From Escherichia coli (lineage in GTDB: Bacteria > Pseudomonadota > Gammaproteobacteria > Enterobacterales > Enterobacteriaceae): a DNA stretch of 64,000 bases. The stretch is from NCBI RefSeq assembly GCF_024298765.1, contig NZ_CP101211.1. One strand, written 5' to 3'. Shown here one piece after another: positions 1-64,000 of this stretch. Positions within the stretch are counted from its first letter, which is position 1, and each line of letters begins with the position of its first letter. The translations under genes were made by a program, and so were the position numbers. The notes beneath the pieces were generated by a model. It saw only the letters and a program-made list of their open reading frames with translations, did not search any database and had not been told where the DNA came from.

Positions 1-75
1 CTCCGTCTTCAATTTGCTACAATGGCGGCGGCAGCCACAGCCTCCGCCCCAACCCATACAGAAGGTGAACACTGA
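1..75 (+). CDS. mrx: 3' end of mrx (MFS protein of mph(A) operon), cut by the window edge
   Basis: Bases 1-1418 are the reverse complement of 13931-15348 (identical ORF translations on opposite strands); mrx ends at 15274 in the full copy, which maps to 75 here. Confidence 0.6.
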   Translation, partial: LRLQFATMAAAATASAPTHTEGEH

Positions 76-659
76 TGCCCCGCCCCAAGCTCAAGTCCGA
101 TGACGAGGTACTCGAGGCCGCCACCGTAGTGCTGAAGCGTTGCGGTCCCATAGAGTTCACGCTCAGCGGAGTAGCAAAGGAGGTGGGGCTCTCCCGCGCA
201 GCGTTAATCCAGCGCTTCACCAACCGCGATACGCTGCTGGTGAGGATGATGGAGCGCGGCGTCGAGCAGGTGCGGCATTACCTGAATGCGATACCGATAG
301 GCGCAGGGCCGCAAGGGCTCTGGGAATTTTTGCAGGTGCTCGTTCGGAGCATGAACACTCGCAACGACTTCTCGGTGAACTATCTCATCTCCTGGTACGA
401 GCTCCAGGTGCCGGAGCTACGCACGCTTGCGATCCAGCGGAACCGCGCGGTGGTGGAGGGGATCCGCAAGCGACTGCCCCCAGGTGCTCCTGCGGCAGCT
501 GAGTTGCTCCTGCACTCGGTCATCGCTGGCGCGACGATGCAGTGGGCCGTCGATCCGGATGGTGAGCTAGCTGATCATGTGCTGGCTCAGATCGCTGCCA
601 TCCTGTGTTTAATGTTTCCCGAACACGACGATTTCCAACTCCTCCAGGCACATGCGTAA
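75..659 (+). CDS. mphR(A): TetR-family macrolide-responsive repressor MphR(A)
   Basis: 194-aa ORF MPRPKLKSDDEVLEAATVVLKRCG..., recognised as MphR(A); identical to the copy at 14690-15274. Confidence 0.9.
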   Translation: MPRPKLKSDDEVLEAATVVLKRCGPIEFTLSGVAKEVGLSRAALIQRFTNRDTLLVRMMERGVEQVRHYLNAIPIGAGPQGLWEFLQVLVRSMNTRNDFSVNYLISWYELQVPELRTLAIQRNRAVVEGIRKRLPPGAPAAAELLLHSVIAGATMQWAVDPDGELADHVLAQIAAILCLMFPEHDDFQLLQAHA

Positions 660-1097
660 ACGGAGGTGTGCAGAGTCCCTGCGGCAGGCGACGAACACGA
701 CCGTCGTCGATTAGTACCGGTACGGTCGGTGGTATCGAAGTCTTGATCACCACTCAGGTCTACGGCTTACAAATGGTGACCATCCCGATACTTGCGTCAG
801 AGCACCGGGCCGATTCTTTGACAGTGAATCACTCCCGTAAGGTTGTGCCGGTGTGGGTGTCCCGGGTCGAGACGATACTCCGCCAATGCGCCCAGCAAAC
901 AACCTGGCCATCGCAGGTGGTGGGGAGCGGTGTGGCGGATGAGTTGGACAAGTTGGTGTAGCAGCACGAGCACGGCGAGATAACATCGCAGGAGTTCGAC
1001 ATGCTCAAGAGACAGCTGATTGCGAATCGCGATGCAGATTCATAACCCGATTGCGGGTTGGCTTCACTCCACCATCACCGAGCAGACTAGCACGGCG

Positions 1098-1418
1098 GGC
1101 TCTGTTGCAAAGATTGGCGGCAGTCAGAGGTAGGCTGTCGCTCTGCGCCGATCAGGCGGCTGCTGCGAAATGGTGGTTGAGCATGCCCATGGCCTCCGTC
1201 AGCGCCGAGGGCCCAATGCCAAAAGCTCTCTCCACAAGGCGCACCTCGCCCCTGATGCCGGGCTGCAGGCACCAGGGGCGAGCCTGTCCTTTGCGCAGGG
1301 CTCGCATGACTTCGAATCCCTTGATCGTGGCATAGGCCGTGGGGATCGATTTGAAACCGCGCACCGGCTTGATCAGTATCTTGAGCTTTCCGTGATCGGC
1401 CTCGATCACGTTATTGAG
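1098..1418 (-). mobile_element. IS6100 3' fragment (about 321 bp), truncated by IS26
   Basis: IS6100 terminal repeat GGCTCTGTTGCAAA at 1098 and IS6100 tnpA C-terminal codons on the minus strand; the identity with the full copy (13372-14251) stops at the IS26 end at 1419. Confidence 0.85.
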
Positions 1419-2200
1419 GGCACTGTTGCAAATAGTCGGTGGTGATAAACTTATCATCCCCTTTTGCTGATGGAGCTGCACATGAACCCATTCAAAGGCC
1501 GGCATTTTCAGCGTGACATCATTCTGTGGGCCGTACGCTGGTACTGCAAATACGGCATCAGTTACCGTGAGCTGCAGGAGATGCTGGCTGAACGCGGAGT
1601 GAATGTCGATCACTCCACGATTTACCGCTGGGTTCAGCGTTATGCGCCTGAAATGGAAAAACGGCTGCGCTGGTACTGGCGTAACCCTTCCGATCTTTGC
1701 CCGTGGCACATGGATGAAACCTACGTGAAGGTCAATGGCCGCTGGGCGTATCTGTACCGGGCCGTCGACAGCCGGGGCCGCACTGTCGATTTTTATCTCT
1801 CCTCCCGTCGTAACAGCAAAGCTGCATACCGGTTTCTGGGTAAAATCCTCAACAACGTGAAGAAGTGGCAGATCCCGCGATTCATCAACACGGATAAAGC
1901 GCCCGCCTATGGTCGCGCGCTTGCTCTGCTCAAACGCGAAGGCCGGTGCCCGTCTGACGTTGAACACCGACAGATTAAGTACCGGAACAACGTGATTGAA
2001 TGCGATCATGGCAAACTGAAACGGATAATCGGCGCCACGCTGGGATTTAAATCCATGAAGACGGCTTACGCCACCATCAAAGGTATTGAGGTGATGCGTG
2101 CACTACGCAAAGGCCAGGCCTCAGCATTTTATTATGGTGATCCCCTGGGCGAAATGCGCCTGGTAAGCAGAGTTTTTGAAATGTAAGGCCTTTGAATAAG
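1419..2200 (+). mobile_element. IS26, lacking the last 38 bp including its right terminal repeat
   Basis: Left repeat GGCACTGTTGCAAA at 1419 and intact tnpA; sequence diverges from the other IS26 copies after TTTGAATAAG at 2200 instead of continuing ACAAAAGGCTGCC...TTTGCAACAGTGCC. Confidence 0.85.
1464..2186 (+). CDS. tnpA: IS26 transposase (supplied ORF has a 6-aa N-terminal extension)
   Basis: Translation [31 protein letters not shown]... matches IS26 Tnp26. Confidence 0.95.
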   Translation: MLMELHMNPFKGRHFQRDIILWAVRWYCKYGISYRELQEMLAERGVNVDHSTIYRWVQRYAPEMEKRLRWYWRNPSDLCPWHMDETYVKVNGRWAYLYRAVDSRGRTVDFYLSSRRNSKAAYRFLGKILNNVKKWQIPRFINTDKAPAYGRALALLKREGRCPSDVEHRQIKYRNNVIECDHGKLKRIIGATLGFKSMKTAYATIKGIEVMRALRKGQASAFYYGDPLGEMRLVSRVFEM

Positions 2201-2226
2201 GAGAGCATGAAAAACCTCGGGGCAGC
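2201..2226 (+). repeat. Left terminal inverted repeat of the ISKra4-family element
   Basis: About 21 of 26 positions match the reverse complement of 5026-5051. Confidence 0.7.
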
Positions 2227-2292
2227 CATCGAATGATGCCATCTACAGGGGTTAAAATAACCACCATCATTTCATAACAATACCTGCTGACT

Positions 2293-2883
2293 ATGAAGAT
2301 CTACGTCATCAAAATAGCAGTTCATGGAGTCAGTCCGATGGTCTGGCGTCGGCTGAGAATTGCTGCCGACACGTCACTGGCCGCGCTTCACTTCATTTTC
2401 CAGATAGTGCAGGGCTGGGGGGACGACCATCTCCATCAATTTCACATTTATGGCAAAGATTACGGTATCTCCTACGAAGGAGGCATCGGTTTTGTCGATA
2501 ATCCGTTCCGGGTCGTGATTGATGATTTTGCTTTTGATGCTGGCGATCGCTTTACCTATGAATACAATTTCTTTGAGCACTGGCTTCATGACATTCGTGT
2601 TGAGGCCATTTATGAAAACTCTACGCTGAAAGCGCCGTTTTGTATAAGCGGCCATGGTATGCCCGGAGCCACAGCTGCGGATGAGTTCGATAAAACCCTG
2701 GCGTTTCTTGAAGCTATCGTTAATGCGGATGATGAAACAACGGTCGGCGAGATCCGCCCTTTTGCTGACGACCTGGATGCTGTCAGGTTCAACCGCCACA
2801 AAATCAACCGGCAACTGAGCAGGCTCGACCTTGCATCTCCGGTACTGGAGCCTGAAGTTATCTGGCTGGGCCGTCGTCGCTGA
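2293..2883 (+). CDS. Passenger protein of the IS (pRiA4b ORF-3-like), function unknown
   Basis: 196-aa ORF inside the IS boundaries, upstream of the recombinase and transposase genes; family name from memory only. Confidence 0.6.
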   Translation: MKIYVIKIAVHGVSPMVWRRLRIAADTSLAALHFIFQIVQGWGDDHLHQFHIYGKDYGISYEGGIGFVDNPFRVVIDDFAFDAGDRFTYEYNFFEHWLHDIRVEAIYENSTLKAPFCISGHGMPGATAADEFDKTLAFLEAIVNADDETTVGEIRPFADDLDAVRFNRHKINRQLSRLDLASPVLEPEVIWLGRRR

Positions 2884-3019
2884 CTGATGTCTATAAAGGT
2901 ATACGTTTTCAGCATGCCTCTCAGATCCCCGAAAAAATGTCTATAAACCTCCCTAAATCAGTGTTTATGGATTATTCTTTAAATCTCTATGATGTTTAAA
3001 GACCTTCCGGAGGTTTTGC

Positions 3020-3592
3020 GTGCAATATGCCTACATCAGGGTAAGCTCGGCCGATCAGAATACGGCCCGTCAGGAAGAGGCATTGTCAAAGGCGGGTTTT
3101 CAGCCTGATAAAATTTGTGTTGAGCATGCCAGCGCGAAGGACACAAACCGCCCGGGGTTACAGGAACTCCTGGGGCAATTACGCCCTGGTGATACGCTTC
3201 TGGTTCATTCCATCGATCGCCTTTGCCGGAATATGTCGGATATGTGCGCTGTCACCACCCGGCTTCGTGACCAGGGCGTTACCCTTATTTTTCTGAAAGA
3301 GCAGCTGACGTTCAGCGCCGGCACAAACAATCCGATGCAGGAACTGCAGCTGCACATGATGTCGGCATTCAGCCAGTTTGAACGAGCCTTACTGAAGGAA
3401 AGGCAGGCCGACGGCATCGCCGCGAAAAAAGCACGGGGTGAAAAAACAGGGCGCCCCGGCGCCGATATCAAAAAGATCCAGGAAATTGACGCACTCAGAA
3501 GCAGAGGGGTCAGGCTCAGGATCGCCTGCGACCATGCGGGCCTTGGCGTTTCCACATATTATAAGCTTCGTCACCAGATGAACAACCAGTAG
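3020..3592 (+). CDS. Serine recombinase (resolvase/invertase family)
   Basis: N-terminus YAYIRVSSADQN with the catalytic Ser context and a C-terminal helix-turn-helix; 190 aa. Confidence 0.8.
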   Translation: MQYAYIRVSSADQNTARQEEALSKAGFQPDKICVEHASAKDTNRPGLQELLGQLRPGDTLLVHSIDRLCRNMSDMCAVTTRLRDQGVTLIFLKEQLTFSAGTNNPMQELQLHMMSAFSQFERALLKERQADGIAAKKARGEKTGRPGADIKKIQEIDALRSRGVRLRIACDHAGLGVSTYYKLRHQMNNQ

Positions 3593-3625
3593 CCGGGAGA
3601 TAGTCATCCACCACAGCAGGAGGCA

Positions 3626-5020
3626 ATGATGCAACTGACGCTCCAGATAGTCATCACCGATGAATCAGGCTCCAGTCGAACGGAGGAACTGATGACAATC
3701 CAGAAATCAGGGGAGACCCGGAACGACATCGGATTATCGGTGTCAGAATCCAAGCTGTTGCTGAATACGGTCCAGCAGTCGGTGGTCCAGCTGCAGGCAG
3801 ACGAATATACTCAACACCATATCCGGTGCCCTCACTGCCTTGCTGCGCGCAGAATCAAAGGCAAACAGAAAATACGGTACCGGACGCTGTTTGGCGTTAT
3901 TCCGGTATCCGGGCTTCGGGTGTACCGGTGCCGTTGTGAAGAGAGTGATACAAAGACAGTCAGTTTGCTCAGCGACTGGGCCGGCGATTATTCTCACCCG
4001 GCACTGAAATATATTGAAACCCGCTGGGCCTCGATGATCTCCTATGAAATGACGACTCGTCTGCTGAAAGATATTCTGCCGGTGGGCCACAGCCTGAATG
4101 CCTCAACGGTGAGGAATCATTTATGCCAGGTGGCGCAGCGTCTTGACGCTGAGGCTGAAGCTCATTCAGGTTTTCTTTCCGGCTGCCCCCGCGACTGGGG
4201 GAACCTGCCCAGGCCAGGAAAACCGCTTGTGGTGGGTATAGATGGTGGTTATGTTCGCGATCGGGATGACAAAAAGCGTAATTTTGAAATTATTGCCGGG
4301 AAGTCTTTTTCCGTTGGTGCGCCTGCTGACACCCGCCGCTTCGGTTTTGTTCAGAAGGATGACTGTCATCCGGAACGCAGGCTCATGACCCACCTTTCAG
4401 CGCAGGGAATGCAGGCCAACCAGCAGATATTTTTTCTGTCCGACGGCGCGGATAATCTCAGGGACCTCCAGTTCGGTATGTACCCTGAGTCAACGCATGT
4501 GCTGGACTGGTTTCATATCACCATGAGGCTGAAGGTGCTCATGCAATATGCCCGGGGACTGCTGGTATCAGATCCAGAGGCGGGGAGTAAAGTTCTGGCA
4601 CTGCTGGAAAGCATTAAACGATATCTCTGGCATGGCAATGTTGTCGCTGCGCTGGAACATATTGATAATTGCGTTATGTATTGCGATGACCCTGAACTCA
4701 GCTATCCTAGCCTGAAATCCCTGCAAAAACATCTGGATGAAATGTATACCTACATCCGGAATAATAAGATGATGATCCCAAACTACGGCGAAATGCGTCG
4801 GTACGGAGAGCCGGTATCAACCGCGTTTGTGGAATCCACGATCAATGAAGTGATCGCCAGACGAATGGCCAAAAAGCAGCAGATGCAGTGGAGCAGAAAA
4901 GGGGCTCATTATTTGTTACAGACCCGGACCGCCGTTTTGAATAACGAACTGCAGGATAAATTTGTCTGCTGGTATCCGGGTTTTCAAAGTGACGGGAAGG
5001 GACCAGCGATGGCAGCATAG
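3626..5020 (+). CDS. ISKra4-family DDE transposase
   Basis: 464-aa ORF with an N-terminal Cys cluster (CPHC...CRC) and a transposase-like core; sits against the right inverted repeat. Confidence 0.75.
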   Translation: MMQLTLQIVITDESGSSRTEELMTIQKSGETRNDIGLSVSESKLLLNTVQQSVVQLQADEYTQHHIRCPHCLAARRIKGKQKIRYRTLFGVIPVSGLRVYRCRCEESDTKTVSLLSDWAGDYSHPALKYIETRWASMISYEMTTRLLKDILPVGHSLNASTVRNHLCQVAQRLDAEAEAHSGFLSGCPRDWGNLPRPGKPLVVGIDGGYVRDRDDKKRNFEIIAGKSFSVGAPADTRRFGFVQKDDCHPERRLMTHLSAQGMQANQQIFFLSDGADNLRDLQFGMYPESTHVLDWFHITMRLKVLMQYARGLLVSDPEAGSKVLALLESIKRYLWHGNVVAALEHIDNCVMYCDDPELSYPSLKSLQKHLDEMYTYIRNNKMMIPNYGEMRRYGEPVSTAFVESTINEVIARRMAKKQQMQWSRKGAHYLLQTRTAVLNNELQDKFVCWYPGFQSDGKGPAMAA

Positions 5021-5025
5021 CTCAC

Positions 5026-5051
5026 GCTGCCCCAATATTTTTTATGCTCTC
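5026..5051 (-). repeat. Right terminal inverted repeat of the ISKra4-family element
   Basis: Reverse complement matches 2201-2226 at about 21 of 26 positions. Confidence 0.7.
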
Positions 5052-5481
5052 GGTCGTATGGAAGCTGGACCGCCTCGGTCGTGATCTTCGTCATCTCATT
5101 AATACAGTGCACGACCTGACCGCGAGGGGGACCGGTCTGAAAGTGCTGACCGGTCACGGGGCGACTATCGACACAACAACGGCCGCTGGCAAGCTTGTCT
5201 TCGGTATCTTTGCCGCACTGGCGGAGTTTGAGCGCGAACTGATTGCTGAAAGAACGACTGCAGGTCTGGCATCAGCAAGAGCCCGTGGGCGGAACGGCGG
5301 CCGACCTTATAAAATGACGCCAGTCAAACTGCGACTGGCAATGGCATCAATGGGACAATCAGAAACAAAGGTCAGTACGCTATGCCAGGAACTTGGGATA
5401 ACCCGGCAAACTTTGTACAGGCATATTTCCCCTGTTGGTCAACTGCGGGCGGACGGGATCAAGCTGCTCAACCGTGGATAA
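5052..5481 (+). pseudogene. tnpR: Resolvase gene fragment lacking its 5' end including the catalytic Ser region
   Basis: Reading frame begins VVWKLDRLGRD immediately after the IS right repeat; C-terminal helix-turn-helix present, N-terminal about 60 codons absent. Confidence 0.7.
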
Positions 5482-5538
5482 TTTGAACGGACGGAAAAAT
5501 CTGGGGTTCCGGCGTAGTACCCCTATCACCTCCACATT

Positions 5539-5552
5539 TTTGCAACAGTGCC
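5539..5552 (-). repeat. Isolated IS26-type 14-bp terminal repeat (IS6-family end remnant)
   Basis: Exact TTTGCAACAGTGCC; the adjacent inner sequence resembles but does not match IS26. Confidence 0.4.
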
Positions 5553-5802
5553 TTATAAATGGCAGCCTTATGTTTACTTGCCAAGATGGGCTACCATATG
5601 ATGTTTTATACTGAGCAATATTAATATTATCTTTAATGGAAAAATTAAGCCCACTAAGTGACCCACTGCTATATGGCTCTATTGTGAAGACGCCTGAGGG
5701 TAAAAATTTATACATGGTTGTCCCTATGTCTATTATTGCAAGGTTGACAATATTATTCGTTTTATAAATTTGAGCGTTTAAAATCACACATCAAAGCAAT
5801 TA

Positions 5803-5866
5803 GTCAGGATAAACAACAATACCCAGTGCTTCGAGAATCAGTTCTTGCTGCCAGGCTGCAATTTTG
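5803..5866 (-). pseudogene. qnrS1: qnrS1 3' fragment (last 20 codons plus stop)
   Basis: Minus-strand translation KIAAWQQELILEALGIVVYPD* continues the 5' fragment at 8397-8994 across the 8-bp duplication. Confidence 0.85.
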
Positions 5867-6686
5867 GGCACTGTTGCAAAGTTAGCGATGAGGCAGCCTT
5901 TTGTCTTATTCAAAGGCCTTACATTTCAAAAACTCTGCTTACCAGGCGCATTTCGCCCAGGGGATCACCATAATAAAATGCTGAGGCCTGGCCTTTGCGT
6001 AGTGCACGCATCACCTCAATACCTTTGATGGTGGCGTAAGCCGTCTTCATGGATTTAAATCCCAGCGTGGCGCCGATTATCCGTTTCAGTTTGCCATGAT
6101 CGCATTCAATCACGTTGTTCCGGTACTTAATCTGTCGGTGTTCAACGTCAGACGGGCACCGGCCTTCGCGTTTGAGCAGAGCAAGCGCGCGACCATAGGC
6201 GGGCGCTTTATCCGTGTTGATGAATCGCGGGATCTGCCACTTCTTCACGTTGTTGAGGATTTTACCCAGAAACCGGTATGCAGCTTTGCTGTTACGACGG
6301 GAGGAGAGATAAAAATCGACAGTGCGGCCCCGGCTGTCGACGGCCCGGTACAGATACGCCCAGCGGCCATTGACCTTCACGTAGGTTTCATCCATGTGCC
6401 ACGGGCAAAGATCGGAAGGGTTACGCCAGTACCAGCGCAGCCGTTTTTCCATTTCAGGCGCATAACGCTGAACCCAGCGGTAAATCGTGGAGTGATCGAC
6501 ATTCACTCCGCGTTCAGCCAGCATCTCCTGCAGCTCACGGTAACTGATGCCGTATTTGCAGTACCAGCGTACGGCCCACAGAATGATGTCACGCTGAAAA
6601 TGCCGGCCTTTGAATGGGTTCATGTGCAGCTCCATCAGCAAAAGGGGATGATAAGTTTATCACCACCGACTATTTGCAACAGTGCC
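5867..6686 (-). mobile_element. IS26 (820 bp, complete)
   Basis: 14-bp terminal repeats at both ends, with tnpA on the minus strand. Confidence 0.95.
5919..6641 (-). CDS. tnpA: IS26 transposase
   Basis: Identical translation to the other IS26 tnpA copies. Confidence 0.95.
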   Translation of the reverse strand: MLMELHMNPFKGRHFQRDIILWAVRWYCKYGISYRELQEMLAERGVNVDHSTIYRWVQRYAPEMEKRLRWYWRNPSDLCPWHMDETYVKVNGRWAYLYRAVDSRGRTVDFYLSSRRNSKAAYRFLGKILNNVKKWQIPRFINTDKAPAYGRALALLKREGRCPSDVEHRQIKYRNNVIECDHGKLKRIIGATLGFKSMKTAYATIKGIEVMRALRKGQASAFYYGDPLGEMRLVSRVFEM

Positions 6687-6754
6687 CGCTTAAAAATAAT
6701 AAAAGCAGACTTGACCTGATAGTTTGGCTGTGAGCAATTATGTGCTTAGTGCAT

Positions 6755-6825
6755 CTAACTTTGTTTTAGGGCGACTGCCCTGCTGCGTAACATCGTTGCT
6801 GCTCCATAACATCAAACATCGACCC
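6755..6825 (-). other. attI1 recombination site of a class 1 integron, apparently with no cassette
   Basis: 5'-conserved segment ...GTCGCCCTAAAACAAAGTTAGAT followed on the cassette strand by what I recall as the start of the qacE cassette, cut by IS26 at 6686; boundaries approximate. Confidence 0.6.
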
Positions 6826-6894
6826 ACGGCGTAACGCGCTTGCTGCTTGGATGCCCGAGGCATAGACTGTACAAAAAAACAGTCATAACAAGCC

Positions 6895-7576
6895 ATGAAA
6901 ACCGCCACTGCGCCGTTACCACCGCTGCGTTCGGTCAAGGTTCTGGACCAGTTGCGTGAGCGCATACGCTACTTGCATTACAGTTTACGAACCGAACAGG
7001 CTTATGTCCACTGGGTTCGTGCCTTCATCCGTTTCCACGGTGTGCGTCACCCGGCAACCTTGGGCAGCAGCGAAGTCGAGGCATTTCTGTCCTGGCTGGC
7101 GAACGAGCGCAAGGTTTCGGTCTCCACGCATCGTCAGGCATTGGCGGCCTTGCTGTTCTTCTACGGCAAGGTGCTGTGCACGGATCTGCCCTGGCTTCAG
7201 GAGATCGGAAGACCTCGGCCGTCGCGGCGCTTGCCGGTGGTGCTGACCCCGGATGAAGTGGTTCGCATCCTCGGTTTTCTGGAAGGCGAGCATCGTTTGT
7301 TCGCCCAGCTTCTGTATGGAACGGGCATGCGGATCAGTGAGGGTTTGCAACTGCGGGTCAAGGATCTGGATTTCGATCACGGCACGATCATCGTGCGGGA
7401 GGGCAAGGGCTCCAAGGATCGGGCCTTGATGTTACCCGAGAGCTTGGCACCCAGCCTGCGCGAGCAGCTGTCGCGTGCACGGGCATGGTGGCTGAAGGAC
7501 CAGGCCGAGGGCCGCAGCGGCGTTGCGCTTCCCGACGCCCTTGAGCGGAAGTATCCGCGCGCCGGGCATTCCTGGC
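6895..7576 (+). pseudogene. intI1: Class 1 integrase gene truncated at its 3' end by IS26 (about 227 codons kept)
   Basis: Translation [44 protein letters not shown]... matches IntI1; reading frame runs into the IS26 repeat at 7577. Confidence 0.9.
6982..7010 (-). promoter_or_regulatory. Integron cassette promoter Pc, hybrid variant (-35 TGGACA, -10 TAAACT, 17-bp spacer)
   Basis: On the cassette strand: TGGACAtaagcctgttcggttcgTAAACT inside intI1. Confidence 0.7.
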
Positions 7577-8396
7577 GGCACTGTTGCAAATAGTCGGTGG
7601 TGATAAACTTATCATCCCCTTTTGCTGATGGAGCTGCACATGAACCCATTCAAAGGCCGGCATTTTCAGCGTGACATCATTCTGTGGGCCGTACGCTGGT
7701 ACTGCAAATACGGCATCAGTTACCGTGAGCTGCAGGAGATGCTGGCTGAACGCGGAGTGAATGTCGATCACTCCACGATTTACCGCTGGGTTCAGCGTTA
7801 TGCGCCTGAAATGGAAAAACGGCTGCGCTGGTACTGGCGTAACCCTTCCGATCTTTGCCCGTGGCACATGGATGAAACCTACGTGAAGGTCAATGGCCGC
7901 TGGGCGTATCTGTACCGGGCCGTCGACAGCCGGGGCCGCACTGTCGATTTTTATCTCTCCTCCCGTCGTAACAGCAAAGCTGCATACCGGTTTCTGGGTA
8001 AAATCCTCAACAACGTGAAGAAGTGGCAGATCCCGCGATTCATCAACACGGATAAAGCGCCCGCCTATGGTCGCGCGCTTGCTCTGCTCAAACGCGAAGG
8101 CCGGTGCCCGTCTGACGTTGAACACCGACAGATTAAGTACCGGAACAACGTGATTGAATGCGATCATGGCAAACTGAAACGGATAATCGGCGCCACGCTG
8201 GGATTTAAATCCATGAAGACGGCTTACGCCACCATCAAAGGTATTGAGGTGATGCGTGCACTACGCAAAGGCCAGGCCTCAGCATTTTATTATGGTGATC
8301 CCCTGGGCGAAATGCGCCTGGTAAGCAGAGTTTTTGAAATGTAAGGCCTTTGAATAAGACAAAAGGCTGCCTCATCGCTAACTTTGCAACAGTGCC
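7577..8396 (+). mobile_element. IS26 (820 bp, complete)
   Basis: 14-bp terminal repeats at 7577 and 8383-8396. Confidence 0.95.
7622..8344 (+). CDS. tnpA: IS26 transposase
   Basis: Identical translation to the other IS26 tnpA copies. Confidence 0.95.
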   Translation: MLMELHMNPFKGRHFQRDIILWAVRWYCKYGISYRELQEMLAERGVNVDHSTIYRWVQRYAPEMEKRLRWYWRNPSDLCPWHMDETYVKVNGRWAYLYRAVDSRGRTVDFYLSSRRNSKAAYRFLGKILNNVKKWQIPRFINTDKAPAYGRALALLKREGRCPSDVEHRQIKYRNNVIECDHGKLKRIIGATLGFKSMKTAYATIKGIEVMRALRKGQASAFYYGDPLGEMRLVSRVFEM

Positions 8397-8994
8397 CAAT
8401 TTTGATACCTGATGTATCGACTTTGCGGGGATCTAAACCGTCGAGTTCGGCGTGGCATAAATTGGCACCCTGTAGGCTAAATTGCCCCCAGACATCTTCG
8501 GAAAAAACACCTCGACTTAAGTCTGACTCTTTCAGTGATGCACCCGCTAGGTTCGTTCCTATCCAGCGATTTTCAAACAACTCACATTTTTCTAAACAAA
8601 CCCTCTCCATATTGGCATAGGAAAGATTACATCCAGAAATAAATGCTGAGCAAAAGTACATACGATTACTCACTTGATGGGCAAAGTTTGTTCGGGAAAA
8701 GTTGGCACCTTTTAAATCACACGCACGGAACTCTATACCGTAGCAATTGGCATTACTGAAGTTTGCCATCGCAAGTTGGCATTGTTGGAAACTTGCATCA
8801 CGAAGATCTGCGACATCAAAGTGGCAGCCTTCGATATCACCCTGTTCAATGAACTTGCAGTTGACGAATGTCGTATCACGCAAGTTAGCACGTCGAAAGT
8901 CGCTGCGAATGAATGTGCAAGCGGTGAAGGTGAGATCACTTAAGTCTTTATGTGAAAAGTTGTGGTGCCGATATGTATGATTGTAGGTTTCCAT
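8397..8994 (-). pseudogene. qnrS1: qnrS1 5' fragment (first about 199 codons), interrupted
   Basis: METYNHTYRHHNFSHKDLSDLTFTACTFIRSDF... pentapeptide-repeat protein matching QnrS1; the supplied ORF tail is read-through into the IS26 repeat. Confidence 0.9.
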
Positions 8995-9361
8995 GAGTAC
9001 TCCTTGTTGAAAGGAGGGCTAGACTACCATTATACATATGCCAAGACATTAAAATAAAAGCCTGTTACATCAACACATTACAACCCCTCAATTTACCTGT
9101 TTTAAGTGGTCAAATTGGCGCGTAGAGCGCCTATCGCTCTTGCATTGGCACGCGGCCCTGTTGAAAAAAGTTATTCGCTTTAGATAGGGTTAGGAGAGCC
9201 GTGCTTCGCCGGTAAAAAATCGGACTATCCGACGCAGGGCGGACTCATCGGCGGAGAAGCAAACTTTGACTATATCTCCCTACACTTGGAAGAGGGCTAG
9301 ACTGGCCCCATAGATCACCAGACACTTCGACTCTCTTAAAATAAGAGGTAGTCTTGGAACT

Positions 9362-9553
9362 ATGTTTAATACCAGTCAGAACGATAAGATGGTTGAAGTG
9401 TTATCAGGACCTGAGCGGCGTCGGCGTCGTACACCGCAGGAAAAAATTGCCATTATTCAGCAGACTATGGAGCCCGGTATGACCGTGTCTCATGTCGCGC
9501 GCCTGCATGGCATCAATGCAAACCAGATATTCAAATGGCGCAAGCAATATTAA
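9362..9553 (+). pseudogene. IS2-like orfA with an in-frame TAA stop after codon 63
   Basis: ...QIFKWRKQY* then, in the same frame, [21 protein letters not shown]..., which matches the continuation of IS2 OrfA. Confidence 0.6.
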
Positions 9554-9870
9554 GACGGTTCACTGACGGCTGTTGCATCGGGCGAGGAAGTGGTGCCGGC
9601 CTCCGAACTCGCTGCCGCCAATAAGCAAATTCGCGAACTCCAGCGCCTTCTGGGCAAAAAGACGATGGAAGCCGAGATACTCAAAGAGGCCGTGGAGTTC
9701 GGCCGGGCAAAAAAATGGATTGCGCATGCGCCCTCGTTGCCTGGGAACGACGAATAAGCGACGTTTGCAGAAGTCTTGGCGTGTCGCGTGCGCAGTTGAG
9801 CATTCGGGTTCACCGGCCATCTGACTGACAGGATCGCAGACGGCAGCCCCGTTCTGACGATACCACCGTA

Positions 9871-10413
9871 TTGTCCCGGATAAACATGGCGGTGGCTGAC
9901 CTGCCGACGTATGGTTATCGCCGTGTGTGGGCGCTGCTGCGACGGGAGTCGGAGCGGGACGGCCTGCCTGTGGTTAATGCAAAGCGGGTGTATCGCATTA
10001 TGAGAACGCATAATCTGCTTCTTGAACGTAAACCCGCTGATCCTTGCCGTAAGCGGGCCCATAAGGGGCGCGTAGCAGTAGCGGAAAGTAACCGGCGCTG
10101 GTGCTCAGATGGCTTTGAGTTCCGCTGTGATAATGGCGAAAAGCTGCGGGTGACCTTCGCGCAGGACTGCTGCGACAGGGAGATCATTGACTGGGCAGCG
10201 AGCACCGGAGGCTATGACAAAGAAACGGTGCAGGATGTCATGCTGGGTGCGGTGGAAAAACGCTTCGGAAGGCAGTTGCCAACAGTGCCGGCGTTCGCCC
10301 GGTTGCTGGGACTGGAGCCTTGTACGACAGCAGTGCGAAGCCCGGAAAGCAATGGCATAGCAGAAAGCTTCGTGATGACGATAAAACGGGACTACATCAG
10401 CATCAGGATTTTA
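9871..10413 (+). pseudogene. IS2-like orfB (integrase core), C-terminally truncated
   Basis: ...[23 protein letters not shown] then the Tn3-family repeat; the true orfB start lies upstream in the -1 frame. Confidence 0.7.
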
Positions 10414-10451
10414 GGGGTCTGACGCTCAGTGGAACGAAAACTCACGTTAAG
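10414..10451 (-). repeat. 38-bp terminal inverted repeat of Tn2/Tn3 (tnpA end)
   Basis: GGGGTCTGACGCTCAGTGGAACGAAAACTCACGTTAAG; the tnpA stop lies inside it. Confidence 0.9.
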
Positions 10452-13371
10452 CAACGTTTTCTGCCTCTGACGCCTCTTTTAATGGTCTCAGATGTCCTTT
10501 GGTCACCAGTTCTGCCAGCGTGAAGGAATAATGGCCGAGCATATTGATATGTCCGTGGCAAAGCGGGGAGAGGCGTGCGATATCTTCATCATTCAGTGTT
10601 TCACCCTGCGCCCGGAGATGATCCAGGGCTGCCTGCATATAAATAGTGTTCCATAACACGACGGCGTTAGTGACCAGCCCCAGTGTGCCCAGTTGATCTT
10701 CCTGACCGTCGGTATATCGTTTTCTTATCTCACCTTTTTGACCGTGACAGATGGCTCTGGCAACGGCATGGCGACTTTCTCCCCGATTAAGCTGGGTCAG
10801 AATGCGCCGGCGGTAATCTTCATCATCAATATAATTAAGCAGATACAGCGTTTTGTTGATGCGCCCCACTTCAATGATTGCCTGAGTCAGTCCGGAAGGA
10901 CGTTCACTTTTCAGCAATGAACGGACCAGCACTGAAACCTGTACTTTGCCCAGCTTCAGGGAGCCAGCGGTCCGGATCATTTCGTCCCACTGAAGGACTA
11001 TTTTTCGGGGATCTGATTGCCCTCTGGCAATATCATTCAGCACGCCATAGTCGGCATCATGGTCCATTCGCCAGAAAACCGAAGCACCGGCATCAGCCAG
11101 GCGTGGAGAAAACTGGTATCCCAGCAGCCAGAAAAGGCCAAAGACAAGTTCGCTGGCACCTGCTGTATCGGTCATAATTTCGGTTGGATTCAGCCCGGTC
11201 TCCTGTTCCAGAAGACCTTCCAGCACAAAGATAGAGTCCCTCAGCGTCCCCGGTATAACGATGCCATGAAAGCCGGAATACTGATCGGACACAAAGTTGT
11301 ACCAGGTGATCCCTCTGTTATTACCAAAGTATTTGCGGTTCGGTCCGGCATTGATTGTTCTGACTGGCGTAACAAAGCGCATTCCATCTGCAGATGCCAC
11401 TTCTCCTCCACCCCATATCTGTGCCAGTGGCAGCGTTGCCTGAAAATCAACCAGTCTGGCATTAGCGCTGGTGATAGTTTCAGCCCGCAGATAGTTCGCT
11501 TTTGTCCAGTTCAGCCGGTGTCGGGTCAGTGCAGGAACATTTGATCTGATCAGTGGTTCCAGACCGATATTGCAGGCTTCAGCCATCAGCACGGCGCTGA
11601 TGCTGACGGGCAGATCATCAACTCTGGCACTGGCTTCACTAGCATGGAAAAACTCATCAGCAAATCCGGTATGGGCGTTAATTTCGAGCAGCAACTCCGT
11701 TAAATCCACCGGAGGGAGTAGATCACTGATCATTTTGCTCAGTCGTTTCAGACTGTCCGGCTCATCAAGACTGGCGAGGGGAGAAATTGTCAACCGGGGC
11801 TTCGGGCCAGAAACATCGAGTTCGACAGCCTCATTTTCGCAAAGACGTGCAGCAACCTGTCTGTAACGACTATCAAGCTGATGACCCAGAGATTTTATTG
11901 CTTCCTGCGGGTCTGTCGGGTGCCCCAAAGAACGATAAACCTTAATCCGGTTTGCCTGCCAGTCAGCACCCTGTAGTAATCTTGCACGAGGATCTCCCCA
12001 CCGGTTACTGCCGGTAACGTAGACATCCCTCCGCCTCAGACTATCCTGCAGTTTACTGAGAAAGCAGAGCGTGTATCCCCTGCGGGTGATATGTTTTTCC
12101 TTGTTAATCACCAGCCGTTTCCATGACCGACTGATAATTTCCGTTGGTGCGTCGTCAAAAAACTGCCGCCGTGAGCTGAACTCCCGGCTGAGGTAGTCAC
12201 AGGCATTCAGAGTGGTAACCCCGGCAGGTGCGGATGAAAATTTAACGGTATTCAGCAGATGGGGCAGGAAACGACGAACGCGCCCGTACTGCTCCACCAT
12301 TTCTTCATGAAAATTATCGTCTGAGGGCCGGGCAATTTCACGGACAAGCGTGATGATTTCAGCCAGCTTTTGCCTTGGGATGTAGCTGAACACCTCAGCA
12401 CGAATCGATTCGTCCGGTGTTTCTTCTTTCAGCAGGTACGAACATGCGCTGGCGAGCGCCAATGCAGATTTATCCAGATCCTTCAGCGAGCGGAGCCGTT
12501 TTTTCTGCCCAATCTTTCTGGCGTCACGGATGATAACGGCCAGCATGGCGTCCAGAACGTCCAATGCATCATCCAGCGCCAGCGTTTCCCATGCAAGGAC
12601 AAAGGCAACCAGAACCGCCATCCTTTTCTGCGGTGACATCCTGGCAATATTGAACACCGAAGTCATACCAGCATAACGTGCGAGATTTTTCAGGCGCACA
12701 GCCGGGAGTGTACTCAGGTTTTCAGCATGCAGGCCAAAATCGTTCAGAGTTTTCCAGCGTTCAATTGCTTCATTAAACGCCGGACCACTGATGGTCACAG
12801 GGCCCTTTTTCAGTGATTCCAGTAAAGACAGGCGGCTGCAATCAGTTGGCCCCAGCAGCATCTCCAGCTGTGAACGCTGTTCGGCTGACGGTATCAGTGC
12901 CAGTTTGTTCCACAGGCGCAACGTCGCCTTTTCCCTTACCTCTGAAATCAACCGGGTCAGCGTAGTGGCTCCGGGGAGAATAATACGATGTTGCATAAGC
13001 CACCCTGTCGCCAGATCGAAAAGCAGGCCAGGACGTTCGTTGCTTATCCAGCTCCGGGTATATAAAAGACGGGTAAGGCGAAATGTCCAGGGCCAGGCAA
13101 ATTCACGATACTGATAGTGCTGACGTATCAGCGCTGCATGCTCACGGCGGGTATTTTCCCTCTGACCGTATTCTGCAAGAACGGTGATATCACGAATCCC
13201 GAGCTGTCTGGCGGTAAAATGCCGGACGCCGGAAGGAATATGATTCATATCGGTGAGGAAGGTGCCCAGAAAACGGACACATCCAATTTGCAGGGCAATG
13301 CCCAGACGGTTGTGATCACCTCTGCTTTTTCCGATAAATTCCTTGTCTGCTTCATCAAGGTGAAAATATCG
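10447..13371 (-). pseudogene. tnpA: Tn2/Tn3-family transposase lacking about 27 N-terminal codons (IS6100 insertion)
   Basis: Native sequence begins RYFHLDEADKEFIGKSRGDHNRLGIALQ...; the first 25 codons of the supplied ORF are IS6100 sequence. Confidence 0.85.
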
Positions 13372-14251
13372 GGCTCTGTTGCAAAAATCGTGAAGCTTGA
13401 GCATGCTTGGCGGAGATTGGACGGACGGAACGATGACGGATTTCAAGTGGCGCCATTTCCAGGGTGATGTGATCCTGTGGGCGGTGCGCTGGTATTGTCG
13501 CTATCCGATCAGCTATCGCGACCTTGAGGAAATGCTGGCGGAACGCGGCATTTCGGTCGACCATACGACGATCTATCGCTGGGTCCAGTGCTACGCCCCG
13601 GAGATGGAGAAGCGGCTGCGCTGGTTCTGGCGGCGTGGCTTTGATCCGAGCTGGCGCCTGGATGAAACCTACGTCAAGGTGCGGGGCAAGTGGACCTACC
13701 TGTACCGGGCAGTCGACAAGCGGGGCGACACGATCGATTTCTACCTGTCGCCGACCCGCAGCGCCAAGGCAGCGAAGCGGTTCCTGGGCAAGGCCCTGCG
13801 AGGCCTGAAGCACTGGGAAAAGCCTGCCACGCTCAATACCGACAAAGCGCCGAGCTATGGTGCAGCGATCACCGAATTGAAGCGCGAAGGAAAGCTGGAC
13901 CGGGAGACGGCCCACCGGCAGGTGAAGTATCTCAATAACGTGATCGAGGCCGATCACGGAAAGCTCAAGATACTGATCAAGCCGGTGCGCGGTTTCAAAT
14001 CGATCCCCACGGCCTATGCCACGATCAAGGGATTCGAAGTCATGCGAGCCCTGCGCAAAGGACAGGCTCGCCCCTGGTGCCTGCAGCCCGGCATCAGGGG
14101 CGAGGTGCGCCTTGTGGAGAGAGCTTTTGGCATTGGGCCCTCGGCGCTGACGGAGGCCATGGGCATGCTCAACCACCATTTCGCAGCAGCCGCCTGATCG
14201 GCGCAGAGCGACAGCCTACCTCTGACTGCCGCCAATCTTTGCAACAGAGCC
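13372..14251 (+). mobile_element. IS6100 (880 bp, complete)
   Basis: Terminal repeats GGCTCTGTTGCAAA at 13372 and at 14238-14251. Confidence 0.9.
13397..14197 (+). CDS. tnpA: IS6100 transposase (true start may be the Met at 13433)
   Basis: ...[39 protein letters not shown]..., an IS6-family transposase. Confidence 0.9.
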   Translation: MSMLGGDWTDGTMTDFKWRHFQGDVILWAVRWYCRYPISYRDLEEMLAERGISVDHTTIYRWVQCYAPEMEKRLRWFWRRGFDPSWRLDETYVKVRGKWTYLYRAVDKRGDTIDFYLSPTRSAKAAKRFLGKALRGLKHWEKPATLNTDKAPSYGAAITELKREGKLDRETAHRQVKYLNNVIEADHGKLKILIKPVRGFKSIPTAYATIKGFEVMRALRKGQARPWCLQPGIRGEVRLVERAFGIGPSALTEAMGMLNHHFAAAA

Positions 14252-14689
14252 CGCCGTGCTAGTCTGCTCGGTGATGGTGGAGTGAAGCCAACCCGCAATC
14301 GGGTTATGAATCTGCATCGCGATTCGCAATCAGCTGTCTCTTGAGCATGTCGAACTCCTGCGATGTTATCTCGCCGTGCTCGTGCTGCTACACCAACTTG
14401 TCCAACTCATCCGCCACACCGCTCCCCACCACCTGCGATGGCCAGGTTGTTTGCTGGGCGCATTGGCGGAGTATCGTCTCGACCCGGGACACCCACACCG
14501 GCACAACCTTACGGGAGTGATTCACTGTCAAAGAATCGGCCCGGTGCTCTGACGCAAGTATCGGGATGGTCACCATTTGTAAGCCGTAGACCTGAGTGGT
14601 GATCAAGACTTCGATACCACCGACCGTACCGGTACTAATCGACGACGGTCGTGTTCGTCGCCTGCCGCAGGGACTCTGCACACCTCCGT

Positions 14690-15274
14690 TTACGCATGTG
14701 CCTGGAGGAGTTGGAAATCGTCGTGTTCGGGAAACATTAAACACAGGATGGCAGCGATCTGAGCCAGCACATGATCAGCTAGCTCACCATCCGGATCGAC
14801 GGCCCACTGCATCGTCGCGCCAGCGATGACCGAGTGCAGGAGCAACTCAGCTGCCGCAGGAGCACCTGGGGGCAGTCGCTTGCGGATCCCCTCCACCACC
14901 GCGCGGTTCCGCTGGATCGCAAGCGTGCGTAGCTCCGGCACCTGGAGCTCGTACCAGGAGATGAGATAGTTCACCGAGAAGTCGTTGCGAGTGTTCATGC
15001 TCCGAACGAGCACCTGCAAAAATTCCCAGAGCCCTTGCGGCCCTGCGCCTATCGGTATCGCATTCAGGTAATGCCGCACCTGCTCGACGCCGCGCTCCAT
15101 CATCCTCACCAGCAGCGTATCGCGGTTGGTGAAGCGCTGGATTAACGCTGCGCGGGAGAGCCCCACCTCCTTTGCTACTCCGCTGAGCGTGAACTCTATG
15201 GGACCGCAACGCTTCAGCACTACGGTGGCGGCCTCGAGTACCTCGTCATCGGACTTGAGCTTGGGGCGGGGCAT
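14690..15274 (-). CDS. mphR(A): TetR-family repressor MphR(A)
   Basis: Identical to the 75-659 copy. Confidence 0.9.
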   Translation of the reverse strand: MPRPKLKSDDEVLEAATVVLKRCGPIEFTLSGVAKEVGLSRAALIQRFTNRDTLLVRMMERGVEQVRHYLNAIPIGAGPQGLWEFLQVLVRSMNTRNDFSVNYLISWYELQVPELRTLAIQRNRAVVEGIRKRLPPGAPAAAELLLHSVIAGATMQWAVDPDGELADHVLAQIAAILCLMFPEHDDFQLLQAHA

Positions 15275-16512
15275 CAGTGTTCACCTTCTGTATGGGTTGG
15301 GGCGGAGGCTGTGGCTGCCGCCGCCATTGTAGCAAATTGAAGACGGAGCGAGAGTAGAGCCACGAGCCCCGCAAACACGGCCGATACAACGAGGCCAGGG
15401 AGCGGACCAGCAAGGTCGACAAACGCGCCGGCCGCAAGCATAACCATGGGCGAGGCTGACAGCATCACCGCCGAGACCGTGCCGAGTACCCGGCCGAGAA
15501 GTTCTGGCGGCGTGCGGTTGTAGATGGCAGCGTTGAGAATGGGAGAGACTGAGCCGGTCAGCAGTCCCACGAGCGCGCCCAACAACATCAGCACCGGCAC
15601 GCCTGGCAACTGTGAAAGCAGAAGCGAGCCCACCGCAGAGCCACAAAATGCCACCGCCAGCCAGTTCTGCGCTGATATCCGGGCGCCGACCGACGCATGA
15701 ATGGCAATGCCAAGGAGACCACCAGCCCCCATCATTGAGGAGAACAGCCCGAGCTCTGCTACTTGGCGTCCTGCATCTACAAACAGCGCAGGCATGATGA
15801 CGCTGCCGTTGGCGCCAACGATGCCCACGAAGATCATCACTATACCAAAGAGAGGGCGCAGCAGGGGTTCGCTCCAGAGAAAAGCGACGCCGGCGCGCAT
15901 GGAGAGAGTCGCCGTCGTGGTCATCGTCCGAGCGGCACGCGCGGGAAGCACCCACGCGCCGAGCAGACCTGCAAGGACGGAGCAGAACGCCGTCAGCCCG
16001 AGCGTTGGCGCAGCGCCAAGCAGGCCGATTGCGGCCCCCCCAAGGGCCGGGCCACCTAGAATCGCGACGTTCCCGATCACCGCTTTCAGTGACGAGACGC
16101 GCTCAACGGAGAGCCCGGCGACGTGGCCGAGTTTGGGCAGCTCACTGTCCTGCGCGGCCATACCGGGTGCGTCGAACGCGGCACCGAGCACCACGCAAGC
16201 GATCAGCCCAGTGTTCGAGAGGGCGCCAACGGCATCGAGCAGTGGGATGCTCGCCATGGCCACGCCGCCCACCACACCCGAGATCAATGCGACGGGCGCG
16301 CGCCCGAACCGATCGACGAGGCCACCACCAACCCACGCGCCGATGATGGTCGCGATGACGCTGCTAGCGGCCGTGGCGCCCGCCCAGGCCGCGCTCTTTG
16401 TATGAGACAGGACGAACCATGGAAGCGCGAGGGCCGCCACCGCGTTGCCGATCCGGAAGAGAAAGGTCGCCGCGAACAGCGTCGCGAGCGGGCTATATCG
16501 ACGTTCGCTCAT
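15274..16512 (-). CDS. mrx: Mrx, MFS-type membrane protein of the mph(A) operon
   Basis: 412-aa hydrophobic ORF between mph(A) and mphR(A) with overlapping stop and start codons. Confidence 0.85.
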   Translation of the reverse strand: MSERRYSPLATLFAATFLFRIGNAVAALALPWFVLSHTKSAAWAGATAASSVIATIIGAWVGGGLVDRFGRAPVALISGVVGGVAMASIPLLDAVGALSNTGLIACVVLGAAFDAPGMAAQDSELPKLGHVAGLSVERVSSLKAVIGNVAILGGPALGGAAIGLLGAAPTLGLTAFCSVLAGLLGAWVLPARAARTMTTTATLSMRAGVAFLWSEPLLRPLFGIVMIFVGIVGANGSVIMPALFVDAGRQVAELGLFSSMMGAGGLLGIAIHASVGARISAQNWLAVAFCGSAVGSLLLSQLPGVPVLMLLGALVGLLTGSVSPILNAAIYNRTPPELLGRVLGTVSAVMLSASPMVMLAAGAFVDLAGPLPGLVVSAVFAGLVALLSLRLQFATMAAAATASAPTHTEGEH

Positions 16513-17414
16513 TCCGCTGCGGCGAGCTGCGCCTTCGCCGCAGCGAGGTACTCTTCGTTACCCGAGTCGAGGGCGAAGAGTGCGTAGGTGACCGCCCCGA
16601 ACGCAAGGCGCTCCGCGATGTGGTGGGCGAGCCGCGGCCACACCCGGCCACCGGCCGCTTCATACGTGAGGAGGAGCTTCGCGAGCCCCTCTTCACCAAA
16701 GACCATAAGGTGCGCGGCCATGTCGATGGCAGGGTCATCAACGCGGGCCTCGCTCCAGTCGATCATCCCGCTGACGCGCTCCGTGTTGTCGATGAGCACA
16801 TGGCCCACGTAGAGATCGCCATGCACCACCACGGAGAAATCTGGCCACGACGAATCGTCGTCGAGCCAGCGCTGCCACCGGTGGAGGCGCTTGTCGTTCA
16901 CCACGAACTCGCGTCGGACGCGGTCAACGTCGTCGGCCACCTTCTGACGGGCCTGCGTCGGTGTACGGATGAGCATCCCCGCATCCACGGCGGCGGAAAT
17001 GGGGACGGCATGCAGGGCGGCGAGCGCGGTCGCGAAGCTCTCCGCGAAGACCTCCGAGTCCTGCGGCACGACCCAGTCGGGCGTGGACGAACCAGGCTGG
17101 ATGACCATCGCAGTCGAGTCTTCGAGCATGGGATAGGCAACGAGCTCGGCGTTGGCCACGCGCCAGTCCGGCACCGCGAACGGCAGGCGATTCTTGAGCA
17201 TTGCCAGCACCCGCGCCTCTGGTTCGACCTTCGCGCTTACCTCGGCTCGGCGCGGGATGCGCAGCACCCACCGACGTCCATCGTCGACGGTGGCGATCAC
17301 GATCCTATAGTCGAGCCCAAGCTCATTGACAGTCAGCGGGCCATGGAGCTTGAGCCCATGTCGGGCTGCAAGTGCGTACAGTTGGGAGGTATCGGCGGTC
17401 GTGACTACGGTCAT
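16509..17414 (-). CDS. mph(A): Macrolide 2'-phosphotransferase Mph(A)
   Basis: 301-aa ORF MTVVTTADTSQLYALAARHGLKLHG...HGDLYVGHVLID..., an APH-like kinase fold. Confidence 0.9.
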   Translation of the reverse strand: MTVVTTADTSQLYALAARHGLKLHGPLTVNELGLDYRIVIATVDDGRRWVLRIPRRAEVSAKVEPEARVLAMLKNRLPFAVPDWRVANAELVAYPMLEDSTAMVIQPGSSTPDWVVPQDSEVFAESFATALAALHAVPISAAVDAGMLIRTPTQARQKVADDVDRVRREFVVNDKRLHRWQRWLDDDSSWPDFSVVVHGDLYVGHVLIDNTERVSGMIDWSEARVDDPAIDMAAHLMVFGEEGLAKLLLTYEAAGGRVWPRLAHHIAERLAFGAVTYALFALDSGNEEYLAAAKAQLAAAE

Positions 17415-17446
17415 GATTCACTCCTGAGGGCTTGACGGGTTTAGCC

Positions 17447-17480
17447 ACCTAAATGTAACAGTCACGTCGGTTATATTCAA
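17447..17480 (-). promoter_or_regulatory. mph(A) promoter and MphR(A) operator region (pseudo-palindrome)
   Basis: AATATAACCGACGTGACTGTTACATT pseudo-palindrome directly upstream of mph(A); limits approximate. Confidence 0.45.
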
Positions 17481-17483
17481 TCC

Positions 17484-18303
17484 GGCACTGTTGCAAAGTT
17501 AGCGATGAGGCAGCCTTTTGTCTTATTCAAAGGCCTTACATTTCAAAAACTCTGCTTACCAGGCGCATTTCGCCCAGGGGATCACCATAATAAAATGCTG
17601 AGGCCTGGCCTTTGCGTAGTGCACGCATCACCTCAATACCTTTGATGGTGGCGTAAGCCGTCTTCATGGATTTAAATCCCAGCGTGGCGCCGATTATCCG
17701 TTTCAGTTTGCCATGATCGCATTCAATCACGTTGTTCCGGTACTTAATCTGTCGGTGTTCAACGTCAGACGGGCACCGGCCTTCGCGTTTGAGCAGAGCA
17801 AGCGCGCGACCATAGGCGGGCGCTTTATCCGTGTTGATGAATCGCGGGATCTGCCACTTCTTCACGTTGTTGAGGATTTTACCCAGAAACCGGTATGCAG
17901 CTTTGCTGTTACGACGGGAGGAGAGATAAAAATCGACAGTGCGGCCCCGGCTGTCGACGGCCCGGTACAGATACGCCCAGCGGCCATTGACCTTCACGTA
18001 GGTTTCATCCATGTGCCACGGGCAAAGATCGGAAGGGTTACGCCAGTACCAGCGCAGCCGTTTTTCCATTTCAGGCGCATAACGCTGAACCCAGCGGTAA
18101 ATCGTGGAGTGATCGACATTCACTCCGCGTTCAGCCAGCATCTCCTGCAGCTCACGGTAACTGATGCCGTATTTGCAGTACCAGCGTACGGCCCACAGAA
18201 TGATGTCACGCTGAAAATGCCGGCCTTTGAATGGGTTCATGTGCAGCTCCATCAGCAAAAGGGGATGATAAGTTTATCACCACCGACTATTTGCAACAGT
18301 GCC
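17484..18303 (-). mobile_element. IS26 (820 bp, complete)
   Basis: 14-bp terminal repeats at both ends. Confidence 0.95.
17536..18258 (-). CDS. tnpA: IS26 transposase
   Basis: Identical translation to the other IS26 tnpA copies. Confidence 0.95.
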   Translation of the reverse strand: MLMELHMNPFKGRHFQRDIILWAVRWYCKYGISYRELQEMLAERGVNVDHSTIYRWVQRYAPEMEKRLRWYWRNPSDLCPWHMDETYVKVNGRWAYLYRAVDSRGRTVDFYLSSRRNSKAAYRFLGKILNNVKKWQIPRFINTDKAPAYGRALALLKREGRCPSDVEHRQIKYRNNVIECDHGKLKRIIGATLGFKSMKTAYATIKGIEVMRALRKGQASAFYYGDPLGEMRLVSRVFEM

Positions 18304-18596
18304 AGAGCGAGGCCCATTGACGCCACAACGTAGGCGAGGCCACCTCCCAGTAGAACGGGGCGGCGCCCCAGTCGGTCCGATAGCGGTCCAAACAAGAGCT
18401 GACCGGCACCAATCATGACCAAGTACGTTGTCAGCGTAAGCTGAATTGTGCTCGCTGTCGTACCAAGCGCGTTTGGCATAAACGGCACTGCTGGCAAGTA
18501 CATGTCCATGCCGAGTGATGCCAATAAATCGAACGGTGATAACAACAACACCGTGGCGGCAAGGGAGTACCGCCAACTAAAGTTTTTTGAGCGCAC
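18304..18596 (-). pseudogene. cmlA: cmlA chloramphenicol exporter gene, only the first about 97 codons (GTG start), cut by IS26
   Basis: VRSKNFSWRYSLAATVLLLSPFDLLASLGMDMYLPAVPFMPNALG... matches the CmlA N-terminus. Confidence 0.8.
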
Positions 18597-18916
18597 GAAA
18601 CCATCTCCTTGAACAAAGGATTTGGCGGCGCTCCCGTAGAGCAAAAGGATTCATGAGAACGCCGCAACAACCGAAAAATGAAGGTTGCTGCGGCTTACTT
18701 GTCTGCGTTCTTGGAAGTGCTCATCTGCTGACTATCTCATGATTGAATTTGAATCGTAACAACTTTCAAGCAACTCTGCGAGGAGCCTTATTGTGCGCCC
18801 AACGCCGCCATAAACGGCGACAGGGTGGCGCGCCTATTGCGCATAAAATGGCGAAGCCATGCGCAACAGGCGCGGAATCTCTGGCGTCCGGTTTGATGGC
18901 TTTGTTATGCAAAGGA

Positions 18917-19369
18917 CTAGTCTTCAATGACGTGTAAACCACGGCGCTTTAAGTCCTCTAACGAATCCAACATTCCCCTTATTAATTCAACAGGATGCCC
19001 CTCCCAGTCTTCAACAACGCCAACAATTCTCAAGGGTTCGCAGGTTCTATAGGACTGTGTTGGATTACCGGGAAATTTTTTGTTCGTAAGATTCGGATCG
19101 TCTTCGAACGGTCCTGTTGGCTCAACTATGTATATGTAGCCGCGACCCTCGAGGCCAGACAGTGACATAGCAAGTTCAGCTCCCCAAACTGCTGGCTCCA
19201 TCAAGGCTGAAAAGTAGATGTGCTTAAGAATACGACCGTCCTCGAAATGAGAGATGAACCCTGTGGTTAGCAAGTCACCAATCGCCAAATTGGCTTTGGT
19301 TCCATGATAGAACGGTCCTTGCACCTGCTTGTAATTATCATGAGAGATGGGAATCCAATCTTTTACCAT
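18917..19369 (-). CDS. arr: Rifampin ADP-ribosyltransferase Arr (arr-2 or arr-3 group)
   Basis: 150 aa from MVKDWIPISHDNYKQVQGPFYHGTKANL...; the supplied ORF extends upstream into the attC. Confidence 0.8.
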   Translation of the reverse strand: MVKDWIPISHDNYKQVQGPFYHGTKANLAIGDLLTTGFISHFEDGRILKHIYFSALMEPAVWGAELAMSLSGLEGRGYIYIVEPTGPFEDDPNLTNKKFPGNPTQSYRTCEPLRIVGVVEDWEGHPVELIRGMLDSLEDLKRRGLHVIED

Positions 19370-19399
19370 TTTAAGACCCTTAATTGTTGGGATTTGGCT

Positions 19400-19479
19400 G
19401 CATAACGTCGCTATCAATCGCGGAAAAGGCGTAGTGCGCGAAGCGAACGAAGCTTTTTGCCGTCGATTGCATAGCTTTG
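19400..19479 (-). other. attC of the dfrA cassette (approximate)
   Basis: Imperfectly palindromic stretch between the dfrA stop and arr, ending in a GTTATGC core. Confidence 0.4.
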
Positions 19480-19962
19480 TTAACCCTTTTTCCAAATTTG
19501 ATAGCAATAGTTAATGTTTGAAGTAAAGTGTTGCTCAAAAACAACTTCGAAGGTATTTGGAATACTCGGGAAGAAAACATCCCCCTCTGGCTCGATGTCG
19601 ATCGTCGATAAGTGGAGCGTAGAGGCCATGGGTAATGTTTCTCGGTAAATTTCTCCGCCACCAGACACTATAACGTGACCGGTGAATTCAGCTAGCCTGT
19701 CCATGGCCTCTTCGATTGACTGAAATACAACTACATTGTCATCATTTGATGTCCAACCTGAGCGGGTAACGACCGCGTATTTCCTATTGGGGAGTGCGCC
19801 CATAGATTCAAACGTCTTGCGACCCACCAGAAGCCACTGATTGTAGGTCAATGCTTTAAAAAGTAGCTGCTCCCCTTTCGCGGACCAGGGTATGTCTGGA
19901 CCGCAACCAATCACGCCGTTTTTCGCTTTCGCAGCCATCAATGATACTTTCAAGGTTCTCAT
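19480..19962 (-). CDS. dfrA14: Trimethoprim-resistant dihydrofolate reductase DfrA (dfrA5/dfrA14 group)
   Basis: 160-aa [58 protein letters not shown]...; first cassette after attI1. The allele is a best guess from the dfrA-arr-cmlA order. Confidence 0.7.
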
Positions 19963-19967
19963 CCTGG

Positions 19968-20040
19968 GTTAACTTTGTTTTAGGGCGACTGCCCTGCTGC
20001 GTAACATCGTTGCTGCTCCATAACATCAAACATCGACCCA
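19968..20040 (-). other. attI1 (second copy) with the GTTAACC cassette junction
   Basis: Same 5'-conserved segment as 6755-6825 but joined to the dfrA cassette. Confidence 0.6.
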
Positions 20041-20108
20041 CGGCGTAACGCGCTTGCTGCTTGGATGCCCGAGGCATAGACTGTACAAAAAAACAGTCAT
20101 AACAAGCC

Positions 20109-20553
20109 ATGAAAACCGCCACTGCGCCGTTACCACCGCTGCGTTCGGTCAAGGTTCTGGACCAGTTGCGTGAGCGCATACGCTACTTGCATTACAGTTT
20201 ACGAACCGAACAGGCTTATGTCCACTGGGTTCGTGCCTTCATCCGTTTCCACGGTGTGCGTCACCCGGCAACCTTGGGCAGCAGCGAAGTCGAGGCATTT
20301 CTGTCCTGGCTGGCGAACGAGCGCAAGGTTTCGGTCTCCACGCATCGTCAGGCATTGGCGGCCTTGCTGTTCTTCTACGGCAAGGTGCTGTGCACGGATC
20401 TGCCCTGGCTTCAGGAGATCGGAAGACCTCGGCCGTCGCGGCGCTTGCCGGTGGTGCTGACCCCGGATGAAGTGGTTCGCATCCTCGGTTTTCTGGAAGG
20501 CGAGCATCGTTTGTTCGCCCAGCTTCTGTATGGAACGGGCATGCGGATCAGTG
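20109..20553 (+). pseudogene. intI1: intI1 truncated after about 148 codons by IS26
   Basis: Same N-terminus as the 6895 copy; reading frame enters the IS26 repeat at 20554. Confidence 0.9.
20196..20224 (-). promoter_or_regulatory. Pc cassette promoter, hybrid variant (TGGACA / TAAACT)
   Basis: Identical to 6982-7010; drives dfrA-arr. Confidence 0.7.
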
Positions 20554-21373
20554 GGCACTGTTGCAAAGTTAGCGATGAGGCAGCCTTTTGTCTTATTCAA
20601 AGGCCTTACATTTCAAAAACTCTGCTTACCAGGCGCATTTCGCCCAGGGGATCACCATAATAAAATGCTGAGGCCTGGCCTTTGCGTAGTGCACGCATCA
20701 CCTCAATACCTTTGATGGTGGCGTAAGCCGTCTTCATGGATTTAAATCCCAGCGTGGCGCCGATTATCCGTTTCAGTTTGCCATGATCGCATTCAATCAC
20801 GTTGTTCCGGTACTTAATCTGTCGGTGTTCAACGTCAGACGGGCACCGGCCTTCGCGTTTGAGCAGAGCAAGCGCGCGACCATAGGCGGGCGCTTTATCC
20901 GTGTTGATGAATCGCGGGATCTGCCACTTCTTCACGTTGTTGAGGATTTTACCCAGAAACCGGTATGCAGCTTTGCTGTTACGACGGGAGGAGAGATAAA
21001 AATCGACAGTGCGGCCCCGGCTGTCGACGGCCCGGTACAGATACGCCCAGCGGCCATTGACCTTCACGTAGGTTTCATCCATGTGCCACGGGCAAAGATC
21101 GGAAGGGTTACGCCAGTACCAGCGCAGCCGTTTTTCCATTTCAGGCGCATAACGCTGAACCCAGCGGTAAATCGTGGAGTGATCGACATTCACTCCGCGT
21201 TCAGCCAGCATCTCCTGCAGCTCACGGTAACTGATGCCGTATTTGCAGTACCAGCGTACGGCCCACAGAATGATGTCACGCTGAAAATGCCGGCCTTTGA
21301 ATGGGTTCATGTGCAGCTCCATCAGCAAAAGGGGATGATAAGTTTATCACCACCGACTATTTGCAACAGTGCC
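20554..21373 (-). mobile_element. IS26 (820 bp, complete); right edge of the resistance region
   Basis: 14-bp terminal repeats at both ends. Confidence 0.95.
20606..21328 (-). CDS. tnpA: IS26 transposase
   Basis: Identical translation to the other IS26 tnpA copies. Confidence 0.95.
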
Positions 21374-21517
21374 ACGCAAAGACGTAATGAGCAGTGTATC
21401 CCCTGCCACAATACCCTCTTCAGGGATGCTGTCAGTGGACGTCCAGTACTGACCCGCCAGCAAAGAATGAAATCGCTCTAAACGGTCAATGCTATTTTTG
21501 CTGACCAGGTCACCCAT
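21374..21517 (-). pseudogene. Backbone gene of unknown function cut after 48 codons by IS26
   Basis: Ribosome-binding site then ATG at 21517; MGDLVSKNSIDRLERFHSLLAGQYWTSTDSIPEEGIVAGDTLLITSLR runs straight into the IS26 repeat. Confidence 0.5.
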
Positions 21518-21767
21518 ATACTTTTCCTTCCAGATTCGTGTGTTAGGTGAATCATACCAGATTGCCCTTGCCGTCTAATAACGCAGAAAACTGTGAATCC
21601 AAAATTCCTTAAATTCAAACCTGTCCAATATAAAAGATGGCTCTTTTTCTTATCCAGTGTTAAGCGATAATGCTCAATTTTATTTCATTATTGTCAGAAT
21701 CAAAATAATCTGAAAATAAAAAAGGCTTCAGAATTGAAGCCTCTATATTATACAACGTGAATGTATT

Positions 21768-22124
21768 TTATTTATCTTTCACCGGGTTCATTTCCCAGTA
21801 TCTTTCACGTACGTTTTCTTGGCAATGGTCCGCTCGCTCCGGCGTGTCCCTTTTACGAGTAGCAAATGCTTCAATTACGGCATTCAAGTCTTTTTCTTTG
21901 ATTTTAGATCCAACAGGCAAGTTTTCTTCAAACTCAGTCCTTACCAGTTCTTTCGTTTTTTTATAATCGGTTTCACTTTGGATTTCAGGTTTTAAACAAA
22001 TATCGGCAACCATCACATCTGATTTGCCCGGGATCGGTTTTTTCCCGTTTTCAGATGCAAGGACCGCAGAGGAGGTAAAGGCGACAGACAGAGTTGCACA
22101 TAACAGAAGGTATTTTAATTTCAT
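21768..22124 (-). CDS. Hypothetical secreted protein (signal peptide)
   Basis: MKLKYLLLCATLSVAFTSSAVLA... signal-like N-terminus; 118 aa. Confidence 0.5.
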   Translation of the reverse strand: MKLKYLLLCATLSVAFTSSAVLASENGKKPIPGKSDVMVADICLKPEIQSETDYKKTKELVRTEFEENLPVGSKIKEKDLNAVIEAFATRKRDTPERADHCQENVRERYWEMNPVKDK

Positions 22125-22273
22125 GACTCACTCCATGATTATCAATGATGGTTGCTCAGACACATCATTTATACCATGCCTGTCACCGAATACGAGATCC
22201 CCATATTTTGGCTTTAAATATTATCCAATAGGGTTTCATACACCTGGCTTCTGAAAGCAAGGTTCAAGGAGCT

Positions 22274-22891
22274 TCAGGGGGAAATCAGATTGTTGTCGAC
22301 CCAGTACTTGTGCAAACCTACCACCCAATTCCTGGAAATGGACGAAAGTTCATGCGCCAGTTCACGACAGCATTCAGGCGTAAAAATACGTATGGGTCCT
22401 GAAGTACCGATATCAACAGACATGATAAACTCCAGAATGTTGCCATGGCATAGGTTGTTTCTCAGCCTGACAATTTCTGCTTCAGGTGTTCTCCCGGCTG
22501 CTACCTTAACCAACATATCCTGCTCGGCTGGAAATGAAAGTAATTCTACCGGCACCCCTTCCTGCTTGGCCTTTCTCAGTAAGGCATTACTCATTACGGA
22601 GATACCCTCCAAGTCCACCAGCTCAGGAGCTGCATGCTGATCGTTAACTGTTGGTTTCAGCATCAGCGACTTCAACGTAACCATGAGTGATGTTTCAATC
22701 CCGTTCAGGAAGCTCGTACAGGCCGGTATCCATAGTTCGTGATGCAACGCCTCGGTTGCTTGTTTAAAGAACCAGTCAATCACGGGGACAGTGTGATAAT
22801 CATAATAGTGATTTATCTCGCTGAATCTTGACATATAAGCATCGTACTCAGCCTGGTCTTCAGGAGATAAAAAATTTGGTGGGAGGGGCAT
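22274..22891 (-). CDS. Hypothetical protein
   Basis: 205-aa ORF divergent from umuD. Confidence 0.45.
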   Translation of the reverse strand: MPLPPNFLSPEDQAEYDAYMSRFSEINHYYDYHTVPVIDWFFKQATEALHHELWIPACTSFLNGIETSLMVTLKSLMLKPTVNDQHAAPELVDLEGISVMSNALLRKAKQEGVPVELLSFPAEQDMLVKVAAGRTPEAEIVRLRNNLCHGNILEFIMSVDIGTSGPIRIFTPECCRELAHELSSISRNWVVGLHKYWVDNNLISP

Positions 22892-23047
22892 CAGAATCCT
22901 TTCATCCTAGCTTGTATACCTTCTTCGTAGGCCAGCTCGCCATTATCGGTAAAAGATGGTTTTTGGTGTTTGTGACAAAGCTTAATTTTTCGTCAGGCTC
23001 GATAGCGTTACCGGAGAGATTTGATCTTTTCTCTGTAACTCGCAATA

Positions 23048-23063
23048 CTGTTTATACATACAG
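23048..23063 (+). promoter_or_regulatory. LexA (SOS) box upstream of umuD
   Basis: CTGTTTATACATACAG matches the CTGT-N8-ACAG consensus, about 20 bp before the umuD start. Confidence 0.75.
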
Positions 23064-23084
23064 TATGAGAATTCGAGTGTAGCT

Positions 23085-23519
23085 ATGTCTGTTATCCTTG
23101 AGCACATTAGCAACAAGCCTTACGAAATGGCACCTTTTTTCAGTGATTTACTGAGCTGTGGAGTGATGAGTCCGTGCGCCGGGCATGAAGATAATGAATT
23201 AAATTTGCATGAATATGTAGTCCGTAACCGCCCCTCAACCTTCTTTGTCAGGGCGGCGGGCCTCAGTATGATCAATGCCGGTATCAATGATGGCGCTATT
23301 CTGGTTGTGGATCGGTCTTTAACGGCACGACACGGCTCTATCGTCGTTGCGCTGGTGGATGGAGAGTTCACGGTAAAGATCTTACACACGTATCCTGAGC
23401 TGCTTTTGATGCCTTCTAATCCAGCCTATAAGCCGATACGTGTAAATCCCGAATCCCTTGAGATATGGGGCGTCGTCACCTTTGCACTGAATCAGTTTAG
23501 CCATGTACATGCACGTTGA
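23085..23519 (+). CDS. umuD: UmuD/MucA-like S24 peptidase (error-prone polymerase accessory subunit)
   Basis: LexA-like C-terminal domain; start/stop overlap with the downstream Y-family polymerase gene. Confidence 0.8.
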   Translation: MSVILEHISNKPYEMAPFFSDLLSCGVMSPCAGHEDNELNLHEYVVRNRPSTFFVRAAGLSMINAGINDGAILVVDRSLTARHGSIVVALVDGEFTVKILHTYPELLLMPSNPAYKPIRVNPESLEIWGVVTFALNQFSHVHAR

Positions 23520-24762
23520 TATTAACGGGGCCTATGCGGCATTTGAGTGTGCGATGGATCCCAAGCTGGCAAAAAAGCCGCTCATCATAGCCAGCAATAA
23601 CGATTCGTCCGTCATTGCAATGAATAAACTGGCTAAAAGCGTTGGTATTAAGCGTGGGACCCCAATTTTTAAGTGCAGGGATTTGATTCAGCAACACCAG
23701 ATCGAAGTCCGGAGCTCTAACTTTACTTTGTATGAAGACTACTCAAATCGCTTCCATGAAACGCTGGAAAGCTTCGCGCCTCAATCGAGTCGATATAGCA
23801 TAGATGAAAATTTCATGTTATTGAAAAACATGAACAAGATAATAGATTATGAAGATTACGGCCGGTTGATCAGAAGTACACTTCTTCATAATCTGTCCCT
23901 TACCTGTGGTGTGGGGTGTTCAAGCACCAAAACCCTGGCTAAATTATGCACCTATGCGAGCAAACGATGGGCAGCTACAGGCGGGGTTGTAGTTTTGACT
24001 GATCAGGCCAGGATCAGGAAGCTCCTGGGCCTTATCAGTACCAGAGAAATATGGGGTATTGGTCAAAAGATCAGTGAACGCCTGTCGGCTTTCGGGATCA
24101 TCACTGCCGGTGATTTTTATAATAGCGACGTTCGCTTTTTACGTAAAAGCTTTGGCGTTGAAATCGAGCGTACCTGGCGGGAACTGCATGGCGAACCATG
24201 TTTCCGGCTGCATGAATCCCCTCCTGTCCGGCAACAGATTATCGTTTCCAGAAGTTTTGGTCAGCGCCTTAATGAGATAGGCAAGCTACATGAGGCAGTT
24301 TCATTTTTTACCGCCCGGGCGGCAGAGCAGCTGCGCAAGGATGGCTCGTGGACCCGTCAAATCACAGTCTTCATTCAGAGCAGCAATTATGCGCAAGGTG
24401 AAAACCGCTACAGCAATTGTGGTATCGAGCCGCTTACCGCTACACAGGACACCCGCGATCTGGTTGATGCAGCCATGACCATCCTGAACCGCATTTACAA
24501 ACCCGGGATAGCGTATGCGAAAGCTGGGGTAATGCTCTCCGCTATGACTGACGGCACAGAGCAACTCAGCCTGTTTGATGAGCGCCCGGCCAGGCCTGGC
24601 AGTCAGGCACTGATGAAAGTTATGGACCGGTTCAATAAAGAAAAGCGCGGAGCTCTGTTTTTGCTGGGGGAAGGCATTCAACAGGATTTTCGTATGAAAC
24701 AGGCCATGCTATCACCGAGATATACGACCCGCTGGGATGAATTACTCGTTGTAAAAGCGTAG
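23503..24762 (+). CDS. umuC: UmuC/MucB-like Y-family DNA polymerase
   Basis: 419-aa ORF starting ...HVDINGAYAAFE... with a typical Y-family layout. Confidence 0.8.
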   Translation: MYMHVDINGAYAAFECAMDPKLAKKPLIIASNNDSSVIAMNKLAKSVGIKRGTPIFKCRDLIQQHQIEVRSSNFTLYEDYSNRFHETLESFAPQSSRYSIDENFMLLKNMNKIIDYEDYGRLIRSTLLHNLSLTCGVGCSSTKTLAKLCTYASKRWAATGGVVVLTDQARIRKLLGLISTREIWGIGQKISERLSAFGIITAGDFYNSDVRFLRKSFGVEIERTWRELHGEPCFRLHESPPVRQQIIVSRSFGQRLNEIGKLHEAVSFFTARAAEQLRKDGSWTRQITVFIQSSNYAQGENRYSNCGIEPLTATQDTRDLVDAAMTILNRIYKPGIAYAKAGVMLSAMTDGTEQLSLFDERPARPGSQALMKVMDRFNKEKRGALFLLGEGIQQDFRMKQAMLSPRYTTRWDELLVVKA

Positions 24763-24781
24763 CGGCCATGACCGGCATGGC
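24761..24781 (+). terminator. Hairpin between convergent umuC and the DsbA-like gene
   Basis: GCGGCCATG-accgg-CATGGCCG stem-loop; no clear T-tract. Confidence 0.35.
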
Positions 24782-24807
24782 CGTACTCATCAAAAGTGAA
24801 AGTAACT

Positions 24808-25617
24808 TTAGGCCCCGCGAGCTTTTTCGATTGCGCCCTGCAAAGTTGCTGCGTCCATAGCCCCGGGGATAAATGTGGTAGTCGCCGCATTCGGCTTTTT
24901 CATATTCATAATGATGAAGCCGGGTGTGCCGGTGATCCCAAGCGCTTCGCCCAGCTGCATGTTGCCGGAGATCACGTTTTCATATCGGTTTTTTTCCCTG
25001 TCAGAAAACGTGCTGTTAAACCCTGACTTATCCACCACAGTATTAAAGTCGCTGAGTTCGAATTTGCGTTGAGAGGTCATGAAGGTATGAGCCACAGCCA
25101 TCAGGTTGTTGTGGTATTTACGATAGGCTTCAGCACCGAAATTCTGATAGACGTGCAGACCCGTAGCGGCCCCCATGGCAGATACAGGTTTTGAACCGGC
25201 AAAAATCGGGAATTCTTTAAAGAAGAATTTTACATCTTTGCTCTGATTCATTACCGATTCAACAACAGGTGTAACCCGCATGCAGTAAATACACTGATAG
25301 TCGAAGAACTCGATTACCGCGACGTCGGCGTCATCCGGGCCGATGTTTGGCGTCTCCTTGGTATCCAGCAGAGCTGGCGCATATGGAATTATTCGTTCCA
25401 CTGAGGCACTTACGTTCTGATTTTCCAGCGCCTTACCTGCTTCCACTAAATAATGGGGATTTTTTACCAGGTAAGTAGCGGCAATTTTGCCAATTTCTTC
25501 CTCACTGAGCACCTTCGGTTTAAAATAAGTTGCCGCGATTAACGCCGAGGCAGCGGTAGCAATTACCGCAGAAATTAAAATCGTGGCCATCGGTTTTAAA
25601 TAAAATTCTTTAGACAT
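24808..25617 (-). CDS. DsbA-like thiol:disulfide oxidoreductase (thioredoxin fold, CIYC motif)
   Basis: N-terminal membrane or signal segment plus a CxxC active site (FFDYQCIYCM). Confidence 0.65.
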   Translation of the reverse strand: MSKEFYLKPMATILISAVIATAASALIAATYFKPKVLSEEEIGKIAATYLVKNPHYLVEAGKALENQNVSASVERIIPYAPALLDTKETPNIGPDDADVAVIEFFDYQCIYCMRVTPVVESVMNQSKDVKFFFKEFPIFAGSKPVSAMGAATGLHVYQNFGAEAYRKYHNNLMAVAHTFMTSQRKFELSDFNTVVDKSGFNSTFSDREKNRYENVISGNMQLGEALGITGTPGFIIMNMKKPNAATTTFIPGAMDAATLQGAIEKARGA

Positions 25618-25723
25618 AGCTACCTTTATGCTTTTCAGCCTGTTAGTTATTAACCTGCGATGGATTATACTGGCCCGGTAAATCGGAATTATTCGTGAAA
25701 CAATGCTTTTTGGAGATTAAAGG

Positions 25724-26335
25724 ATGATTAGGCAGGGCTTTATACTCACAACCGCAATGCTTTTGAGTGGTTGTGGATATCATTTCGCAAACCAGGTAGA
25801 TGCGTACGATCTAATGCCTCGTCCTGTTACAAATAAAAGGTTTCAGATAGTCCCTCCGGACGAAAGTATTCAGTCCAGAATGTTTTCAGGCCGTTTTGCT
25901 GATGGATTAGCAAAAAAAGGAGTCATTATTTCCACTCACCAGCCAGATTATGTGCTCAGGTTCCGAATGAGCAGCTCACAGGAGAACATGCAGTATAGCG
26001 AGCAGCTTCTTACTGGGGTGACAGGCTACGTTGTAGATAAAAAGACAACGAGAACTGACAAGCATGGCGAATCGCATACTGACTATGACTACAGGCCGGT
26101 CGATGGGGTAATAGGCACTGAGACGATGTCGCAGATGCACTATATGCGACAGCTGGATGTCGAGGTATACCCGTCAGCGAAAGGAGCAAAGCAGGTTCTG
26201 AAAGTGAGTATGCAAAGCAATGCACCTGTGCCGTCAGACAGCATTGCTTATTCAGCAATGATCGACGCCTTTACTGATAAATTTGATGCGCCGCTGCGTT
26301 CCGGAAATTATGTTGCAGTGATCCCCTGGAACTGA
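25724..26335 (+). CDS. Hypothetical lipoprotein
   Basis: Lipobox LLSGC near the N-terminus. Confidence 0.55.
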   Translation: MIRQGFILTTAMLLSGCGYHFANQVDAYDLMPRPVTNKRFQIVPPDESIQSRMFSGRFADGLAKKGVIISTHQPDYVLRFRMSSSQENMQYSEQLLTGVTGYVVDKKTTRTDKHGESHTDYDYRPVDGVIGTETMSQMHYMRQLDVEVYPSAKGAKQVLKVSMQSNAPVPSDSIAYSAMIDAFTDKFDAPLRSGNYVAVIPWN

Positions 26336-26394
26336 AAGCAGACGGCGGGAAGAGAATGTTCAAAAGTGACTTTTGGACACGCACATAAACGTGG

Positions 26395-26817
26395 CTATCG
26401 CCCTCCCCCATTAAAATCATAAAGTCGGTAAAGATCGCCCATCGTGATGGAATTGGGCTTATTAATGATTAGATACTGTAACTGTTCTTTATGTTGAGTA
26501 CTGGCGGCTGCATTCATAAGCACTTCCAGGTAGAACTTGTAGCCTATGCTTCGCTCTGAATACATATACTGGAACTGCATCAGTAAAATGCCTGACATAA
26601 CATACAACAGCAGCAGACTGAGTAACACAGTGCTATCAGGCTGTTCCAGTGCCATACTGACATACCCTGAACCCAGAATGCACAGAAGCCAACCCGTCAT
26701 TAGAGCAGGCACCCTACGACTCAGACGTTCATAACAACGTTTTATTACGGGATCCCGGAGATACTTTTTGTCAGGTATCCCCGTTGCCCTGATGACGAAG
26801 TTACTGAGTATCGACAT
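26395..26817 (-). CDS. Hypothetical membrane protein
   Basis: Hydrophobic segments; 140 aa. Confidence 0.45.
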   Translation of the reverse strand: MSILSNFVIRATGIPDKKYLRDPVIKRCYERLSRRVPALMTGWLLCILGSGYVSMALEQPDSTVLLSLLLLYVMSGILLMQFQYMYSERSIGYKFYLEVLMNAAASTQHKEQLQYLIINKPNSITMGDLYRLYDFNGGGR

Positions 26818-26850
26818 CTTTTTTCCTTCTGGACGCTCTCAGTCAATAAA

Positions 26851-27249
26851 TCAGGCCAGGCGCTCATTGAAAGCTACCACGAGCTGCGAATCGGGATTTT
26901 TTACCAGTTCGGGCCGGATAACTTTTAGTTGCCTCGTTGGGGCGAGCTCATCTGTAGGCCTGATGGTGGTATTACCCGGCCCCTTGCGGGTACTGTCGGT
27001 GTTTACCTTGAGCTTTTTATTTCCCAGGTAGCTTTCCATCTTTTTAGAGATGGTGTCACCTGTGGTCGCAACACCAGAGAGTTCCTTTAGTTGTTCACCT
27101 TGATCCATTTGTACCGATGACATCAGAAATACGATTCCTGGATCGTTTTCCGTTCCACAGGCTCCGTACTGACATTGTGCAGCGAAAACGGGCTGTACAC
27201 CTACAGCAACCAGCATTAACGTACTCAGTAAAGTAGATTTCATACACAC
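26851..27249 (-). CDS. Hypothetical secreted protein
   Basis: Signal-like MKSTLLSTLMLVAVGVQPVFA; sits directly downstream of the DsbC-like gene. Confidence 0.5.
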   Translation of the reverse strand: MCMKSTLLSTLMLVAVGVQPVFAAQCQYGACGTENDPGIVFLMSSVQMDQGEQLKELSGVATTGDTISKKMESYLGNKKLKVNTDSTRKGPGNTTIRPTDELAPTRQLKVIRPELVKNPDSQLVVAFNERLA

Positions 27250-27262
27250 CTCTTACAGTCGG

Positions 27263-27275
27263 AAAAGTTACTTTT
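27263..27275. repeat. 13-bp palindrome AAAAGTTACTTTT (backbone motif copy)
   Basis: Exact copy; overlaps the DsbC-like stop codon, 14 bp before the next gene start. Confidence 0.8.
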
Positions 27276-28017
27276 GCGCAGCGCCCATTTGGGTCACCAG
27301 GTTTTCCGGGCTCAGCCACCCCGTAAATAACTGCGGTTTGCCGCTTAGTGTCACCATGGTAGGAGTACCTTGCAGCGGGATTGTTGAGGCCACCTGGAAA
27401 TGCGATTTGATAATGTTTAAGCAAGCCTCATCAGGACGTCCTTCCGGGATAGTTGAAACCGGATTCATCGCTGCATCCAGAGCTTCGTTTGGCTTTGCTG
27501 AACACCAGATTTTGGCCATGTTCCCGGCTACTACCGAGTTCAGTCCTGCACGTGGGAATGCAAGAAACTTAATCGAAATACCGGCATCAAGATAAGACTT
27601 CAGATCATGATGCAGTTTTTGGCAGTATCCACAGGTTATATCGGTAAAGATAGCAAGCCGGTATTTTTCGTTTGGTGATTTGTAGTCGATGGATTTTGTT
27701 TTGGATGCGAATTCCCGGACGCCCATTAAAATGGCCTGCTCAGTGGTGTTTACCACATCTTTACCTTTCACGTGGAATAAGCTTCCGGTAAAAATGTAAT
27801 CTCCGTCTTTGCTCACGTAACTTACCCCCTCCCTGGAAATCACCGTAAAAATATCTTTTACTGGCGAGGGTTCGACGTGCTCGATTGAAAGCCCAATGGC
27901 TTTGAGCTTATCCCGGGCTGCATCTGGCAGTACCATTGTATTAACCGGCTCGGCATTCATCGTGAAGGCGGTACTTAATGAAAGAAGTAATACCGATGCC
28001 TTAATAATTTTTTTCAT
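27268..28017 (-). CDS. DsbC-like disulfide isomerase (CGYC motif)
   Basis: Signal peptide, dimerisation-type N-domain and a thioredoxin domain with CGYC. Confidence 0.7.
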   Translation of the reverse strand: MKKIIKASVLLLSLSTAFTMNAEPVNTMVLPDAARDKLKAIGLSIEHVEPSPVKDIFTVISREGVSYVSKDGDYIFTGSLFHVKGKDVVNTTEQAILMGVREFASKTKSIDYKSPNEKYRLAIFTDITCGYCQKLHHDLKSYLDAGISIKFLAFPRAGLNSVVAGNMAKIWCSAKPNEALDAAMNPVSTIPEGRPDEACLNIIKSHFQVASTIPLQGTPTMVTLSGKPQLFTGWLSPENLVTQMGAAQK

Positions 28018-28164
28018 TTATGCTCCTTGAATCGAGCACTAATATTATCACGCCCAAAAATTCCAGAATTTTGCTTAAACGCTTAAATCAACGGGTAAAG
28101 CCGAAAGAAAGTCGATAGATATATGGGAGAATAGATAAAACGTAGATTCAGTGGAGAAATCGTT

Positions 28165-28704
28165 GTGTTTACACCACCAGCAGATGATGTGAAACCTATT
28201 CCCGTTCCTGATGAGATTTACACTCAGTGCATTACGGATGCCGCCCGCTTCTTCGGAATTGATGCCGAACTGGTTTTTACGTTGTTTGACAATGAAGGCG
28301 GTAAGGTTGGTACTTTCAGCAGGAATACTAACGGCACTTATGATATTGGCCCGATGCAGATCAACTCATCCAATCTGCCTGAAATAAAAAAGCATTTCCC
28401 GACTGTAACGTGGCGGGTTCTGGCTTACGATGCTTGCGCTAGTTTCTGGGTTGGAACATGGTGGCTCTACAGAAAAATTGTTGATCGCAAGGGCAATGTG
28501 TTTGAAGGGATTGCAGATTACAACAGCAAAACCCCAAAGGTACGTGCAAAGTACATATTTAACTTCATGGTAAAGTACAATCGCCGGATCCAGCAGCGTA
28601 ACGGGATGGGTGAGCTTTATCAATGGACCCAACAACCTCCTCGATACAATGGCCATATAGCTAAAAATGTCCCGGAGCAAAACCCGACTCCTGTTGTTAA
28701 ATAA
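28165..28704 (+). CDS. Lytic transglycosylase-like protein (transfer-associated)
   Basis: SLT-like motifs (GPMQIN); size and position typical of a conjugation-associated transglycosylase. Confidence 0.55.
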   Translation: MFTPPADDVKPIPVPDEIYTQCITDAARFFGIDAELVFTLFDNEGGKVGTFSRNTNGTYDIGPMQINSSNLPEIKKHFPTVTWRVLAYDACASFWVGTWWLYRKIVDRKGNVFEGIADYNSKTPKVRAKYIFNFMVKYNRRIQQRNGMGELYQWTQQPPRYNGHIAKNVPEQNPTPVVK

Positions 28705-28786
28705 ATTCAACCTGATATTACAGAAGATCATCGAGTAGCTTGGGTACCCCCCCGCAAAAAATTCGCATAGACTCAGGGGTAATAAA

Positions 28787-29353
28787 TTGTCTTTTTCTGC
28801 AAGAAATATATTTAAGATTCTCTCTTCTTTCTTGATGCAGAAAAGCCCTCTTCATGAAGAAGTATGTGTTCCTGAAGAAACAACAGCTGGTTTATGGGGC
28901 CCTCTCCCTGATTCGCATGTCGTGCTTTTCTTAGATTTCGATGGGGTTTGTCACAGGTGCAAAAATGAAACCTTTGAGCGAATGCCATTGGTGGAAAAAT
29001 TACTGGATAAATGCCCTTCCATGGTGATTGTCATCTCCAGTTCGTGGCGTGAATGTGCCAGTATAACTTACCTGAAATCTCTTTTCCGGCTACCTTATAG
29101 AGACAAAGTCATAGGTGCTACCGATTCGGTATATTTAAAACCTAATCAGTCAGGTGTGCGGGCTGCTGAGTGTGAGGACTTTGTATTTTCACATCGAGTT
29201 AAAGCATTTATCTGCCTTGATGACGACGAATCATTATTCCCGGTCGGTTATCCACATTTGCAAAAAACCAATTATTACACCGGCCTCACCGAATCTGATC
29301 TTGCAGCTCTTAACACCAGGTATCATCTGCTTATGAAACGTTGGGCTTCCTGA
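28787..29353 (+). CDS. HAD-like hydrolase-fold protein, function unknown
   Basis: VLFLDFDGV matches HAD motif I (DxDG). Confidence 0.45.
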   Translation: MSFSARNIFKILSSFLMQKSPLHEEVCVPEETTAGLWGPLPDSHVVLFLDFDGVCHRCKNETFERMPLVEKLLDKCPSMVIVISSSWRECASITYLKSLFRLPYRDKVIGATDSVYLKPNQSGVRAAECEDFVFSHRVKAFICLDDDESLFPVGYPHLQKTNYYTGLTESDLAALNTRYHLLMKRWAS

Positions 29354-29356
29354 ATT

Positions 29357-29368
29357 AAAGTAACTTTT
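29357..29368. repeat. Backbone palindrome copy (12 of 13)
   Basis: AAAGTAACTTTT directly after the HAD-like gene stop. Confidence 0.7.
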
Positions 29369-29460
29369 ACGGAGAGCATGCCCGCATTATCAGTTCTATG
29401 CTTCTCCATTTCTGCCCCGGGTCAAAGCATTGCACAGTTGGAAGAAAACATGCCGGTCTC

Positions 29461-30750
29461 TTAAGCTTGCTGCTCAGTTTGGTTCCGGTGCTGAAAAACC
29501 TGCCAACGGTGCTTTAGGAATTCAGTATTGATGGGTTTACGCAGCGGCTTAATAAACTCTCCTTGATATGCCGCTAAATCATGATCTACCGCCAAAGCTT
29601 CAGCGAGAATGTTAACCTCCAACGTCACCGGATGAATGGCAATCATGTTTGCGTCGAAAAGATCGTGTATATCATGGCGTAAGAGCAACCCATTTGTATA
29701 ATGGTCTACTCCTCCGTTACGATGCTCCATCAGATGAGCAGCCTCAGTGCGCTGGCGCAGTCTAGAGCCTGTAATCACACATTGGTCATAACAGTTGTTG
29801 CGGACGGCTTCTGCAAATGAGGCCTGATCTGGTCGTGTCTCGACAGTTGTCTTACTACCCTTACGCTTACCCGGTACAGTAGTTTCATCAGGAATATTCG
29901 GCTGAAGCTCCTTTTCTTCTATACCATCAGTCTTCATAGCGACCATAATCGCGGCCGGTGGAGATTTAGGCTGATCTTCCTGCGATCTTTCGCGGCCACC
30001 AACTGGATACCCTAGAAAACCCTCAATGATCTCTAGTGGAGGTAATGTAGCGTTTGAACGTGCATAAATAGCGAACTCTGCGGCACGTCCGCCGGGAATA
30101 TATCTACGTACCAGTATTGGAAGAGAGGCTTCTTCATCTGGTTCCTCTTTTTCCGACAGGATTATTCGTTCGGTGAGACGGGCTGAATTTTTTTTCATTT
30201 CACTCAACAGTCTATTGCGTTCTTTTACCTTTCGGTCATTATCCTCCAACATCTTACGATGACTAACCTTAGCCAGATGGTCTTCCAGTTCCTGTATATA
30301 TTCGGGATCGATAGTATCAATTAGACCGAACGCCATCAACCGCTCCCCCCTTGTTTTACAAGATTCTAGCCGAACGCGAATGTACTCCTTACGCTTGGCC
30401 ATCAAATGTTCTTTTTGTTTTTTTTCTCGAATTACACGGAGCTGAGTATTGTAATTAGAATAAACGGTTTCGCTATTCTGCTCTGTCTCTAGAGCAAATT
30501 TTTGTAGGTGTTCACGTAGTTTTTTACGGGTATTTTTGGGGGCATGCATTACGGTACGCTCAATGTATGAGCCTGTGCAGCGTAAAGAAAGTACAGTTTC
30601 AGCATGGGAATAACCAGCATTGAGACGATAGCGGGCAATTTTAAGCAAATTATTAAAGTGTGCACCATTACATATACCTAGTTCTTCCAAGACACGACGT
30701 TCTCTATCATTAATAGATGGATGGTTAATATCTTTTACTTTGTTTGCCAT
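29461..30750 (-). CDS. HNH-endonuclease-domain protein with a long charged N-terminal region
   Basis: C-terminal CYDQCVITG...AHLMEHRNGGVDHYTNGLLLRHDIHDLFD is an HNH-type motif; the N-terminal 300 aa are Lys/Glu/Arg-rich. Confidence 0.6.
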   Translation of the reverse strand: MANKVKDINHPSINDRERRVLEELGICNGAHFNNLLKIARYRLNAGYSHAETVLSLRCTGSYIERTVMHAPKNTRKKLREHLQKFALETEQNSETVYSNYNTQLRVIREKKQKEHLMAKRKEYIRVRLESCKTRGERLMAFGLIDTIDPEYIQELEDHLAKVSHRKMLEDNDRKVKERNRLLSEMKKNSARLTERIILSEKEEPDEEASLPILVRRYIPGGRAAEFAIYARSNATLPPLEIIEGFLGYPVGGRERSQEDQPKSPPAAIMVAMKTDGIEEKELQPNIPDETTVPGKRKGSKTTVETRPDQASFAEAVRNNCYDQCVITGSRLRQRTEAAHLMEHRNGGVDHYTNGLLLRHDIHDLFDANMIAIHPVTLEVNILAEALAVDHDLAAYQGEFIKPLRKPINTEFLKHRWQVFQHRNQTEQQA

Positions 30751-30833
30751 GTCCTGTGTCTCAGTGCCTATTCAGCCGGAACATCTACTACATAAAGAAC
30801 GAGATTGTACAGAAATCAGCTAAGTTTATGAAT

Positions 30834-30864
30834 AAAAAAGGCCGCAAATTTATACTTTGCGGCC
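30834..30864 (-). terminator. Rho-independent terminator after trhG
   Basis: GGCCGCAAA / TTTGCGGCC stem followed by a T-run on the minus strand. Confidence 0.65.
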
Positions 30865-30930
30865 TTCACTGTTTAACACCATATTTTAGTAAATACGTTT
30901 AATTTTCATTAGGTTATATTTGAAACTCAC

Positions 30931-33900
30931 CTACCTTTTATTTTCATTAAGCCACTGATCCGCTTTATCGACACGTGACTGGTAAGGCTCATTTGTGTTG
31001 CTCAGCTCTGACTTCATGTACTGAATGAATTCATCTGCTTTCTGAGGCCCAAAGCGTGGGTCATCCGTCAATTGCTGCCGGATAGCCCTTTCAGAGTTCT
31101 GCGCTGCATTCGCATAAGTCGAAACGCCGTCGCTGCTAATACTCTGATACCGGTCACTTACAGCTGCGACGCCATCAGACATCTGCATGTGATTAAGGAC
31201 TTTACCCTGGAGAGAATCAGGCATATTTGCAGGGTTAGAGGCATCATTTGCTATCGATGTCTGGGTTTGAAGGATGCCCGCTCCCGTAAGCATCTCATTT
31301 ACCGGTTTCGCCCCAACGCTGGTTAGCGTATCCGAAACAAATTGCTGGCCCCCGAGTAGCGCACCAGAAATCGCGCCCCGCTCAGTGTTGGCCTCTATCT
31401 TTTCCCCAACCAAGCGATCTGTGACGGTCTGAGTGCGGTTACCAACGAGACCACCGCCCGACCCACCCTCTCCTAGGTTTGCCCGTACGACTGACTCAAG
31501 TGAACCATCAGCTCTGTTATGAGTGTTGAAACTGCTATGGATGCTCTGAACGTCATTCATACTCCAGTTAACGTTATAGTTACCCAGTTCATTAAGGATC
31601 TTCTGGGTATCCGCTTTGAGCTGCTCTCTTTCGGCACCGGTAGCCATGGTGCTGGCACCATAGGTAAAGACAGCTTGCTGTGCCAATTCAGCTCGCTTAT
31701 CGTCCCGGCTTAAGTTCGGGTTGTTGGCAACACGACTAAAGTAGTTATCAGTGTTATTAGATAAGCCACGAACTTGACCGCTCTGATACATACTGTTCAA
31801 AGCAGTGGCTCGTTGATCCATTCCATCACCAACCACCCGACCTCCGGTAGCCTTTTCCAGATCGTTAAATGTGCCTTCTGCATTTCTGACATCCTGACCT
31901 GAATTGACGACTTTCTCTACACCCTGATTATTCAGTACAGGGCCATTCGTTTTGAGAGAATTGAGCACATTCCTTTCTTCATCAGAATAAGTGCGGCCCA
32001 CGTTGTTGTTATGTATTCCCTGAATATCGCCTTTGCCCGCGTTATCAAGGTTATACGGAGTAAAGCCAGCTTCACTTTTTCCAGGGACACGCTGAGTCGC
32101 GTCCTGAGCGTTGGAGGAAAGACCGAGTTTAGCCTGCGAATCAACACTTCCACCCAGTTCCCCTACGCGTGACGCACTCATCACGCCAGACGTATTTACG
32201 CTGTCAGGAGTTCTATCCTGTGCCTGAGTGATAGTATTAATTCCTGACCCTTCGCCTGAAATTCTGTCGAGCTGATTGGTGATAGGTAGCAGCTGCTGTG
32301 CATTACCACCGAAGTCGGAAACCAGACTTTTAAGCAGGCTGGAGGTTTCACGGAGATCCTGTTTATTACTTTCGGCCGTCTCTCCCCGGGCGGTATCAAT
32401 CGCAATTTTTTGCTCACTGAAATCTCGTGTTGCAGCCACAAGCGCGTCAGTACGTTGAAGCTGCGAACCAAGCTGATTACTGGCCTTGAAGGTATCGTTA
32501 TAGGAGTTGAATTTCTCCATAAACGCATTCTCATCCAGCCCATTCTTACGAGCAAAATTCCTTACATCATCATCACTGAAGTTTTTGTTGCGAATAGAAT
32601 CGGAGAACCTGTCCAGGTTAATGCTTTGTTTAGAATCAAGGCTCATTCCACTATTGGAGCTGGCGTTAGTCGATACCGATGTAGAAATGTTTTGCGCCAT
32701 CGTCTGTGTCGCCTGGTTCATTTTCGACGATGCTTCTTTAAACGCATTAGTATTGGATATCTGATCGCTGCTTACCTGAGACGCCGCTTTACTGAACTGG
32801 TCAGTCAAAGCAGAATCCTGGCTAAGCTGATTCGTGATTGCTTTTGAAAGGTCATTTGAAAGCGAGTCACTGCCTGTATTGGTCTTAGATGCGCCGCTAC
32901 TCAATTGCCCTGCTACAGCTGCTTTCAGCCCGGCTCCGTTGCCAGTTCCAGCACCTCCATTAAGCCCAGCGTTTAGAATAACATTTGAAGCAATGCTGGC
33001 CATCTGAGACGCACTCACCCCATGTTTCGTTGCAATACCTTCTGCTACAGAGGCACCAATCTTATCCGAGATCTGCTTCATTGTTTGCAGGTTGGTTGAG
33101 AACTGCTGGCTCGACTGTCCTGACCTTCCAATTTCACTCATCTGACTGTAACCAGCCTGGAATGAATTACTTGCCGCACTCATAACTGATGAGGTTACAG
33201 CTGATCCTTGCCCCTGGCTGTTAGCGATACTTGAACCAGCATTCCACATTCCAAGACGGAAATTACTTGAATCAACTGCGCCGCCATCGCTGTATCCCTG
33301 ACCGGTACTGGTCAAGGCGGTTCGTGTCACGTCACCAAATGAAGATTTACCGCTGTTAGGGCCATCCCATACTTTGGGCGTTACATGACCAGTATCCACC
33401 GGCGCATCGGGGGTCACTCCCTTAACCGCATTCATCATCGGGTGAATCGACTGTGTCATCAGGAATAATGTGAGTACCGGAATCAGAGCATAAAGCGCGG
33501 AAGCAACAGACAGGTATGAACTGTATGTTTCCGCAAGCCCTGGGAGCCCCATCCACGTGACGGCATTATTCTGGCTGTTGAGGGTGCTCCAGGTATCCAG
33601 ATCGGCCGTCGCGACTTTCTTCACATACGCGTTGACCATTACTGCCGTAAGCGGCCACATATTCACGAAGAGAATAAGTTGCAAATATTTCGCCGCAGCG
33701 GCAACACCATTACCACCTAACGCCAGCAGCATAAGCAAAGCAAATGGAGCAACCATGTAAGCAAACATCTCAAGGAATGCGATTGCTGCTCCAGACAGTT
33801 GTAACCACAACTGGCCCTGTGAAGCCATTGTGTTGGTTCGCTTCAGAGAAGCCTCAAACAACTGCATATCGGAAGCCAGACCGAGTGGGGTCTTATATTT

Positions 33901-34884
33901 GCTTGCGCCATTTCTGAGCTCATTCATTATGAACAGGTTCAGGGTGGCGTCATACGAACCAATAGCCTTACCGTACATACCATTTGCTGACGCCATAACA
34001 TCAGTAAAACTTGCGCCGGTAGGTGCACCATTTGCTTCGTCTGGAGTAAGGATGCCGTTTGTCTGTCCTATAAGGGAAATAGTCTGGCGAGCTTCAGCTG
34101 TACTGGTAACCTGTTTCACAGTTGACCAGACCTCATCACACGTACCAGATTTTGAACCGTTAGCGCCAACAATACTGGCAGAGGCATTCTTCAGTGCGCC
34201 TTTCATCGCCTGATTAATCCGGTCCATGCTATCTGCCAGATTAGCTGAGAAAATATCGTTAAAAATAGTTTCTTTACCGGCAATATTTGCGCTTGAGTTT
34301 TGGGTAGCCTTCAGGCAGTTGTATGCAAGAGACTGAACGGTAGCACATACGTTCATTGGCCCTAGCCCGCTGGCCGGTTCAGGAAATGCAGAACAGTAGC
34401 CCTGGCTATCGCCGCCCCATTGCAAAAACTTCACGAATCGGATCATCGGACCGAGGGTGATGTCATCGTCCAGAGTTGTTGCAGACAGGTCCACCGGAGA
34501 AAGCGGATCAAACGCAGTTTTATAATCCTTCAGCAAACCCTGGCTTAAGTTAGTGGTGACGGTGGCCATCGCAGCAATAAAAATTGGAATTCCGTCGACG
34601 TTTCTGACCTCTCCCGACTTTACAGATTCAATAGTTACATCCACTCGAACCATTGCCATCATGAAAAGGATCAACCCCAAAAACCAGGAGAAAAACGGTA
34701 ATTCATTTTTGGTCGGAGCCTGAAGCCATAGCCACGTTTTATAGAATAGGCTCACACCTGCTACAACGGCGGCCGTGGTCAGGAACTCTTTTACACCAGT
34801 ATATTGAGAAAAGATTAGGGCAATACCGGTAAAAGCCGACCAGACAAAATCAATATCACCCAGGGTATATATGTTGTAATCCAT
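30931..34884 (-). CDS. trhG: F/H-type conjugative transfer protein TraG/TrhG (mating-pair stabilisation, large inner-membrane protein)
   Basis: 1317 aa, polytopic N-terminal half and Ser/Gly/Asn-rich periplasmic region; follows traH. Confidence 0.7.
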   Translation of the reverse strand: MDYNIYTLGDIDFVWSAFTGIALIFSQYTGVKEFLTTAAVVAGVSLFYKTWLWLQAPTKNELPFFSWFLGLILFMMAMVRVDVTIESVKSGEVRNVDGIPIFIAAMATVTTNLSQGLLKDYKTAFDPLSPVDLSATTLDDDITLGPMIRFVKFLQWGGDSQGYCSAFPEPASGLGPMNVCATVQSLAYNCLKATQNSSANIAGKETIFNDIFSANLADSMDRINQAMKGALKNASASIVGANGSKSGTCDEVWSTVKQVTSTAEARQTISLIGQTNGILTPDEANGAPTGASFTDVMASANGMYGKAIGSYDATLNLFIMNELRNGASKYKTPLGLASDMQLFEASLKRTNTMASQGQLWLQLSGAAIAFLEMFAYMVAPFALLMLLALGGNGVAAAAKYLQLILFVNMWPLTAVMVNAYVKKVATADLDTWSTLNSQNNAVTWMGLPGLAETYSSYLSVASALYALIPVLTLFLMTQSIHPMMNAVKGVTPDAPVDTGHVTPKVWDGPNSGKSSFGDVTRTALTSTGQGYSDGGAVDSSNFRLGMWNAGSSIANSQGQGSAVTSSVMSAASNSFQAGYSQMSEIGRSGQSSQQFSTNLQTMKQISDKIGASVAEGIATKHGVSASQMASIASNVILNAGLNGGAGTGNGAGLKAAVAGQLSSGASKTNTGSDSLSNDLSKAITNQLSQDSALTDQFSKAASQVSSDQISNTNAFKEASSKMNQATQTMAQNISTSVSTNASSNSGMSLDSKQSINLDRFSDSIRNKNFSDDDVRNFARKNGLDENAFMEKFNSYNDTFKASNQLGSQLQRTDALVAATRDFSEQKIAIDTARGETAESNKQDLRETSSLLKSLVSDFGGNAQQLLPITNQLDRISGEGSGINTITQAQDRTPDSVNTSGVMSASRVGELGGSVDSQAKLGLSSNAQDATQRVPGKSEAGFTPYNLDNAGKGDIQGIHNNNVGRTYSDEERNVLNSLKTNGPVLNNQGVEKVVNSGQDVRNAEGTFNDLEKATGGRVVGDGMDQRATALNSMYQSGQVRGLSNNTDNYFSRVANNPNLSRDDKRAELAQQAVFTYGASTMATGAEREQLKADTQKILNELGNYNVNWSMNDVQSIHSSFNTHNRADGSLESVVRANLGEGGSGGGLVGNRTQTVTDRLVGEKIEANTERGAISGALLGGQQFVSDTLTSVGAKPVNEMLTGAGILQTQTSIANDASNPANMPDSLQGKVLNHMQMSDGVAAVSDRYQSISSDGVSTYANAAQNSERAIRQQLTDDPRFGPQKADEFIQYMKSELSNTNEPYQSRVDKADQWLNENKR

Positions 34885-34892
34885 GTCAGACC

Positions 34893-36308
34893 TCAGTTAC
34901 GTGTGCCACGAATACTTTCAGTGAAAGCCTTCCGTTGCAGGCGACGGTTATCCCAGGTTGAAATGACGTCCGAGCTGGTACCGACCTGGCTGTGCGATAG
35001 CTCATAGGCGGCTTTAACCTGTTTTGAGAGATTGTCTGTTAATCGGTTGAGATCATCCCTTTTACCCGACAGCGACTCACTCGGTATGCTCATGGTTGAA
35101 ATTTTGGCCTCAACCTGGCGCAACATGTTGATTACGAGGCTCGTCGCAGCAATAGTGCTTATGTCCTGAATGTATGCGTACCCTTCCGGTGCTTCGAATG
35201 TTTGCAAAGAGTCGATAATGGTCGGGATGCCGATATAGGAGATAATGCGTAATTCATCATCTGAAACACGAACGTCGTTGATGATTTTTTTCTGTACGTT
35301 TAAAAGAAGATCAGAAATGGTATCCTTCAATCCCTTAAAACCACCGTCATTAACTTCTGACATGACAAGGCACTGAGCCTTTCGTGGGGATGATGGATCT
35401 GGTGCCGGAGAACACTTGAGCATTTTAATTGATCCGCCAGCTGGTGGCCCCATGATGTAATCCGTGACAGTCATGGTAGACGGGCGGACTTCCATTCCCG
35501 CTTTTTCGCCTTTGCTATCCCAGTTGATAATGACAGTACCCACGAGAGACATAAGTTGTTCTGCCAATTTATAACCGGATAACTCCGTTACCCCTCCGAT
35601 GTTCATTGTTCCCTTATCAATATCCATGAACGACATATAGAAGAGGTTACCACTGAATTTTTCAGCGAACTCTTCGGGATCCTTTGCTTTAACCTGAGAA
35701 GTGACAGCTTCAGGTGACTTTGTCATCGATGAGCCAAAATCAGGAATGAGACCATTAATCGATCCCAGAATTGAGGCTGGTCCAGAGCTAACTGAGTTAG
35801 CGAACTGGCTTGGCGTACCCACGTTTTCAGAAAGGAAAGAGTAAGTTGCATTGCATGAATCTTTCGCAAATTTATTTAGCGCTTGCAGTTTGTTTTGGAT
35901 GTCATTAATCGTTGCAGCACAGTCAGCACAAATAGCTGAAACAGCAACGTTAAAAGCATAGATAGCCGCACCCTGGGCAATACCACGGGCCACCTGCACA
36001 AGCTGGTCCCCGTTGATCATGCTGAAGGACCCAAGAAAAACGTCAATACCATTACAACCGACAGAAGCTTTTGGAAACGACATGGAAACAAGGTTGGTAT
36101 TAACGTTTGTTGTTCGGTAAGACATTGACCCGCCAACTATGCCTGTACGGGTTGCTGTGGAAAAGGTGGCCGGGCTGGTAGACGTCATCATGCCATTGAA
36201 AATGTTACGCATTGCGTTGTCTGCATTTGCAGTCGGGGCTAAAATTGCAGCACAAACAGAAAGAGACAAAAGTAACTTTTTGAAGTTGAAAACGGCATTA
36301 CTGCGCAT
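34893..36308 (-). CDS. trhH: F/H-type pilus assembly protein TraH/TrhH
   Basis: Signal peptide MRSNAVFNFKKLLLSLSVCAAILAPTANA (start taken at the Met at 36308); about 470 aa. Confidence 0.65.
   Translation of the reverse strand: MRSNAVFNFKKLLLSLSVCAAILAPTANADNAMRNIFNGMMTSTSPATFSTATRTGIVGGSMSYRTTNVNTNLVSMSFPKASVGCNGIDVFLGSFSMINGDQLVQVARGIAQGAAIYAFNVAVSAICADCAATINDIQNKLQALNKFAKDSCNATYSFLSENVGTPSQFANSVSSGPASILGSINGLIPDFGSSMTKSPEAVTSQVKAKDPEEFAEKFSGNLFYMSFMDIDKGTMNIGGVTELSGYKLAEQLMSLVGTVIINWDSKGEKAGMEVRPSTMTVTDYIMGPPAGGSIKMLKCSPAPDPSSPRKAQCLVMSEVNDGGFKGLKDTISDLLLNVQKKIINDVRVSDDELRIISYIGIPTIIDSLQTFEAPEGYAYIQDISTIAATSLVINMLRQVEAKISTMSIPSESLSGKRDDLNRLTDNLSKQVKAAYELSHSQVGTSSDVISTWDNRRLQRKAFTESIRGTRN
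36270..36282. repeat. Backbone palindrome copy AAAAGTAACTTTT, inside the trhH 5' coding region
   Basis: Exact copy encoding FNFKKL of the signal peptide. Confidence 0.75.
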
Positions 36309-37344
36309 AAGTGCCTCCAAAACTGCCGCCAGCATTGAGATAATTGACCGGATCGGCCGTAGGCATGTCATAGCCTTCGAGTTTTTGGTCCATTATTTTT
36401 TGAAGTAAGAATGGGTCTGATTCCATTTCGGATTTATTAACGGTAATAACGCCATCATCACCGATGGTATATTGCCTTTTAATATCTAGAGTTGACTGAA
36501 ACGAAGCGTCATCGATCAGATTCATGCCCTTCGCGGCAAGTATAATAGTGTTCTTTAATTCATCAGCGGAGATCATGCCTTCACTAATGCGCTGAGCTGA
36601 TGTCCCATCCTTTGAAACCAGGAAAATTGTAGGTACCTCTCGAATTTTAAATTGATCAATAATTTGTGCATTGGGGATGTTAAAATCCTGAAAAAGGCCA
36701 TTATGCAATGGCCTTCCATCCATACTGATTGGAAGAATATCTACCGAATAATAGTTCTGCATAAATTGAAGTATTTGGCTCTCTTCGTGGCAAAACTGGC
36801 AAGTACTCTGGAAAAAGAAAAATAAACCTGACTTAGTAAAGATATCTTTCATTACCGTTTGCTGATTTTTTTCAACAACAGTGCGGTGAGCATCCAGTGC
36901 CACCTTTTCCACTGGTTGCCTGCGTTTTTCAGACATCATCGGGTTTTTAAGAAAATAATCTTTTGATTTGTCAGAAAAACGCGTACTGATATCCAGCATT
37001 AACCTTTGCGCCGTGTAATAACGTGATAGATTTTCTGCGGTAGGGTTATCCATTGCCTGCGTTAACAGTCGAGGAATATTCTCTTTTAGCCATTTTGAAT
37101 TTAAATCTACCTTTTCCTCTTTTGAAGGCGAGCTAGCAGCACCGGTTGGTGGCAAAACCTTTTCTTCTTCAGCTTCGCTTTTTTTAGCAGGATCGTCATA
37201 CCAGAAGAAACCCTTCTTATAAGCCTGGCCTGATACAAAGGGCGTATCTTTTATTAGGGGTTGCTCAGGGCTGGCGTGGGCACCAGTAATTACCAAAGAC
37301 ATAAGCAAAACCATCTTTGAAGGCGCTAATGCAATACGAGTCAT
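36298..37344 (-). CDS. trhF: F/H-type pilus assembly protein TraF/TrhF (thioredoxin-like, CQFC)
   Basis: Signal peptide and a thioredoxin-like C-terminal domain with CQFC; first gene of the traF-traH-traG operon. Confidence 0.6.
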   Translation of the reverse strand: MTRIALAPSKMVLLMSLVITGAHASPEQPLIKDTPFVSGQAYKKGFFWYDDPAKKSEAEEEKVLPPTGAASSPSKEEKVDLNSKWLKENIPRLLTQAMDNPTAENLSRYYTAQRLMLDISTRFSDKSKDYFLKNPMMSEKRRQPVEKVALDAHRTVVEKNQQTVMKDIFTKSGLFFFFQSTCQFCHEESQILQFMQNYYSVDILPISMDGRPLHNGLFQDFNIPNAQIIDQFKIREVPTIFLVSKDGTSAQRISEGMISADELKNTIILAAKGMNLIDDASFQSTLDIKRQYTIGDDGVITVNKSEMESDPFLLQKIMDQKLEGYDMPTADPVNYLNAGGSFGGTYAQ

Positions 37345-37937
37345 AGACCGTTCTCCTTTTCTGATGCGGTTATGATGGCATACAAAAAAAAGGTTAGAGC
37401 TCGTATAGCATGGTCGTTTTTATGTTGAAAAGGACGGAAAAGGAGTGCTGACTAAGAAGATAGTCTCGGTGATGGAAAGATCATCCATCTTGCACATTGT
37501 GAAAAATCCGGTGTAACAAAAACATGGTTTTATCGAATATCTAAAAGCAAATATTGCTTTGAAAACAGGTGTATTAAGAGCTGAAAAAAATCATCACCAG
37601 TAACGCTGTTTCTATATTTCAAAGAAGGAATAGCTAAGGATCAAAGAAGCGAACTTAGGCAAGAATATAAAATATATTAATTGAAAGCGATTAAGAAGTC
37701 GTCATGCATAGAAGGTTTTAGAGAACCTAAGTAGTTTTACGTTTTCAACAGAAAAAAAGGTGAACATTTTTTGGAACGAAGAAAGACTGTATAAAGAAAA
37801 ATCAAATTATATCTTTACTTGTCAAGAGTTAATATTTAAGTTGTAACTAATATTTGATTGTAAAGCAAACAACAGAATTTGACTTAAGTCAATATTTAGA
37901 TTCAGACAAGGCAAGTTTCGCGATATCTTTTTTAAAT

Positions 37938-38450
37938 TTAATCTAATTCTTCTTGAGAATACCTCTCTATGGCTGAAGCAGTTGAAGATAATCTGCAACG
38001 TGGACAATAAGCATCATTTGTCACTGGCACAATGTATGGGCGTTTACATTTTTCGCAGGCACCTAGTTCTTCAATTTCTTTCATAGAAGTAAGGATTTCT
38101 ATTATTTTATTAACTTCCGGTGCGCATACAAAGTATCCCAGATTATGAAGGACACTCATTATTCGGTTGAAGTCAATTTGCCGAAAACTCGCTTCCGGAT
38201 TTATTGGATCAAAACCAAAATAGTTAACTGCGACATCAATAACAGCAGAAAAAGCTCGGCGGTTATCTGTGCGTTTGCTCCAGCCCCGGATACCTTTTTT
38301 GAGTTTTGTTTTTGCACCAGGCTCAAAATCGATATTTTCAGCAACATGATTACCGTACAAAATTCGTATTGTATTTTTATTTGCCCCAAGCGACATAGTC
38401 CTTGCTGCTCGCAATAGAGCATTAGCTTTTGTTTGATCGACCTTTGCCAT
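37938..38450 (-). CDS. FlhC-like regulator with a C-terminal C-x2-C-x15-C-x2-C zinc ribbon
   Basis: CEKCKRPYIVPVTNDAYCPRC has the Cys spacing of FlhC-family activators. Confidence 0.5.
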   Translation of the reverse strand: MAKVDQTKANALLRAARTMSLGANKNTIRILYGNHVAENIDFEPGAKTKLKKGIRGWSKRTDNRRAFSAVIDVAVNYFGFDPINPEASFRQIDFNRIMSVLHNLGYFVCAPEVNKIIEILTSMKEIEELGACEKCKRPYIVPVTNDAYCPRCRLSSTASAIERYSQEELD

Positions 38451-38451
38451 A

Positions 38452-39252
38452 TTAATAATCCTTTAACATAACTTTATTTGTTAAAGTGTTGAACACATCC
38501 TGACGGTGACTGGTGAACATAGTGTCATAACGTAATAGTTCCATCAAATCATCACTAACTTTTCCTAACCGGATGTCAGCAGACAATTCATAAGCCCAGG
38601 CAAAAACTTTCGTTTTAAGTGAAACACTCTCTTCAATATGCCCTTGTGAGAAAGCAATTGTACGTGGGAAAAGAACGACATCGTTAATTGTTTTTAACGA
38701 TGAATAACCAATGTCTTTAATAGCATCAGCTGTAGTTGGTTTTAAACCAAAGAAAACACTTACAAACTCTGGTGCGAGCATTGAGATAAAGAACACCTGC
38801 ATAAAGTAGTCATTCTGTATATCAACACATTTAGAACGCAACTCATGAATCTTCTTGGGATTATAGATATCCACTGTACCATTCAGAAAAGTCACTTTTT
38901 CACCGGCATCGTAAATACCATAGTCAATATCATTTGTATCATATTCACGAATTACATTGGAATCACCGTCCAAGACCGCAGAAAAAAACCTCTCCCATGT
39001 AATTTCCTTTCCGAGTGTACGCGGAACCAAAAAACTACCTGGACGTGTTTCCACTTCAAAAGCTAAATCAGCGGCTGTACTAAATCCTTTCCCAAATAGG
39101 CGACGCTGGAGAAGAGGAGTCCCAGTTTGATATGCAGAAGATCCATGCACAGGCAATAACATTAAAAATGCACGGTAACTACGAATAAGCGAAATCTCAG
39201 TGCGGAAAAGTTTACCGAGTAAGCTACGAGTTAAATTATCAGATTCTGACAT
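38452..39252 (-). CDS. Hypothetical protein co-transcribed with the FlhC-like gene
   Basis: 266-aa ORF ending 1 bp before the FlhC-like start. Confidence 0.45.
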   Translation of the reverse strand: MSESDNLTRSLLGKLFRTEISLIRSYRAFLMLLPVHGSSAYQTGTPLLQRRLFGKGFSTAADLAFEVETRPGSFLVPRTLGKEITWERFFSAVLDGDSNVIREYDTNDIDYGIYDAGEKVTFLNGTVDIYNPKKIHELRSKCVDIQNDYFMQVFFISMLAPEFVSVFFGLKPTTADAIKDIGYSSLKTINDVVLFPRTIAFSQGHIEESVSLKTKVFAWAYELSADIRLGKVSDDLMELLRYDTMFTSHRQDVFNTLTNKVMLKDY

Positions 39253-39329
39253 GTGCTGATTGTCCTTGCGCCATTACAATTGTTCAAATCTTCAACATGG
39301 ATTTTTTGTTAGGTGTTCGGTAGGGTGAA

Positions 39330-39342
39330 AAGTAACTTTTAG
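39330..39342. repeat. Backbone palindrome copy AAAAGTAACTTTT
   Basis: Exact copy about 80 bp upstream of the 266-aa gene start. Confidence 0.8.
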
Positions 39343-39349
39343 TATTTTC

Positions 39350-39372
39350 TTAAGGCTTGAATAAGCCTTAAA
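39350..39372 (+). repeat. Inverted repeat TTAAGGCTT-gaata-AGCCTTAA
   Basis: Perfect 9-bp arms, 8 bp downstream of a 13-bp palindrome copy. Confidence 0.5.
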
Positions 39373-39578
39373 TCTATCCCTTCAACCACACCGCTTACTT
39401 GTAACACTTTTTAACCAAACTGACCAGAATTTTATCAAAATTTCTTCGCATGCTAACGAAATGTGAAGCGATTAAAAAAAAACCTAAATCCAGCCCCTCC
39501 CAACGTTGGATTAGAATAACGACGTCTTTCACTGACCGTCATAAACTGACATTTTTACTTTTCATCAACCTCATGCTT

Positions 39579-39744
39579 ACATAGGATCACTAAACAAAGA
39601 AAAGTGACCCTATGAATACCTCACATAGGGTCACTTATGTTTGAAAAGTGACCCTATGTAATGTCGTCATAGGGTCACTTTTTATAAAAGTGTCACTATG
39701 GACAAAGTTCCATAGGGTCATTTTTTTTGGAAAAGTGGCACTAG
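39579..39744 (+). repeat. Array of about 8 copies of CATAGGGTCACT / AGTGACCCTATG in inverted pairs (candidate oriT or operator)
   Basis: Pairs at 39603-39635 and 39647-39679 (9-bp spacers), degenerate pair at 39689-39722, extra half-sites at 39579-39590 and about 39733-39744. Confidence 0.7.
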
Positions 39745-39813
39745 ATATATGTATAACTTTAATAGAGCAATGCACATTATCAAAAGCAATAATCCACAAT
39801 GGTCATTCCCTCA

Positions 39814-39825
39814 AAAGTAACTTTA
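39814..39825. repeat. Backbone palindrome copy (12 of 13)
   Basis: AAAAGTAACTTT about 190 bp upstream of the relaxase operon. Confidence 0.7.
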
Positions 39826-40010
39826 GAGGGTAGCGATGGAAGTGAGGCTAAACTCGCTGTTACTGTTTCTGAAGGCCCCTCCCGAATGGGGGAAACAGCG
39901 AGTGCATTACATCTGTTCAATTCCCTCATCAAAGAGCATTCAAAAATCTTCTGTTCGTGAAAAAAAACGGAAATTTCCTCCGGTATAGTAATTTCACATC
40001 AGGAGGCGTC

Positions 40011-40496
40011 ATGAGTAATTCGAATCTTATAAGTTCTATAGAGCTAACACGTAAAAATTTACGTGCTCAGATTGAAGGTTTGCGTGTTGAGGCTGAAGAT
40101 CTCATTACAAAATACTGGATCAAGTGGAAGGAACGAAACCACCAAGAGATTAACCTTACCCGACATAGCAAAGTTCCAAAGAGGGAGTATCTGGGTTCTT
40201 ACGCACCAAAAGTTGAGCTAATTGGTAATGCCAGAAAAGTAACGATCACTTGGCATCAGTTCAGCCCTTATAAAACAAGAGCGCCTAGTCACATGTCAAA
40301 ACGGGTGCAACCAATGAAAAGTGGAAAATATTCTAAGAACTGTTTTGTAAACCATGCCAGCTGGGAATACGAAATGATTTCTGAAACGGAAGCATTGCTG
40401 GAGCCTTACAGAGAAATGCTTGAGCTCTATCATTCAGCATATATCGAACTTGGACGAAAAATCCGTCAATACTCAAAAACTAAGGTGGCACAATGA
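40011..40496 (+). CDS. Hypothetical protein, first gene of the relaxase operon (possible relaxosome accessory factor)
   Basis: AGGAGG ribosome-binding site before the ATG at 40011; the supplied ORF starts earlier at 39957. Confidence 0.45.
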   Translation: MSNSNLISSIELTRKNLRAQIEGLRVEAEDLITKYWIKWKERNHQEINLTRHSKVPKREYLGSYAPKVELIGNARKVTITWHQFSPYKTRAPSHMSKRVQPMKSGKYSKNCFVNHASWEYEMISETEALLEPYREMLELYHSAYIELGRKIRQYSKTKVAQ

Positions 40497-41230
40497 CCGA
40501 CGCAATTATCACGGACAATGAGCGTATTAACATTGAACCAAAAGATGTAATGGTAAAAGGTTCAAATAAAAAGCAAGGCGTAAACGCTCAAACTTCTACT
40601 CAACGTAGACCAGAGCACCAGGGTATGGCCAAAGTTATTATTAACCCCGGCACCCCAGATTTTAACCGGTTTTTAACTGCCAGAAATGGAGCAGTCATCA
40701 GAGGTTTTGATGATGTGAGTATCGCTATTTCCTCTCTCTTTAAAACGGTTGATGCAGTTAAACATCCTGACCTTGTTCAGGCTATTCAGGATTGGTTCAA
40801 CGAGCTGCATGAAGAAAACAATAAGATGAAAGAAAATCTTGTTGCTTATATTAAGTCAATTGAGTTCGACAAGAATGACTCATTCATGTCATCAACTCAG
40901 TTTGTACCTTTCAGTTTTGAACCAGTACAACTCAACTTCAATAACCACAACACCATGAGGTTTTACAAGTACATCTTCGAGATGAACCAGCTCATGAACA
41001 CAATGTATGAGTACAACTCATTGGGTTTACTGGCTGTAAGCGACTATCCGGTTATGTCTCACAACATTATAAAGAGTATTAATTTATATGTTGAGAATGT
41101 GAAAAAGACTCTGAATGTTTCTCGCCGTAAGGATGGGCCATACAGTCCAGCAGAGTTCATCACCAAAGTAATGCAATATAAAAGTGTGCAGGCATACATT
41201 GCAGCCGAACTGTCAGGCAAACGTCGATAA
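40493..41230 (+). CDS. Hypothetical protein (possible relaxosome component)
   Basis: 245-aa ORF translationally coupled to neighbours. Confidence 0.45.
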   Translation: MTDAIITDNERINIEPKDVMVKGSNKKQGVNAQTSTQRRPEHQGMAKVIINPGTPDFNRFLTARNGAVIRGFDDVSIAISSLFKTVDAVKHPDLVQAIQDWFNELHEENNKMKENLVAYIKSIEFDKNDSFMSSTQFVPFSFEPVQLNFNNHNTMRFYKYIFEMNQLMNTMYEYNSLGLLAVSDYPVMSHNIIKSINLYVENVKKTLNVSRRKDGPYSPAEFITKVMQYKSVQAYIAAELSGKRR

Positions 41231-41233
41231 GGT

Positions 41234-44200
41234 ATGATGATGAATTTCAGGGCGCTGTATTTATGTATTAAACGGATTTTGGGGATATTCTCATCTCAGG
41301 AGAATGATGCAACCTCTGTAATGATTGAGGATATATCAAGCCTCTCTCCTTTTGCGCAGATTCTAGGAGATCAGAAGTACACTGTTCCTGATCATCCAAA
41401 TCCAGAAGTCCTGAAATTCATCGAGTATCCAACTCGTCCGACGGGCATACAGACATTTAATGAACAGTCAATCCTGTCTCTGTATCGGGAAAAGCTGCAC
41501 TCAATTTCAATGATGTTAGCTATCAGCGATAGCGACATCAGGGACGATGCATATACATTTACTAATTTAGTATTAAAGCCCTTGGTTGAATATGTTCGCT
41601 GGATACATCTTTTGCCAGCTTCCGAAAATCATCATCATAATGGTATTGGTGGGTTACTTTCTCACAGCCTGGAAGTGGCCATACTCTCTTTAAAAAATGC
41701 GCATCACTCAGAACTGAGACCAATCGGATATCAAGATGAAGAAGTAGTCCGTAGAAAAGTATATCTCTATGCTGCGTTTATCTGTGGTTTAGTCCATGAT
41801 GCCGGAAAGGTTTACGATCTCGATATTGTAAGCCTGAATTTAGCTAGTCCGATCATTTGGACGCCAAGCTCACAAAGTCTTCTTGACTGGGCACGTGAAA
41901 ATGACGTGGTTGAATACGAAATCCACTGGCGAAAGCGTATTCATAATCAACATAATATCTGGTCCAGCGTTTTCCTTGAGCGAATCCTAAACCCGGTATG
42001 TCTTGCATTTTTGGATCGGGTAAATAAAGAACGTGTTTATTCAAAAATGATCACCGCCCTAAACGTTTATACTGATGGGAATGACTTTTTGTCTAAATGC
42101 GTGAGGACCGCTGATTTCTATTCTACTGGTACAGACCTTAATGTTTTACGTGACCCTATCATGGGTCTGCGTTCTAATGATGCAGCAGCAAGGGCCATTA
42201 GTACCATCAAGCACAACTTTACCAGTATCAATATCAACAATTACAATGCTAAGCCTATGCACATCATTATCGTAAATGGTGAGGTATACCTTAACGAGAA
42301 CGCATTCCTTGATTTTGTTCTCAATGATTTCGAATTACATAAATATAACTTCCCTCAGGGAGAGGCTGGTAAGATGGTATTGGTAGAATCCCTAGTTCAA
42401 CGTGGTTACGTCGAGCCCTATGATGATGAGCGTGTCGTTCACTACTTCATTCCGGGTATCTATTCGGAAAACGAAATATCAAACATCTTTAGAAATGGGA
42501 TAGGGAAACTAGAATTCTATAACCTTCTTAAGCTAAGGTGGATTGGTTTAATCTTTGATTCCTATAAAATCCCTGACTCAGTGCCGGGTCTTTTTAGCGT
42601 TAATGCCAATAAAGACTTTATTTACATTGACGAGCAAAAAACAGTTACTGAATACAGAAGACCAGTGCCCGGTCGGGACGCTATAACTAAAATTACTGAT
42701 ACTGTTGAGACGGCTGTTCTTAAGGTTAATGATTTAGGCCGCTCCACTGCCTCTATTGATGTTGATATACATTCTAAGAAAAATGAAGGCTCATCCGACG
42801 ATTTTGAGAAGAAAGCCGAAAGTGATAATGAAATTGATAATGACACGCAGATAGTTAAATCTGAGGGTGAGGAAGCAGCTGATCCTGTCATTCCTGATAT
42901 AGAAGAAAGTGAAGATGAATCGGCAAAGGACACGGAATCCCATGTCCTGGTCAACCAACTTCATGAACTCCTTTTAAGCGCTCCACTTTCCAATGACTAT
43001 ATAGTGTGTGTAGATGCTGTCCCCTACCTCAACATAGATGCCACTATGGCATTGCTGCCGGGATTAGATGAAAAAGCATTTAGTGAAGAGCCCTATTTCC
43101 AACTGACATTCAGAGAAGGCTCTCTCGATGGAATGTGGATAGTAAGGGACATTGACGATCTGCGTTTAGTCCAGCTCGGCGATAACTGCGCCGGGTTCCA
43201 GCTCACCTATCATGAGCCAAGAAGGCCAACAACTTTAAAGTCACTTTTCAATACTTCTATGTATCAGGCATTAGTGATTAATGATGAGTCTTCTGTTGAA
43301 AACTCTGCCCCACGTCCAAAGCAAACGCTTGAGCTGCCTCCCCCACGTGTAAATGCAGTCGAAGAACATTCTGGCGACGTGGAATATCATGGAACCGATA
43401 GTGCATCCGCGACTGGTCCGCTGAAAACTGAGGCTGTGGAATATGAACATTATCAACATCTTTTTGAGGAAGAAGATGAAGAGCATGAGATCATTGATTA
43501 TACCGATTTCACACAGCTTAGTGTTTCTCGGCCAGAAGTCGGTAGTTGTGCAACAAGCTCTTCGGTCCATAATGAAAAGCTTCTCCCCGAGCCGTCAGAA
43601 TTACCAGAACTTAACCGAGAACAGAACGCTGATCCCCAGGGTACGATTGAACGCTCTATGGATGTTTCTGTAGGACAAGAAAACTCAGAACCAGATACTG
43701 AGGGTAACTGCCCACCACCAGCTGAAGTTGTGTATTCCCAGACCGAAGCAGCCGCAACCAGTGTGATGGCAAGTGAAGAGCCCGCCTTACCTCCTGTACT
43801 TGAAGAATCAAATGGAGAGCATGCGCCCACAGACGCTAAGGGGCATCATCTTTCGCCAGCACTGGCCAGACTGTTCGCCCCAACAGCACCGGTAGAAAAA
43901 CAAAATCCCAAGCGCAACCGGAATAAATCATCGGACAAAGCAGAAGTACAAAAACCAGCATCACCTGTTTCTGGTCACAATCTGAACAGTAAAGTCTTTG
44001 CAACTACTGAATCAGACCAAAATGGTGAATTCTCGCTTATAAGCGAAGGTGACGTTACAGAGCTTGAATTTGTAGAAATTGCGTCAGTACTGCATCAAAT
44101 TCTGTCCAAAATGGAGGTGGCGTTTAAAAGAAAGCGCAAAAACAGATTTATGGTAAGTACTCCTAATACTCTCTATCTGACCCAATCTTGCGTGGAAAAA

Positions 44201-44386
44201 TTTGGGTCGCAGTTAGAGGCTCAAGATCTTTTCAATAAGCTTCCTCAGTACCTCGTTAATTCTGGTGCTGTGATCAATACAAAATGCCATGCATTTAACA
44301 TGCCTACTTTGCTGGCCGCATCAGACCGGGCGAAAGTGGACATTGAACGAATTATCAATAACCTGAAAGAGGCTGGGAACCTATAA
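41234..44386 (+). CDS. traI: MOBH-family conjugative relaxase TraI (HD-hydrolase domain)
   Basis: HHHNGIGGLLSHSLEVA...VHDAGKV is the HD-domain signature of MOBH relaxases; 1050 aa with an acidic C-terminal region. Confidence 0.7.
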   Translation: MMMNFRALYLCIKRILGIFSSQENDATSVMIEDISSLSPFAQILGDQKYTVPDHPNPEVLKFIEYPTRPTGIQTFNEQSILSLYREKLHSISMMLAISDSDIRDDAYTFTNLVLKPLVEYVRWIHLLPASENHHHNGIGGLLSHSLEVAILSLKNAHHSELRPIGYQDEEVVRRKVYLYAAFICGLVHDAGKVYDLDIVSLNLASPIIWTPSSQSLLDWARENDVVEYEIHWRKRIHNQHNIWSSVFLERILNPVCLAFLDRVNKERVYSKMITALNVYTDGNDFLSKCVRTADFYSTGTDLNVLRDPIMGLRSNDAAARAISTIKHNFTSININNYNAKPMHIIIVNGEVYLNENAFLDFVLNDFELHKYNFPQGEAGKMVLVESLVQRGYVEPYDDERVVHYFIPGIYSENEISNIFRNGIGKLEFYNLLKLRWIGLIFDSYKIPDSVPGLFSVNANKDFIYIDEQKTVTEYRRPVPGRDAITKITDTVETAVLKVNDLGRSTASIDVDIHSKKNEGSSDDFEKKAESDNEIDNDTQIVKSEGEEAADPVIPDIEESEDESAKDTESHVLVNQLHELLLSAPLSNDYIVCVDAVPYLNIDATMALLPGLDEKAFSEEPYFQLTFREGSLDGMWIVRDIDDLRLVQLGDNCAGFQLTYHEPRRPTTLKSLFNTSMYQALVINDESSVENSAPRPKQTLELPPPRVNAVEEHSGDVEYHGTDSASATGPLKTEAVEYEHYQHLFEEEDEEHEIIDYTDFTQLSVSRPEVGSCATSSSVHNEKLLPEPSELPELNREQNADPQGTIERSMDVSVGQENSEPDTEGNCPPPAEVVYSQTEAAATSVMASEEPALPPVLEESNGEHAPTDAKGHHLSPALARLFAPTAPVEKQNPKRNRNKSSDKAEVQKPASPVSGHNLNSKVFATTESDQNGEFSLISEGDVTELEFVEIASVLHQILSKMEVAFKRKRKNRFMVSTPNTLYLTQSCVEKFGSQLEAQDLFNKLPQYLVNSGAVINTKCHAFNMPTLLAASDRAKVDIERIINNLKEAGNL

Positions 44387-46470
44387 TGTCAGATTCGAAG
44401 AGGACTAACCTCCATGCACAAGAGAATTTTTATCGGCCTATTCTTGAGTATCGTAGTGCCTCAATACTTTTGATTTGTTCGGTTTCTATGCTTTATATGG
44501 GACTTTCTTCAGACGGACTGGACATCGCCCCAATAGTTCTGTTCACCTCAATATTGCTTTTTTTGCTGTGCCTTTATCGTTGCAAAACAGCAGCGCCATT
44601 CTTGATGGCTCATTGGCGTGTATTCAAGCGACATTTCATGTTCGTTAGTCTTGATTCACTGCGTGTAATTAACAAAAGTAACTTTTTCTCCAATGAGCGA
44701 AAGTATCGTCAACTGGTTCAGGATTATCAAAATAAAAATAAGGATATACCCGAGCGAAAGTCCTATTTTTGTGATGGGTTTGAGTGGGGCCCGGAACATG
44801 CGGATCGGGCATATCAAATAGCTAACCTCTCCAGTGATAAACGTGAGATCGAGTTGCCATTCGTCTTCAACCCAATTAAGAGACATTTTGACGCAATGGC
44901 TCGTAAGATGGGCGGCAGCAATGCAATTTTTGCTGTGGAACGTAGGGAACCCATATTTGTAACTGAAGACAATTGGTTTGGTCATACTCTGATAACCGGA
45001 AACGTGGGTACCGGGAAAACGGTGCTACAGCGTTTACTAAGCATTAGCATGCTTCATCTTGGTCATGTTGTTGTTGTCATAGATCCAAAGAACGATGCAG
45101 AGTGGCGAGAATCTCTAATGGAAGAGGCTAAGACCCTCGGTCTTCCTTTCTATAAATTTCATCCTGGCCAGCCAGCATCTTCGGTCTGTATTGATGTCTG
45201 CAACACCTATACTAATGTTTCTGACCTAACATCTCGTCTTTTGAGCTTGGTGACAGTTCCCGGTGAGGTTAACCCATTCGTTCAGTATGCCAAAGCTCTC
45301 GTTTCCAATGTGATTTCCGGGCTTTCTTACATAGAGAAAAAGCCTTCTATTTATCTGATTCACAAGAACATGAAAAGCCACATGTCTATTGTGAATCTTA
45401 CAGTCAAGGTAATGGAGTCATGTTACGCGAGATATTATGGTTACGATGTCTGGACCGAAAAAGTTAAGTACGTCGCTAACGAAACCTTGCCGGTACGTTT
45501 CAAGCGTCTCGCTGAATGGTTTACGGCTCATTTCATGAATTACGAGGGGTCCGAACAAATAGACTGGTTAGATACTGTTTCCCAGCTTATTGATTACTCA
45601 ATGTCCGACCCAGAGCATATGGCTAAAATGACCGCAGGTATTATGCCTGTTTTCGATATGCTCATTGAAAAACCTTTAAATGAGCTTTTATCTCCTAACC
45701 CGAACTCAGTATCATCAAGAGAAATTGTAACAAGCGAAGGGATGTTCAGCACTGGCGGGGTGCTATACATTTCGCTTGATGGCCTTTCAAACCCCGATAC
45801 AGCAGCTGCTATTTCTCAATTAATAATGTCAGATCTGACCTCCTGTGCCGGTAGTCGCTACAACGCTCAGGATGGTGATATGTCAGCTAATTCCAGGATA
45901 AGTATTTTTGTTGATGAGGCACACTCAGCCATTAACAACCCTATGATTAACCTTCTGGCGCAGGGTCGTGCAGCGAAAATTGCACTGTTTATTTGCACCC
46001 AAACCATCTCCGACTTTATTGCTGCGGCAAGTGTTGAAACTGCCAATCGAATTACGGGGCTCTGCAACAATTATATAAGCTTGCGAGTCAACGATACTCC
46101 TACTCAGACGCTTGTTGTAGAGAACTTTGGTAAGAGTGCGATAAGCACAAATATGGTCACTTATACGACCGGTTCAGAAACATCTTTGCCGCATAATAAC
46201 TTCTCAGGTTCAATCTCAGAAAGAAAGCAGACAACTTTAGAAGAGAGTATTCCAAAGGATCTCTTGGGTCAGGTCCCTATGTTTCACATAGTTGCCAGGC
46301 TTCAAGATGGCAGGAAGGTTGTAGGCCAAATCCCTATTGCTGTTGCTGAGAAACAAATGAAGCCAAACACAACTCTGTCGGAAATGCTTTTCAAGAAGGC
46401 CGGAAAAGTTACTTTGCGTCAAAATCTCGATATCAAAAATCTTAATAAATTTCTAAGGAAGTTGCATTGA
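44386..46470 (+). CDS. traG: Type IV coupling protein (TraG of H-type plasmids; TraD/VirD4 family)
   Basis: N-terminal transmembrane helices and Walker A GNVGTGKT; 694 aa. Confidence 0.75.
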   Translation: MSDSKRTNLHAQENFYRPILEYRSASILLICSVSMLYMGLSSDGLDIAPIVLFTSILLFLLCLYRCKTAAPFLMAHWRVFKRHFMFVSLDSLRVINKSNFFSNERKYRQLVQDYQNKNKDIPERKSYFCDGFEWGPEHADRAYQIANLSSDKREIELPFVFNPIKRHFDAMARKMGGSNAIFAVERREPIFVTEDNWFGHTLITGNVGTGKTVLQRLLSISMLHLGHVVVVIDPKNDAEWRESLMEEAKTLGLPFYKFHPGQPASSVCIDVCNTYTNVSDLTSRLLSLVTVPGEVNPFVQYAKALVSNVISGLSYIEKKPSIYLIHKNMKSHMSIVNLTVKVMESCYARYYGYDVWTEKVKYVANETLPVRFKRLAEWFTAHFMNYEGSEQIDWLDTVSQLIDYSMSDPEHMAKMTAGIMPVFDMLIEKPLNELLSPNPNSVSSREIVTSEGMFSTGGVLYISLDGLSNPDTAAAISQLIMSDLTSCAGSRYNAQDGDMSANSRISIFVDEAHSAINNPMINLLAQGRAAKIALFICTQTISDFIAAASVETANRITGLCNNYISLRVNDTPTQTLVVENFGKSAISTNMVTYTTGSETSLPHNNFSGSISERKQTTLEESIPKDLLGQVPMFHIVARLQDGRKVVGQIPIAVAEKQMKPNTTLSEMLFKKAGKVTLRQNLDIKNLNKFLRKLH
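44675..44687. repeat. Backbone palindrome copy AAAAGTAACTTTT, inside the coupling-protein gene
   Basis: Exact copy in coding sequence. Confidence 0.75.
46405..46416. repeat. Backbone palindrome copy (12 of 13)
   Basis: AAAAGTTACTTT about 50 bp before the next gene start. Confidence 0.7.
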
Positions 46471-47579
46471 TGGATGAAAAAATTGTCCTGACGCGCCAGC
46501 AAATTTTAAGCTCTGCACTAAAAGTCAGCAAATGTCGCTCGCTCGTAAAAAGGCGCTTTCAGTCTTTGGGTTTAAAGTACGCAGATTCTCAGGAAGTTCG
46601 AGATCGGCTAACTAAGATAGAAAAAAACGCGTTTCATCATTTGGGAAAATTTTGTCAGAGCAACGATATCGATTCCCTATTCTCCATGGCAAATACCCTG
46701 TCTGAGCTTTTCCTTTTAAAGGGAGAGTTGATCACGACTGATCCCTTTGGGGACCGTGAAACCAGCTACTGGTCGGTACCACAAGGTTCATGCCATGAAT
46801 GGATTCAATCGCTGACCACCAGCGAAGGTCCTGAACGTAAATTCGTTAGTTTCCGTATTTCTTTCGATAACAATGACGAACGGTGTGATCTTGTAAAGAA
46901 GAATGCCCGTATGCTTGGTTGTTATCTTTTGCCTTATTTCGTCGATTTGACACGCACGGTGGGCGCATTCATTAATTTGCCAGGTAGTGTCTCTTTTAAA
47001 CAAGTACAGCGCATCAAACCCCAGATTCATCCAGAAACAACACATAGTCATATAGTTACTATTGAGGACTCTCCCTTTCTTTCTCGGTTAAAATTTAAAA
47101 TCATTACTGCCATAGATCGGCTTCCTGACCCTAATGGCCTTTATACAAACACCTTTAACAGCATTATTGACCGTGCACTGCTGACTCATCTCAAAACCGA
47201 ACAGGAAAAAATAGATAGTCCAAGAGTCTGCAAAAATGTGATTTCGGCTTTTGCCGACTCAACTCTTTCTCTGCCGGTGTTTAACATCGGCCTAAACGAG
47301 CAGTACAGATACTGGACGCCGTGGGGCATCAACTTTATAGAATTTTCCCGCCAGGCCGCAAAAGCAAGGACCGCTGTATTTGTTCCTGATGTGGGACAGA
47401 TCGAGTGGAAAAGCGCAGAGCATAAAGAACTGGCGGAGTTAAGCCTCATCGACCAAATCATACCTAAACAGTACCACTGGCTCCTGGGTATCCCGACGAT
47501 GTGGCGTAACAACTATTGCAATCACGATCAGAGGCTAGCTCTTTTTCGTGAATGGAGGGAAAGCAATGGCTGCGGATAA
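46467..47579 (+). CDS. Hypothetical protein
   Basis: 370-aa ORF overlapping the coupling-protein stop. Confidence 0.45.
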   Translation: MMDEKIVLTRQQILSSALKVSKCRSLVKRRFQSLGLKYADSQEVRDRLTKIEKNAFHHLGKFCQSNDIDSLFSMANTLSELFLLKGELITTDPFGDRETSYWSVPQGSCHEWIQSLTTSEGPERKFVSFRISFDNNDERCDLVKKNARMLGCYLLPYFVDLTRTVGAFINLPGSVSFKQVQRIKPQIHPETTHSHIVTIEDSPFLSRLKFKIITAIDRLPDPNGLYTNTFNSIIDRALLTHLKTEQEKIDSPRVCKNVISAFADSTLSLPVFNIGLNEQYRYWTPWGINFIEFSRQAAKARTAVFVPDVGQIEWKSAEHKELAELSLIDQIIPKQYHWLLGIPTMWRNNYCNHDQRLALFREWRESNGCG

Positions 47580-48228
47580 TACAAGCAGAGCAGCAGTGCT
47601 CAGAACAATGCTTTTTTTTGGCATGGTCATTTATTTTGGTTACAGCCTGGCTTTCCAGAATACTGAGGAGCTCAAATATCAGATTACTCAGGAGGTTAAT
47701 GCAAGCCGGTCCATCATATCAAATGACCGTTGGAAGTCTGTTATTGCAAATAGTGAAGCGACTTTAAATTGGTTGGTACATGACTATAAGTTAATTGACT
47801 ATCTGAATACTATTCTGATCCCTGACACCAAAAAACCAGCCAGAGGTATTAACATTGTTGCTGAAAAATTTACCTCTATTAATTACACTATGGCCAAAAA
47901 CATACCCCTCTTACTTTATCAGTCCATTTTCCGGTGGAACTTAATCCTGGGGTGGCTAATCGTTTTTCTGCCCTATCTATTTGCCATGCTAGCAGATGGA
48001 ATGTACCAGTGGAAATTGAAGAGGTACGTATTTGGTAAGGTTACAGTTCAGTTTTATCGTATTTGGTTTCGAGCATTTTGGGTGATCAGTGCTTTAACGA
48101 TGGTCTACCTGGTCATGCCGAATATGTCACTATTTAACAATATCGCTCAACTTTTCCCACCAGTCGCTTTATTGATACTGGGAATTGCATTGAATCGCTT
48201 GTGGTCTAACTTTCAAAAACTCATGTAA
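47548..48228 (+). CDS. Polytopic membrane protein (possible TraJ-like partner of the coupling protein)
   Basis: Several hydrophobic helices; 226 aa. Confidence 0.45.
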   Translation: MNGGKAMAADNTSRAAVLRTMLFFGMVIYFGYSLAFQNTEELKYQITQEVNASRSIISNDRWKSVIANSEATLNWLVHDYKLIDYLNTILIPDTKKPARGINIVAEKFTSINYTMAKNIPLLLYQSIFRWNLILGWLIVFLPYLFAMLADGMYQWKLKRYVFGKVTVQFYRIWFRAFWVISALTMVYLVMPNMSLFNNIAQLFPPVALLILGIALNRLWSNFQKLM

Positions 48229-48238
48229 AGGTGGTCAG

Positions 48239-49420
48239 ATGTTAAGCAGTAAAAAAAGGAAGTCCCCTACAAATATCAAAGAATCGCTCAATGATAACGC
48301 TGACCGTTTTTATAAGATGTTTCGCATTCATACCACGGCAAAAGTTGCTATGTCGCTAATTGCCATGACCGCTGTAGGGTTTTCTTTCTACAATCTTTAC
48401 GAACAATGGCAGGACGCTGAAGGGAAGAAAGACCATATAGCTGTAATACGGATTTCTGGCGAGATGGGTACCGGCTCGGAAACGGGCGATGGAACAGTGA
48501 TCGCAACAGCTCTTGCCAAAGCTTACAATAATCCCCATGCCAAAGCAGTTATTATCGAGGCAGAGTCAGGTGGTGGTGGTCCCTCTGACGCCATCATTAT
48601 TTACCGCCAGATAAACGCGCTTAAAAACCACCAGCCACAGATTGAACGCGTATCAGATGCCGGTTGCTCTCTTTCATCTGTAGCCGCTGACAAGAGTAAC
48701 AAAACCGGGAGCACAGAACGTGGCGATGAAGCACGGTCGAAGCAAAACTCCCTCGAAGTACTCTCCAGCGGTACCGGTCGTTTTTTCTCTGATATCGCAG
48801 ACTCATATAAACCAATCATCGTTAGTGTGAAAGGCATATGCGCATCCGCATGCTATTACGCGGTATCGCCCGCTGATGCAATTTATGCCGACAGTAATGC
48901 CCTGATCGGTTCTATCGGTGTGCGTATGGACCACTGGAATCTGTCAGAGATCATGAGCACAGTAGGCGTCAAGAATGAGCCCCTTACGGCCGGTGAGTTC
49001 AAAGATGCTCTTGACCCCTTCCACCCATTGTCCGATTCAACGAGGGAGTTCATGCAGAAGGAGATCCTGAACACGATGCATGAAAAATTTATAACTGATG
49101 TTGAACTTGGACGGGGTAAAAAGCTTCTCTCGCGTCATGATGCCGATGCTGTTTCTCTCTATTCAGGCCGTGTATGGCCAACACCTCAGGCAGTTAAGTA
49201 CGGCCTGGTGGATGGAGATCTTACGTCAGTAGAGATCCGTACACGTCTTTCAAAAATGTACTCCACTGACACGTTCAAAAACTACAATGAGCCTCATCGT
49301 AATCTCCGTTCTGCACTCGGCATGCTGATGAGCCTGTCTTCAAATATTGAGAGCCTTACCGGTACCACTACCCGCTTGGTAGAATCTGTTAATGCCACCA
49401 GCTACCCCTCTGTGAGGTAA
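48239..49420 (+). CDS. S49-family (SppA-like) serine peptidase
   Basis: HIAVIRISGEMGTGSE and GICASACYY in the positions of the SppA motifs; N-terminal membrane anchor. Confidence 0.6.
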   Translation: MLSSKKRKSPTNIKESLNDNADRFYKMFRIHTTAKVAMSLIAMTAVGFSFYNLYEQWQDAEGKKDHIAVIRISGEMGTGSETGDGTVIATALAKAYNNPHAKAVIIEAESGGGGPSDAIIIYRQINALKNHQPQIERVSDAGCSLSSVAADKSNKTGSTERGDEARSKQNSLEVLSSGTGRFFSDIADSYKPIIVSVKGICASACYYAVSPADAIYADSNALIGSIGVRMDHWNLSEIMSTVGVKNEPLTAGEFKDALDPFHPLSDSTREFMQKEILNTMHEKFITDVELGRGKKLLSRHDADAVSLYSGRVWPTPQAVKYGLVDGDLTSVEIRTRLSKMYSTDTFKNYNEPHRNLRSALGMLMSLSSNIESLTGTTTRLVESVNATSYPSVR

Positions 49421-49421
49421 C

Positions 49422-50153
49422 ATGGATGCTTTCAATCTGCTGTGGAGCATTACGGGGGTAGCTTTCATTATCCTTATTTTCGTCGTGTTGCTGTGTCTGT
49501 TGGGTTTTATGACCTCTGCCATAGCGGAACGGCGGACTGCAAAGGCAATTGAATCTGGGCTTCCTGAAGAAGCTCAGGGGCTACTTAGTGATCTCACCTT
49601 TCAGTTGTCGGCTCATAGCACTACTCAGGTTGATCACATTCTCGTAGCCCCACATGGTATATACGTCATAGAGCAGAAAAACTACGTAGGCAAGCTCTAC
49701 GGTACTCTGGAGGAAAGCCACTGGCGGAAATGGACTCAGTCCCGAACCCTCAAGTTGCAGAACCCGTTTAAGCAAAACCAGGGGCACATCAGGGCTATTC
49801 AGTCTGCTCTTAAGGCTAGAGAACTGGAATGTATCAATGTCGTCATCATAAACGGACGTTGTAAGTTTGATGGCATCAAGCCGGAATGGTTATGTATGGG
49901 GATGGACGATTTTATCCATAAAGTCAAACAACGACGAGGGCTACGGTTGTTCACACCGGAGTCTGTTCAGCACATCTGTTCGGTGTTGAAGTCAACAAGG
50001 AAGTCGCCAGGGCTCTATACGGACCTTACTCATATTCACAACATAACGACAAAGTACAAAGCCCCGATGAAATTCGAGCAACGAGTAACATACATTCTGC
50101 TCAACTTTATCCATTATCTGTGGGCAAGTCTGTTCACTAAGCAGAAGCCTTAG
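49422..50153 (+). CDS. NERD-domain protein (nuclease-related domain) with an N-terminal transmembrane helix
   Basis: DHILVAPHGIYVIEQKNYVGKLYG...W matches the NERD core; translationally coupled to the peptidase gene. Confidence 0.65.
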   Translation: MDAFNLLWSITGVAFIILIFVVLLCLLGFMTSAIAERRTAKAIESGLPEEAQGLLSDLTFQLSAHSTTQVDHILVAPHGIYVIEQKNYVGKLYGTLEESHWRKWTQSRTLKLQNPFKQNQGHIRAIQSALKARELECINVVIINGRCKFDGIKPEWLCMGMDDFIHKVKQRRGLRLFTPESVQHICSVLKSTRKSPGLYTDLTHIHNITTKYKAPMKFEQRVTYILLNFIHYLWASLFTKQKP

Positions 50154-50189
50154 CGCTCTATCATTGGTAAGGCTGTAAAATGTCTGCAA

Positions 50190-50224
50190 AAGGCCCCATC
50201 GGTAAATTGTTGGGGCTTTTTCTT
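50190..50224 (+). terminator. Rho-independent terminator after the NERD gene
   Basis: GCCCCA / TGGGGC stem followed by TTTTTCTTT. Confidence 0.55.
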
Positions 50225-50439
50225 TGCGTAGTTCTGATACGGTTTATCCTGTGGAGCATTATGGCCACCAGCCAGCTGGTGACTGGCCAACGCTTTGTAT
50301 GACGTAGCCTACTCAGGGCAGGCTATTTTAGAGGGACCGATTTTTATCCGGGCTAATTTAGAAAGAGATAATTTGAACTTAGGCGGGCTGACCACCAGCA
50401 GAGAGGTAAATCACTAGCCGGTGATATTGACAGAAGTCG

Positions 50440-50802
50440 TCAGGGGTTTAACGCCGGAATATTTTGCCAGGCCTCCTGCAAGGTCTGCAAGACTTCTACA
50501 AGTGATAGTGACGGCCACAGGACTGTTTCCGTCATTATCACTCCAGGTGGCTCGCACTCTACTGGTACCAGAATTAAAACAACACGAGTTCCTTTTACCT
50601 GGTAGGCAAGGTTTACTGCCGGTTGGCGGTAGGAGGCCAGTACACCCTCACCATATTGAGCAGGGTTACTTGCCCAGTTCCGCACCATTGCATACACCTG
50701 AGGCATATACCGACTATCCAGATCCCCTTTGGGCCGTCTGAACGGCACGATTTCTTCTGAGCGGTAGGTGGTCGTTGTTGTATTGGTTGTCATCTTTGTC
50801 AC
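50440..50802 (-). CDS. Hypothetical protein
   Basis: 120-aa ORF with a GGGGAGG ribosome-binding site. Confidence 0.4.
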   Translation of the reverse strand: MTKMTTNTTTTTYRSEEIVPFRRPKGDLDSRYMPQVYAMVRNWASNPAQYGEGVLASYRQPAVNLAYQVKGTRVVLILVPVECEPPGVIMTETVLWPSLSLVEVLQTLQEAWQNIPALNP

Positions 50803-50858
50803 CTCCCCTGTTCGTCCATTTAGAGTTTTAAGCTGCTTTACACATCACACTCAACTGA

Positions 50859-51143
50859 TTATTTAAGCTGGTCATCGTCTCTGGCCAGCATAGCCCAACC
50901 ATTCGACTGGTTTTCGCGGGAGTAAGGATTCATTTCAAAATAACTATCTACCGCGTCGCTGTCCGCAACAGAACTGTTGTTAGCTCTCTTTGAACCCTGA
51001 ACCACTACAGCATCAACCTCTGCGGCTTTCCCGTTGCGCTGTACCAGGATTTTAACCGTCTTGGGCTTACGTCTTGCGAGCAGTTTGTTGGCGATAAAAA
51101 GCACAACAATCCAGGCCAAAAGCACGTATAAAAATTTATTCAT
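50859..51143 (-). CDS. Small membrane protein
   Basis: N-terminal transmembrane helix; AAGGAGGG ribosome-binding site. Confidence 0.5.
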   Translation of the reverse strand: MNKFLYVLLAWIVVLFIANKLLARRKPKTVKILVQRNGKAAEVDAVVVQGSKRANNSSVADSDAVDSYFEMNPYSRENQSNGWAMLARDDDQLK

Positions 51144-51305
51144 AATGCCCTCCTTTGTATGTGATTATTATACCTGCTTCCATTGCAGGCCAAACAGGTT
51201 CGGTGTATGAAAAATAGACTTCTCTCCGGCGTATAGCAATCTACTTACTGATCTGTTTTCGTATCAAACTGTATGGCATAACCGAGGGGCGTACGTGGTG
51301 AGTCA

Positions 51306-51318
51306 GAAAGTTACTTTT
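51306..51318. repeat. Backbone palindrome copy (12 of 13)
   Basis: GAAAGTTACTTTT upstream of the 94-aa membrane protein gene. Confidence 0.7.
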
Positions 51319-51499
51319 CCGTAATAGTTAATTTCAGATCCTTCTTCCAGTTACGCTTCAGTATAAAACCGATACCCTCTAATTCAGCATCCTTCACGTT
51401 TAATACGCTTCACTTTAAGGCAGGGCTTTTCGGTTGATATGAATTCTTTTTCCGGTTGCTGGACATGGGTTTCATCCTGATAGTTAAAATTGCAGGCTA

Positions 51500-51802
51500 T
51501 CAGTCACCACCACCACCTCCTCCTCCTCCTCCTCCACCGCCACCATCACAACCACCAGCTATGCTATTTTCACCATTACAATCACCTCCGAGGGGGTTCA
51601 AATGGCTGCTCCCCTGTAGATGGTGTCCTTGCCAGATCGAACCCGAACCAGCGCCTCCTGAGCGTCTTTGCTTGCCCTGAGGCAATTGTGCAGGCTCACC
51701 AGCACCGGCGGTCCCAAAAATGTCCCGGGCAATTTTATAAAGAAGGTAAAAAGGTACGCCCAGCATCATAAAAAAGATTACTGAAAATATTACACGTTCC
51801 AT
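51500..51802 (-). CDS. Small membrane-anchored protein with a Gly-rich C-terminal tail
   Basis: AGGAG ribosome-binding site 7 nt before the ATG; N-terminal transmembrane helix; the tail is encoded by the CCN repeat. Confidence 0.45.
   Translation of the reverse strand: MERVIFSVIFFMMLGVPFYLLYKIARDIFGTAGAGEPAQLPQGKQRRSGGAGSGSIWQGHHLQGSSHLNPLGGDCNGENSIAGGCDGGGGGGGGGGGGGD
51507..51545 (+). repeat. Trinucleotide (CCN)13 simple sequence repeat
   Basis: caccaccaccacctcctcctcctcctcctccaccgccacc. Confidence 0.8.
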
Positions 51803-52234
51803 TGATGATCTCCTGTCTTGTGAGAGACCAGTTATATCAGGGTGATTCAGTATTTCCGTTTAGAAAAGAGTACTAATTTGGCCCTGTTCGATCTTAATTT
51901 GCCATCCGGGAAAAAGTCATAGGGATAGGCCTGCCAGAGTCAATAACTTCCAGTGATCTGGAGGAGACCCCGGCTCTCTGAGCCCTCATGGATGGTACGG
52001 CTTTACCCCCTGTAAACAGATTCACGTTCCGCAGGACAAACATCGACTACTGACGTCTCATATTTGCTGACGCTAATCCGACGTCTCATTGCCGTCTGCT
52101 TGTTTTCTTTAAAGGGTGTATTAGACGAATATCAAATCGGAATGGTAGGGGATGTGTGGGCACCATGCCCGGCCCTCTTTGAGCATCTGAGAGATTGGAG
52201 ACCTAGCCGGGTAAGATAGCTACTTTCTTACGGG

Positions 52235-52603
52235 TTACCCTTCAAATCCAAAGACGAAACGGACGCTGCCGTTCTCCACGTGGAGACGCTTTACTTCTTC
52301 GACAAATTCCTGGATCACCTCTCCGGCGTTATCGGGTGGTATGGCTGACAAAATTTCTTCCGAAGTCAGCCATGAGTATGAATGTTCACCGAATAAATCA
52401 TCATCTTCGGACGGTATATCATCAGGTAATCCGCGTAATGCGTGGATAAAAACTGCTGATGTGCTCGCCCTTTCACGATCTACATCAAATCCGAGCCAGG
52501 CAAAGTGGAGATATGATCGGTCCCCTTTATAATTGCTTGATAAATTAATCCATTTACCAGGCTTTTCTTCCCTTTGAAATCGCCAGCAGATATCAACGCC
52601 CAT
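52235..52603 (-). CDS. Hypothetical protein
   Basis: 122 aa; last gene of a seven-gene minus-strand cluster. Confidence 0.4.
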   Translation of the reverse strand: MGVDICWRFQREEKPGKWINLSSNYKGDRSYLHFAWLGFDVDRERASTSAVFIHALRGLPDDIPSEDDDLFGEHSYSWLTSEEILSAIPPDNAGEVIQEFVEEVKRLHVENGSVRFVFGFEG

Positions 52604-52767
52604 TAAGAAACTCCATTACTATCGTTCGTATGAGATAACTATCATTTCAGAATACTATGACTTCTTCCCGTATAGAACTAATCGCTCACGCCAACTGGGC
52701 GAAGCCAACCGGTTCCGCCACTTCGCTCATTGGTTTTTAGGCGTAAGCACTGAAGCCAGTCTCCATG

Positions 52768-53310
52768 CTAACTGGCGAGCCTGCGAAAGTCAGACTCGTT
52801 GTTATAAAGCGGCATATCGTAAGCGGTGTCTGAAATGAACATGCGGATCTGCTCAAGCGTCATGCCACAATGAAAACGGTTTACGCTCACATTGGCCCGG
52901 GGGAAGTCAGCACAAAACGCATTCAAAACATTTTCATGGACAATGCCAATGTTGATCAACGCAGCTGGCCCGTTGTCACGGAAGGATACGACACGGAATC
53001 CCCCATACCAGCCTGAATGGGAGAAAAATGAAAATGCGCCGGATGCCAGACCATTAGACAGGTCATAGCGCAATTTCCCGCACAGAGACTGGCTGTCTTT
53101 GCTGTACACGCGATTAATGAAAATACCGGGACCAACTTCTACCGGCTGCTTGTTGCTTGCTAAACACGGAAAGCCCACCAGCGAAACCTCCCTTTCTCCT
53201 GACCAGTTTACCTGATACCCGGCAGTGAGAAAGTCCGTCAGTTCTACGCCAGAAAGAGCATTAATGGCCGCGATATCGGTAGTCAAAATATTTACGTTTT
53301 TCATATTCAT
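52768..53310 (-). CDS. Hypothetical protein
   Basis: 180 aa. Confidence 0.4.
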   Translation of the reverse strand: MNMKNVNILTTDIAAINALSGVELTDFLTAGYQVNWSGEREVSLVGFPCLASNKQPVEVGPGIFINRVYSKDSQSLCGKLRYDLSNGLASGAFSFFSHSGWYGGFRVVSFRDNGPAALINIGIVHENVLNAFCADFPRANVSVNRFHCGMTLEQIRMFISDTAYDMPLYNNESDFRRLAS

Positions 53311-53371
53311 CTCATCTTTATTCTAAAGTGCGTTTTTTGTCTATCAGCCCGAGGATTGAAAATTTGAATAT

Positions 53372-53809
53372 TTAATGTGACAGATAAATACCTGTCACTT
53401 TTTCAAAAACAGCCTGTAATTGAATATCGAGAGAGTTCATTTTAAAATCCACCAGCTCAGCTTTATTATCGCAAACCAAATAAAAATAGGAGTCAAATGC
53501 GTCTGTATCTTCATCTTTAAAAATACGGAAGGAATTAATTTTATCATGCCCTTCAAATTCGGCATGAATACCATAGCGAACCGAGCCGTCATCGAACTGA
53601 ACAACCCGTCGTACAGAATTAATCCGGACGTACTGTTTTAAGGCCCTCGCGAAATCGGCATTTAACGCCAACGCTCGTAAGATTGAATCAGCGGTTTCAT
53701 TCTGCTTTTTACGATCGTATTCAAATATCCCACAGCCGGTGTTACGAAAGACCGGCTGAAGAGCATTAACCAGGTTGAAGGAATCCACGTTTCTGTCGTT
53801 TCTGTACAT
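53372..53809 (-). CDS. Hypothetical protein
   Basis: 145 aa. Confidence 0.4.
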   Translation of the reverse strand: MYRNDRNVDSFNLVNALQPVFRNTGCGIFEYDRKKQNETADSILRALALNADFARALKQYVRINSVRRVVQFDDGSVRYGIHAEFEGHDKINSFRIFKDEDTDAFDSYFYLVCDNKAELVDFKMNSLDIQLQAVFEKVTGIYLSH

Positions 53810-53853
53810 GAGATATCTCCTGCCCCTCCGCTATACGAAGGGGCTTGATAGGG

Positions 53854-54150
53854 TTACTGCCAGGCTGCGATCACTTCTTCGCACTGGAAATGAGATAAGC
53901 ACTGCTGGAGTAGAAGAGCCAGCACCGCTGTGTTAGGGACGCGATTGTTACACCACGCGTTGAAAAGCAGCTGCCATGGACCGGCATAATACCCGGCCAG
54001 TTTCTTTTTTTGTTTAGCTGTACGGCAGCGGGAAATGGCCTGCTGATAAAGGCTTTCATTCTCATCACCAGCCCGTTTTTGCAGAGTGCGATAAATATAC
54101 GAATAAAGACTGTCAGAACAGTTTGAAGCGTACGCCAGTTGTTTTTTCAT
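53854..54150 (-). CDS. Hypothetical protein
   Basis: 98 aa. Confidence 0.4.
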   Translation of the reverse strand: MKKQLAYASNCSDSLYSYIYRTLQKRAGDENESLYQQAISRCRTAKQKKKLAGYYAGPWQLLFNAWCNNRVPNTAVLALLLQQCLSHFQCEEVIAAWQ

Positions 54151-54270
54151 AATACCTCCTGTTTAGAAGTATTATATGTAAACAGCCTCAGCGGCTAATA
54201 ACCCGTAGCAATATAATTTGCATTTTTTCTATTTCTGAAGACGCTTTTTAAATTAATATTTACTGAGTTA

Positions 54271-54549
54271 TCACAACTTATTATTCTTCCCGTCTGCTGT
54301 TTTATTAATCCCCCAGTTAGTAATCACGCCAAGTCGGCGCAATTTTTCACGTTGTTCATAAATAAAAAAATCGCCAAGGCAGTCTTTTAAAACTTCACTA
54401 TCCTGATATTTTATTTTTTGAAGCATCCTCGCAACTATGGCGCGTTTCAGGAATATGGCTGCATCAGACTCAAGCATTTGTGAGGACTGTCTGACGGTCT
54501 CCTGCATGTCGACGATACTGCTGAGCTTTCGTCTGACCACGCTTAGCAT
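54271..54549 (-). CDS. Hypothetical protein
   Basis: 92 aa. Confidence 0.4.
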   Translation of the reverse strand: MLSVVRRKLSSIVDMQETVRQSSQMLESDAAIFLKRAIVARMLQKIKYQDSEVLKDCLGDFFIYEQREKLRRLGVITNWGINKTADGKNNKL

Positions 54550-54733
54550 AGTGTCCGGGAACCGCTTAGCGGCTGAATGTAACCCGCAACAACGTTACGC
54601 ATTGTTTTACTCACTGCAATTTTCCATTTAAGTCTGTTTGTTCCACCAGCTGCTAACATCAGCGTTATTCATCCTGAGGTTTCGCCCGCGATTGACAGAT
54701 CAGAGGCAGCATGGATGAAATTGCCAGAGTAGA

Positions 54734-55015
54734 TCACTGCATACGCGAATAGTGGTTTGTATTCAGTTCTGCGTTTGCCTGCTTTTCCAGTGCTGTCATA
54801 ACCCGGCGGAGCATCGCCAGAGCCTGAACAGGCGAGCTCCCAAACTGCACTTTCACTTCAGCCGTATCATGATCCTGAATCAGGTCGAGTATATTCACTT
54901 CGATCCCTGCCCCGTTTTCATCTTTTGCCGTGCACTGAATACTTACCCGGGTCACCGAATCCGTCAGGACTGGCAGTGGGTTAGTTTTGTCTACGTTGAT
55001 AACAGCCTTCTTCAT
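54734..55015 (-). CDS. Hypothetical protein
   Basis: 93 aa. Confidence 0.4.
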   Translation of the reverse strand: MKKAVINVDKTNPLPVLTDSVTRVSIQCTAKDENGAGIEVNILDLIQDHDTAEVKVQFGSSPVQALAMLRRVMTALEKQANAELNTNHYSRMQ

Positions 55016-55080
55016 TGCCCTGTTTCCCCTTGTCCTGAAAAAGTTACCGACCCGTCCGGATGGAGGGGTCGGTCAGAAAA

Positions 55081-56265
55081 TCATGACTGTCCCTTGTTCA
55101 TCTTATCAGCATGCTTACGCAGGTACTCTTTCAGGTCAGCATGAGCGTTGATGATATCGTTCATTTCATCATTGGTCAGAACAAGCGTGTAAGTATCAGT
55201 ACTGACAGATTCACCTTCTTTAAGCTTGGCTTCTTCAGCAATACGTTCAAAAATCGGGATCGCGGTGTCTGCAATGACGGTCACAGTCTTTTTGTTCAGA
55301 ACGCTGGACATGGAAGGTGCTTTACCTGCCGGGTTCTGTTTAGGAGCGCTGTCCTTTGGAGCTGGAGCCGGTTCCTGTACCGGTGGCGTATCCAGCGTCT
55401 CCGTATTGCTTTCATCGTTCAGTTGATCCGGTACCGGGGTGTTATCGGTAGTATCATCTGCCGGTTGCTCAGCACCGATGTTTTCCGGAGTCTGCGGATC
55501 TGCCATGCGCTCTTCTACCTTGGCAGCTTTGACGAATTTCAGCGTGTTTTTCGTCGCCTTGCCATAGATGGAGATCGCTTTGTTGATGTTATCTACCGCA
55601 TCCTCACCGCTGTACATATACTCGTCCAGTGCAACGTACATGCTCACCTGATCGCTCACAAGCATGGTCTGTAGTTCAGAAGGCAGGTCCAGTACGCGAA
55701 CCATCTGGCGAAGATGCTGCTCTGATTTACCACGTTTTTTTGCCAGTTCCGCAAAGGTCTTAGGCTCTTCTTTATCTTCAACCAGACGCTTAATTGAAAG
55801 CGCTTCAGCTACGACAGACAGCGCCAGGTTGGAGTTGCCGGTCAGGGTGAAGAGTTCTGCTTTTGAAGCGCTACCGCGAAACTCTTCGCAGCGAATACGA
55901 GTAATGCGTTCACGCCCTTCTGCTTCCAGCTGGCGGTTTGCAATAGCGATGGAACGGATACGGCAAGCCCCCTGACGCAGTACAGGTACGCCATTAACCA
56001 TCTGAACAACGATAGGCGTCACGCTGAACGGGTCTTCCATGTAGGCATCGGCCAGGCTGTTCAGGTGTTCCACAACGTGAGGCATTGAATAGTAGAGCTC
56101 GCCCATACCGGCCGTGCGGGTGTTAAAGCCTTCCTGCTCTACAACAACCGAAGGGTCAATGATAAGGCCGTTGCCTTTACGGGCACCGTTACCAGTGCGT
56201 TCCAGGTAACCACGAAGGCTGATTTCGTTGCTGTTGTTTTTTACTTCAGTTTCGATTGCGGACAT
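55081..56265 (-). CDS. ParB-like nuclease-domain protein with an acidic, Pro-rich linker
   Basis: N-terminal region ...FNTR...IVVQMVNGVPVLRQGACRIRSIAIA resembles the ParB/Srx fold (GxRR-type motif); 394 aa. Confidence 0.5.
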   Translation of the reverse strand: MSAIETEVKNNSNEISLRGYLERTGNGARKGNGLIIDPSVVVEQEGFNTRTAGMGELYYSMPHVVEHLNSLADAYMEDPFSVTPIVVQMVNGVPVLRQGACRIRSIAIANRQLEAEGRERITRIRCEEFRGSASKAELFTLTGNSNLALSVVAEALSIKRLVEDKEEPKTFAELAKKRGKSEQHLRQMVRVLDLPSELQTMLVSDQVSMYVALDEYMYSGEDAVDNINKAISIYGKATKNTLKFVKAAKVEERMADPQTPENIGAEQPADDTTDNTPVPDQLNDESNTETLDTPPVQEPAPAPKDSAPKQNPAGKAPSMSSVLNKKTVTVIADTAIPIFERIAEEAKLKEGESVSTDTYTLVLTNDEMNDIINAHADLKEYLRKHADKMNKGQS

Positions 56266-56356
56266 TTTTGTTCTCTTTTTTGGTTGGTTGTTTAACTGCG
56301 CTACAACACAACAATACCAGGTTCGACATTTTTCCTAATAGGTTGCGGAGAAGAAA

Positions 56357-56369
56357 AAGTAACTTTTTT
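56357..56369. repeat. Backbone palindrome copy AAAAGTAACTTTT
   Basis: Exact copy about 90 bp upstream of the ParB-like gene. Confidence 0.8.
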
Positions 56370-56480
56370 TAAAAATTTTCCTGAGGCAATACTACTCGAT
56401 CCGTCCGTTTTAAATCTTCACAACAGTGGGCCGTTTTTACGTTTAAGCAAAATAACTGGTTCAGAAGGTGACTCAGAGAG

Positions 56481-56493
56481 AAAAGTTACTTTT
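56481..56493. repeat. Backbone palindrome copy AAAAGTTACTTTT
   Basis: Exact copy about 215 bp upstream of the ParB-like gene. Confidence 0.8.
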
Positions 56494-56680
56494 CCGGTTG
56501 TCTGGGCCAGTGATGGGAGAGTGGCAGGACAGGAATGGCTAAACCGGTGCGGGTCTCTTGTAAGTCGCAGGGGATTCAGGAGATATAGAGGTAAACTGGT
56601 ACGTTCAGTTTTTGGATTGAGCCGGGCTTTTGGCCCGGGCTTAAGGAAGCAGAAATTTGAACGAACTGGCAGGTAATGCT

Positions 56681-56857
56681 TTATGCCGCCGACAGCTGGC
56701 CGTCAGTGCTTTGCTGTTCTGGTTTGACAGTTGGGGGATAACCGGCAGTTAGCCGCTGGCATTCCGCATCACAGAAAGCCCTGAGGTTGCTGAAGACGGA
56801 CTCCATGAAATCAGCATGAGCATACGAGTCTACAGGACGTGTCTTGTTATCTTTCAT
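56681..56857 (-). CDS. Small hypothetical protein (58 aa)
   Basis: GAGGAG ribosome-binding site 6 nt before the ATG at 56857. Confidence 0.3.
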   Translation of the reverse strand: MKDNKTRPVDSYAHADFMESVFSNLRAFCDAECQRLTAGYPPTVKPEQQSTDGQLSAA

Positions 56858-57366
56858 CTTGTTCTCCTCAATCATTATTAAAACCAGCGGATTTAGTTTC
56901 TGGCGCTCCATCTGCTGACCGGCTTTCCCAGAGAGCAGCGATGTGTCGGGTTCTTTTTCTCATTTTATCGTTTTCATCGGGCCCATCCGGGCGTATAAGA
57001 GACCGATTTGGCATGTTTAGGAAACGTACTGGCGTAATTAAAAGCTGAGGTTGGATTTGGAATAAAAGGATGCTTTTCCCGTTTGTCGGGTCTTTCGCCA
57101 CCGCTGCACGATGATTCTGTCAGGCATTCTGCGCCCTCCCAGGCTGCACATCTGGAAACAAGCGTTGGGATGTTCCCTTCCCCTGCTCACCGTAGAAAGA
57201 TCGGCAAGTCCCGACGGTCGTTCCGTACGAGCCGGGTCCAAATAATGAATAAATAAAACGCCGCTTCAATTGTATTGACAATAGAAGTCAGGAGGATCAT
57301 AGTGTCATTCATGGTGCGGCTTTCGCACCACCGCCCCGGCGGTACCGGGCAGAACTGGAGTACCTC

Positions 57367-58311
57367 ATGAAACTTTCCCGTCAGACGACTTCTGATACTT
57401 CTGTTGATGGCCGTTCACGCGCATATGCCTGGGGCCGTGTCCATTATTTCATTATCGAACATGCACCAATGGCTGAGCTGGTCGCTATTGACGAGCTGCT
57501 GGAAAAAGCTGGCTGGAGCAATGACGGCTGTCCGAACTATGAGAAAGATGACGAGTTTGGTAATGCTGGTTACAGCTGTGGTTACTGGATCGATATTGAC
57601 AGCGTGGGAAGCTTCAAGGCTGACTACAAACGTCTTAAGGGGGAGATTAGTGCGCATATCGCCTCAAAGGCGGCAGAGGTGGAGATCCGCGTACTGGACT
57701 CGATGTCCGACAAAGAATGTAAAGATGTTGCCTCGGTGGCATCTACTGTTCGCCGTGACTTACGTACGCAGTCCGAATCGCTTCATTCACTGCGTACAAT
57801 CGTAACGGTTGATCATTACAATCCCTATGTGACCACCAGCCGCCCGCTGAGCATTTCCGCCTGGACACTTATCCACGACTGTCTGAAAACAGGCACCATC
57901 AATGACGTCTGTTCACGGTTGAGTTCATTAATCCTGCACTCTGAAGCCGCGATTGCCCGTTGTAAGGGAAGCTCCGACTACTCTTCGGAACACGCTCAGC
58001 TATCGTTTTTTGCTGGTAACGACTATGTCACCAGACGCACCCTTGTTGATGCAGCTCACGAAGAGGCTCTGCGAATGAACCGCCGCTTTGATGAACGCAT
58101 TGCAATGAACGCGGATTCTGATGCCAGAAGGCTCCAGTGCGAATTCAACCTTAGCAACCATGTCGTACAGCGTAGGACCGTTGAATCTGCTCATATCCAG
58201 GCACTCAATGAAGACGTCACCCGTTCACAGGCGGAACCACGCTGCCCTGGAAAGCTTCTTCTGAATATGACCAGTCATGAGGAAGTGCGGGACTCACTGA
58301 GCGCCTGTTAG
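57367..58311 (+). CDS. Hypothetical protein
   Basis: 314 aa. Confidence 0.45.
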   Translation: MKLSRQTTSDTSVDGRSRAYAWGRVHYFIIEHAPMAELVAIDELLEKAGWSNDGCPNYEKDDEFGNAGYSCGYWIDIDSVGSFKADYKRLKGEISAHIASKAAEVEIRVLDSMSDKECKDVASVASTVRRDLRTQSESLHSLRTIVTVDHYNPYVTTSRPLSISAWTLIHDCLKTGTINDVCSRLSSLILHSEAAIARCKGSSDYSSEHAQLSFFAGNDYVTRRTLVDAAHEEALRMNRRFDERIAMNADSDARRLQCEFNLSNHVVQRRTVESAHIQALNEDVTRSQAEPRCPGKLLLNMTSHEEVRDSLSAC

Positions 58312-58407
58312 TCCAGCGACACCCCCTGCGGCTCTACTACCGGGCCGCAGTCTGCTCCTGCCCAGATGGTGCCAGTGGTGTAATGAATTTGTTTAATAAG
58401 GCTAAGT

Positions 58408-59010
58408 ATGATGAATAAAGAACAACTAATCGACAAACTGGAACGCGTGGTATGTGGTCAGTACTCCTACGAAATGCAGGAGCTTGCGTATTCGGCCCTC
58501 TGCTGCATTAAAGGCACCCCGGACGACTGCGCTAAGTTCCCTGTTACGCGTCCGCTGCCTGACACCTTAGTGGACGTATGGGACGAAATCGGGCAATACC
58601 TTGGCACAGGCAAAGCCATTGAAACTCGCAGTTGCGGCGTTTCGCTTCTGCTTCATGGACACTGCTACGATTCAAATCATGTGCTTTACTGGCGCAATGC
58701 TGGCGCACTTCCAGCAGCTTGCGATACGCCACTGGCTGGTGGGTCTCGCAAACTGTTCACCTGCTCAGCCTGTGGAGTGGACGGTCTGGATGAACCACCT
58801 GAAACCAGTTGCCACTGCTGCACAGAGGGGGCCCACTGGGTTGAGAGCAGGCTCTTCACCTCCGGGCAGGCAGACCCTGAAGAATTTAGACCCGTGGCGG
58901 TCGTGAAAGAGTGTGCAGGCTCAACGCCGGATGATCGGCTCATCTGGAGTGTGATTGAACAGCTCAACGGCGAACTGGCGGAAGGCGATAAACTATTTAA
59001 GCGACGCTGA
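58408..59010 (+). CDS. Cys-rich hypothetical protein
   Basis: 17 Cys in 200 aa, including CSACG and SCHCC clusters. Confidence 0.45.
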   Translation: MMNKEQLIDKLERVVCGQYSYEMQELAYSALCCIKGTPDDCAKFPVTRPLPDTLVDVWDEIGQYLGTGKAIETRSCGVSLLLHGHCYDSNHVLYWRNAGALPAACDTPLAGGSRKLFTCSACGVDGLDEPPETSCHCCTEGAHWVESRLFTSGQADPEEFRPVAVVKECAGSTPDDRLIWSVIEQLNGELAEGDKLFKRR

Positions 59011-59063
59011 CAGATCACGGCAGCATTTATAACAGACGAACTCCAGAATAATTTAAAGCAACC

Positions 59064-59420
59064 ATGAACATGAAAAAGCCCAAAGCTGCATTACAGAATG
59101 CCATGAAAGAAGATGTGCCAGCTGTGACACAGATTCAGATGCGATCTACGGTTTCCAGAAAGGTTCGCTATGTAAAACAGGCAAATCGAGAGGGTCTGAA
59201 ATTATCTGAGTGGATGTCGCGGCATCTCGACGCTGTCTGTGATACCGCAGATGAGATTCATAAAGGCAAACGCTCAACTCCGGTTGCGCCTGGGAAGATT
59301 CCCCCAGAGGTATACCAGGTGATATACGATCAGTGCGGCGGGTTCGTGGAGTGTGATGCTAATGCCCAGGTTATCTGGGAAGCCTGCCGTAATGCCATTC
59401 TTAACGGAGACAAAGGGTAA
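59064..59420 (+). CDS. Hypothetical protein
   Basis: 118 aa. Confidence 0.4.
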   Translation: MNMKKPKAALQNAMKEDVPAVTQIQMRSTVSRKVRYVKQANREGLKLSEWMSRHLDAVCDTADEIHKGKRSTPVAPGKIPPEVYQVIYDQCGGFVECDANAQVIWEACRNAILNGDKG

Positions 59421-59450
59421 ACGGCAGGTATCGCCTGTCATTTTACCCTT

Positions 59451-59669
59451 GTGAGGACAATACTGATGAACCATGAGAGCCGAACTGTATACCTGAACAC
59501 GGCCATTGAGGCCCTGCTGAAAGCTGAGGCGGCTCTGAACGATCTGGCATTAGCCTATGAGCTTAAACCTGATGAAAAGGCAAGCGCATGCCATCCCAGA
59601 ACCGGCACACTTTCCACTGCGTCCCAGGTAAAAAAACTCCGCCGTGTCCTTGAGAAGCAGAAGGTATGA
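59451..59669 (+). CDS. Small hypothetical protein
   Basis: 72 aa. Confidence 0.35.
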   Translation: MRTILMNHESRTVYLNTAIEALLKAEAALNDLALAYELKPDEKASACHPRTGTLSTASQVKKLRRVLEKQKV

Positions 59670-59986
59670 AGGGCTGCATCAGCCAGGCCCGGATATAAAT
59701 ACATGCTCTGCCAGGTGAGTACCACTGCCCGGTAGCCGAATGATAAGTTTTGATTTCACGGTTGCAATTTCTCCCTCTGGCATCACTGCTCCACGATGCA
59801 CCCCGATCAGCTTAGCGTCTGAAAATGAAGATGCACCGGACCTGCATGAAGCGGAACGGTGCCCAGCTGAGTGTTTGTGGGCACAATGAACCGCAATTTC
59901 ATGATGGGAATGAAAGATGGCTGGTGGCCCGCTGATATGAACGCTTACCCTGCATAACGTTACTAACCACAATCTTTTCACTAAAA

Positions 59987-60021
59987 GAAAAAAGGGTTCC
60001 TCCGCTTTAGAGGAACCCTTT
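59987..60021. terminator. Bidirectional terminator hairpin
   Basis: A-run, GGGTTCCTC / GAGGAACCC stem, then T-run. Confidence 0.55.
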
Positions 60022-60060
60022 CAAAAGGTGCCGATGGCATACTAATCCACACCCTGAAAA

Positions 60061-60079
60061 GAGGGGGGTTGCCCCCCTC
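60061..60079 (-). terminator. Hairpin directly after the hok stop codon
   Basis: GAGGGGGG-tt-gCCCCCCTC with T-rich flank on the minus strand. Confidence 0.55.
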
Positions 60080-60087
60080 TTTGTCAG

Positions 60088-60246
60088 CTACTTACCGGAT
60101 TCGTAGGCCAGGATAGCAAATACCTCCCTTGTTCCGTCTTTCATCCGCAACTCGCAAAGCGAGTTTCGTGTGAGCCAGGTGAATATCAACAGCGTTAAAC
60201 AAACTATTAATATGCACAAAACAATGGGTTGGTTCGGCATTTTCAT
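60088..60246 (-). CDS. hok: Hok-family type I toxin (52 aa)
   Basis: [52 protein letters not shown] is close to plasmid Hok/FlmA. Confidence 0.85.
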
Positions 60247-60344
60247 GGCCTTCTTCTCCTTGCATTTAAGCAGGCAAGAGGCTACGCTGTGTGTGACTAG
60301 CATACAGGGGCCTCGGGTTGTACTGACCCCAGAAAGTTGGACAG

Positions 60345-61196
60345 TTAAACACGAGGCATATAGGTCTGATTCCGATATTCAATTGGAGTCAGACCTTTTA
60401 ATTTCAGGCTAATTCTTCTGCTGTTGTAGTATTCAATATATTCCGTAACAGCATCCTTCAGCTCGCTTATATTACTGAACTCATCAAGATAAAAACACTC
60501 CGACTTTAAGGTTCCAAAGAAACACTCCACCACAGCATTATCCAGACAATTGCCTTTTCTGGACATGCTTTGTTTAATACCATGTTCTTTAAGGATATTT
60601 TGATATCTTCTCATACGATACTGCCATCCCTGGTCAGAGTGCAGAACAGGATGCTCGTGAGGATTAAGCTTTTTGAATGCCTGATCGAGCATATTCTCGA
60701 CCATGTTCATCACTGGTCTTTCCGAAAGGCTGTAAGAAATAACTTCGTTGTTGAAGAGATCTATTACTGGAGACAAATACAGCTTGCGCCCATTGACTGC
60801 AAATTCAGTAACATCGGTAACCCACTTCTCGTTTGGCCGCGTAGCCTTGAAATCTCTTTGGAGAACATTGGGGGCGGTTTGCCCTACCTCTCCTCTGTAA
60901 GAGCGGTATCGCTTGACCTTAATCGCTGCCTTCAGTGAGAGGATTCCCATCAGGCGCTGAACAGCTTTATGGTTAATCTGTTTCCCTTCTCGATGAAGAG
61001 ACAGCGTTACCCTACGGTATCCGTATCGGCCTCTATTCTCATGATAAATCTCACCAATACGCTTTTTAACGTCCGCATACTTGTCAGGCTTGCTGAGAGC
61101 CTTTAGATGGTAATAAAACGTACTGCGCGGTATCTCCGCAGCCCTGAGAAGCTCATCAAGAGGATAAAACTGCCTTAGCTCGTTGAGTACTTTCAC
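60345..61196 (-). CDS. insK: IS150 OrfB (InsK, integrase core)
   Basis: [33 protein letters not shown]..., DDE integrase core; overlaps orfA by 4 nt in the -1 frame. Confidence 0.9.
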
Positions 61197-61714
61197 TTTT
61201 TCGTGGGATGAGCTAAGGCTTTCAGCTTTTTTAGATACACAAGCCGCGTTTCAAGAAATCGAACTTGCCTTTCAAGATCCTCAATGCGTCGGTCTTTTGA
61301 CAGCTCCAATGCTGATGCCGCTTTTTCTGGATCAACTGATATTGCAATGTTTCTTTTGGTGCCAATCTTGAGCGCGCGTAAACCAGCTTCTCCGCGCTCT
61401 TCATAAACCTTCAGCCACCTGGCTACAGAACCACTACCAGCAAGCATAAAGTGAGCAGCAGCCTGATTAAGGGACATGTGCTGCTCGATCACCGCTTTCA
61501 CGACCTTAATACGCAACTCAGGATCAGCACTAACACCTTTAGGTTTGGGAATTAAACCTTTTTCTCCATGTTTTTCATAGAGGGCAACCCATGTCCTGAC
61601 CTGGGTTCGGGGGACACCAAAACGTGCCGAGATGATCCTGTAACCATCATCAGTAGTGAAGTAGTGATTCACGACTTCAAGGCGCTTTTCAAAAGGGTAT
61701 TTTGGCTTTGACAT
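61193..61714 (-). CDS. insJ: IS150 OrfA (InsJ)
   Basis: MSKPKYPFEKRLEVVNHYFTTDDGYRIISARFGVPRTQVRTW... Confidence 0.9.
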   Translation of the reverse strand: MSKPKYPFEKRLEVVNHYFTTDDGYRIISARFGVPRTQVRTWVALYEKHGEKGLIPKPKGVSADPELRIKVVKAVIEQHMSLNQAAAHFMLAGSGSVARWLKVYEERGEAGLRALKIGTKRNIAISVDPEKAASALELSKDRRIEDLERQVRFLETRLVYLKKLKALAHPTKK

Positions 61715-62046
61715 ATCAGGGGCTATTCCATTTCATCGTCCAACAAAATGGGTGCAGTACAGGTTAATTGAAAAATTACTCGGGGCTTTCTGCTTTTACC
61801 ACAGTCAAACAGTGTTACCGCTGGCTGGGGCAAAAGCCTCCAGCACCAGCGTCATTATATCACTCTGCCCTGATCAGCCAAACACCCTGCCTGCATAAAT
61901 CATTGATTTATAATTTATTTGACATGAGTCACTTCCGGTTGTCGGAGACAGTCTTTTTACACTAAAGAAAAGGGTAACGGGCAGCTGCTTGGTCGGAACA
62001 TACAGTGCAGTTCCTGCCCGTTTAATTTCCGGATGCAATGGTAGGA

Positions 62047-62652
62047 TCAGGAGGCACTGGTTCCGTTGATTAGGGAAAGCTTATGTGCCTGAATACGGCT
62101 GTATTCGAGATGGGATGGAATATTACAGATGCGCTCCAGTCGATCATGCAGCCTCGTGTAGGTCAGTCGATGAATACCGGACATTTCATCAAGTAGCCAG
62201 CGCTTGATGTAAGGGTTACAGGAAAGCCGGGCAAGATCGTCGTCATCCACTTCGTCAAAGAACCAGTACTGCTCCATCGGGACTACCTGAAATATCCACG
62301 GCCGGGGATAGTCCCCTGTGACAACCAAAAACCATGCGAGAAAGCATAGACACAGCTCAACGATCATCAGCATCGAAAATTGCGAATAACTTAGACCAGG
62401 CACATAGGGTGAACTATCCGCAACATACCCCCTGAACAATTCCGCCACAAGGTAGCCCAATAGCGACAAGGCCAGCATCAGGGTCAGGATTAATCCCCCA
62501 TTAAACGCTACCGAAGCCTTTTGAACCCGATCAGGTGCTGTCCGGCTGCGATAGTTGGTCACTACTCTTTCTACAAGTGCCCTTATGGCAGCCTGTTCTT
62601 TACTGACATCAGCTCCGGAAAAACCGGACGGGCTTTTATTTAATTCAGTCAT
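62047..62652 (-). CDS. Hypothetical membrane protein
   Basis: Two hydrophobic helices; 201 aa. Confidence 0.45.
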   Translation of the reverse strand: MTELNKSPSGFSGADVSKEQAAIRALVERVVTNYRSRTAPDRVQKASVAFNGGLILTLMLALSLLGYLVAELFRGYVADSSPYVPGLSYSQFSMLMIVELCLCFLAWFLVVTGDYPRPWIFQVVPMEQYWFFDEVDDDDLARLSCNPYIKRWLLDEMSGIHRLTYTRLHDRLERICNIPSHLEYSRIQAHKLSLINGTSAS

Positions 62653-62867
62653 ACCCCACTCCTGTTATGTGCTCTACTGAACAAACACGTAGATCATACA
62701 GAGCTCACGGACGCACTCCTGCCAGATAAAGGAGGGAATTTGGCTGTAAGACGGTTAGCCAACAGTTCAGGTTATGCGTGGGATCCGGCCAGTCAGAAAG
62801 GATTCCGTTATTAACAGGCAAGGTTAAAGGCAGATGGACGTTGAAATTGTGGATGCTAAAAGGGGTA

Positions 62868-63149
62868 TTACTCTTTTTCCTGCATAGCGGCTTTTTCAGC
62901 CCGGGTGGCCAGGCGAGCATTTCCGAAAGGTTCACGGACAAGCAGGGGCTTCTCCTTCTTCCAGCCCCTGATAGCCGTTTCTCCAAAACGACGTGGTGCA
63001 TTGCCGTTCCAGCGAGCAATCACATGATTATCATGAATTTCTATAATGACAACGGGGTGGACAATGACCGTTGTAATGGTGGTATTTCCCATTTTGGTAC
63101 GGGTTACAGACCAAACCTGCATCCCGGATTCCAGCTGGCTGATTTTCAT
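62868..63149 (-). CDS. Hypothetical protein
   Basis: 93 aa. Confidence 0.35.
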   Translation of the reverse strand: MKISQLESGMQVWSVTRTKMGNTTITTVIVHPVVIIEIHDNHVIARWNGNAPRRFGETAIRGWKKEKPLLVREPFGNARLATRAEKAAMQEKE

Positions 63150-63523
63150 ATTATATCCTTAAGCCAACACGAACTGCGCCACAAAAATTAATGTGGCGCA
63201 ATTTACCATAAACAATAAACATCAGATACCCGTGAAGAGATTTCCCTTTATTTTAAAATTCTTCTGGAGAAAAAATGATATTTCCAGAAGAAGTCAGCGA
63301 AATTCAGAAACGGCCATCACAATGGTGCTGCGCTGACGCTGGCGTTCTGCCTTGCGCTGCCTGCGGCGATAGATCTATTTTGCGCTGACGTAAGGGCAGT
63401 CCTCACGGGTATACCAGCAGCAGCCGCAAGGTTCGGGCCGGGGTTTTCCGGCAAGTCCAAATGGTTTCATCAAGTCACCTTTTTAATATTTTTAATGGCA
63501 AGATACTTCCCTAACACATTGTT

Positions 63524-63835
63524 TTATCGCATATAACGCTGTTGCATAAACAGATACAGATAACCCTCAGGAGAAAACATGCAAAGGTTATCAGTGATAA
63601 CCGCATCCAGATACCGAGTGTCAGTCTGTAAACGTTTTATCACCAGAAAATGTGCTGCCGCAGCCTTAATGCCAGAACTACCGTTTACAACATTATGTAT
63701 ACCCGCTTCGAATAACGAACGAGCATGAATTACCTTTTCCCGGGCCGCTTCGATCTCCGCATTAATAACGCATTGCCGCGCCTGGATGACTGCCTCTCCG
63801 GTTAAATCGCGGAAATTCATTAGAGATGTGATCAT
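63524..63835 (-). CDS. Hypothetical protein
   Basis: GGAGAG ribosome-binding site 6 nt before the ATG; 103 aa. Confidence 0.45.
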   Translation of the reverse strand: MITSLMNFRDLTGEAVIQARQCVINAEIEAAREKVIHARSLFEAGIHNVVNGSSGIKAAAAHFLVIKRLQTDTRYLDAVITDNLCMFSPEGYLYLFMQQRYMR

Positions 63836-64000
63836 GATTAACTCTCCAGATTATGTGGAATCATTATAACAACTGGCATCCCGCCACAAATAACCTGAGA
63901 AAAATTCTTTGAAATATTCCTATATATAAGGAATTACAGTCGGAAAAGAAACGATGAAATAGCGCCGACCGCTTAAAATCGATAAATTAAAATGGACGGC

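Follow-up and report, generated by a model that had tools for sequence, protein, structure and literature searches.

Between the divergent regulator and relaxase operons of an IncHI2 plasmid lies an array of short inverted repeats, and the question that it raises is whether these repeats belong to an origin of transfer (oriT) or serve another purpose at this site. The window, by which we mean the whole stretch of 64,000 nucleotides that was analyzed, is IncHI2 plasmid backbone: the 761 bases around the array are 100% identical to pSTM6-275 and to hundreds of other records, the exact matches lie in many IncHI2 plasmids from Escherichia, Salmonella, and Enterobacter, and 1,376 of 72,556 plasmid records contain related sequence. 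Plasmids of the IncHI2 and IncHI1 groups rank among the major vehicles of mcr, ESBL, carbapenemase, and metal-resistance genes, and multidrug resistance in typhoid is driven by them. If the bases by which an oriT is recognized were known, it would become possible to predict which relaxase-less plasmids and islands are mobilisable by IncHI plasmids; such knowledge would also help explain MobI-oriT specificity and would supply a defined substrate for the MOBH1 nick reaction, which is still unmapped.

Gene context and anatomy of the array

The array is held in the 758-bp spacer between trhR and mobI (traH), together with two promoter-like sites. The genes on its two sides are as follows.

37938 to 38450, minus strand: trhY-like regulator gene (170 aa), from annotation and comparison with R27; pilus genes lie beyond it
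38452 to 39252, minus strand: trhR-like regulator gene (266 aa), divergent from the array; several records annotate it as trhR
40011 to 40496, plus strand: mobI/traH, encoding a MobI-family mobilisation factor (161 aa; Pfam PF19456, E 5e-22; PGAP name MobI(A/C))
40493 to 41230, plus strand: 245-aa ORF, the second gene of the operon and the counterpart of the unnamed H-operon gene R0121 beside traH in R27
41234 to 44386, plus strand: MOBH-family relaxase TraI (1050 aa; PGAP "MobH family relaxase")
44386 to 46470, plus strand: type IV coupling protein TraD/TraG (694 aa), from annotation

The mobI/traH gene (Pfam MobI) heads the MOBH relaxase operon downstream of the array and starts 265 bp past the array end, an arrangement that is repeated in 11 other lineages. 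The element encodes both a MOBH relaxase and a coupling protein, as the MobI-associated class of oriT requires, and TraI_2 (PF07514) was detected in the orthologous relaxase loci. No family match was obtained in Pfam and NCBIfam for TrhR, TrhY, or the 245-aa protein. The original prediction was right about the gene context, with pilus and regulator genes on one side of the array and the operon of the MOBH relaxase and coupling protein on the other. At the array itself, the RefSeq and PLSDB records carry no annotation.

Inspection of the sequence and a mismatch search placed eight copies of CATAGGGTCACT or its reverse complement at 39580 to 39745, in strictly alternating orientation and with adjacent box centers 21 to 23 bp apart. 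Four copies are exact, two carry one mismatch, one carries two, and one is degenerate. The 64-kb window contains 13 matches with up to two mismatches, seven of them inside the 160 bp of the array; 3.9 ± 1.7 matches are expected in the whole window, and a count of 13 was reached in 0 of 100 shuffles. The inverted pairs with 9-bp spacers that had been predicted were recovered by a repeat search, for example with 15-nt arms that are 100% complementary. The predicted 12-bp palindromic repeats, said to occur about eight times in 170 bp, fared differently in their two parts: there are indeed eight copies, but the 12-mer itself is no palindrome, and it is the copies that are mutually inverted.

The conserved box is longer than the 12-mer, at ~15 nt (CATAGGGTCACTTTT), and the array is better read, in its most economical description, as four imperfect palindromic units of the form CAT-AGGGTCAC-TTTT..AAAA-GTGACCCT-ATG. 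The units are 35, 35, 33, and ~35 bp long and hold the eight box copies in pairs.

39580 to 39614: unit 1, CATAGGATCACT..AGTGACCCTATG, a 35-bp imperfect palindrome kept in IncHI1 and IncHI1B-type plasmids; box copies 1 (39580, plus strand, 1 mismatch) and 2 (39603, minus strand, 0 mismatches)
39624 to 39658: unit 2, CATAGGGTCACT..AGTGACCCTATG, 35 bp, with arms that match at 12 of 12 positions; box copies 3 (39624, plus strand, 0 mismatches) and 4 (39647, minus strand, 0 mismatches)
39668 to 39700: unit 3, CATAGGGTCACTTTTTATAAAAGTGTCACTATG, 33 bp; box copies 5 (39668, plus strand, 0 mismatches) and 6 (39689, minus strand, 2 mismatches)
39711 to 39745: unit 4, CATAGGGTCATT..AGTGGCACTAGA, with a degenerate right arm that merges into the junction; box copies 7 (39711, plus strand, 1 mismatch) and 8 (39734, minus strand, AGTGGCACTAGA, 4 mismatches by eye)

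The degenerate right arm of unit 4 is common to all IncHI1/2-like lineages. The unit starts are 44, 44, and 43 bp apart, and since 43 to 44 bp is roughly four helix turns, the units probably point in about the same direction around the helix. Folded as single strands, both strands of the array give very stable hairpins (z = -8.9 and -8.3 relative to shuffled sequence); in Rfam no family reached its gathering score, and the hairpin-like hits scored 15 to 31 bits against thresholds of 50 to 440 bits. Tandem Repeats Finder reported nothing at the array because unrelated spacers separate the units. With a GC content of 0.34 to 0.37 over 39400 to 39800, the region is AT-rich and noncoding and carries iterated repeats, as MobI-associated oriTs do.

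Conservation of boxes, spacers, and geometry

To compare the boxes with the DNA between them, we aligned the trhR-mobI spacer of five sequences, namely two IncHI2 plasmids, the IncHI1 plasmid pHCM1, and two IncHI1B-type plasmids. All eight boxes are retained box for box in pHCM1 and in the two IncHI1B-type lineages, while in the same alignment the 9- to 10-nt inter-unit spacers and the flanks at 39483 to 39575 and 39760 to 39950 diverge freely. Across plasmid lineages of about 75% nucleotide identity, then, it is the spacers that change and the boxes that are kept, and the commonest IncHI2 SNP in the array falls in a spacer.

The natural number of units ranges from two to four between plasmids. 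Only two are present in the IncHI2 plasmid pRHB16-C13_2 (locus L015, 310 to 385), where an 88-bp deletion lies between units 1 and 3, and three are present in a Photorhabdus tasmaniensis relative (L021, 1625 to 1750), whose MobI has 86% identity. Given these two- and three-unit plasmids, persistence does not strictly depend on four units. A seemingly additional unit in pGD27-70 (L014) was rejected as a likely assembly artefact, with an N in the sequence, and the extra BLAST places found per record are most likely alternative registers or strands of one array rather than second array copies. A fragment of IncHI1 origin was also seen in an unrelated plasmid, the IncFII/IncR plasmid pMB3093_1 (L024, 2500 to 3700), beside IS1. 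It runs from the end of unit 3 through unit 4, the junction, and mobI into a downstream ORF that is truncated, and the breakpoint of the mosaic lies inside the right arm of unit 3.

We went on to a distant set composed of five Klebsiella/Pluralibacter-type plasmids or contigs, a 226-kb metagenomic contig, and a short contig, with MobI proteins 33 to 59% identical to that of the window; a profile search of genome contigs with the MobI alignment gave three loci only. An array stands at the equivalent place in all of the distant loci and in the Photorhabdus relative. In the distant lineages the architecture is kept and other boxes are used, for example CATAGTGTTACT, CATAGAGTCACT, and CATTAGTACTTT. 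The relative with a 54% identical MobI has four units of 35, 35, 33, and ~41 bp built on the box CATAGTGTTACT, and the 59% relative, a partial contig, uses CATAGAGTCACT. In the Klebsiella clade (five loci) there are three units, each exactly 33 bp, with boxes that include CATTAGTACTTTT; their starts are 45 and 56 to 57 bp apart, a difference of about one helical turn.

Left and right arms match at 10 to 11 of 12 positions within a lineage, compared with 4 to 6 of 12 between the two clades. Since the arms are alike within a lineage and unlike between clades, both arms have changed together. A formal count of pair covariation over the six alignable arrays was not significant (2 compensatory pairs, a number reached by 138 of 500 shuffles), because there are few substitutions in the six-array set, and the argument for concerted change accordingly depends on the descriptive table of arm matching across clades.

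The array as a probable part of the IncHI transfer origin

The oriT of the IncHI1 plasmid R27, in the traH-trhR intergenic region, is the homologous locus: the same flanking genes, eight boxes, and the junction are seen in the R27-type plasmid pHCM1. Boxes and junction are identical or nearly identical between pHCM1 and the IncHI2 window, whereas the region as a whole has 77 to 82% nucleotide identity to its R27-type counterpart and the spacers differ. The transfer genes of R27 are grouped into the operons R (trhR, trhY), F, and H (traH, R0121, traI, and others), and its MobI-like gene, traH, is the immediate neighbor of oriT, an arrangement shared with SXT and Rts1. Lawley and colleagues are said to have cloned the traH-trhR intergenic region of R27 in 2002 and to have had it mobilised by R27. 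Their fragment reportedly spanned the whole spacer (~760 bp including two promoters); the work defined a fragment and is not known to have settled what the boxes do or where the nick lies. The cloning experiment put forward with the original prediction has thus in effect been done for R27, which makes the candidate less novel: the locus is the known IncHI oriT region, and the finding is mostly not new. What the present computational analysis adds is the unit-level anatomy, a core candidate based on conservation, and indications that the specificities of box and protein drift together, which may be useful detail. A full-text literature search for the box and palindrome sequences returned no relevant paper.

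The oriT of IncA/C plasmids (R55, pVCR94) shares several properties with the array. It immediately precedes a MobI-family gene, on plasmids that encode a MOBH1 relaxase, is AT-rich, carries iterated boxes in both orientations, and has a mobI-proximal core; it differs in its box (ATTCCAGATAGATAG), in its irregular spacing, and in having a direct-repeat pair in place of the TATGTATAAC junction. In IncA/C, moreover, mobI lies outside the relaxase operon, the relaxase is MOBH12 as against MOBH11 for IncHI, and the MobI proteins of the two groups are only 15 to 18% identical. The IncC oriT is located just upstream of mobI, and deletion analysis puts its core at the mobI-proximal end, although the nick could not be mapped. 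In the IncC-type origins that we compared (R55, an Edwardsiella plasmid, and a pAQU1-like plasmid), there are four to five ATTCCAGATAGATAG boxes in both orientations, the last of which abuts short direct repeats beside mobI. The trhR neighbor is absent from these origins, and a box array therefore occurs beside mobI even where trhR is missing.

In SXT/R391 ICEs, Rts1, and MGIVchHai6-type islands, oriT is likewise directly upstream of mobI and each MobI is specific to its own oriT, but the sequences of these oriT-mobI modules are unrelated to the array. In the classical oriTs, phased repeated or inverted sites near the nick (the TraM/TraY sites of F, the TrwA sites of R388, and the TraJ site of RP4) recruit the relaxase and often autoregulate the adjacent promoter. 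The accessory arrays of F, R388, and RP4 differ in that they are served by ribbon-helix-helix and other protein families and by MOBF or MOBP relaxases.

From these comparisons we conclude, with a probability of about 0.65, that the array supplies the repeated boxes of the IncHI oriT on which the relaxosome assembles, and that nicking takes place near the junction. Its location in the trhR-traH spacer, the identity of the boxes in IncHI1, the footprint of kept boxes, the specificity of the box for this locus, and the IncC parallel all support the original prediction of a candidate oriT or relaxosome site. The concerted change of the arms, the oriT selectivity that MobI confers, the single-strand hairpins, and the retention of array and mobI on a relaxase-less Klebsiella virulence plasmid count in favor of an assembly role as well.

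The candidate core lies at the mobI-proximal end of the array.

39740 to 39759: conserved junction ACTAGATATATGTATAACTT, the mobI-proximal array end and, by its conservation across lineages, the putative core and nick region

Every array terminates in a conserved junction (ACTAGATATATGTATAAC in the window), which is the least variable part across lineages. In the IncHI1/2-like group it reads ACTAGATA(T/G)AT(AT)GTA; Klebsiella-clade arrays have ACTTATGTATAAGGG instead. The minimal oriT of IncC consists of the last box and the flanking mobI-proximal repeats, a position analogous to that of the junction. For MOBH1, no nick site had been mapped as of 2017. The TraI of the gonococcal genetic island, which is the only MOBH relaxase with an in vitro nick site in the literature examined, cuts single-stranded DNA just 5' of a 32-nt inverted repeat that is needed for cleavage. 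That oriT shares with the array the MOBH relaxase family and a ~32-nt inverted repeat 3' of the nick, near in size to the 33- to 35-bp units; it differs in having a single inverted repeat, no MobI factor, a relaxase of another MOBH branch, and no sequence similarity.

As for the protein that would act on the boxes, MobI is known to self-associate, to bind the C-terminal domain of the relaxase, and to determine which oriT is used, and MOBH11 relaxases need a MobI-like factor. The AlphaFold model of TraH/MobI (pLDDT 86.6) consists of two long antiparallel helices (residues 4 to 47 and 119 to 160) with a small three-stranded sheet at the tip, a prefoldin-like coiled-coil hairpin. No helix-turn-helix, ribbon-helix-helix, or classical DNA-binding fold was seen in this model; its structural matches were generic coiled coils only, and no sequence relative with a solved structure was found. 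We infer that TraH/MobI is the best candidate for the box-binding or relaxase-recruiting protein.

We hypothesize that the four ~35-bp palindromic units serve as a platform for one or more accessory relaxosome proteins, most likely the MobI-family TraH encoded just downstream. TraH would select its cognate oriT and recruit the MOBH relaxase through the relaxase C terminus, as in related systems, and nicking of a single strand by the relaxase would then follow near the junction ACTAGATATATGTATAAC, at the array end that faces mobI. Probably it is the minus strand that is cut; unit 4 would then lie 3' of the nick as an inverted repeat, which is the layout of the gonococcal system. A minus-strand nick would let the trhR side enter the recipient first and the relaxase operon last; in F and RP4 the relaxase operon enters last. 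The requirement for the boxes in cis, the identity of the binding protein, and the nick position are what we infer in this scheme.

A published oriTfinder prediction for the IncHI2 plasmid pGS32-1 (PMC13055346) places oriT outside the array. By arithmetic it corresponds to about 39237 to 39488 of the window, that is, to the promoter block and the start of trhR, and it may simply mark the segment that gives the best BLAST match to the R27 entry of the database, not a functionally mapped site.

Alternative readings and other elements of the spacer

The same boxes could be read as a transcriptional operator only, bound by TrhR/TrhY, HtdA, or an autoregulating TraH and dispensable in cis for transfer. 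We consider this unlikely, though it is the leading alternative. The array does lie between divergent operons with promoter-like elements at 39429 to 39456 and 39984 to 39989, and trhR/trhY adjoin it in every IncHI-like lineage; the H operon is temperature-regulated and under TrhR/TrhY/HtdA control. The two elements are described below.

39393 to 39482, minus strand: conserved block with a promoter-like TTAGCA-16-TG-TAAAAT (39456 to 39429), probably the trhR/trhY operon promoter
39950 to 40010, plus strand: conserved stretch with TATAGT (39984 to 39989) and AGGAGG (40001 to 40006), kept in all five aligned sequences

The first is the most conserved noncoding block of the spacer, and an extended -10 (TGATATAAT) was found by eye at the equivalent place in the Klebsiella clade. 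In the second, TATAGT and AGGAGG are probably the promoter and ribosome site of the mobI/traH operon. The array is 230 to 400 bp from the likely traH promoter and 125 to 290 bp from the trhR promoter, long distances for a plain operator. TrhR/TrhY control several transfer operons, which they activate, yet the box (up to two mismatches) is absent from the F-operon promoter region (37345 to 37937) and from the Tra2 promoters. Elsewhere it occurs at chance level only, both in the rest of the window and in 50 kb covering the Tra2/partition/htdA region, where two matches were found (pSTM6-275 positions 7177 and 22326). Within the DNA searched, the box is thus confined to the array locus, which argues against its being the operator of a regulon that spans several operons. 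The similar box arrays beside mobI in IncC-type oriTs, with no trhR neighbor, also speak against an operator alone. Since the spacer carries promoters as well, a regulatory role, alone or additional, is possible; accessory relaxosome proteins of other plasmids are often also repressors, so that the oriT and operator roles could coexist.

The spacer holds one further symmetric element between the array and mobI, a 10-bp perfect inverted repeat (39852 to 39861 and 39894 to 39903) around the GC-rich hairpin CCCCTCCCGAATGGGGG; it is not conserved in IncHI1.

A second kind of repeat is spread over the plasmid. The 11-bp palindrome AAAGTNACTTT is present in 14 copies in the window backbone, against 0.09 expected, at 24799, 26363, 27264, 29357, 36269, 38888, 39329, 39814, 43237, 44675, 46405, 51307, 56356, and 56482, and in none in the IS26-rich resistance part. 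The latter (positions 1 to 23000) is an accessory, resistance-type region with neither the box nor the palindrome, and its repeated 240-aa ORFs at 1464, 5919, 7622, 17536, and 20606 resemble IS26-type transposase copies. No copy of the palindrome with one mismatch was found in the window backbone, and nine of the 14 exact copies lie at least partly outside coding sequence (P = 5e-5). A further 50 kb of the plasmid (L016, pSTM6-275 1 to 50000) contains 16 copies, and the orthologous IncHI1 region (L023, pHCM1) contains 15, largely at the same positions, including those inside trhH, trhR, and traD. Nearly all other IncHI-like loci have two to three copies, and the IncC-type loci have zero. Two copies flank the array.

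39328 to 39340: palindrome AAAAGTAACTTTT on the trhR side of the array, at -682 from mobI, in the same position in IncHI1
39813 to 39824: palindrome AAAAGTAACTTT(T) on the mobI side of the array, at -197, in the same position in IncHI1 and with equivalents in all distant loci

The palindrome is unlikely to be a TrhR/TrhY site, with none in the F-operon promoter region; a global regulator or organiser of the plasmid may recognize it.

The inner half-box GTCACTTTT resembles half of this palindrome, and another factor might therefore bind the array. Each box holds GTCACTTTT, that is, the palindrome center and one half, and the two perfect palindromes that bracket the array have conserved positions between IncHI1 and IncHI2, as would fit a cluster of half-sites for the factor that recognizes AAAGTNACTTT, a loading or organising site of a global plasmid protein. 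The outer half-box CATAGG is nevertheless conserved and unlike the palindrome, and the Klebsiella-clade boxes have a GTAC core where the palindromes on the same plasmids keep GTNAC. Moreover, the occurrence of 14 exact palindromes with no one-mismatch backbone copy points to a sharp specificity that the boxes do not satisfy, and we regard a half-site cluster as improbable.

Phased short repeats are typical of replication iterons and of ParR-type and ParB-type centromeres, but with inverted, alternating rather than direct repeats, transfer genes as neighbors, no adjoining rep or par gene, and the rep, parA/parB, and parM loci elsewhere on the plasmid, such a function is highly improbable. That the array is nonfunctional repeated DNA, left behind by a small mobile element, for instance, or by recombination, is hardly credible either, for although unit number varies from two to four and the mosaic plasmid breaks inside unit 3, boxes are kept while spacers drift between lineages of ~75% nucleotide identity and the geometry is conserved even where the box sequence has changed.

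Returning to the array as the relaxosome-assembly part of oriT, we also considered a more far-reaching proposal, which is tentative and at present doubtful. The origin may be a modular scaffold of two to four helically phased units that co-evolve with their recognition protein, joined to the near-invariant junction ACTAGATAKATGTA, which would be the first defined nick and relaxase-recognition core of MOBH1 and is possibly shared in rudiment with IncC-type origins (AGATAGAT); the two AAAGTNACTTT copies that bracket the whole origin would mark an undescribed global DNA-binding system of IncHI plasmids. The link to IncC rests on AGATAGAT, which forms the core of the iterated IncC-type box CCAGATAGATAG and recurs in the IncHI1 junction CACTAGATAGATGTATAAC at the analogous last-box position (IncC-type loci compared: L012 170 to 310, L017 380 to 600, and L018 320 to 520). 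The match, noticed post hoc, may be a remnant of a relaxase-recognition core common to both, or it may be fortuitous.

The array also occurs on a plasmid that lacks the relaxase. The loci around the Klebsiella-clade array do not contain the deletion primers of the oriT published for pLVPK-type virulence plasmids; that oriT was therefore rejected as an equivalent, being a different locus that lends the array no support. The Klebsiella virulence plasmid pK204_rmpA2 (L007, 2580 to 3420) carries a three-unit array and an intact mobI without the relaxase operon and is typed non-mobilisable, as are 558 records with a MobI match. Relaxase-less plasmids with the array and mobI might be mobilisable by MOBH helpers of the same clade.

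What the first reader, a model, noticed from the sequence alone, without database searches (positions are those of the whole stretch)
48239..50224. S49 peptidase and membrane-anchored NERD nuclease-domain protein coupled at the end of the relaxase operon
The last two genes of the operon are separated by 1 bp and followed by a terminator. NERD domains are predicted nucleases often found in defence or stress contexts, and an S49 protease partner is not a standard conjugation component as far as I know. The pair could be an exclusion, abortive-infection or anti-phage module carried along with the transfer operon, or a processing protease plus nuclease that acts on incoming DNA.
Basis: partly seen in the sequence, partly recalled or inferred. 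Interest (0 to 1): 0.65.

Follow-up and report, generated by a model that had tools for sequence, protein, structure and literature searches.

The report
Plasmid SppA-like protease plus NERD nuclease
The last two genes of this IncHI2 resistance plasmid's DNA-transfer operon really do encode a membrane-anchored SppA-type serine protease and a membrane-anchored NERD nuclease. They are two separately acquired, already annotated accessory genes of untested function, not a coupled defence module.

Summary
Window 48239-49420 encodes a 393-aa S49 peptidase (Pfam E=6e-28) and 49422-50153 a 243-aa NERD protein (E=2e-21). They are 1 bp apart and followed by a hairpin terminator. The window is an IncHI2 plasmid: 974 PLSDB plasmids match at >=95% identity. 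The two genes are the orthologues of R27 R0116 and R0115, the end of the Tra1 'H' operon, and are de-repressed with traI/traG/traJ in drR27.

The protease has an invariant Ser203/Lys255 dyad and a B. subtilis SppA fold. The nuclease has an invariant D71/E84/K86 motif, a PD-(D/E)xK fold and a strong N-terminal membrane helix.

The 'pair' reading fails. The S49 gene directly follows dtrJ/traJ in every MobI-TraI-TraD-DtrJ operon examined, and seven of these from distant lineages (Motilimonas, Vibrio, Neiella, metagenomes) have no NERD. There it often precedes the traA pilin gene. These S49s form one clade. NERD follows S49 only in IncHI-like plasmids, is missing in a Photorhabdus relative, and occurs alone on other plasmids. 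No S49 locus outside an IncHI-like transfer operon had a NERD neighbour. PADLOC finds no system.

Best reading: a plasmid-borne envelope protease plus a later single-gene nuclease add-on. Functions are inferred, not shown. Interest is low to moderate.

The parts
48239..49420 (+). S49 (SppA-type, single-domain '36K-like') serine protease gene, orthologue of R27 R0116
   Evidence: PF01343 E=5.8e-28. TIGR00706 SppA_dom E=4e-35, 121 bits, below the curated cut-off of 155. Foldseek best match is B. subtilis SppA 3rst/4kwb, E~2e-17, TMt 0.83-0.87. 72% aa identity to the R27 orthologue.
48344..48400 (+). Codons for the weakly hydrophobic N-terminal helix of S49 (residues 36-54), the putative signal-anchor
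   Evidence: Best 19-residue hydropathy 1.39. Nine K/R in residues 1-35 and an acidic stretch after the helix, so N-in/C-out is inferred. The AF2 model shows one long helix, 13-61.
48629..48799 (+). Variable, low-confidence insert in S49 (residues ~131-187), present only in the IncHI-like relatives
   Evidence: Alignment A1 columns ~150-218 are gaps in most non-IncHI homologues; the two Motilimonas sequences carry a shorter insert there. pLDDT 37-48.
48845..48847 (+). Codon of catalytic Ser203
   Evidence: Invariant in 22 sequences. Lies in the AS motif that aligns with the 'AASGGYY' segment of B. subtilis SppA; that this Ser is catalytic S147 is from my own knowledge. Checked.
49001..49003 (+). 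Codon of catalytic Lys255
   Evidence: Invariant in 22 sequences. Aligns with the Ala in 'SGAHADIMSP' of 3rst/4kwb; that this is the K199A position of the crystallised mutant is from my own knowledge.
49422..50153 (+). Membrane-anchored NERD (PD-(D/E)xK) nuclease-domain gene, orthologue of R27 R0115
49455..49511 (+). Codons for the NERD protein's transmembrane helix (residues 12-30)
   Evidence: Hydropathy 3.1. No K/R before it and ERRTAK after it, so N-out/C-in is inferred and the nuclease is cytoplasmic.
49632..49679 (+). Codons spanning the NERD catalytic motif D71 ... E84-x-K86
   Evidence: D71, E84 and K86 are invariant in 19 sequences, including solitary NERDs from other plasmids. Checked.
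50188..50225 (+). Intrinsic-terminator-like hairpin plus T-run closing the operon
   Evidence: -18.6 kcal/mol, z=-3.24, 1 of 200 shuffles as stable. Sequence.
47548..48228 (+). traJ/dtrJ (DUF4400/DtrJ-like polytopic membrane protein), the invariant upstream neighbour of the S49 gene
   Evidence: Annotated DUF4400. Several hydrophobic segments. DtrJ-S49 adjacency in L002, L004, L008, L009, L010, L012, L013, L022-L027, L029, L031, L035 and L106.
39957..47579 (+). Upstream part of the same operon: mobI, orf245, traI (MobH relaxase), traG/traD (coupling protein), orf370
   Evidence: ORFs. Annotation of an essentially identical plasmid (window 33500-60076 matches it at 99.985%). Same order in R27.

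Best explanation
These are two independent accessory genes at the 3' end of the IncHI Tra1 'H' (DNA-transfer) operon. They are not a two-part system.

(1) The S49 gene encodes an active SppA-type Ser/Lys protease. It is tethered to the inner membrane by an N-terminal signal-anchor, with its protease domain in the periplasm. It was inherited together with the MOBH relaxase operon: it always follows dtrJ/traJ, and where the Dtr and Mpf operons are contiguous it sits just before the traA pilin gene. I propose that it works as a plasmid-borne signal-peptide and membrane-peptide clearing or quality-control protease. This would support the heavy Sec-dependent export of pilin and type IV secretion components in transfer-competent cells. 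It would be largely redundant with host SppA/SohB and therefore dispensable in E. coli or Salmonella.

(2) The NERD gene is a later addition restricted to the IncHI-like clade. It encodes a single-pass membrane-tethered cytoplasmic PD-(D/E)xK nuclease of a very common architecture. I think it most likely acts alone, cutting foreign nucleic acid at the inner membrane of piliated donors (pilus-dependent phage genomes or incoming DNA). Roughly 0.3 of my belief goes to that specific role.

Shown: identity, domains, conserved catalytic residues, folds, synteny, decoupled phylogenetic distribution, and co-regulation with tra genes in R27. Inferred: topology, substrates and physiological roles.
For: - Plasmid identity: IncHI2, 974 PLSDB records at >=95% identity. 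Same gene order and 1-bp spacer in R27.
- Active-site conservation: Ser203/Lys255 and D71/E84/K86.
- Folds: SppA and PD-(D/E)xK.
- Synteny: MobI-x-TraI-TraD-(x)-DtrJ-S49 without NERD in L002, L004, L008, L009, L013, L027, L029, L031 and L035. S49 is followed by TraA pilin (NF041281, E 3e-9 to 7e-13; own TraA HMM 4e-36 in L031) in L004, L008, L009 and L031; in the first three TraL/E/K/B follow.
- Phylogeny: the 15 DtrJ-linked S49s plus one other plasmid copy form a single NJ clade that excludes 69 S49s without a transfer operon and the IncC copy.
- NERD distribution: it follows S49 only in IncHI-like loci (L010, L012, L022-L025, L106, R27) and is absent in L026.
- Solitary NERDs occur elsewhere. 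4734 representative relatives exist, the best mostly 200-270 aa and matching residues ~10-212.
- Purifying selection between IncHI1 and IncHI2: dN is 0.19 for S49 and 0.29 for NERD, against 0.25 for TraI and 0.11 for TraG, with dS saturated for all but MobI and TraJ.
- Regulation in R27: R0116 rises 4.7-fold and R0115 5.6-fold in de-repressed drR27 at 25 C, alongside traJ 7.3-fold and traI 11-fold, and not at 37 C (PMC7366339 Table S4).
- Dispensable for plasmid maintenance: IS5 sits inside S49 in pE92-1 and ISApl1 inside NERD in pSA186_MCR1.
- Other plasmid copies of host periplasmic functions lie nearby: DsbA, thioredoxin-fold and lytic transglycosylase genes on IncHI, and S49 next to DsbA on IncC. 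Host redundancy of plasmid Dsb proteins is described in PMC10838148.
- Defence precedents for NERD: weak hits to the NERD domains of PglW, MkoA and MAD6, and ZwsA, a NERD RNA endonuclease active against ssRNA phages (bioRxiv 10.64898/2026.04.06.716636). IncH pili are receptors for the ssRNA phages Hgal1 and pilHalpha (PMC3561173).
Against: - No experiment on either protein was found in the literature I could reach.
- The S49 membrane helix is only weakly hydrophobic (1.39), and the topology is inferred from charge bias alone.
- S49 scores below the curated SppA cut-off (121 vs 155 bits), so it is not an SppA equivalog.
- Strict retention next to dtrJ over long divergence, at a dN lower than that of the relaxase, fits a dedicated role better than mere redundancy.
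- H-pilin C-terminal cleavage and cyclisation are attributed by the authors to a TraF-type peptidase, not to S49.
- For the NERD guard idea: R27-bearing cells are, to my recollection, the propagation host of Hgal1, so the nuclease does not block that phage. The ZwsA precedent is a much larger multidomain protein.
Confidence: 0.55

Rival explanations
1. One reading: S49 and NERD form one functional two-component module for exclusion, abortive infection or anti-phage defence. For example, the protease would sense or activate and the nuclease would execute, with the module hitch-hiking on the transfer operon.
For: - 1-bp spacing with the same arrangement in IncHI1, IncHI2 and IncHI-like Klebsiella plasmids.
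- Both are membrane-anchored.
- Both are retained in essentially all IncHI1/HI2 plasmids: 268 records each in the 60-80% identity band and ~955-966 at >=99%.
- NERD domains occur in known defence proteins.
Against: - S49 occurs without NERD in nine MOBH-operon loci from seven distant lineages and in L026. NERD occurs without S49 on other plasmids.
- No NERD lies within the fetched flanks (up to 7 kb) of ~70 other S49 loci.
- No PADLOC system hit for S49, TraJ or orf370.
- The predicted catalytic domains lie on opposite sides of the membrane.
- Tight spacing is a property of the whole operon.
Confidence: 0.08
2. S49 is a dedicated conjugation protease rather than a redundant housekeeping one. 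It would process or control the turnover of a specific transfer protein, for instance its invariant neighbour DtrJ/TraJ (by analogy with the SppA-SppI membrane complex of B. subtilis), the coupling protein, or the pre-pilin.
For: - Invariant DtrJ-S49 adjacency and a monophyletic DtrJ-linked clade.
- Position between dtrJ and traA in four lineages.
- A conserved cytoplasmic N-terminal 'RFY' motif and a conserved C-terminal P-x-x-[R/K/Y] tail within the clade.
- dN lower than that of the relaxase.
- SppA is known to form a regulated complex with a co-encoded membrane protein (PMC7568657, abstract).
Against: - MOBH12 elements use DtrJ without an adjacent S49: Rts1 traJ, and in IncC the S49 sits elsewhere, next to DsbA.
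- R0116 never received a tra name. To my recollection it was not among the nine transfer-essential Tra1 ORFs of R27; that paper is not held.
- A natural IS5 knock-out exists on a plasmid that is otherwise typed as conjugative.
Confidence: 0.2
3. The NERD protein is a DNA-transfer accessory nuclease. Tethered beside the coupling protein, it would process the transferred strand or resolve intermediates, rather than protect.
For: - It is the last gene of the relaxase operon and is co-induced with traI/traG/traJ.
- The catalytic motif is intact.
- Structural neighbours include Hjc-type resolvases and NucS.
- Membrane tethering would place it near the T4SS.
Against: - It is absent from seven distant MOBH lineages and from L026, all of which keep the rest of the Dtr operon.
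- Solitary relatives lie in non-transfer contexts.
- It has the highest dN of the operon.
Confidence: 0.12
4. The S49 gene is a remnant of a phage head-maturation protease (S49 family, lambda gpC type) captured by the plasmid.
For: phrog_53 'head maturation protease' E=5.4e-33, which is comparable to the SppA HMM score.
Against: - No capsid, portal or terminase genes nearby.
- It has an N-terminal membrane helix.
- The best structural matches are SppA (E~1e-17), well ahead of ClpP-type proteases.
- Its closest non-plasmid relatives are single-domain S49 genes without transfer genes nearby, presumably chromosomal SppA, in Thiotrichales, Chromatiales and Neisseriales.
Confidence: 0.02

Closest known systems
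Signal peptide peptidase A, single-domain '36K' type (B. subtilis SppA, PDB 3RST/4KWB; MEROPS S49)
   Same: Pfam S49 domain, Ser/Lys dyad at the aligned positions, same fold (TMt 0.83-0.87), N-terminal membrane helix, and a C-terminal tail that could be self-processed as in 4KWB.
   Different: Plasmid-encoded inside a relaxase operon. It has a ~35-residue basic N-terminal cytoplasmic extension and, in IncHI, a ~55-residue disordered insert. It scores below the NCBIfam SppA cut-off. The substrate is unknown.
R27 (IncHI1) R0116 and R0115, terminal genes of the Tra1 H operon
   Same: Direct orthologues (72% and 63% aa identity) with the same order and 1-bp spacer. R0116 is listed as '(H), peptidase' and R0115 as '(H)' in the R27 expression tables.
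   Different: None of substance. The window is the IncHI2 version.
IncC/IncA plasmid S49 family peptidase (for example on pKKp4-VIM)
   Same: An S49 peptidase on a MOBH/MPF_F conjugative plasmid, adjacent to another periplasmic biogenesis gene (DsbA).
   Different: Only 26% identity, outside the DtrJ-linked clade, and located near repA, far from traI/traD/dtrJ.
Stand-alone membrane-anchored NERD proteins (Pfam PF08378; for example the B. anthracis plasmid copies hit)
   Same: Same architecture (N-terminal TM helix, NERD core, helical C-terminal region), same D...ExK motif, often plasmid-borne.
   Different: This lineage is fixed as the last gene of the IncHI relaxase operon and carries an extra ~30-residue hydrophobic C-terminal helix.
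NERD-containing defence proteins: BREX PglW, Mokosh MkoA, MADS MAD6, ZwsA
   Same: They share the NERD nuclease domain. ZwsA's NERD residues are required for defence, and the protein cleaves ssRNA-phage genomes in vitro.
   Different: Those are large multidomain proteins (600-1600 aa in the profiles matched) with kinase, helicase or RNA-binding domains and partner genes. Only their NERD domain matches, far below the family cut-offs (41 vs 460 bits; 20 vs 990 bits).
B. subtilis SppA-SppI protease-inhibitor membrane complex
   Same: An SppA-type protease co-encoded and co-transcribed with a polytopic membrane protein (here DtrJ upstream).
   Different: SppI lies downstream of sppA and, to my knowledge, is an RDD-family protein. 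DtrJ is DUF4400, and no relationship was tested.

Membership tests
Peptidase family S49 (Pfam PF01343) | Significant match to the family profile | tested here: met
   E=5.8e-28, residues 188-338
Peptidase family S49 / SppA | Catalytic Ser-Lys dyad at the conserved positions | tested here: met
   Ser203 and Lys255 are invariant in 22 homologues and align with the B. subtilis SppA active-site motifs. The S147/K199 numbering is from my own knowledge.
Peptidase family S49 / SppA | SppA protomer fold | tested here: met
   Foldseek 3rst/4kwb E~2e-17, TMt 0.83-0.87; ClpP is far weaker. Model pLDDT 77.
SppA equivalog (NCBIfam TIGR00706/TIGR00705) | Score above the curated whole-protein cut-off | tested here: not met
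   121.2 bits vs cut-off 155.45; 96.1 vs 311.45. It is an S49 family member, not a certified SppA equivalog.
SppA | Membrane anchoring with the protease domain outside the cytoplasm | tested here: inconclusive
   Weak hydrophobic helix at residues 36-54 (KD 1.39) with a strongly basic N-terminal flank. No experimental topology.
SppA | Hydrolysis of remnant signal peptides | not testable with these tools
   Needs biochemistry
NERD (Pfam PF08378) | Significant match to the family profile | tested here: met
   E=1.9e-21, residues 33-142
NERD / PD-(D/E)xK nucleases | D ... (D/E)xK catalytic motif conserved | tested here: met
   D71, E84 and K86 are invariant in 19 sequences
NERD / PD-(D/E)xK nucleases | Restriction-endonuclease-like fold | tested here: met
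NERD / PD-(D/E)xK nucleases | Nuclease activity and substrate (DNA or RNA) | not testable with these tools
   Needs purified protein
Known anti-phage systems (PADLOC-DB: BREX PglW, Mokosh MkoA; NCBIfam MADS MAD6) | Full-length match to a system protein and presence of the partner genes | tested here: not met
   Only the NERD domain matches: PglW 24 bits, MkoA 21 bits, MAD6 41 vs cut-off 460. S49, TraJ and orf370 give no PADLOC hit.
Obligate two-gene S49-NERD module | Co-occurrence of the two genes across lineages and outside conjugation operons | tested here: not met
   S49 without NERD in 9 MOBH-operon loci plus L026 and in ~70 loci without a transfer operon. NERD without S49 on other plasmids.
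Core MOBH11-type Dtr operon (MobI-TraI-TraD-DtrJ) | Conserved syntenic position in related operons (for S49) | tested here: met
   Directly downstream of DtrJ in all 17 MOBH-operon loci fetched whole, plus R27. The 15 entered in the tree form a monophyletic clade.
Essential conjugative transfer (tra) genes | Loss of transfer on mutation | not testable with these tools
   Lawley et al. 2002 is not held. From memory of its abstract, 9 of 14 Tra1 ORFs were essential and all nine received tra/trh names. R0115 and R0116 did not.
Phage head-maturation protease (PHROG 53) | Profile match plus capsid-module context | tested here: not met
   The profile matches (E=5e-33), but there are no phage structural genes nearby and the structure is closest to SppA.

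The most novel reading that the evidence does not exclude
The IncHI-specific NERD protein is a membrane-tethered endonuclease that guards the very entry route the plasmid creates. It would be expressed only with the transfer genes and would sit at the inner membrane below the H-pilus/T4SS. There it would cut the genomes of pilus-dependent phages (ssRNA leviviruses such as Hgal1 and pilHalpha, or ssDNA phages) or competitor plasmid DNA as they enter. The ancient DtrJ-linked S49 protease would separately be a previously unrecognised dedicated component of MOBH11-type conjugation systems.
Probability: 0.12. Interest if true: 0.6.

Novelty: new member of a known kind. Interest (0 to 1): 0.3.

Why it matters
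IncHI1 and IncHI2 plasmids are major carriers of multidrug, mcr and tet(X4) resistance. Both genes sit in the backbone of essentially every sequenced member (more than 1,200 plasmids in PLSDB), yet neither has a tested function.

The useful result here is mostly negative and organising. The pair should not be counted as a defence module. The S49 protease belongs to a conserved, monophyletic, DtrJ-linked lineage that deserves to be tested as an accessory conjugation or envelope factor. This matters especially in hosts lacking SppA/SohB redundancy, which bears on host range.

If the NERD nuclease turned out to protect piliated donors against pilus-dependent phages, that would matter for proposals to use such phages against resistance plasmids.

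Tried and rejected
1. Defence-system classification. PADLOC gave no hit for S49, TraJ or orf370, and only domain-level hits for NERD. Rejected as a known system.
2. Phage origin of S49. phrog_53 matches, but context and structure point to SppA. Rejected.
4. Literature.
   - Lawley 2002 (R27 Tra1 mutagenesis) is not held.
   - Searches for R0115/R0116, IncC plus signal peptide peptidase, S49 plus relaxase plus NERD, and IncHI Tn-seq gave nothing specific.
   - The IncA/C regulon papers do not mention the peptidase.
5. The simple terminator scan missed the hairpin because of its long loop. It was confirmed by folding.
6. A 'CASAC' motif flanking the catalytic Ser looked clade-specific. It is also common (CASGC) in relatives without a transfer operon, so I dropped it.
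7. P0009 and P0025 looked like S49-NERD and DtrJ-S49 fusion proteins. The P0009 sequence reads as a frameshifted read-through of adjacent genes, probably an assembly error; P0025 was not inspected. Not used as evidence.
8. dN/dS between IncHI1 and IncHI2 could not be computed for most genes because dS is saturated. Only dN is reported.
Full report
**What is there.** The window carries a tightly packed + strand operon:

| Gene | Coordinates |
|---|---|
| mobI | 39957-40496 |
| orf245 | 40493-41230 |
| traI, MobH relaxase | 41234-44386 |
| traG/traD, coupling protein | 44386-46470 |
| orf370 | 46467-47579 |
| traJ/dtrJ, DUF4400 | 47548-48228 |
| 393-aa ORF | 48239-49420 |
| 243-aa ORF | 49422-50153 |

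The last two ORFs are separated by a single base (TAA c ATG, with GAGG upstream). A hairpin at 50188-50221 plus a T-run follows them and folds at -18.6 kcal/mol, z=-3.2. The pattern scan missed this hairpin because its rule allows loops of only 3-8 nt. Pfam confirms both domain calls: Peptidase_S49 at E=5.8e-28 and NERD at E=1.9e-21. Overlaps or gaps of 1-10 bases are the rule along the whole operon, so the 1-bp spacer says nothing particular about these two genes.

**Where it comes from.** Window 47500-50500 matches 974 PLSDB plasmids at >=95% identity. Nearly all are 200-340 kb IncHI2 (MOBH, MPF_F) plasmids of E. coli, Salmonella and Enterobacter. RefSeq already annotates the two genes as 'S49 family peptidase' and 'nuclease-related domain-containing protein'. 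The IncHI1 prototype R27 has the same order and the same 1-bp spacer, so these are the orthologues of R27 R0116 and R0115 (72% and 63% aa identity).

In the R27 expression tables of PMC7366339 the two genes are assigned to the 'H' operon, with R0116 labelled 'peptidase'. In the de-repressed drR27 at 25 C they rise with the rest of the operon, and none of them rises at 37 C:

| Gene | Fold change, drR27 vs R27, 25 C |
|---|---|
| traI | 11.0 |
| traG | 9.2 |
| R0118 | 8.6 |
| traJ | 7.3 |
| R0116 | 4.7 |
| R0115 | 5.6 |

They are thus expressed as part of the transfer programme.

**The protease.**
- Ser203 and Lys255 are invariant in a 22-sequence alignment spanning 29-78% identity.
- They align with the active-site motifs of B. 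subtilis SppA. I recall these positions as S147 and K199, the latter mutated to Ala in the crystallised protein.
- An AlphaFold model (pLDDT 77) is closest to B. subtilis SppA (3rst/4kwb, E~2e-17, TMt 0.83-0.87), then E. coli SppA, with ClpP far behind.
- It is a single-domain, '36K-type' S49 protease.
- It scores below NCBI's curated SppA cut-offs (121 vs 155 bits), so I call it SppA-like, not an SppA equivalog.
- The N-terminus has nine K/R in 35 residues, followed by a weakly hydrophobic helix (residues 36-54, hydropathy 1.39) and an acidic stretch. From the positive-inside rule I infer a signal-anchor with the protease domain in the periplasm, as I recall is described for SppA. This is inference.
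- IncHI-like members carry a ~55-residue variable, low-confidence insert at residues ~131-187.

**The nuclease.**
- D71, E84 and K86 are invariant across 19 sequences, including solitary NERD proteins from unrelated plasmids.
- The model is confident (pLDDT 92.7).
- Residues 12-30 form a strongly hydrophobic helix (3.1) with the basic flank on the C-terminal side, so the nuclease domain should be cytoplasmic (inference).
- A search of 1.84 billion representative proteins finds 4734 relatives. The best are mostly 200-270 aa and match residues ~10-212. TM helix plus NERD plus helical tail is therefore a very common architecture.

**Is it a pair?** This is the decisive test, and the answer is no.
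- Distant S49 homologues (29-34% identity) lie immediately after DtrJ in MobI-x-TraI-TraD-(x)-DtrJ-S49 operons, with no NERD gene. These come from Motilimonas, Vibrio gigantis, Vibrio hepatarius, Neiella and three metagenomic plasmids.
- In four of them the next gene is the TraA pilin (NF041281, E 3e-9 to 7e-13; own TraA HMM 4e-36 in L031). In three of these TraL/E/K/B follow.
- A scan of one genome per species returned 80 loci. Nine are MOBH operons and about 70 are S49 genes with no transfer genes nearby. Only the four IncHI-like loci have a NERD gene, and no locus outside a transfer operon has one within the flanks fetched, up to 7 kb.
- A Photorhabdus heterorhabditis plasmid-like contig with a 55%-identical S49 lacks NERD.
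- A neighbour-joining tree places all 15 DtrJ-linked S49s plus one other plasmid copy in one clade. That clade excludes 69 copies without a transfer operon and the IncC copy (no support values).
- Conversely, NERD relatives at >=35% identity are all in DtrJ-S49-NERD context. More distant ones stand alone on Methylophaga, Photobacterium and Thiomicrorhabdus plasmids and elsewhere.
- IncC plasmids carry a 26%-identical S49 gene in a different place, next to a DsbA gene.

The S49 gene is therefore an old, vertically inherited member of this MOBH operon type. The NERD gene was appended later in the IncHI-like branch.

**Selection and dispensability.**
- Between IncHI1 and IncHI2 synonymous sites are saturated for all genes except MobI and TraJ.
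- dN is 0.19 for S49 and 0.29 for NERD, against 0.25 for the relaxase, 0.23 for orf370, 0.14 for TraJ and 0.11 for TraG. Both genes are under purifying selection comparable to bona fide transfer genes.
- Both are present in essentially all IncHI1 and IncHI2 records.
- Rare natural knock-outs exist: IS5 in S49 (pE92-1) and ISApl1 in NERD (pSA186_MCR1). Neither gene is therefore needed for plasmid maintenance.
- From my memory of the abstract of Lawley et al. 2002, only 9 of 14 R27 Tra1 ORFs were transfer-essential and all nine got tra/trh names. R0115, R0116 and R0118 kept their numbers. The paper is not in the library, so this is unverified.
[quoted passage not shown] This shows the field does not count R0116 as a transfer protease.

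**How it most likely works.** For S49 I favour a plasmid-borne SppA-like protease that clears remnant signal or membrane peptides, or does quality control, during the burst of Sec-dependent export of pilin and T4SS parts. Four things fit:
- its fold and active site;
- its place at the Dtr/Mpf junction next to the pilin gene in relatives;
- its induction with the tra genes;
- the habit of these plasmids of carrying their own periplasmic biogenesis factors. DsbA, thioredoxin-fold proteins and a lytic transglycosylase are nearby, and the IncC S49 sits beside DsbA. Plasmid Dsb phenotypes are masked by host enzymes.

Host SppA and SohB would explain the lack of a strong phenotype. The main rival is a dedicated role, for example control of its invariant neighbour DtrJ by analogy with the B. 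subtilis SppA-SppI complex. Cleavage of the five C-terminal residues of the cyclic H-pilin is attributed by its discoverers to a TraF-type peptidase, not to S49.

For NERD the evidence only supports 'active membrane-tethered PD-(D/E)xK nuclease expressed in transfer-competent cells'. I lean to a stand-alone protective role against nucleic acids entering at the envelope. NERD domains head PglW, MkoA and MAD6. A NERD protein, ZwsA, was recently reported to cleave ssRNA-phage genomes. IncH pili are receptors for the ssRNA phages Hgal1 and pilHalpha. Against this, I recall that R27 hosts propagate Hgal1, and ZwsA is a much larger protein. A DNA-processing role is less likely because seven distant lineages with the same Dtr operon do without NERD.

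**Verdict.** Both proteins are members of well-known families, are already annotated in RefSeq, and are listed in the R27 literature. Their functions remain untested. Interest is low to moderate (0.3). The most novel surviving reading is a pilus-entry guard nuclease plus a dedicated MOBH11 protease, at a probability of about 0.12.

Noticed in passing
window 46467-47579 (orf370) and 40493-41230 (orf245): Two further conserved genes of unknown function sit inside the relaxase operon. orf370 is the R27 R0118 equivalent and has no hit in NCBIfam, PADLOC or PHROGs. orf245 hits phrog_20548 at E=3e-105. In distant MOBH operons the slot between TraD and DtrJ holds unrelated-sized ORFs of 190-233 aa, or none.
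   Followed up: partly
window 49340-49417 (S49 C-terminus); alignment A1 columns 400-426: The extreme C-terminus of the DtrJ-linked S49 proteins usually ends in a P-x-x-[R/K/Y]-like tail, with a hydrophobic then basic or aromatic last two residues. In B. subtilis SppA (4KWB) the protein's own C-termini occupy the active sites. This could be a self-processing or autoinhibitory tail.
   Followed up: no
L018, L019, L020, L021 (IncHI2 plasmids pE92-1, p418-mcr, pF2_14D_HI2, pSA186_MCR1): Natural IS insertions occur in this stretch: IS5 in the S49 gene, ISVsa5 and IS1203 in traJ, and ISApl1 in the NERD gene. These plasmids are ready-made natural mutants whose transfer proficiency could be checked.
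   Followed up: partly
R27 expression tables (PMC7366339 Tables S3/S4): De-repression falls steadily along the H operon, from traI 11-fold to R0116 4.7-fold. R0116 has the highest basal signal of the operon in wild-type R27 (~1500 units, against 222-318 for traI). This hints at an internal promoter or a more stable 3' transcript.
   Followed up: no
L008:10186-10518, L004:10120-10461: The pilin genes that follow S49 in distant MOBH plasmids end in ...TAGIPLA and ...SAGFALI. These resemble the AGIPD pentapeptide removed from R27 TrhA during cyclisation. Cyclic pilins may therefore be general in this plasmid group.
   Followed up: no
window 51505-51557: A trinucleotide repeat (period 3, 17.7 copies) lies inside a 100-aa ORF on the - strand (51500-51802). 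It encodes a run of 13 glycines, or prolines on the opposite strand. The ORF is annotated only as hypothetical in the matching plasmid. It may vary in length.
   Followed up: no
window 1-20550: The first ~20 kb is a mosaic resistance region. Four extra ~820-bp copies of the IS26-bearing segment lie at 1419-2200, 5866-6689, 7577-8397 and 17484-18304, together with two segments matching the intI1 gene of the comparison plasmid. From 20553 onward the window is colinear with pSTM6-275, apart from one gap near 60070 where pSTM6-275 has an IS421 transposase gene.
   Followed up: partly
L006:8476-9942: One S49 of the DtrJ-linked clade is not next to DtrJ. It is paired with an OmpA-family gene on a Rep3/TraC plasmid that also encodes a large Big_3-domain protein.
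   Followed up: no
L104:6001-7380: A solitary membrane NERD gene (32% identical to the window protein) lies back-to-back with a gene carrying an AcrVA2-like domain, in a metagenome-assembled genome.
   Followed up: no

Follow-up and report, generated by a model that had tools for sequence, protein, structure and literature searches.

The window, by which we mean the whole 64-kb stretch of DNA analysed here, belongs to the backbone of IncHI2 plasmids, a group of resistance plasmids. Its three small minus-strand genes, here called g1, g2 and g3, are real, protein-coding members of the conserved IncHI backbone and are as yet uncharacterised. The product of the third gene, g3, has a polyglycine tail at its C-terminus. 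A triplet repeat specifies this tail, and its length differs between plasmids in steps of whole codons. The repeat is thus an in-frame length polymorphism and not an on/off switch. Overall, we consider it probable that the trio consists of real IncHI genes, that the tail of g3 varies by slippage and acts as a flexible spacer, and that g3 itself is accessory.

Gene content and plasmid setting

The features of the locus are as follows.

50440..50793, minus strand: g1 CDS, 117 aa, soluble, WP_000210769, with conserved motifs VPFRRPKGDLDxRY and WQNIPxLNP
50799..50806, minus strand: Shine-Dalgarno sequence of g1, GGAGGTGA, 5 nt before the ATG at 50793
50859..51143, minus strand: g2 CDS, 94 aa, WP_001032029, N-terminal TM helix followed by the strongly basic juxtamembrane stretch ARRKPKTVK
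51078..51134, minus strand: predicted TM segment of g2, residues 4-22, mean Kyte-Doolittle 2.32, also seen by AF2
51149..51155, minus strand: Shine-Dalgarno sequence of g2, AAGGAGG, 5 nt before the ATG
51164..51193, minus strand: promoter-like site upstream of g2, TTGGCC-18-AATAAT overlapping TATAAT; a consensus match only, site count not above shuffles
51500..51802, minus strand: g3 CDS, 100 aa, N-terminal TM helix, Gly/Ser-rich linker and tail ...AGGCD-G13-D; identical to PGAP WP_000442694
51506..51517, minus strand: perfect run (GGT)4; other plasmids have 4 to 11 units
51518..51535, minus strand: perfect run (GGA)6; other plasmids have 2 to 9 units
51506..51544, minus strand: 13 Gly codons, GGT GGC GGT (GGA)6 (GGT)4, followed by GAC TGA
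51737..51793, minus strand: predicted TM segment of g3, residues 4-22, VIFSVIFFMMLGVPFYLLY, mean Kyte-Doolittle 2.24
51810..51814, minus strand: Shine-Dalgarno sequence of g3, AGGAG, 7 nt before the ATG

The trio lies at the very end of a series of small genes that share one orientation, with a ParB-like gene at its head. This array is convergent on the relaxase/coupling-protein operon, which reads mobI-traI-traD-...-S49 peptidase-NERD. The locus occurs at an identity of at least 95% in approximately 980 IncHI2 plasmids. In plasmids identical to the window, PGAP calls the same three CDSs and labels each a "hypothetical protein". This is in line with the first-pass annotation, which had read three small minus-strand genes from the sequence; all three ORFs are present, and only the start of g1 was moved, since the ATG at 50793 (117 aa) and not the GTG at 50802 is the most likely start. 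The strong ribosome-binding sites that it had ascribed to the genes, as well as the N-terminal TM helices in two of them, are likewise found. By Kyte-Doolittle hydropathy, the helices belong to g2 and g3, while g1 has no TM-like stretch (best segment 1.35).

No family match was obtained for g1, g2 or g3 in Pfam, NCBIfam, PHROGs or PADLOC. Inverted repeats were not found in the locus, and a promoter and terminator scan gave matches not above shuffles, with neither a convincing promoter immediately before g3 nor a terminator after it. The literature yielded little: the protein accessions of the trio are mentioned in no paper found, the locus tags of the IncHI1 plasmid R27 retrieved only unrelated MRI papers, and a paper on IncHI2 evolution as well as papers on leading regions hold nothing specific to this locus.

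For g1, AF2 predicts an alpha/beta fold (pLDDT 76.5), with no fold match and no sequence match. An exhaustive HMMER search against 1.8 billion representatives returned only five real relatives of g1, all of IncH type; long repetitive matches (P0073, P0074) were rejected as spurious. In the AF2 model of g2, a helix spans residues 3-24 (pLDDT 86-89) and the remainder lies below 50. The predicted TM helix of g3 is followed by a hydrophilic C-terminal tail of 78 aa, and basic residues (K23, R26, K44, R46, R47) come after the TM segment. By the positive-inside rule, i.e., from charge distribution only and with a weak charge bias, g3 would have its N-terminus outside and its C-terminus in the cytoplasm. 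Family searches gave a sub-threshold match only between the TM helix of g3 and TMEM208.

Length polymorphism of the glycine tract

The tail of g3 reads Cys-Asp-Gly13-Asp. The run of 13 glycines from a trinucleotide repeat, as described in the first-pass annotation, corresponds to exactly 13 codons (51544..51506). Tandem Repeats Finder reports an array at 51505-51557 with period 3 and 17.7 copies; the 64-kb window has no other array of this period, and a chance feature is ruled out. Both (GGA)6 and (GGT)4 consist of perfect head-to-tail units within the 1-6 nt range that is typical of slippage-prone simple sequence repeats (SSRs).

Approximately 530 public IncHI2 plasmids have a tract without interruption, and at least 42 of them carry in-frame length variants. 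To count the alleles, synthetic versions were compared by BLAST and the matches sorted by identity and length classes, so that counts are approximate; 15 loci were read directly from PLSDB for their tract alleles. The tract takes eleven (GGA)n(GGT)m forms, with 2-9 GGA and 4-11 GGT units, and the 793 nt of flank differ at no more than one position. The resulting glycine runs are G9, G11, G12, G13, G14, G15, G16 and G17. It had been proposed that the repeat could expand or contract without shifting the frame, and a comparison among related plasmids had been suggested; the range from G9 to G17 on essentially identical flanks bears this out and shows that the length is not invariant. The prevailing allele is (6,4), with about 470 of the approximately 530 records. 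The alleles (4,5) and (5,6) each turn up again on flanks that differ slightly. In R478-type plasmids, the other half of IncHI2, the tract is interrupted (G6-D-G5-D) and far more uniform.

Every verified variant changes the tract by whole codons and leaves the ORF and its stop codon intact; a switch of frame or promoter spacing, as in phase-variable contingency loci, is not seen. Two records carry a frameshifted tract, and their source assemblies look error-prone. The situation resembles bacterial SSR and contingency loci, which vary by slipped-strand mispairing, in that perfect short tandem repeats differ in unit number between otherwise identical genomes, and in that interruption of the tract accompanies stability. 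It differs from contingency loci in that the 3-nt unit stays in frame and adds one residue per unit without on/off switching, and in that g3 is a plasmid backbone gene and not a surface antigen or restriction-modification gene.

Counterparts in IncHI1 and related plasmids

The order [181 aa]-[g3-like]-[g2]-[g1], facing NERD-S49-DtrJ-like-TraD, is found in the IncHI1 plasmids R27 and pF8475 and in three further divergent plasmids. Synteny of the trio is present in our loci L007, L017-L020, L022 and L023, and it is kept even though dS between IncHI1 and IncHI2 is saturated. Co-orientation, convergence on NERD-S49-traJ-traG-traI and homology of g1 and g2 thus mark the trio as part of the IncHI backbone. 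The g1 proteins are 73-78% identical to IncHI1-type proteins (73% versus R27); for g2, identity is 45-47% over the full length and 58-60% over the N-terminal half (R27). The dN/dS ratio is 0.04-0.16 for g1, and 0.2-0.4 for g2 against its IncHI1-type homologs.

In R27, the ORFs at 96807-98112 (WP_000925846, WP_001091368, WP_000205408) have the same syntenic position and orientation as the trio and presumably correspond to R0112-R0114, judged by gene order. The R27-type protein at the g3 position (77 aa) shares with g3 an N-terminal TM segment, a basic patch, a Gly/Ser linker and a Cys/Gly/Asp tail, which ends in GGGGD. The IncHI1-type C-terminus at this position, GDAGGGCGGGGD, is invariant despite synonymous codon differences. 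Its mixed Gly codons (GGT GGC GGA TGT GGG GGC GGT GGT) are unlike the perfect tracts of the window, and it varies by duplication of an 8-9-residue unit, whereas the IncHI2 tail varies by triplet slippage. BLASTP of the IncHI2 g3 product against the 77-aa protein gave no alignment, and hhalign gave a probability of 57% that covers low-complexity tails of 21 residues only.

Under the same gene-order mapping, the R27 microarray signals (AU) of the g1, g2 and g3 counterparts are 71/102, 2633/2687 and 92/165, with a detection threshold of 100 (PMC7366339 Table S3). The high constitutive signal of R0113 agrees with the promoter-like site upstream of g2. The htdA mutant shows derepression of the adjacent H operon but of none of the trio's counterparts in R27 (PMC7366339 Table S3).

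The coding strand and the dispensability of g3

The first-pass annotation had itself raised the alternative that a plus-strand Pro-rich frame is the real gene. We observe that g1, g2 and g3 each have an ATG start with a strong Shine-Dalgarno sequence, while the plus-strand ORFs start with TTG and lack one. Substitutions between g3 and divergent copies fall mostly in codon position 3 of the minus frame (1/1/7 and 3/5/10 for positions 1/2/3). Together with the synonymous changes in the tail, this points to the minus-strand frame, and not the Pro-rich one, as the gene. Triplet slippage admittedly keeps any frame open, so that whole-codon changes are by themselves no proof of coding; a cluster look-up of the exact 100-aa sequence in a large protein collection gave no match, expression of the R27 counterpart is marginal, and an IS insertion is tolerated. 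That g3 is a spurious ORF, or that the plus-strand ORF at 51456-51680 is real and the repeat a neutral non-coding simple sequence, is nevertheless quite improbable, given the start signals and the third-position bias described above, the minus-strand CDS that PGAP calls throughout, and the ORF with TM, Gly/Ser and Cys/Gly/Asp-tail parts that occupies the same syntenic position despite saturated dS.

In R478, a conjugative prototype, IS10 is inserted in g3, and we conclude from this disruption that g3 is dispensable. The IS10-fusion product of g3 was found on 460 contigs, and pEGY49 carries g3 with an internal deletion. In 938 of 975 records (about 96%), g3 is intact. Since the members of IncHI2 differ so little from one another, an intact ORF within the group carries little information on selection.

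Possible function of the g3 tail

On the reading that we favour, g3 would be a small single-pass inner-membrane protein with the N-terminus outside and the C-terminus in the cytoplasm, an orientation predicted from the positive-inside rule. Its C-terminal three quarters appear as a low-complexity Gly/Ser-rich chain that ends in Cys-Asp-polyGly-Asp. In the IncHI2 lineage of the window, the tail codons would have turned into the two adjacent perfect triplet tracts (GGA)6(GGT)4, which presumably win and lose whole units via replication slippage and so give rise to the in-frame length polymorphism. The most likely role of the polyglycine run is that of a flexible spacer or tether with little need for a precise length, because variable length is tolerated while the composition of the tail and its acidic C-terminus are conserved. 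Within the module g3-g2-g1, g3 would contribute an accessory function that neither replication nor transfer needs.

Several other functions were weighed against the spacer. Slippage variants of a membrane-tethered polyglycine tail could act as a tuning knob that quantitatively modulates some trait of the plasmid, e.g., its cost in fitness, its interaction with the host or the binding of a partner, with selection sorting the variants. This would fit with the purifying selection on the tail motif in the IncHI1-type lineage, with a tract that is by far the most variable site in the locus, and with alleles common to plasmids of unrelated sources, e.g., (5,4) in 9 records and (5,6) in 10. The prevalence of the single allele (6,4), however, speaks against this, as does the knock-out of g3 in R478 and many related plasmids, which are maintained nonetheless, and the shared alleles may reflect simple clonal descent. 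We therefore regard tuning as unlikely. Entry or surface exclusion, or a toxin-like role, had been suggested for the small membrane proteins, and is improbable in our judgement. It draws on the small size and single N-terminal TM helix of g2 and g3, on their location beside the transfer genes of a conjugative plasmid, and on a hok-family toxin approximately 10 kb away in the same region; Hok-type type I toxins and the F/IncH entry-exclusion proteins TraS and EexA/EexB are small plasmid-encoded proteins with a single hydrophobic helix as well. In IncHI plasmids, however, the Z operon, which is a tra operon located elsewhere, is credited with entry exclusion (PMC7366339). The R27 counterparts show no co-regulation with the tra genes, and g3 is inactivated in R478, which is conjugative. 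As for a toxin, g3 with 100 aa and its long hydrophilic tail, and g2 with 94 aa, differ from type I toxins, which are hydrophobic, have about 60 aa or less and come with an antisense RNA or leader. No Rfam family matches at the locus, no antisense or antitoxin feature was seen there, and the g2 counterpart is constitutively high in R27 without an obvious antidote.

McbA, the precursor of microcin B17, is a small plasmid-borne peptide with a run of about 10 glycines and Gly-Cys/Gly-Ser motifs. In composition, g3 resembles it: both have a long uninterrupted Gly run and Gly-flanked Cys/Ser, and g3 and its IncHI1 counterparts retain one or two Cys within Gly. It could hence be asked whether g3 is a ribosomal peptide precursor of this thiazole/oxazole-modified type, with the Gly/Ser/Cys-rich C-terminus as the core for modification. 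This is highly improbable, since BLASTP gave no alignment between g3 and McbA, the N-terminus of g3 is a hydrophobic membrane anchor where McbA has a leader peptide, and g3 is frequently disrupted. McbBCD-type genes were not seen nearby: among the neighbours searched (Pfam on the genes of 52235-56265 and 57367-59420 and on the NERD gene; PGAP annotation of the flanks), none has a YcaO, cyclodehydratase, dehydrogenase or export domain.

Implications for IncHI plasmids

Among the carriers of mcr-1, mcr-9, ESBL and metal-resistance genes, IncHI2 plasmids are prominent, and their nearly identical backbones make sub-typing and outbreak tracing hard. The 39-nt tract, with at least 11 states on otherwise identical flanks, offers a ready VNTR-like marker. 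It also calls for caution in SNP/indel pipelines and in protein clustering, since a single gene is spread over many WP_ accessions. From a biological point of view, all IncHI plasmids carry a conserved yet unstudied three-gene module beside the relaxosome operon, and the alleles of g3 provide a natural series for testing the role of a membrane-tethered polyglycine tail. A bolder and rather doubtful proposal is that g3 and its IncHI1 counterpart form an undescribed family of membrane-anchored peptides borne by plasmids, with the Cys/Asp-punctuated polyglycine C-terminus as the functional element, and that in the epidemic IncHI2 lineage, with its carriers of mcr-1 and ESBL genes, the tail codons were recast as a hypermutable tract, which serves as a heritable and reversible length dial (G9-G17) that tunes the interaction of plasmid and host. 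If tail length does matter, g3 would represent an unusual plasmid case of quantitative, non-switching variation mediated by a repeat.

The three genes and their coding strand

The best-supported reading of the small minus-strand genes g3, g2 and g1 is that they are bona fide, ancient, accessory genes of the IncHI backbone.

Features of the three genes
51802..51500, minus strand: g3, ORF of 100 aa; Shine-Dalgarno AGGAG, correct spacing (AGGAG-N7-ATG)
51544..51506, minus strand: 13 glycine codons of the g3 tail, followed by GAC TGA
51143..50859, minus strand: g2, ORF of 94 aa; Shine-Dalgarno AAGGAGG, correct spacing
50793..50440, minus strand: g1, 117 aa counted from ATG; Shine-Dalgarno GGAGGTGA, correct spacing

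The strong ribosome-binding sites that the first-pass annotation assigned to all three genes are present; the GTG at 50802, shown for g1 in the ORF list, sits within the g1 ribosome-binding site. In agreement with the same annotation, two of the three proteins carry an N-terminal transmembrane helix: g3 and g2 each have a single hydrophobic segment at residues 4-22 (mean Kyte-Doolittle 2.24 and 2.32, respectively), and no segment of this kind was found in g1 on that scale. By the positive-inside rule, the basic residues after the helix suggest an N-out/C-in topology, with a strong signal for g2 and the g3-like protein of IncHI1 plasmids and a weak one for g3.

The g1 product is predicted to be a soluble alpha/beta protein (AF2 mean pLDDT 76.5) with two conserved motifs, VPFRRPKGDLDxRY close to the N-terminus and WQNIPxLNP at the C-terminal end, and its relatives among 1.8 billion representative proteins are solely IncH-type. 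In g2, AF2 places the helix confidently at residues 3-24; after it come ARRKPKTVK, a possible beta-hairpin and a C-terminal half that is poorly conserved and predicted to be disordered. The 78 residues after the g3 helix comprise 44% Gly+Ser. None of the three proteins matches any Pfam, NCBIfam, PHROG or PADLOC model, no Rfam family lies within the locus, and a literature search found no publication on these genes.

The g3 C-terminus reads ...IAGGCD-G13-D. Its 13 glycines are indeed encoded by a trinucleotide repeat, as first annotated, namely GGT GGC GGT (GGA)6 (GGT)4, which Tandem Repeats Finder reports as the only period-3 array of the 64-kb window. Read on the coding strand, (GGA)6 doubles as a series of overlapping AGGAGG motifs that resemble Shine-Dalgarno sequences. 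Directly after it, the +1 frame continues with GTG codons (GTG GTG GTG GTG ACT GAT AGC CTG CAA TTT TAA; whole stretch, window 51506-51535 and downstream to 51470), and this frame is used by frameshifted database products, e.g., ...GGGGGGVVVVVVTDSLQF.

Since triplet slippage preserves every frame, in-frame variation alone is no evidence of coding. A plus-strand Pro-rich frame had been named as the alternative real gene, but the plus-strand ORFs over the tract (poly-Pro and poly-His/Leu frames) have TTG starts without a Shine-Dalgarno sequence, whereas Shine-Dalgarno plus ATG, third-position bias, synteny and architecture all favour the minus strand. In two more divergent IncHI2-like copies, g3 substitutions fall on minus-frame codon positions 1/2/3 as 1/1/7 and 3/5/10. 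The syntenic slot in IncHI1 plasmids and divergent relatives holds a 77-88-aa protein of g3-like build, in which an N-terminal transmembrane helix is followed by RNKK or RARNKK and a Gly/Ser-rich linker. The C-terminal GDAGGGCGGGGD of this protein does not vary among sequences only 59-67% identical overall, in spite of synonymous differences (GGC/GGT), which points to purifying selection on this Cys/Gly/Asp tail. BLASTP finds no alignment between IncHI2 g3 and this IncHI1 family, and hhalign aligns the tails alone (57% probability). With dN/dS of 0.43-0.65 and saturated dS at this position, g3 orthologs are expected to be unrecognisable. We regard the IncHI1 protein as the positional and architectural counterpart of g3 and its probable ortholog. 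Constraint is clearer for g1 (dN/dS 0.04-0.16) and g2 (0.2-0.4) than for g3.

Length variation of the glycine tract

A 151-nt query with the tract at its centre was compared with PLSDB, and the 976 records fell into two main classes: about 470 carry the window allele and about 450 a 148-nt allele of the type found in R478, the IncHI2 prototype. Other lengths were sought with synthetic or natural alleles; 15 PLSDB loci and one genome-assembly locus were then read directly. Two records with +1/+2 frameshifts were left out of the count, as their assemblies look error-prone.

Glycine-tract alleles among IncHI2 plasmids, written (n,m) for (GGA)n(GGT)m. Save for loci read directly, record counts are matches by length and identity class.
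G9 (2,4): pS7627-1
G11 (4,4): 4 records
G12 (5,4): 9 records
G12 (4,5): at least 4 records
G13 (6,4): window allele, ~470 records
G14 (5,6): 10 records
G14 (4,7): 5 records
G15 (8,4): 2 records
G16 (9,4): 1 record
G16 (3,10): 2 records
G17 (3,11): pP136-1

Repeat length is thus not invariant among related plasmids: at least 42 of ~530 "pure-tract" records (~8%) are length variants, and the in-frame slippage proposed at first reading finds good support in G9-G17 alleles on near-identical flanks. Over 793 flanking positions, verified variants show 0-1 mismatches to the window (three in pATCC43845), which makes the tract the mutational hotspot of the locus. Unit number varies in both sub-tracts, a pattern characteristic of slipped-strand mispairing. 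Alleles (4,5) and (5,6) each occur on slightly different flanks, suggesting recurrent origin, with recombination as the alternative. All verified in-frame variants retain the ORF and stop codon, and a phase-variation switch at the tract was rejected on these grounds.

The other half of IncHI2 has an interrupted tract, GGA GGA GGT GAC GGA (GGT)4, giving G6-D-G5-D. It is much more uniform, with one identity/length class in nearly all sampled rows and a few records with G5-D-G5-D or G6-D-G6-D. Such uniformity agrees with the general rule that an interrupted repeat is the more stable one.

At NCBI, tract-length variants of g3 have at least eight different WP_ accessions. The exact 100-aa sequence is absent from a 15-billion-protein collection that holds both neighbours on more than 1000 contigs; this absence may reflect the handling of low-complexity proteins there.

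Plasmid context and conservation

Plasmids that match the 1.7-kb locus at 95-100% identity number ~980; they measure 200-450 kb and come from Escherichia, Salmonella, Enterobacter, Klebsiella and Citrobacter. Every matching record fetched is typed IncHI2A/MOBH/MPF_F. For pSA186_MCR1, which shares the locus with the window without a difference, PGAP annotates these three CDSs, each as "hypothetical protein". The trio ends a co-oriented run of about ten small genes, which converges on the 3' end of the operon mobI - hypothetical - MobH relaxase - TraD coupling protein - hypothetical - DUF4400/DtrJ-like - S49 peptidase - NERD protein.

55081-56265, minus strand: first gene of the run, ParB-like, 394 aa, HTH_ParB (PHROG 1033, E 1.6e-21)
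49422-50153, plus strand: NERD-domain protein with N-terminal transmembrane segment, last gene of the relaxase/coupling-protein operon

The order [181 aa]-[g3 position]-[g2]-[g1] facing NERD-S49-DtrJ-like-TraD is kept in the IncHI1 plasmids pF8475 and R27 and also in three further divergent relatives (assemblies, metagenome). IncHI1 and IncHI2 have reached saturated synonymous divergence (dS >2 for g1). Just upstream of the g3-position gene, pF8475 encodes a DUF905 family protein (locus 3410-3646); the IncHI2 slot (window 52235-52603) encodes a 122-aa protein that is unrelated and has weak matches to PHROGs. The array is thus mosaic and its terminal trio conserved.

The ParB-headed layout recalls the organisation of plasmid leading regions. 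The NERD region has weak matches to the N-terminal portions of two defence kinases, PglW (BREX) and MAD6, and in pSA186_MCR1 the NERD gene is truncated, with ISApl1 adjoining. Elsewhere in the window, the resistance region has two minus-strand Rfam AAC_AAD_leader / attI matches (6731-6805, 71 bits; 19947-20019, 64 bits), which point to two attI sites of class 1 integrons.

Expression and dispensability

In the R27 microarray, the H operon comprises R0122-R0115 (PMC7366339), and these eight genes match the eight RefSeq genes mobI to NERD. By gene order, we infer that R0114, R0113 and R0112 are the counterparts of g1, g2 and g3. Their signals at 25/37 degrees C were 71/102, 2633/2687 and 92/165 AU, against a detection threshold of 100 AU (PMC7366339). 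On this order-based mapping, expression of the g2 counterpart is strong and constitutive, and in LB mid-log culture the counterparts of g1 and g3 lie at the detection limit. The strong expression agrees with a promoter-like TATAAT that precedes g2, from a scan whose matches were no more numerous than in shuffles. In an htdA mutant, the three genes showed no derepression while the adjacent H operon rose 5-11 fold (PMC7366339), which places the trio, so mapped, outside the transfer regulon. The 356-bp g3-g2 spacer holds, upstream of the promoter-like site, two direct copies of TACGCTTCA(G/C)T(A/T)TAA 52 bp apart (window 51352-51366 and 51404-51418), which could be an operator, and a short SD-preceded ORF (MKPMSSNRKKNSYQPKSPALK, ~51479-51414).

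Full-length g3 is found in 938 of 975 PLSDB matches. In R478 (NC_005211.1, locus ~1700-3030; window ~51655), IS10/ISVsa5 (Tn10 end) lies in g3 after codon 49, and a 64-aa IS10 fusion ORF ending LMNPLMIFIKIIKLR occurs on 460 contigs. Plasmid pEGY49_MCR-1.1 (3040-3060; window ~51530-51750) has an internal g3 deletion of ~220 bp with its distal end inside the GGA tract, so that the repeat may also serve as a deletion endpoint.

Functional interpretation

We picture g3 as a small protein with a membrane anchor and a Gly-rich, disordered tail. In one IncHI2 lineage this tail is encoded by two perfect triplet tracts, both apparently slipping. The G9-G17 polymorphism is tolerated, and such tolerance points to a flexible spacer for which composition and acidic end matter more than exact length. 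Less probably, tail length has a tuning role, the most interesting of the remaining readings.

The entry-exclusion role first considered is weakened, since g3 is disrupted in R478, which is typed conjugative and is self-transmissible, and the trio, on the gene-order mapping, does not follow the regulation of the tra genes. Moreover, IncHI exclusion has been assigned to the Z operon (PMC7366339). For the toxin-like role, likewise part of the first-pass annotation, none of the defining features open to testing is present. The microcin B17 precursor resembles g3 in composition, and a microcin-B17-like precursor is an attractive analogy on that account, but it fails on leader, on the neighbouring genes searched and on sequence.

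Simple sequences that vary in length within the reading frame are already known, and many small membrane proteins are annotated as hypothetical; the g3 tract thus represents no new mechanism. It is usable as a VNTR-like marker among otherwise near-identical epidemic IncHI2 plasmids, and the locus draws attention to a conserved and as yet unstudied module next to the IncHI relaxosome operon.

Follow-up and report, generated by a model that had tools for sequence, protein, structure and literature searches.

Among the closest described systems, KorB of the IncP-1 plasmid RK2/RP4 is a global repressor of the ParB-CTPase family (PMC11790492), and HerB (YfjB) of the F plasmid is a 652-aa protein whose D3 and D4 domains form the core of a V-shaped dimer (PMC13370423, a 2026 preprint). 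HerB, whose induction is zygotic, binds the host chromosome with no consensus motif and is not enriched on F (PMC13370423), and BisD of ICEclc is described as a ParB-like CTP clamp that activates transfer-competence genes (PMC12409273). In the locus studied here, a ParB-like gene heads a run of small genes, and the reading we favour, tentatively and at slightly less than an even chance, is that its product works in the manner of KorB, as an autoregulated global regulator with a 13-bp operator, with the small genes as variable and mostly silent cargo.

The window, by which we mean the whole 64-kb stretch of DNA analysed, carries the backbone of an IncHI2 (R478-like) conjugative resistance plasmid, and the ORF list places seven minus-strand ORFs, all co-oriented, across 52235-56265. 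Heading the run is the gene for a ParB/KorB-like protein of 394 aa (55081..56265), followed by ORFs for a 93-aa protein (54734..55015), a doubtful 92-aa product (54271..54549), a basic 98-aa protein with a strong Shine-Dalgarno (SD) sequence (53854..54150), a 145-aa protein, likewise with a strong SD (53372..53809), a 178-180-aa protein (52768..53310) and an acidic 122-aa protein with an SD present (52235..52603). The gaps between them, lead gene first, are 65, 184, 120, 44, 61 and 164 bp; co-orientation is what we observe, and as a single transcription unit the seven ORFs form a putative operon. A 415-bp spacer (56266-56680) upstream of the lead gene holds two exact copies of AAAAGTWACTTTT. 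The co-oriented run continues past 52235 with three further minus-strand small genes (50440..51802; 51500-51802, 50859-51143 and 50440-50802, from ORFs and gene calls), whose products measure 100, 94 and 117-120 aa. The first two of these carry a hydrophobic segment at the N-terminus, the 100-aa one also a Gly run, and the last two have orthologs in IncHI1; the run then ends facing the convergent relaxase operon, at its NERD gene. An earlier note on this DNA had described seven co-oriented genes led by a ParB-like gene, six small proteins of no recognised family and two copies of a backbone palindrome upstream, and each of these points is borne out: the ORFs all lie on the minus strand where claimed, both palindromes (56355-56367 and 56481-56493) are exact, PHROG, Pfam, PDB-profile and Foldseek matches agree on the ParB-like identity, and the six small proteins have no match in Pfam, NCBIfam or PADLOC, with PHROGs giving only weak hits, for the 122-aa protein, to families of unknown function (E 3e-5).

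Evaluating the lead protein by profile and by model, we find a predicted ParB/KorB/Noc-type architecture, with a ParB N-terminal and helix-turn-helix (HTH) DNA-binding part (approximately residues 13-255), a disordered, acidic and Pro-rich linker (262-316) and a small C-terminal domain predicted to be helical and to dimerise (319-393). The PHROG family phrog_1033 (ParB-like partition protein) matches residues 24-255 (E 1.6e-21) and Pfam HTH_ParB matches residues 149-209, while PDB profile matches of the family are led by ParB 4UMK (2.6e-14), with Noc also found and KorB at 1e-4. Foldseek with the AF2 model (pLDDT 80) places KorB 8QA9 first (E 3e-8), followed by Noc and ParB at a slight margin. 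The protein is an orphan, with no ParA gene adjacent, and its N-terminal S-L-R motif, of a kind that resembles ParA-contacting peptides, is conserved. In the CTP pocket, (T)GN..L stands in place of box III (ENxQRE), the catalytic Glu being missing, and box II, which aligns with GERRxRA, retains only the G and two of the three Arg, so CTP-clamp behaviour is uncertain. Every lineage retains the recognition-helix pattern S/T-x-x-H-(L/V)-R-x-x-x-(R/K), which is what an unchanging target site would lead one to expect.

The two upstream sites, AAAAGTAACTTTT (proximal, 56355..56367, plus strand, centre ~95 bp upstream of the ParB-like ATG) and AAAAGTTACTTTT (distal, 56481..56493, ~220 bp upstream), are a single 13-bp near-palindrome on opposite strands, differing only in the centre base; the distal one has a one-mismatch counterpart at the equivalent IncHI1 position (L008 5776). 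A putative minus-strand promoter (56304..56340) combines an extended -10 element, TGgTATTGT (56319-56311), with a weak -35 element (~56339-56334), and CCTGGTATTGTTGT within this region is conserved between IncHI2 and IncHI1; a consensus promoter scan made no call there, and with low confidence this promoter would set the centre of the proximal palindrome near -57. Across the window we counted 6 exact palindromes (0.00 expected from 100 shuffles) and 15 with at most two mismatches (1.9 expected), all of the latter within 24.8-56.5 kb. The other exact copies lie at 39328..39340, 76 bp upstream of trhR at one edge of the oriT region, with a conserved ortholog of the site in R27 at 108820, 81 bp upstream of trhR there; at 44674..44686, ~288 bp into the coupling-protein gene (traD/traG) and exact at the orthologous R27 position with flanks 71% identical; at 36268..36280, at the start of trhH and conserved in R27 (111898); and at 27263..27275 (IncHI2 179647), in a short gap between two minus-strand backbone genes, where R27 has a one-mismatch site at the orthologous position. 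One-mismatch copies include 39813..39825 in the oriT region, ~198 bp upstream of mobI, whose R27 counterpart is exact and 192 bp upstream of mobI, and GAAAGTTACTTTT at 51306..51318, in a 356-bp gap upstream of the 94-aa gene.

Beyond the window, a 276-kb IncHI2 plasmid carries 23 exact and 23 one-mismatch palindromes, with zero exact copies in its 81-153 kb accessory region, and R27 (IncHI1) carries 26 exact and 24 one-mismatch copies; 46 core sites in R27 compare with 0.28 expected from base composition. Sites in R27 are disproportionately intergenic (23/50 against an intergenic fraction of 20%, p = 4e-5), and 17 of the 20 alignable IncHI2 sites are retained at the orthologous R27 position, in flanks only 66-81% identical, where by our estimate ~2/20 would be retained by chance; no conservation of the flanks was seen beyond the 13 bp. 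Comparing five lineages (IncHI2, IncHI1, a Klebsiella IncHI1B-like plasmid, a Raoultella plasmid and a Yersinia plasmid) whose ParB-like proteins are 35-100% identical, we find 1-6 sites with at most one mismatch within ~900 bp upstream of the gene, one of them always at 90-110 bp, and the proximal palindrome is the sole invariant block in an alignment of otherwise diverged upstream regions. From these sequence comparisons the palindrome appears to be under selection across IncH plasmids, and the earlier note, in reading the locus, evidently overlooked this conserved, plasmid-wide set of ~50 identical 13-bp sites as a probable operator set. Such a set makes it more likely that the ParB-like protein is a KorB-type regulator. 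The dense cluster at the ParB-like gene is not unique, since an IncHI1B-type plasmid has 5 palindromes in the 330 bp upstream of trhA, and because the palindrome is identical in all lineages there is no co-variation between protein and site; near distant members of the ParB-like family we found no enriched palindromes.

The small genes downstream differ between lineages. The 93-aa protein has an ortholog in IncHI1, 58% identical and encoded immediately behind the ParB-like gene, the 98-aa region is 72% identical there and is annotated as two fragments, the 145-aa protein has a 53% ortholog in IncHI1 and a 29% homolog in the Yersinia plasmid ~8 kb downstream of the ParB-like gene, and the 178-180-aa protein has a 61% ortholog in IncHI1, its homologs being confined to IncHI1 and IncHI2. 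The 122-aa protein (pI 4.6, net charge -11) is specific to IncHI2 at its position, where IncHI1 holds a DUF905 gene. We regard the 92-aa ORF as a doubtful gene because it lacks an SD, three gene starts are called for it (giving 68, 78 or 92 aa) depending on the program, and IncHI1 has nothing that corresponds to it; no homolog was found outside IncHI2. Neither the 145-aa nor the 178-180-aa protein has a PDB match, nor the 145-aa protein any family match, and the AF2 model of the latter, the sole small protein modelled, was unusable (pLDDT 37). Published R27 microarrays of established cells at 25 and 37 °C show that R0104, the ortholog of the ParB-like gene, is expressed highly and constitutively (2196 and 2155 units), as expected for a standing regulator, while the genes downstream of it are 10-fold lower or not expressed; R0105 and R0110, the orthologs of the 93-aa and 178-180-aa proteins, are low and rise 6.5-fold in an htdA mutant.

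We also weighed whether the site could be the operator of another IncH factor (the paralog R0042, another backbone regulator or some other protein), the flagged gene being one of its many targets and its product having its site of action somewhere else, perhaps the host chromosome, where it would reprogram host transcription in the way of HerB/YfjB of F, an explanation we hold to be unlikely yet worth keeping in view. IncH plasmids do encode two more orphan ParB-like paralogs, and paralog 2 (R0042), found in the same plasmids as the ParB/KorB-like protein, is highly expressed in a conjugation-linked manner and has a one-mismatch site 80-118 bp upstream that is conserved in three lineages; its recognition helix, however, varies between lineages (TTISS vs MAVRQ) while the site is invariant. 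That sites stand at many promoters, clustered upstream of trhA, would also suit another regulator, but they do not follow the TrhR/TrhY-HtdA regulon: none lies in the promoter of the F operon, which depends most on HtdA/TrhRY, whereas the HtdA-independent R operon has one, and with none near the Par1 parAB genes either, other candidate binders are weakened. A HerB-like role has a precedent, in that HerB, ParB-like and encoded by conjugative plasmids, attaches to the chromosome with no parS-like motif (PMC13370423), but the IncH protein (394 aa against 652 aa) lacks the HerB-defining D3 and D4, F-like plasmids do not stand out in its tblastn hits, and R0104 is constitutive where HerB is zygotically induced. 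Accessory segregation or compaction, in which parS-like sites scattered over a very large plasmid would let the protein bridge or condense DNA or feed the Par1 ParA, strikes us as quite improbable; ParB family membership, the S-L-R motif, the many dispersed and partly intragenic sites and the size of these plasmids (180-300 kb) fit it, against which stand the missing ParA neighbour, the two partition systems that IncH plasmids already possess (Par1 ParAB and Par2 ParMR), a preference for promoter-proximal positions over one centromere and, weakly, the loss of abundance in an evolution experiment (PMC9599605) of an IncHI2 'hypothetical protein' region (~56 kb, B1) assumed to include the locus.

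The earlier note had instead proposed a leading-region-type island whose small proteins would act against restriction, the SOS response or other defences, or in establishment, and be made early in transconjugants, a proposal that we find unsupported and consider unlikely. The oriT region lies upstream of mobI (~39253-40010), and the cluster sits 12-16 kb from it on the relaxase side, behind the mobI-relaxase-coupling protein operon, so that by the operational rule that the leading region is the oriT side away from the relaxase (Samuel et al. 2024; PMC11541004) the cluster is not leading; the transfer polarity of the IncH oriT was not found in accessible literature. The anti-defence assignment found no support either: no small protein matches a known anti-defence family, the cluster has no ssb, psiB or ardA, and the upstream spacers show no Frpo-like single-strand structure (z = -1.8, -1.2 and -1.0); the constitutively high lead gene and the empty structural searches count against it as well. 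In its favour, the block belongs to a long, uniformly oriented array of small genes with hok, orphan DNA methyltransferase, HNH and RelE/ParE genes, and its lineage-variable content resembles an accretion hotspot; the small genes point toward oriT, an orientation that would fit transfer of the plus strand led by the relaxase operon. [quoted passage not shown]

For the KorB-like regulator that we favour, we infer that it is the ParB/KorB-like protein, and not another, that binds the palindrome. A dimer would recognise AAAAGT-N-ACTTTT (candidate operator AAAAGTNACTTTT) upstream of the gene that encodes it, the trhA transfer operon, trhR, mobI/oriT and Ig-like surface-protein genes, and also at conserved intragenic positions. 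By occupying its own promoter the protein would act as a negative autoregulator, and binding elsewhere would join transfer, establishment and maintenance genes in one plasmid-wide circuit, with the intragenic sites as possible places for loading, should the protein be a sliding CTP clamp. The small genes, whatever functions they may serve, would then be lineage-variable cargo, low or silent in established cells and expressed where repression is lifted, either soon after the plasmid reaches a naive cell or in donors that are derepressed.

Set beside the known systems, the IncH protein is closest by sequence profile to chromosomal ParB-parS and Noc-NBS (4UMK, 7NFU, 6SDK), with which it shares the box II alignment and a palindromic site read by an HTH, whereas it has no ParA partner, its box III lacks the catalytic Glu, and its site is 13 bp rather than 16 bp, unrelated in sequence and spread over the plasmid backbone with enrichment near promoters. 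With HerB it shares the status of an orphan ParB-like protein encoded by a conjugative plasmid, an N-terminal domain of the CTP-binding type together with an HTH, a location among establishment-type genes and a proposed control of transcription rather than partition; unlike HerB it has no D3/D4, the palindrome that goes with it is sharp and borne by the plasmid, and expression of the R27 ortholog is constitutive. BisD, placed beside it by description only, is likewise a regulator of the ParB-like kind, carried by a conjugative element and acting from specific sites on transfer-related genes, but is described as an activator on an ICE. From KorB it differs in being closer in sequence to chromosomal ParB/Noc (E 2.6e-14 vs 1e-4), in having neither an adjacent ParA (IncC) nor an identified KorA-like or TrbA partner, in a C-terminal domain predicted to be helical where that of KorB is SH3-like, in its degenerate box III, and in a candidate operator with ~4x more sites per plasmid. 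Yet KorB, at ~358 aa, is a plasmid-encoded ParB-family protein of similar length with the same order of N-terminal domain, HTH, flexible linker and C-terminal domain, and it is the best Foldseek match (8QA9) of our model. The IncH palindrome is an odd, 13-bp one with an AGY-N-RCT core, as in the KorB operator (PMC11790492). On RK2, KorB links plasmid genes in one circuit through its 13-bp operator TTTAGCSGCTAAA, and the IncH sites resemble that arrangement in being present in many copies, at transfer and maintenance promoters, at the protein's own gene and at promoter-distal or intragenic positions.

The minus-strand run of open reading frames (ORFs) that spans 50.4-56.9 kb of the window, as delimited by ORF calls, contains a gene for a 394-aa ParB/KorB-like protein (55081-56265, minus strand; hereafter the lead protein), followed on the same strand by small ORFs of 93, 92, 98, 145, 180 and 122 aa, in that order, down to 52235. 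The earlier note had described this run and two palindromes ahead of it, and both descriptions were confirmed, with all ORFs present and a 415-bp spacer upstream of the lead gene carrying both sites. The intergenic gaps within the seven-ORF run are 65, 184, 120, 44, 61 and 164 bp in order, and a Shine-Dalgarno sequence is recognisable for six of the seven ORFs. The exception is the 92-aa ORF, which we regard as doubtful because gene callers also disagree on its start, giving three different ones, and its homologs are confined to IncHI2. Three further co-oriented small genes follow (51500-51802, 50859-51143 and 50440-50802, all minus strand) before the convergent end of the relaxase operon. The product of the first is 100 aa long, with a hydrophobic segment near its N-terminus and a C-terminal run of 13 glycines, specified by a (CCN)n tract at 51500-51545 whose opposite strand would read as poly-proline. 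A scan for consensus promoters and terminators called no clear promoter in the 415-bp spacer, and the gaps between genes were free of terminator calls. A GC-rich hairpin (CCGGGC-N5-GCCCGG, 56617-56642) lies within a 13-bp tandem duplication just downstream of a small ORF at 56681-56911, and is not a canonical terminator because a T-run is absent on both strands. The 58-76-aa ORF upstream of the lead gene is not conserved in IncHI1.

This segment of the window matches about 990 plasmid records of 210-300 kb at 95-100% identity; they come from Escherichia, Salmonella, Enterobacter and Klebsiella and are typed as IncHI2A, MOBH and MPF_F. The cluster adjoins the transfer region Tra1, in which the oriT region (about 39253-40010, upstream of mobI) comes after trhY and trhR (37938-39252, minus) and before a plus-strand run, up to 50153, of mobI, an ORF, the MobH relaxase, the coupling protein, traJ, and DUF4400, S49 peptidase and NERD genes. 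The oriT likewise lies directly beside mobI in R27, SXT and IncA/C (PMC10838148; PMC5587640). An identical ParB-like gene and neighbourhood also occur on two chromosome-sized records, CP015574.1 (4.94 Mb, stretch L012) and CP173056.1 (5.06 Mb, L013), and 33 index blocks have contigs longer than 1 Mb, which suggests IncHI2 plasmids integrated into the chromosome. The left third of the window is a resistance island with zero palindrome sites; it holds five equal-length, IS26-like 240-aa ORFs (1464-2186, 5919-6641, 7622-8344, 17536-18258 and 20606-21328) and two Rfam AAC_AAD_leader/attI matches, signatures of class 1 integrons (6731-6805 and 19947-20019, minus), these two being the only Rfam matches in the whole window and far from the locus.

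The lead protein belongs to the ParB/Spo0J/KorB/Noc (ParB-CTPase) superfamily, with a ParB N-terminal domain followed by a helix-turn-helix (HTH) DNA-binding domain. Its residues 24-255 match the phage and plasmid ParB-like profile phrog_1033 (E 1.6e-21), it matches Pfam HTH_ParB as well as the HTH of Caulobacter ParB, and a profile built from 42 family members matched the solved structures of ParB (4UMK, 2.6e-14), KorB (1e-4) and also Noc. The AlphaFold2 (AF2) model has a mean pLDDT of 80, confident over residues 13-255 and disordered over 262-316, with two long helices predicted in the C-terminal 75 residues (pLDDT 60-80). Searched against the PDB with Foldseek, this model returned the KorB-KorA-DNA complex 8QA9 first (E 3e-8, TM 0.64-0.67 on target) with Noc and ParB close behind, at a probability of 1.0 for KorB, Noc and ParB chains. 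Two motifs, F47-N48-x-R50 and G99-x-C101-R102-x-R104, are invariant or nearly so in the family and align with box II (GERRxRA), while (T)GN..L stands in place of box III (ENxQRE), whose Glu and Arg are lacking. With the box II-like motif kept but box III replaced, the residues suggest that CTP binding is possible and that hydrolysis is doubtful. The family is small, comprising 254 cluster representatives of 1.84 billion at E < 1e-3, a handful of them full-length.

The candidate operator on IncH plasmids is the 13-bp palindrome AAAAGTNACTTTT, and the two copies in the 415-bp spacer, proximal AAAAGTAACTTTT (56355-56367) and distal AAAAGTTACTTTT (56481-56493), are one near-palindrome on opposite strands. 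The window holds 6 exact copies against 0 expected, and 15 against 1.9 expected when up to two mismatches are allowed. Whole plasmids carry many more, with 23 exact and 23 one-mismatch sites in pSTM6-275 (IncHI2, 276 kb) and 26 and 24, respectively, in R27 (IncHI1, 180 kb), where 46 copies of the 11-bp core are present and base composition predicts 0.28. Nearly all sites of pSTM6-275 lie in the backbone, and its accessory region at 81-153 kb (resistance and metal islands) is without an exact site. In R27, 23 of 50 sites are intergenic against 20% intergenic DNA (p = 4e-5), the majority of them 50-300 bp upstream of a start codon. Genes with an intergenic site upstream include trhA (Tra2 operon), htdT, trhR, mobI, Ig-like protein genes, the lead gene and one paralog of it. 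Comparing the two plasmid groups revealed that the site (up to one mismatch) is kept at the exact orthologous R27 position for 17 of 20 alignable IncHI2 sites, including intragenic ones in traD (about +288 bp) and at the trhH start, whereas by our own estimate chance would preserve about 2 of 20 at 72% identity. Because this positional conservation holds despite flanks that are only 66-81% identical, the palindrome is, on this alignment evidence, under purifying selection. Conservation among the sites does not extend past the 13 bp. R27 (stretch L019) also contains three tandem variant sites, AAAAGGCACTTTT, at 38881, 38924 and 38967 with an exact 43-bp spacing and an iteron-like appearance, in an ORF annotated as 'hypothetical' that separates trhA from a gene for a RepB-family initiator.

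A link between the palindrome and the lead gene comes from the gene's own upstream region. Counting sites with up to one mismatch within about 900 bp of the orthologous gene gave two in IncHI2 (the window, protein identity 100%), two in IncHI1 (65%), six each in a Klebsiella IncHI1B-like plasmid (35%) and a Raoultella plasmid (36%), and one exact site plus one further core match in a Yersinia plasmid (44%). The proximal site falls 90-110 bp from the ATG in all five lineages and is the sole invariant block in the five-way upstream alignment, and the recognition helix S/T-x-x-H-(L/V)-R-x-x-x-(R/K) is kept in the lead protein of all lineages. Such a conserved operator set suits a KorB-type regulator, a kind that binds a short palindrome at many plasmid promoters, its own among them, and we infer that the lead protein is its binder. 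Two other candidates from the same plasmids appear weaker. One is the Par1 ParB, whose parAB locus has no sites nearby. The other is TrhR/TrhY, described as transfer activators, with the palindrome as a site of the TrhR/TrhY-HtdA regulon; the site distribution is mismatched to the dependent promoters (F, H, AC and Z), the F-operon promoter region (R27 110223-110833) having no site though it is derepressed 27-fold in the htdA mutant, and the HtdA-independent R operon having one 81 bp upstream of trhR. Neither TrhR nor TrhY has a Pfam or NCBIfam domain match or a recognisable DNA-binding domain. TrhY (37938-38450, minus) ends in a four-cysteine, zinc-ribbon-like motif, CEKC...CPRC.

The real caveats to linking the sites with the lead gene are a paralog and site clusters elsewhere. 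Every IncH plasmid examined carries two more orphan ParB-like paralogs, 32% and 26% identical to the lead protein, located in pSTM6-275 at 269897-271060 and 274270-275325 (minus; 19897-21060 and 24270-25325 of stretch L007) and in R27 at 45191-46348 and 40890-41966. Paralog 2 (R27 R0042, annotated 'partition protein') is highly expressed. Ahead of its gene is a conserved one-mismatch site, AAAAGGTACTTTT (on the opposite strand, AAAAGTACCTTTT), at a distance of 79-96 bp in both IncHI2 and IncHI1, and an IncHI1B-type plasmid has a variant site, AAAAGTAACTTTC, 118 bp upstream; the recognition helix of paralog 2 differs between lineages. The two proteins showed no phyletic separation, both occurring in the same plasmid groups. 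Nor is a dense site cluster peculiar to the lead gene, because in pNDM-TJ03, an IncHI1B/IncFIB Klebsiella plasmid (stretch L026, with 12 copies at up to two mismatches in 9 kb overall), five palindromes lie within about 330 bp (1209-1552) of the 1.27-kb spacer upstream of trhA. No co-variation of protein and site is seen, every lineage having an identical palindrome, and no enriched palindromes were found near more distant family members (stretches L018, L023, L025 and L027-L029). One of these, a 387-aa protein (L028), has a single odd 13-bp palindrome, CAAACAnTGTTTG, at about 1939-1951, roughly 140 bp upstream in a divergent spacer, which is not significant. Neither the palindrome in a plasmid context nor a role for the lead protein was found in the searchable literature, and a prior mention is possible in the older R27 and R478 genome papers, which lie beyond its reach.

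Expression of the R27 orthologs bears on how the cluster is organised. Microarray values are available for wild type at 25/37 C and for an htdA mutant at 25 C (PMC7366339, supplementary table), and we mapped R27 ORF numbers by position, with hok as R0101, the ParB-like ortholog as R0104 and NERD as R0115. At steady state R0104 is high (2196/2155; 5624 in the mutant), and R0105-R0112 are low or not expressed: R0105 (the 93-aa protein) reads 207/295 and R0110 (the 180-aa protein) 160/283, rising to 1338 and 1033 in the mutant, and the intervening R0106-R0109 are not expressed in either strain. The lead gene is a strongly and constitutively expressed backbone gene in R27. Expression of the downstream genes is ten-fold lower or absent, and goes up when the plasmid is derepressed for transfer. 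These data therefore do not support a single operon with uniform expression; they are a better fit to a standing regulator with repressed cargo behind it.

As to what that cargo might do, the six small proteins were said to lack a known family, and this held: together with the upstream ORF they had no match in Pfam, NCBIfam or PADLOC, and in PHROGs the 122-aa protein alone had matches, weak ones to uncharacterised families. A PDB sequence search with the 145- and 180-aa proteins returned nothing, and the structure prediction suggested for the small proteins covered the 180-aa protein only, giving an unusable model (AF2 pLDDT 37, from an alignment of 11 sequences in two clades). IncHI1 orthologs of the 93-, 98-, 145- and 180-aa proteins occur in the same order at 53-72% identity, and the 92- and 122-aa ORFs are IncHI2-specific. 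The Klebsiella, Raoultella and Yersinia plasmids have other small genes downstream of the conserved ParB-like gene, and the slot is therefore variable. In the Klebsiella and Raoultella IncH-like plasmids (L009 12154-13224; L010 10291-12740), this co-oriented array encodes, a few kb beyond the ParB-like ortholog in the downstream direction, a Cas6/CasE-like protein and then a helicase C-terminal-domain protein, with no cas operon seen in those stretches.

The earlier note had further read the block as a leading-region operon and a possible reservoir of anti-defence functions; its ParB-family lead gene, unknown small ORFs and upstream palindromes stand, but the leading-region and anti-defence part found no support. 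Samuel et al. 2024 place the leading region on the side of oriT opposite the relaxase (PMC11541004). With oriT at about 39.3-40.0 kb, upstream of mobI, the cluster instead lies 12-16 kb away on the relaxase side, beyond the relaxase operon. It contains no ssb, psiB or ardA, and single-stranded folds of both upstream spacers were no better than shuffles (z -1.8, -1.2 and -1.0), giving no sign of an Frpo/ssi-type promoter. We found no statement of IncH/MOBH oriT transfer polarity in the searchable literature; were the strand to exit mobI-first, about 10 kb would enter ahead of the block, whose genes would have the transferred strand as template, which would be the orientation of leading genes, so this argument cuts both ways. 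The wider co-oriented array holds hok, orphan methyltransferase, HNH and RelE genes, and a 318-aa relative of the ParB-like protein sits in a classic establishment-type neighbourhood, a co-oriented array (L017 6555-14281) with PsiA, an Mrr_N-N6/N4 methyltransferase and a protein that resembles AcrVA2 by a faint Pfam match. Because of these two neighbourhoods, an establishment role of the small genes is possible, though unsupported.

Taken together, we propose that the lead protein would be an autoregulated orphan ParB-family DNA-binding protein with the 13-bp palindrome as its operator, that the operator set would form a conserved regulatory network on IncH backbones, and that variable, mostly silent small genes would lie downstream as cargo, a KorB-like arrangement to which we give slightly less than an even chance. 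The wider claim, which we put forward a shade more tentatively, is that IncHI1, IncHI2, IncHI1B-like plasmids and their relatives share an undescribed KorB-like network of about 50 conserved sites, some intragenic, independent of TrhR/TrhY-HtdA and H-NS/Hha. In it, these ~50 sites would be the loading points of the orphan ParB-family protein, which may be a CTP-dependent sliding clamp and would coordinate the transfer operons, the oriT region, Ig-like surface proteins and the variable, silent establishment genes. IncH plasmids are major carriers both of mcr-1 and of multidrug resistance in typhoid, and IncHI plasmids spread colistin and carbapenem resistance; to our knowledge, H-NS/Hha and the TrhR/TrhY-HtdA circuit are the only known layers of IncHI regulation. 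If true, our account would add a second, plasmid-wide control layer for IncHI, with a sharply defined operator in ~50 conserved copies and a candidate ParB/KorB-type binder, and the genes under palindrome control would be sensible candidates for establishment and anti-defence assays.

It would also extend the theme of ParB-family transcription regulators, represented by KorB, BisD and HerB, to another large plasmid family, with differences from each known system that we compared. A ParABS locus has a canonical parA-parB pair and an adjacent centromere, whereas the lead gene has no adjacent parA, and Par1 parAB and Par2 parMR are found elsewhere on the plasmid. HerB (YfjB) is a 652-aa protein, and membership of its family takes four domains, D1-D4, each at a coverage of at least 80% (PMC13370423). 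The 394-aa lead protein is not of this type because the defining D3 (238-417 in HerB) and D4 (418-652) are absent, with nothing after its DNA-binding domain but a disordered linker and a helical domain of 75 residues. KorB doubles as the ParB for an adjacent ParA (IncC) and works with KorA, whereas no ParA or KorA-like gene was found adjacent to the lead gene, whose neighbours are small unknown ORFs; and where KorB dimerises through an SH3-like C-terminal domain, the C-terminus of the lead protein is predicted by AF2 to be helical.
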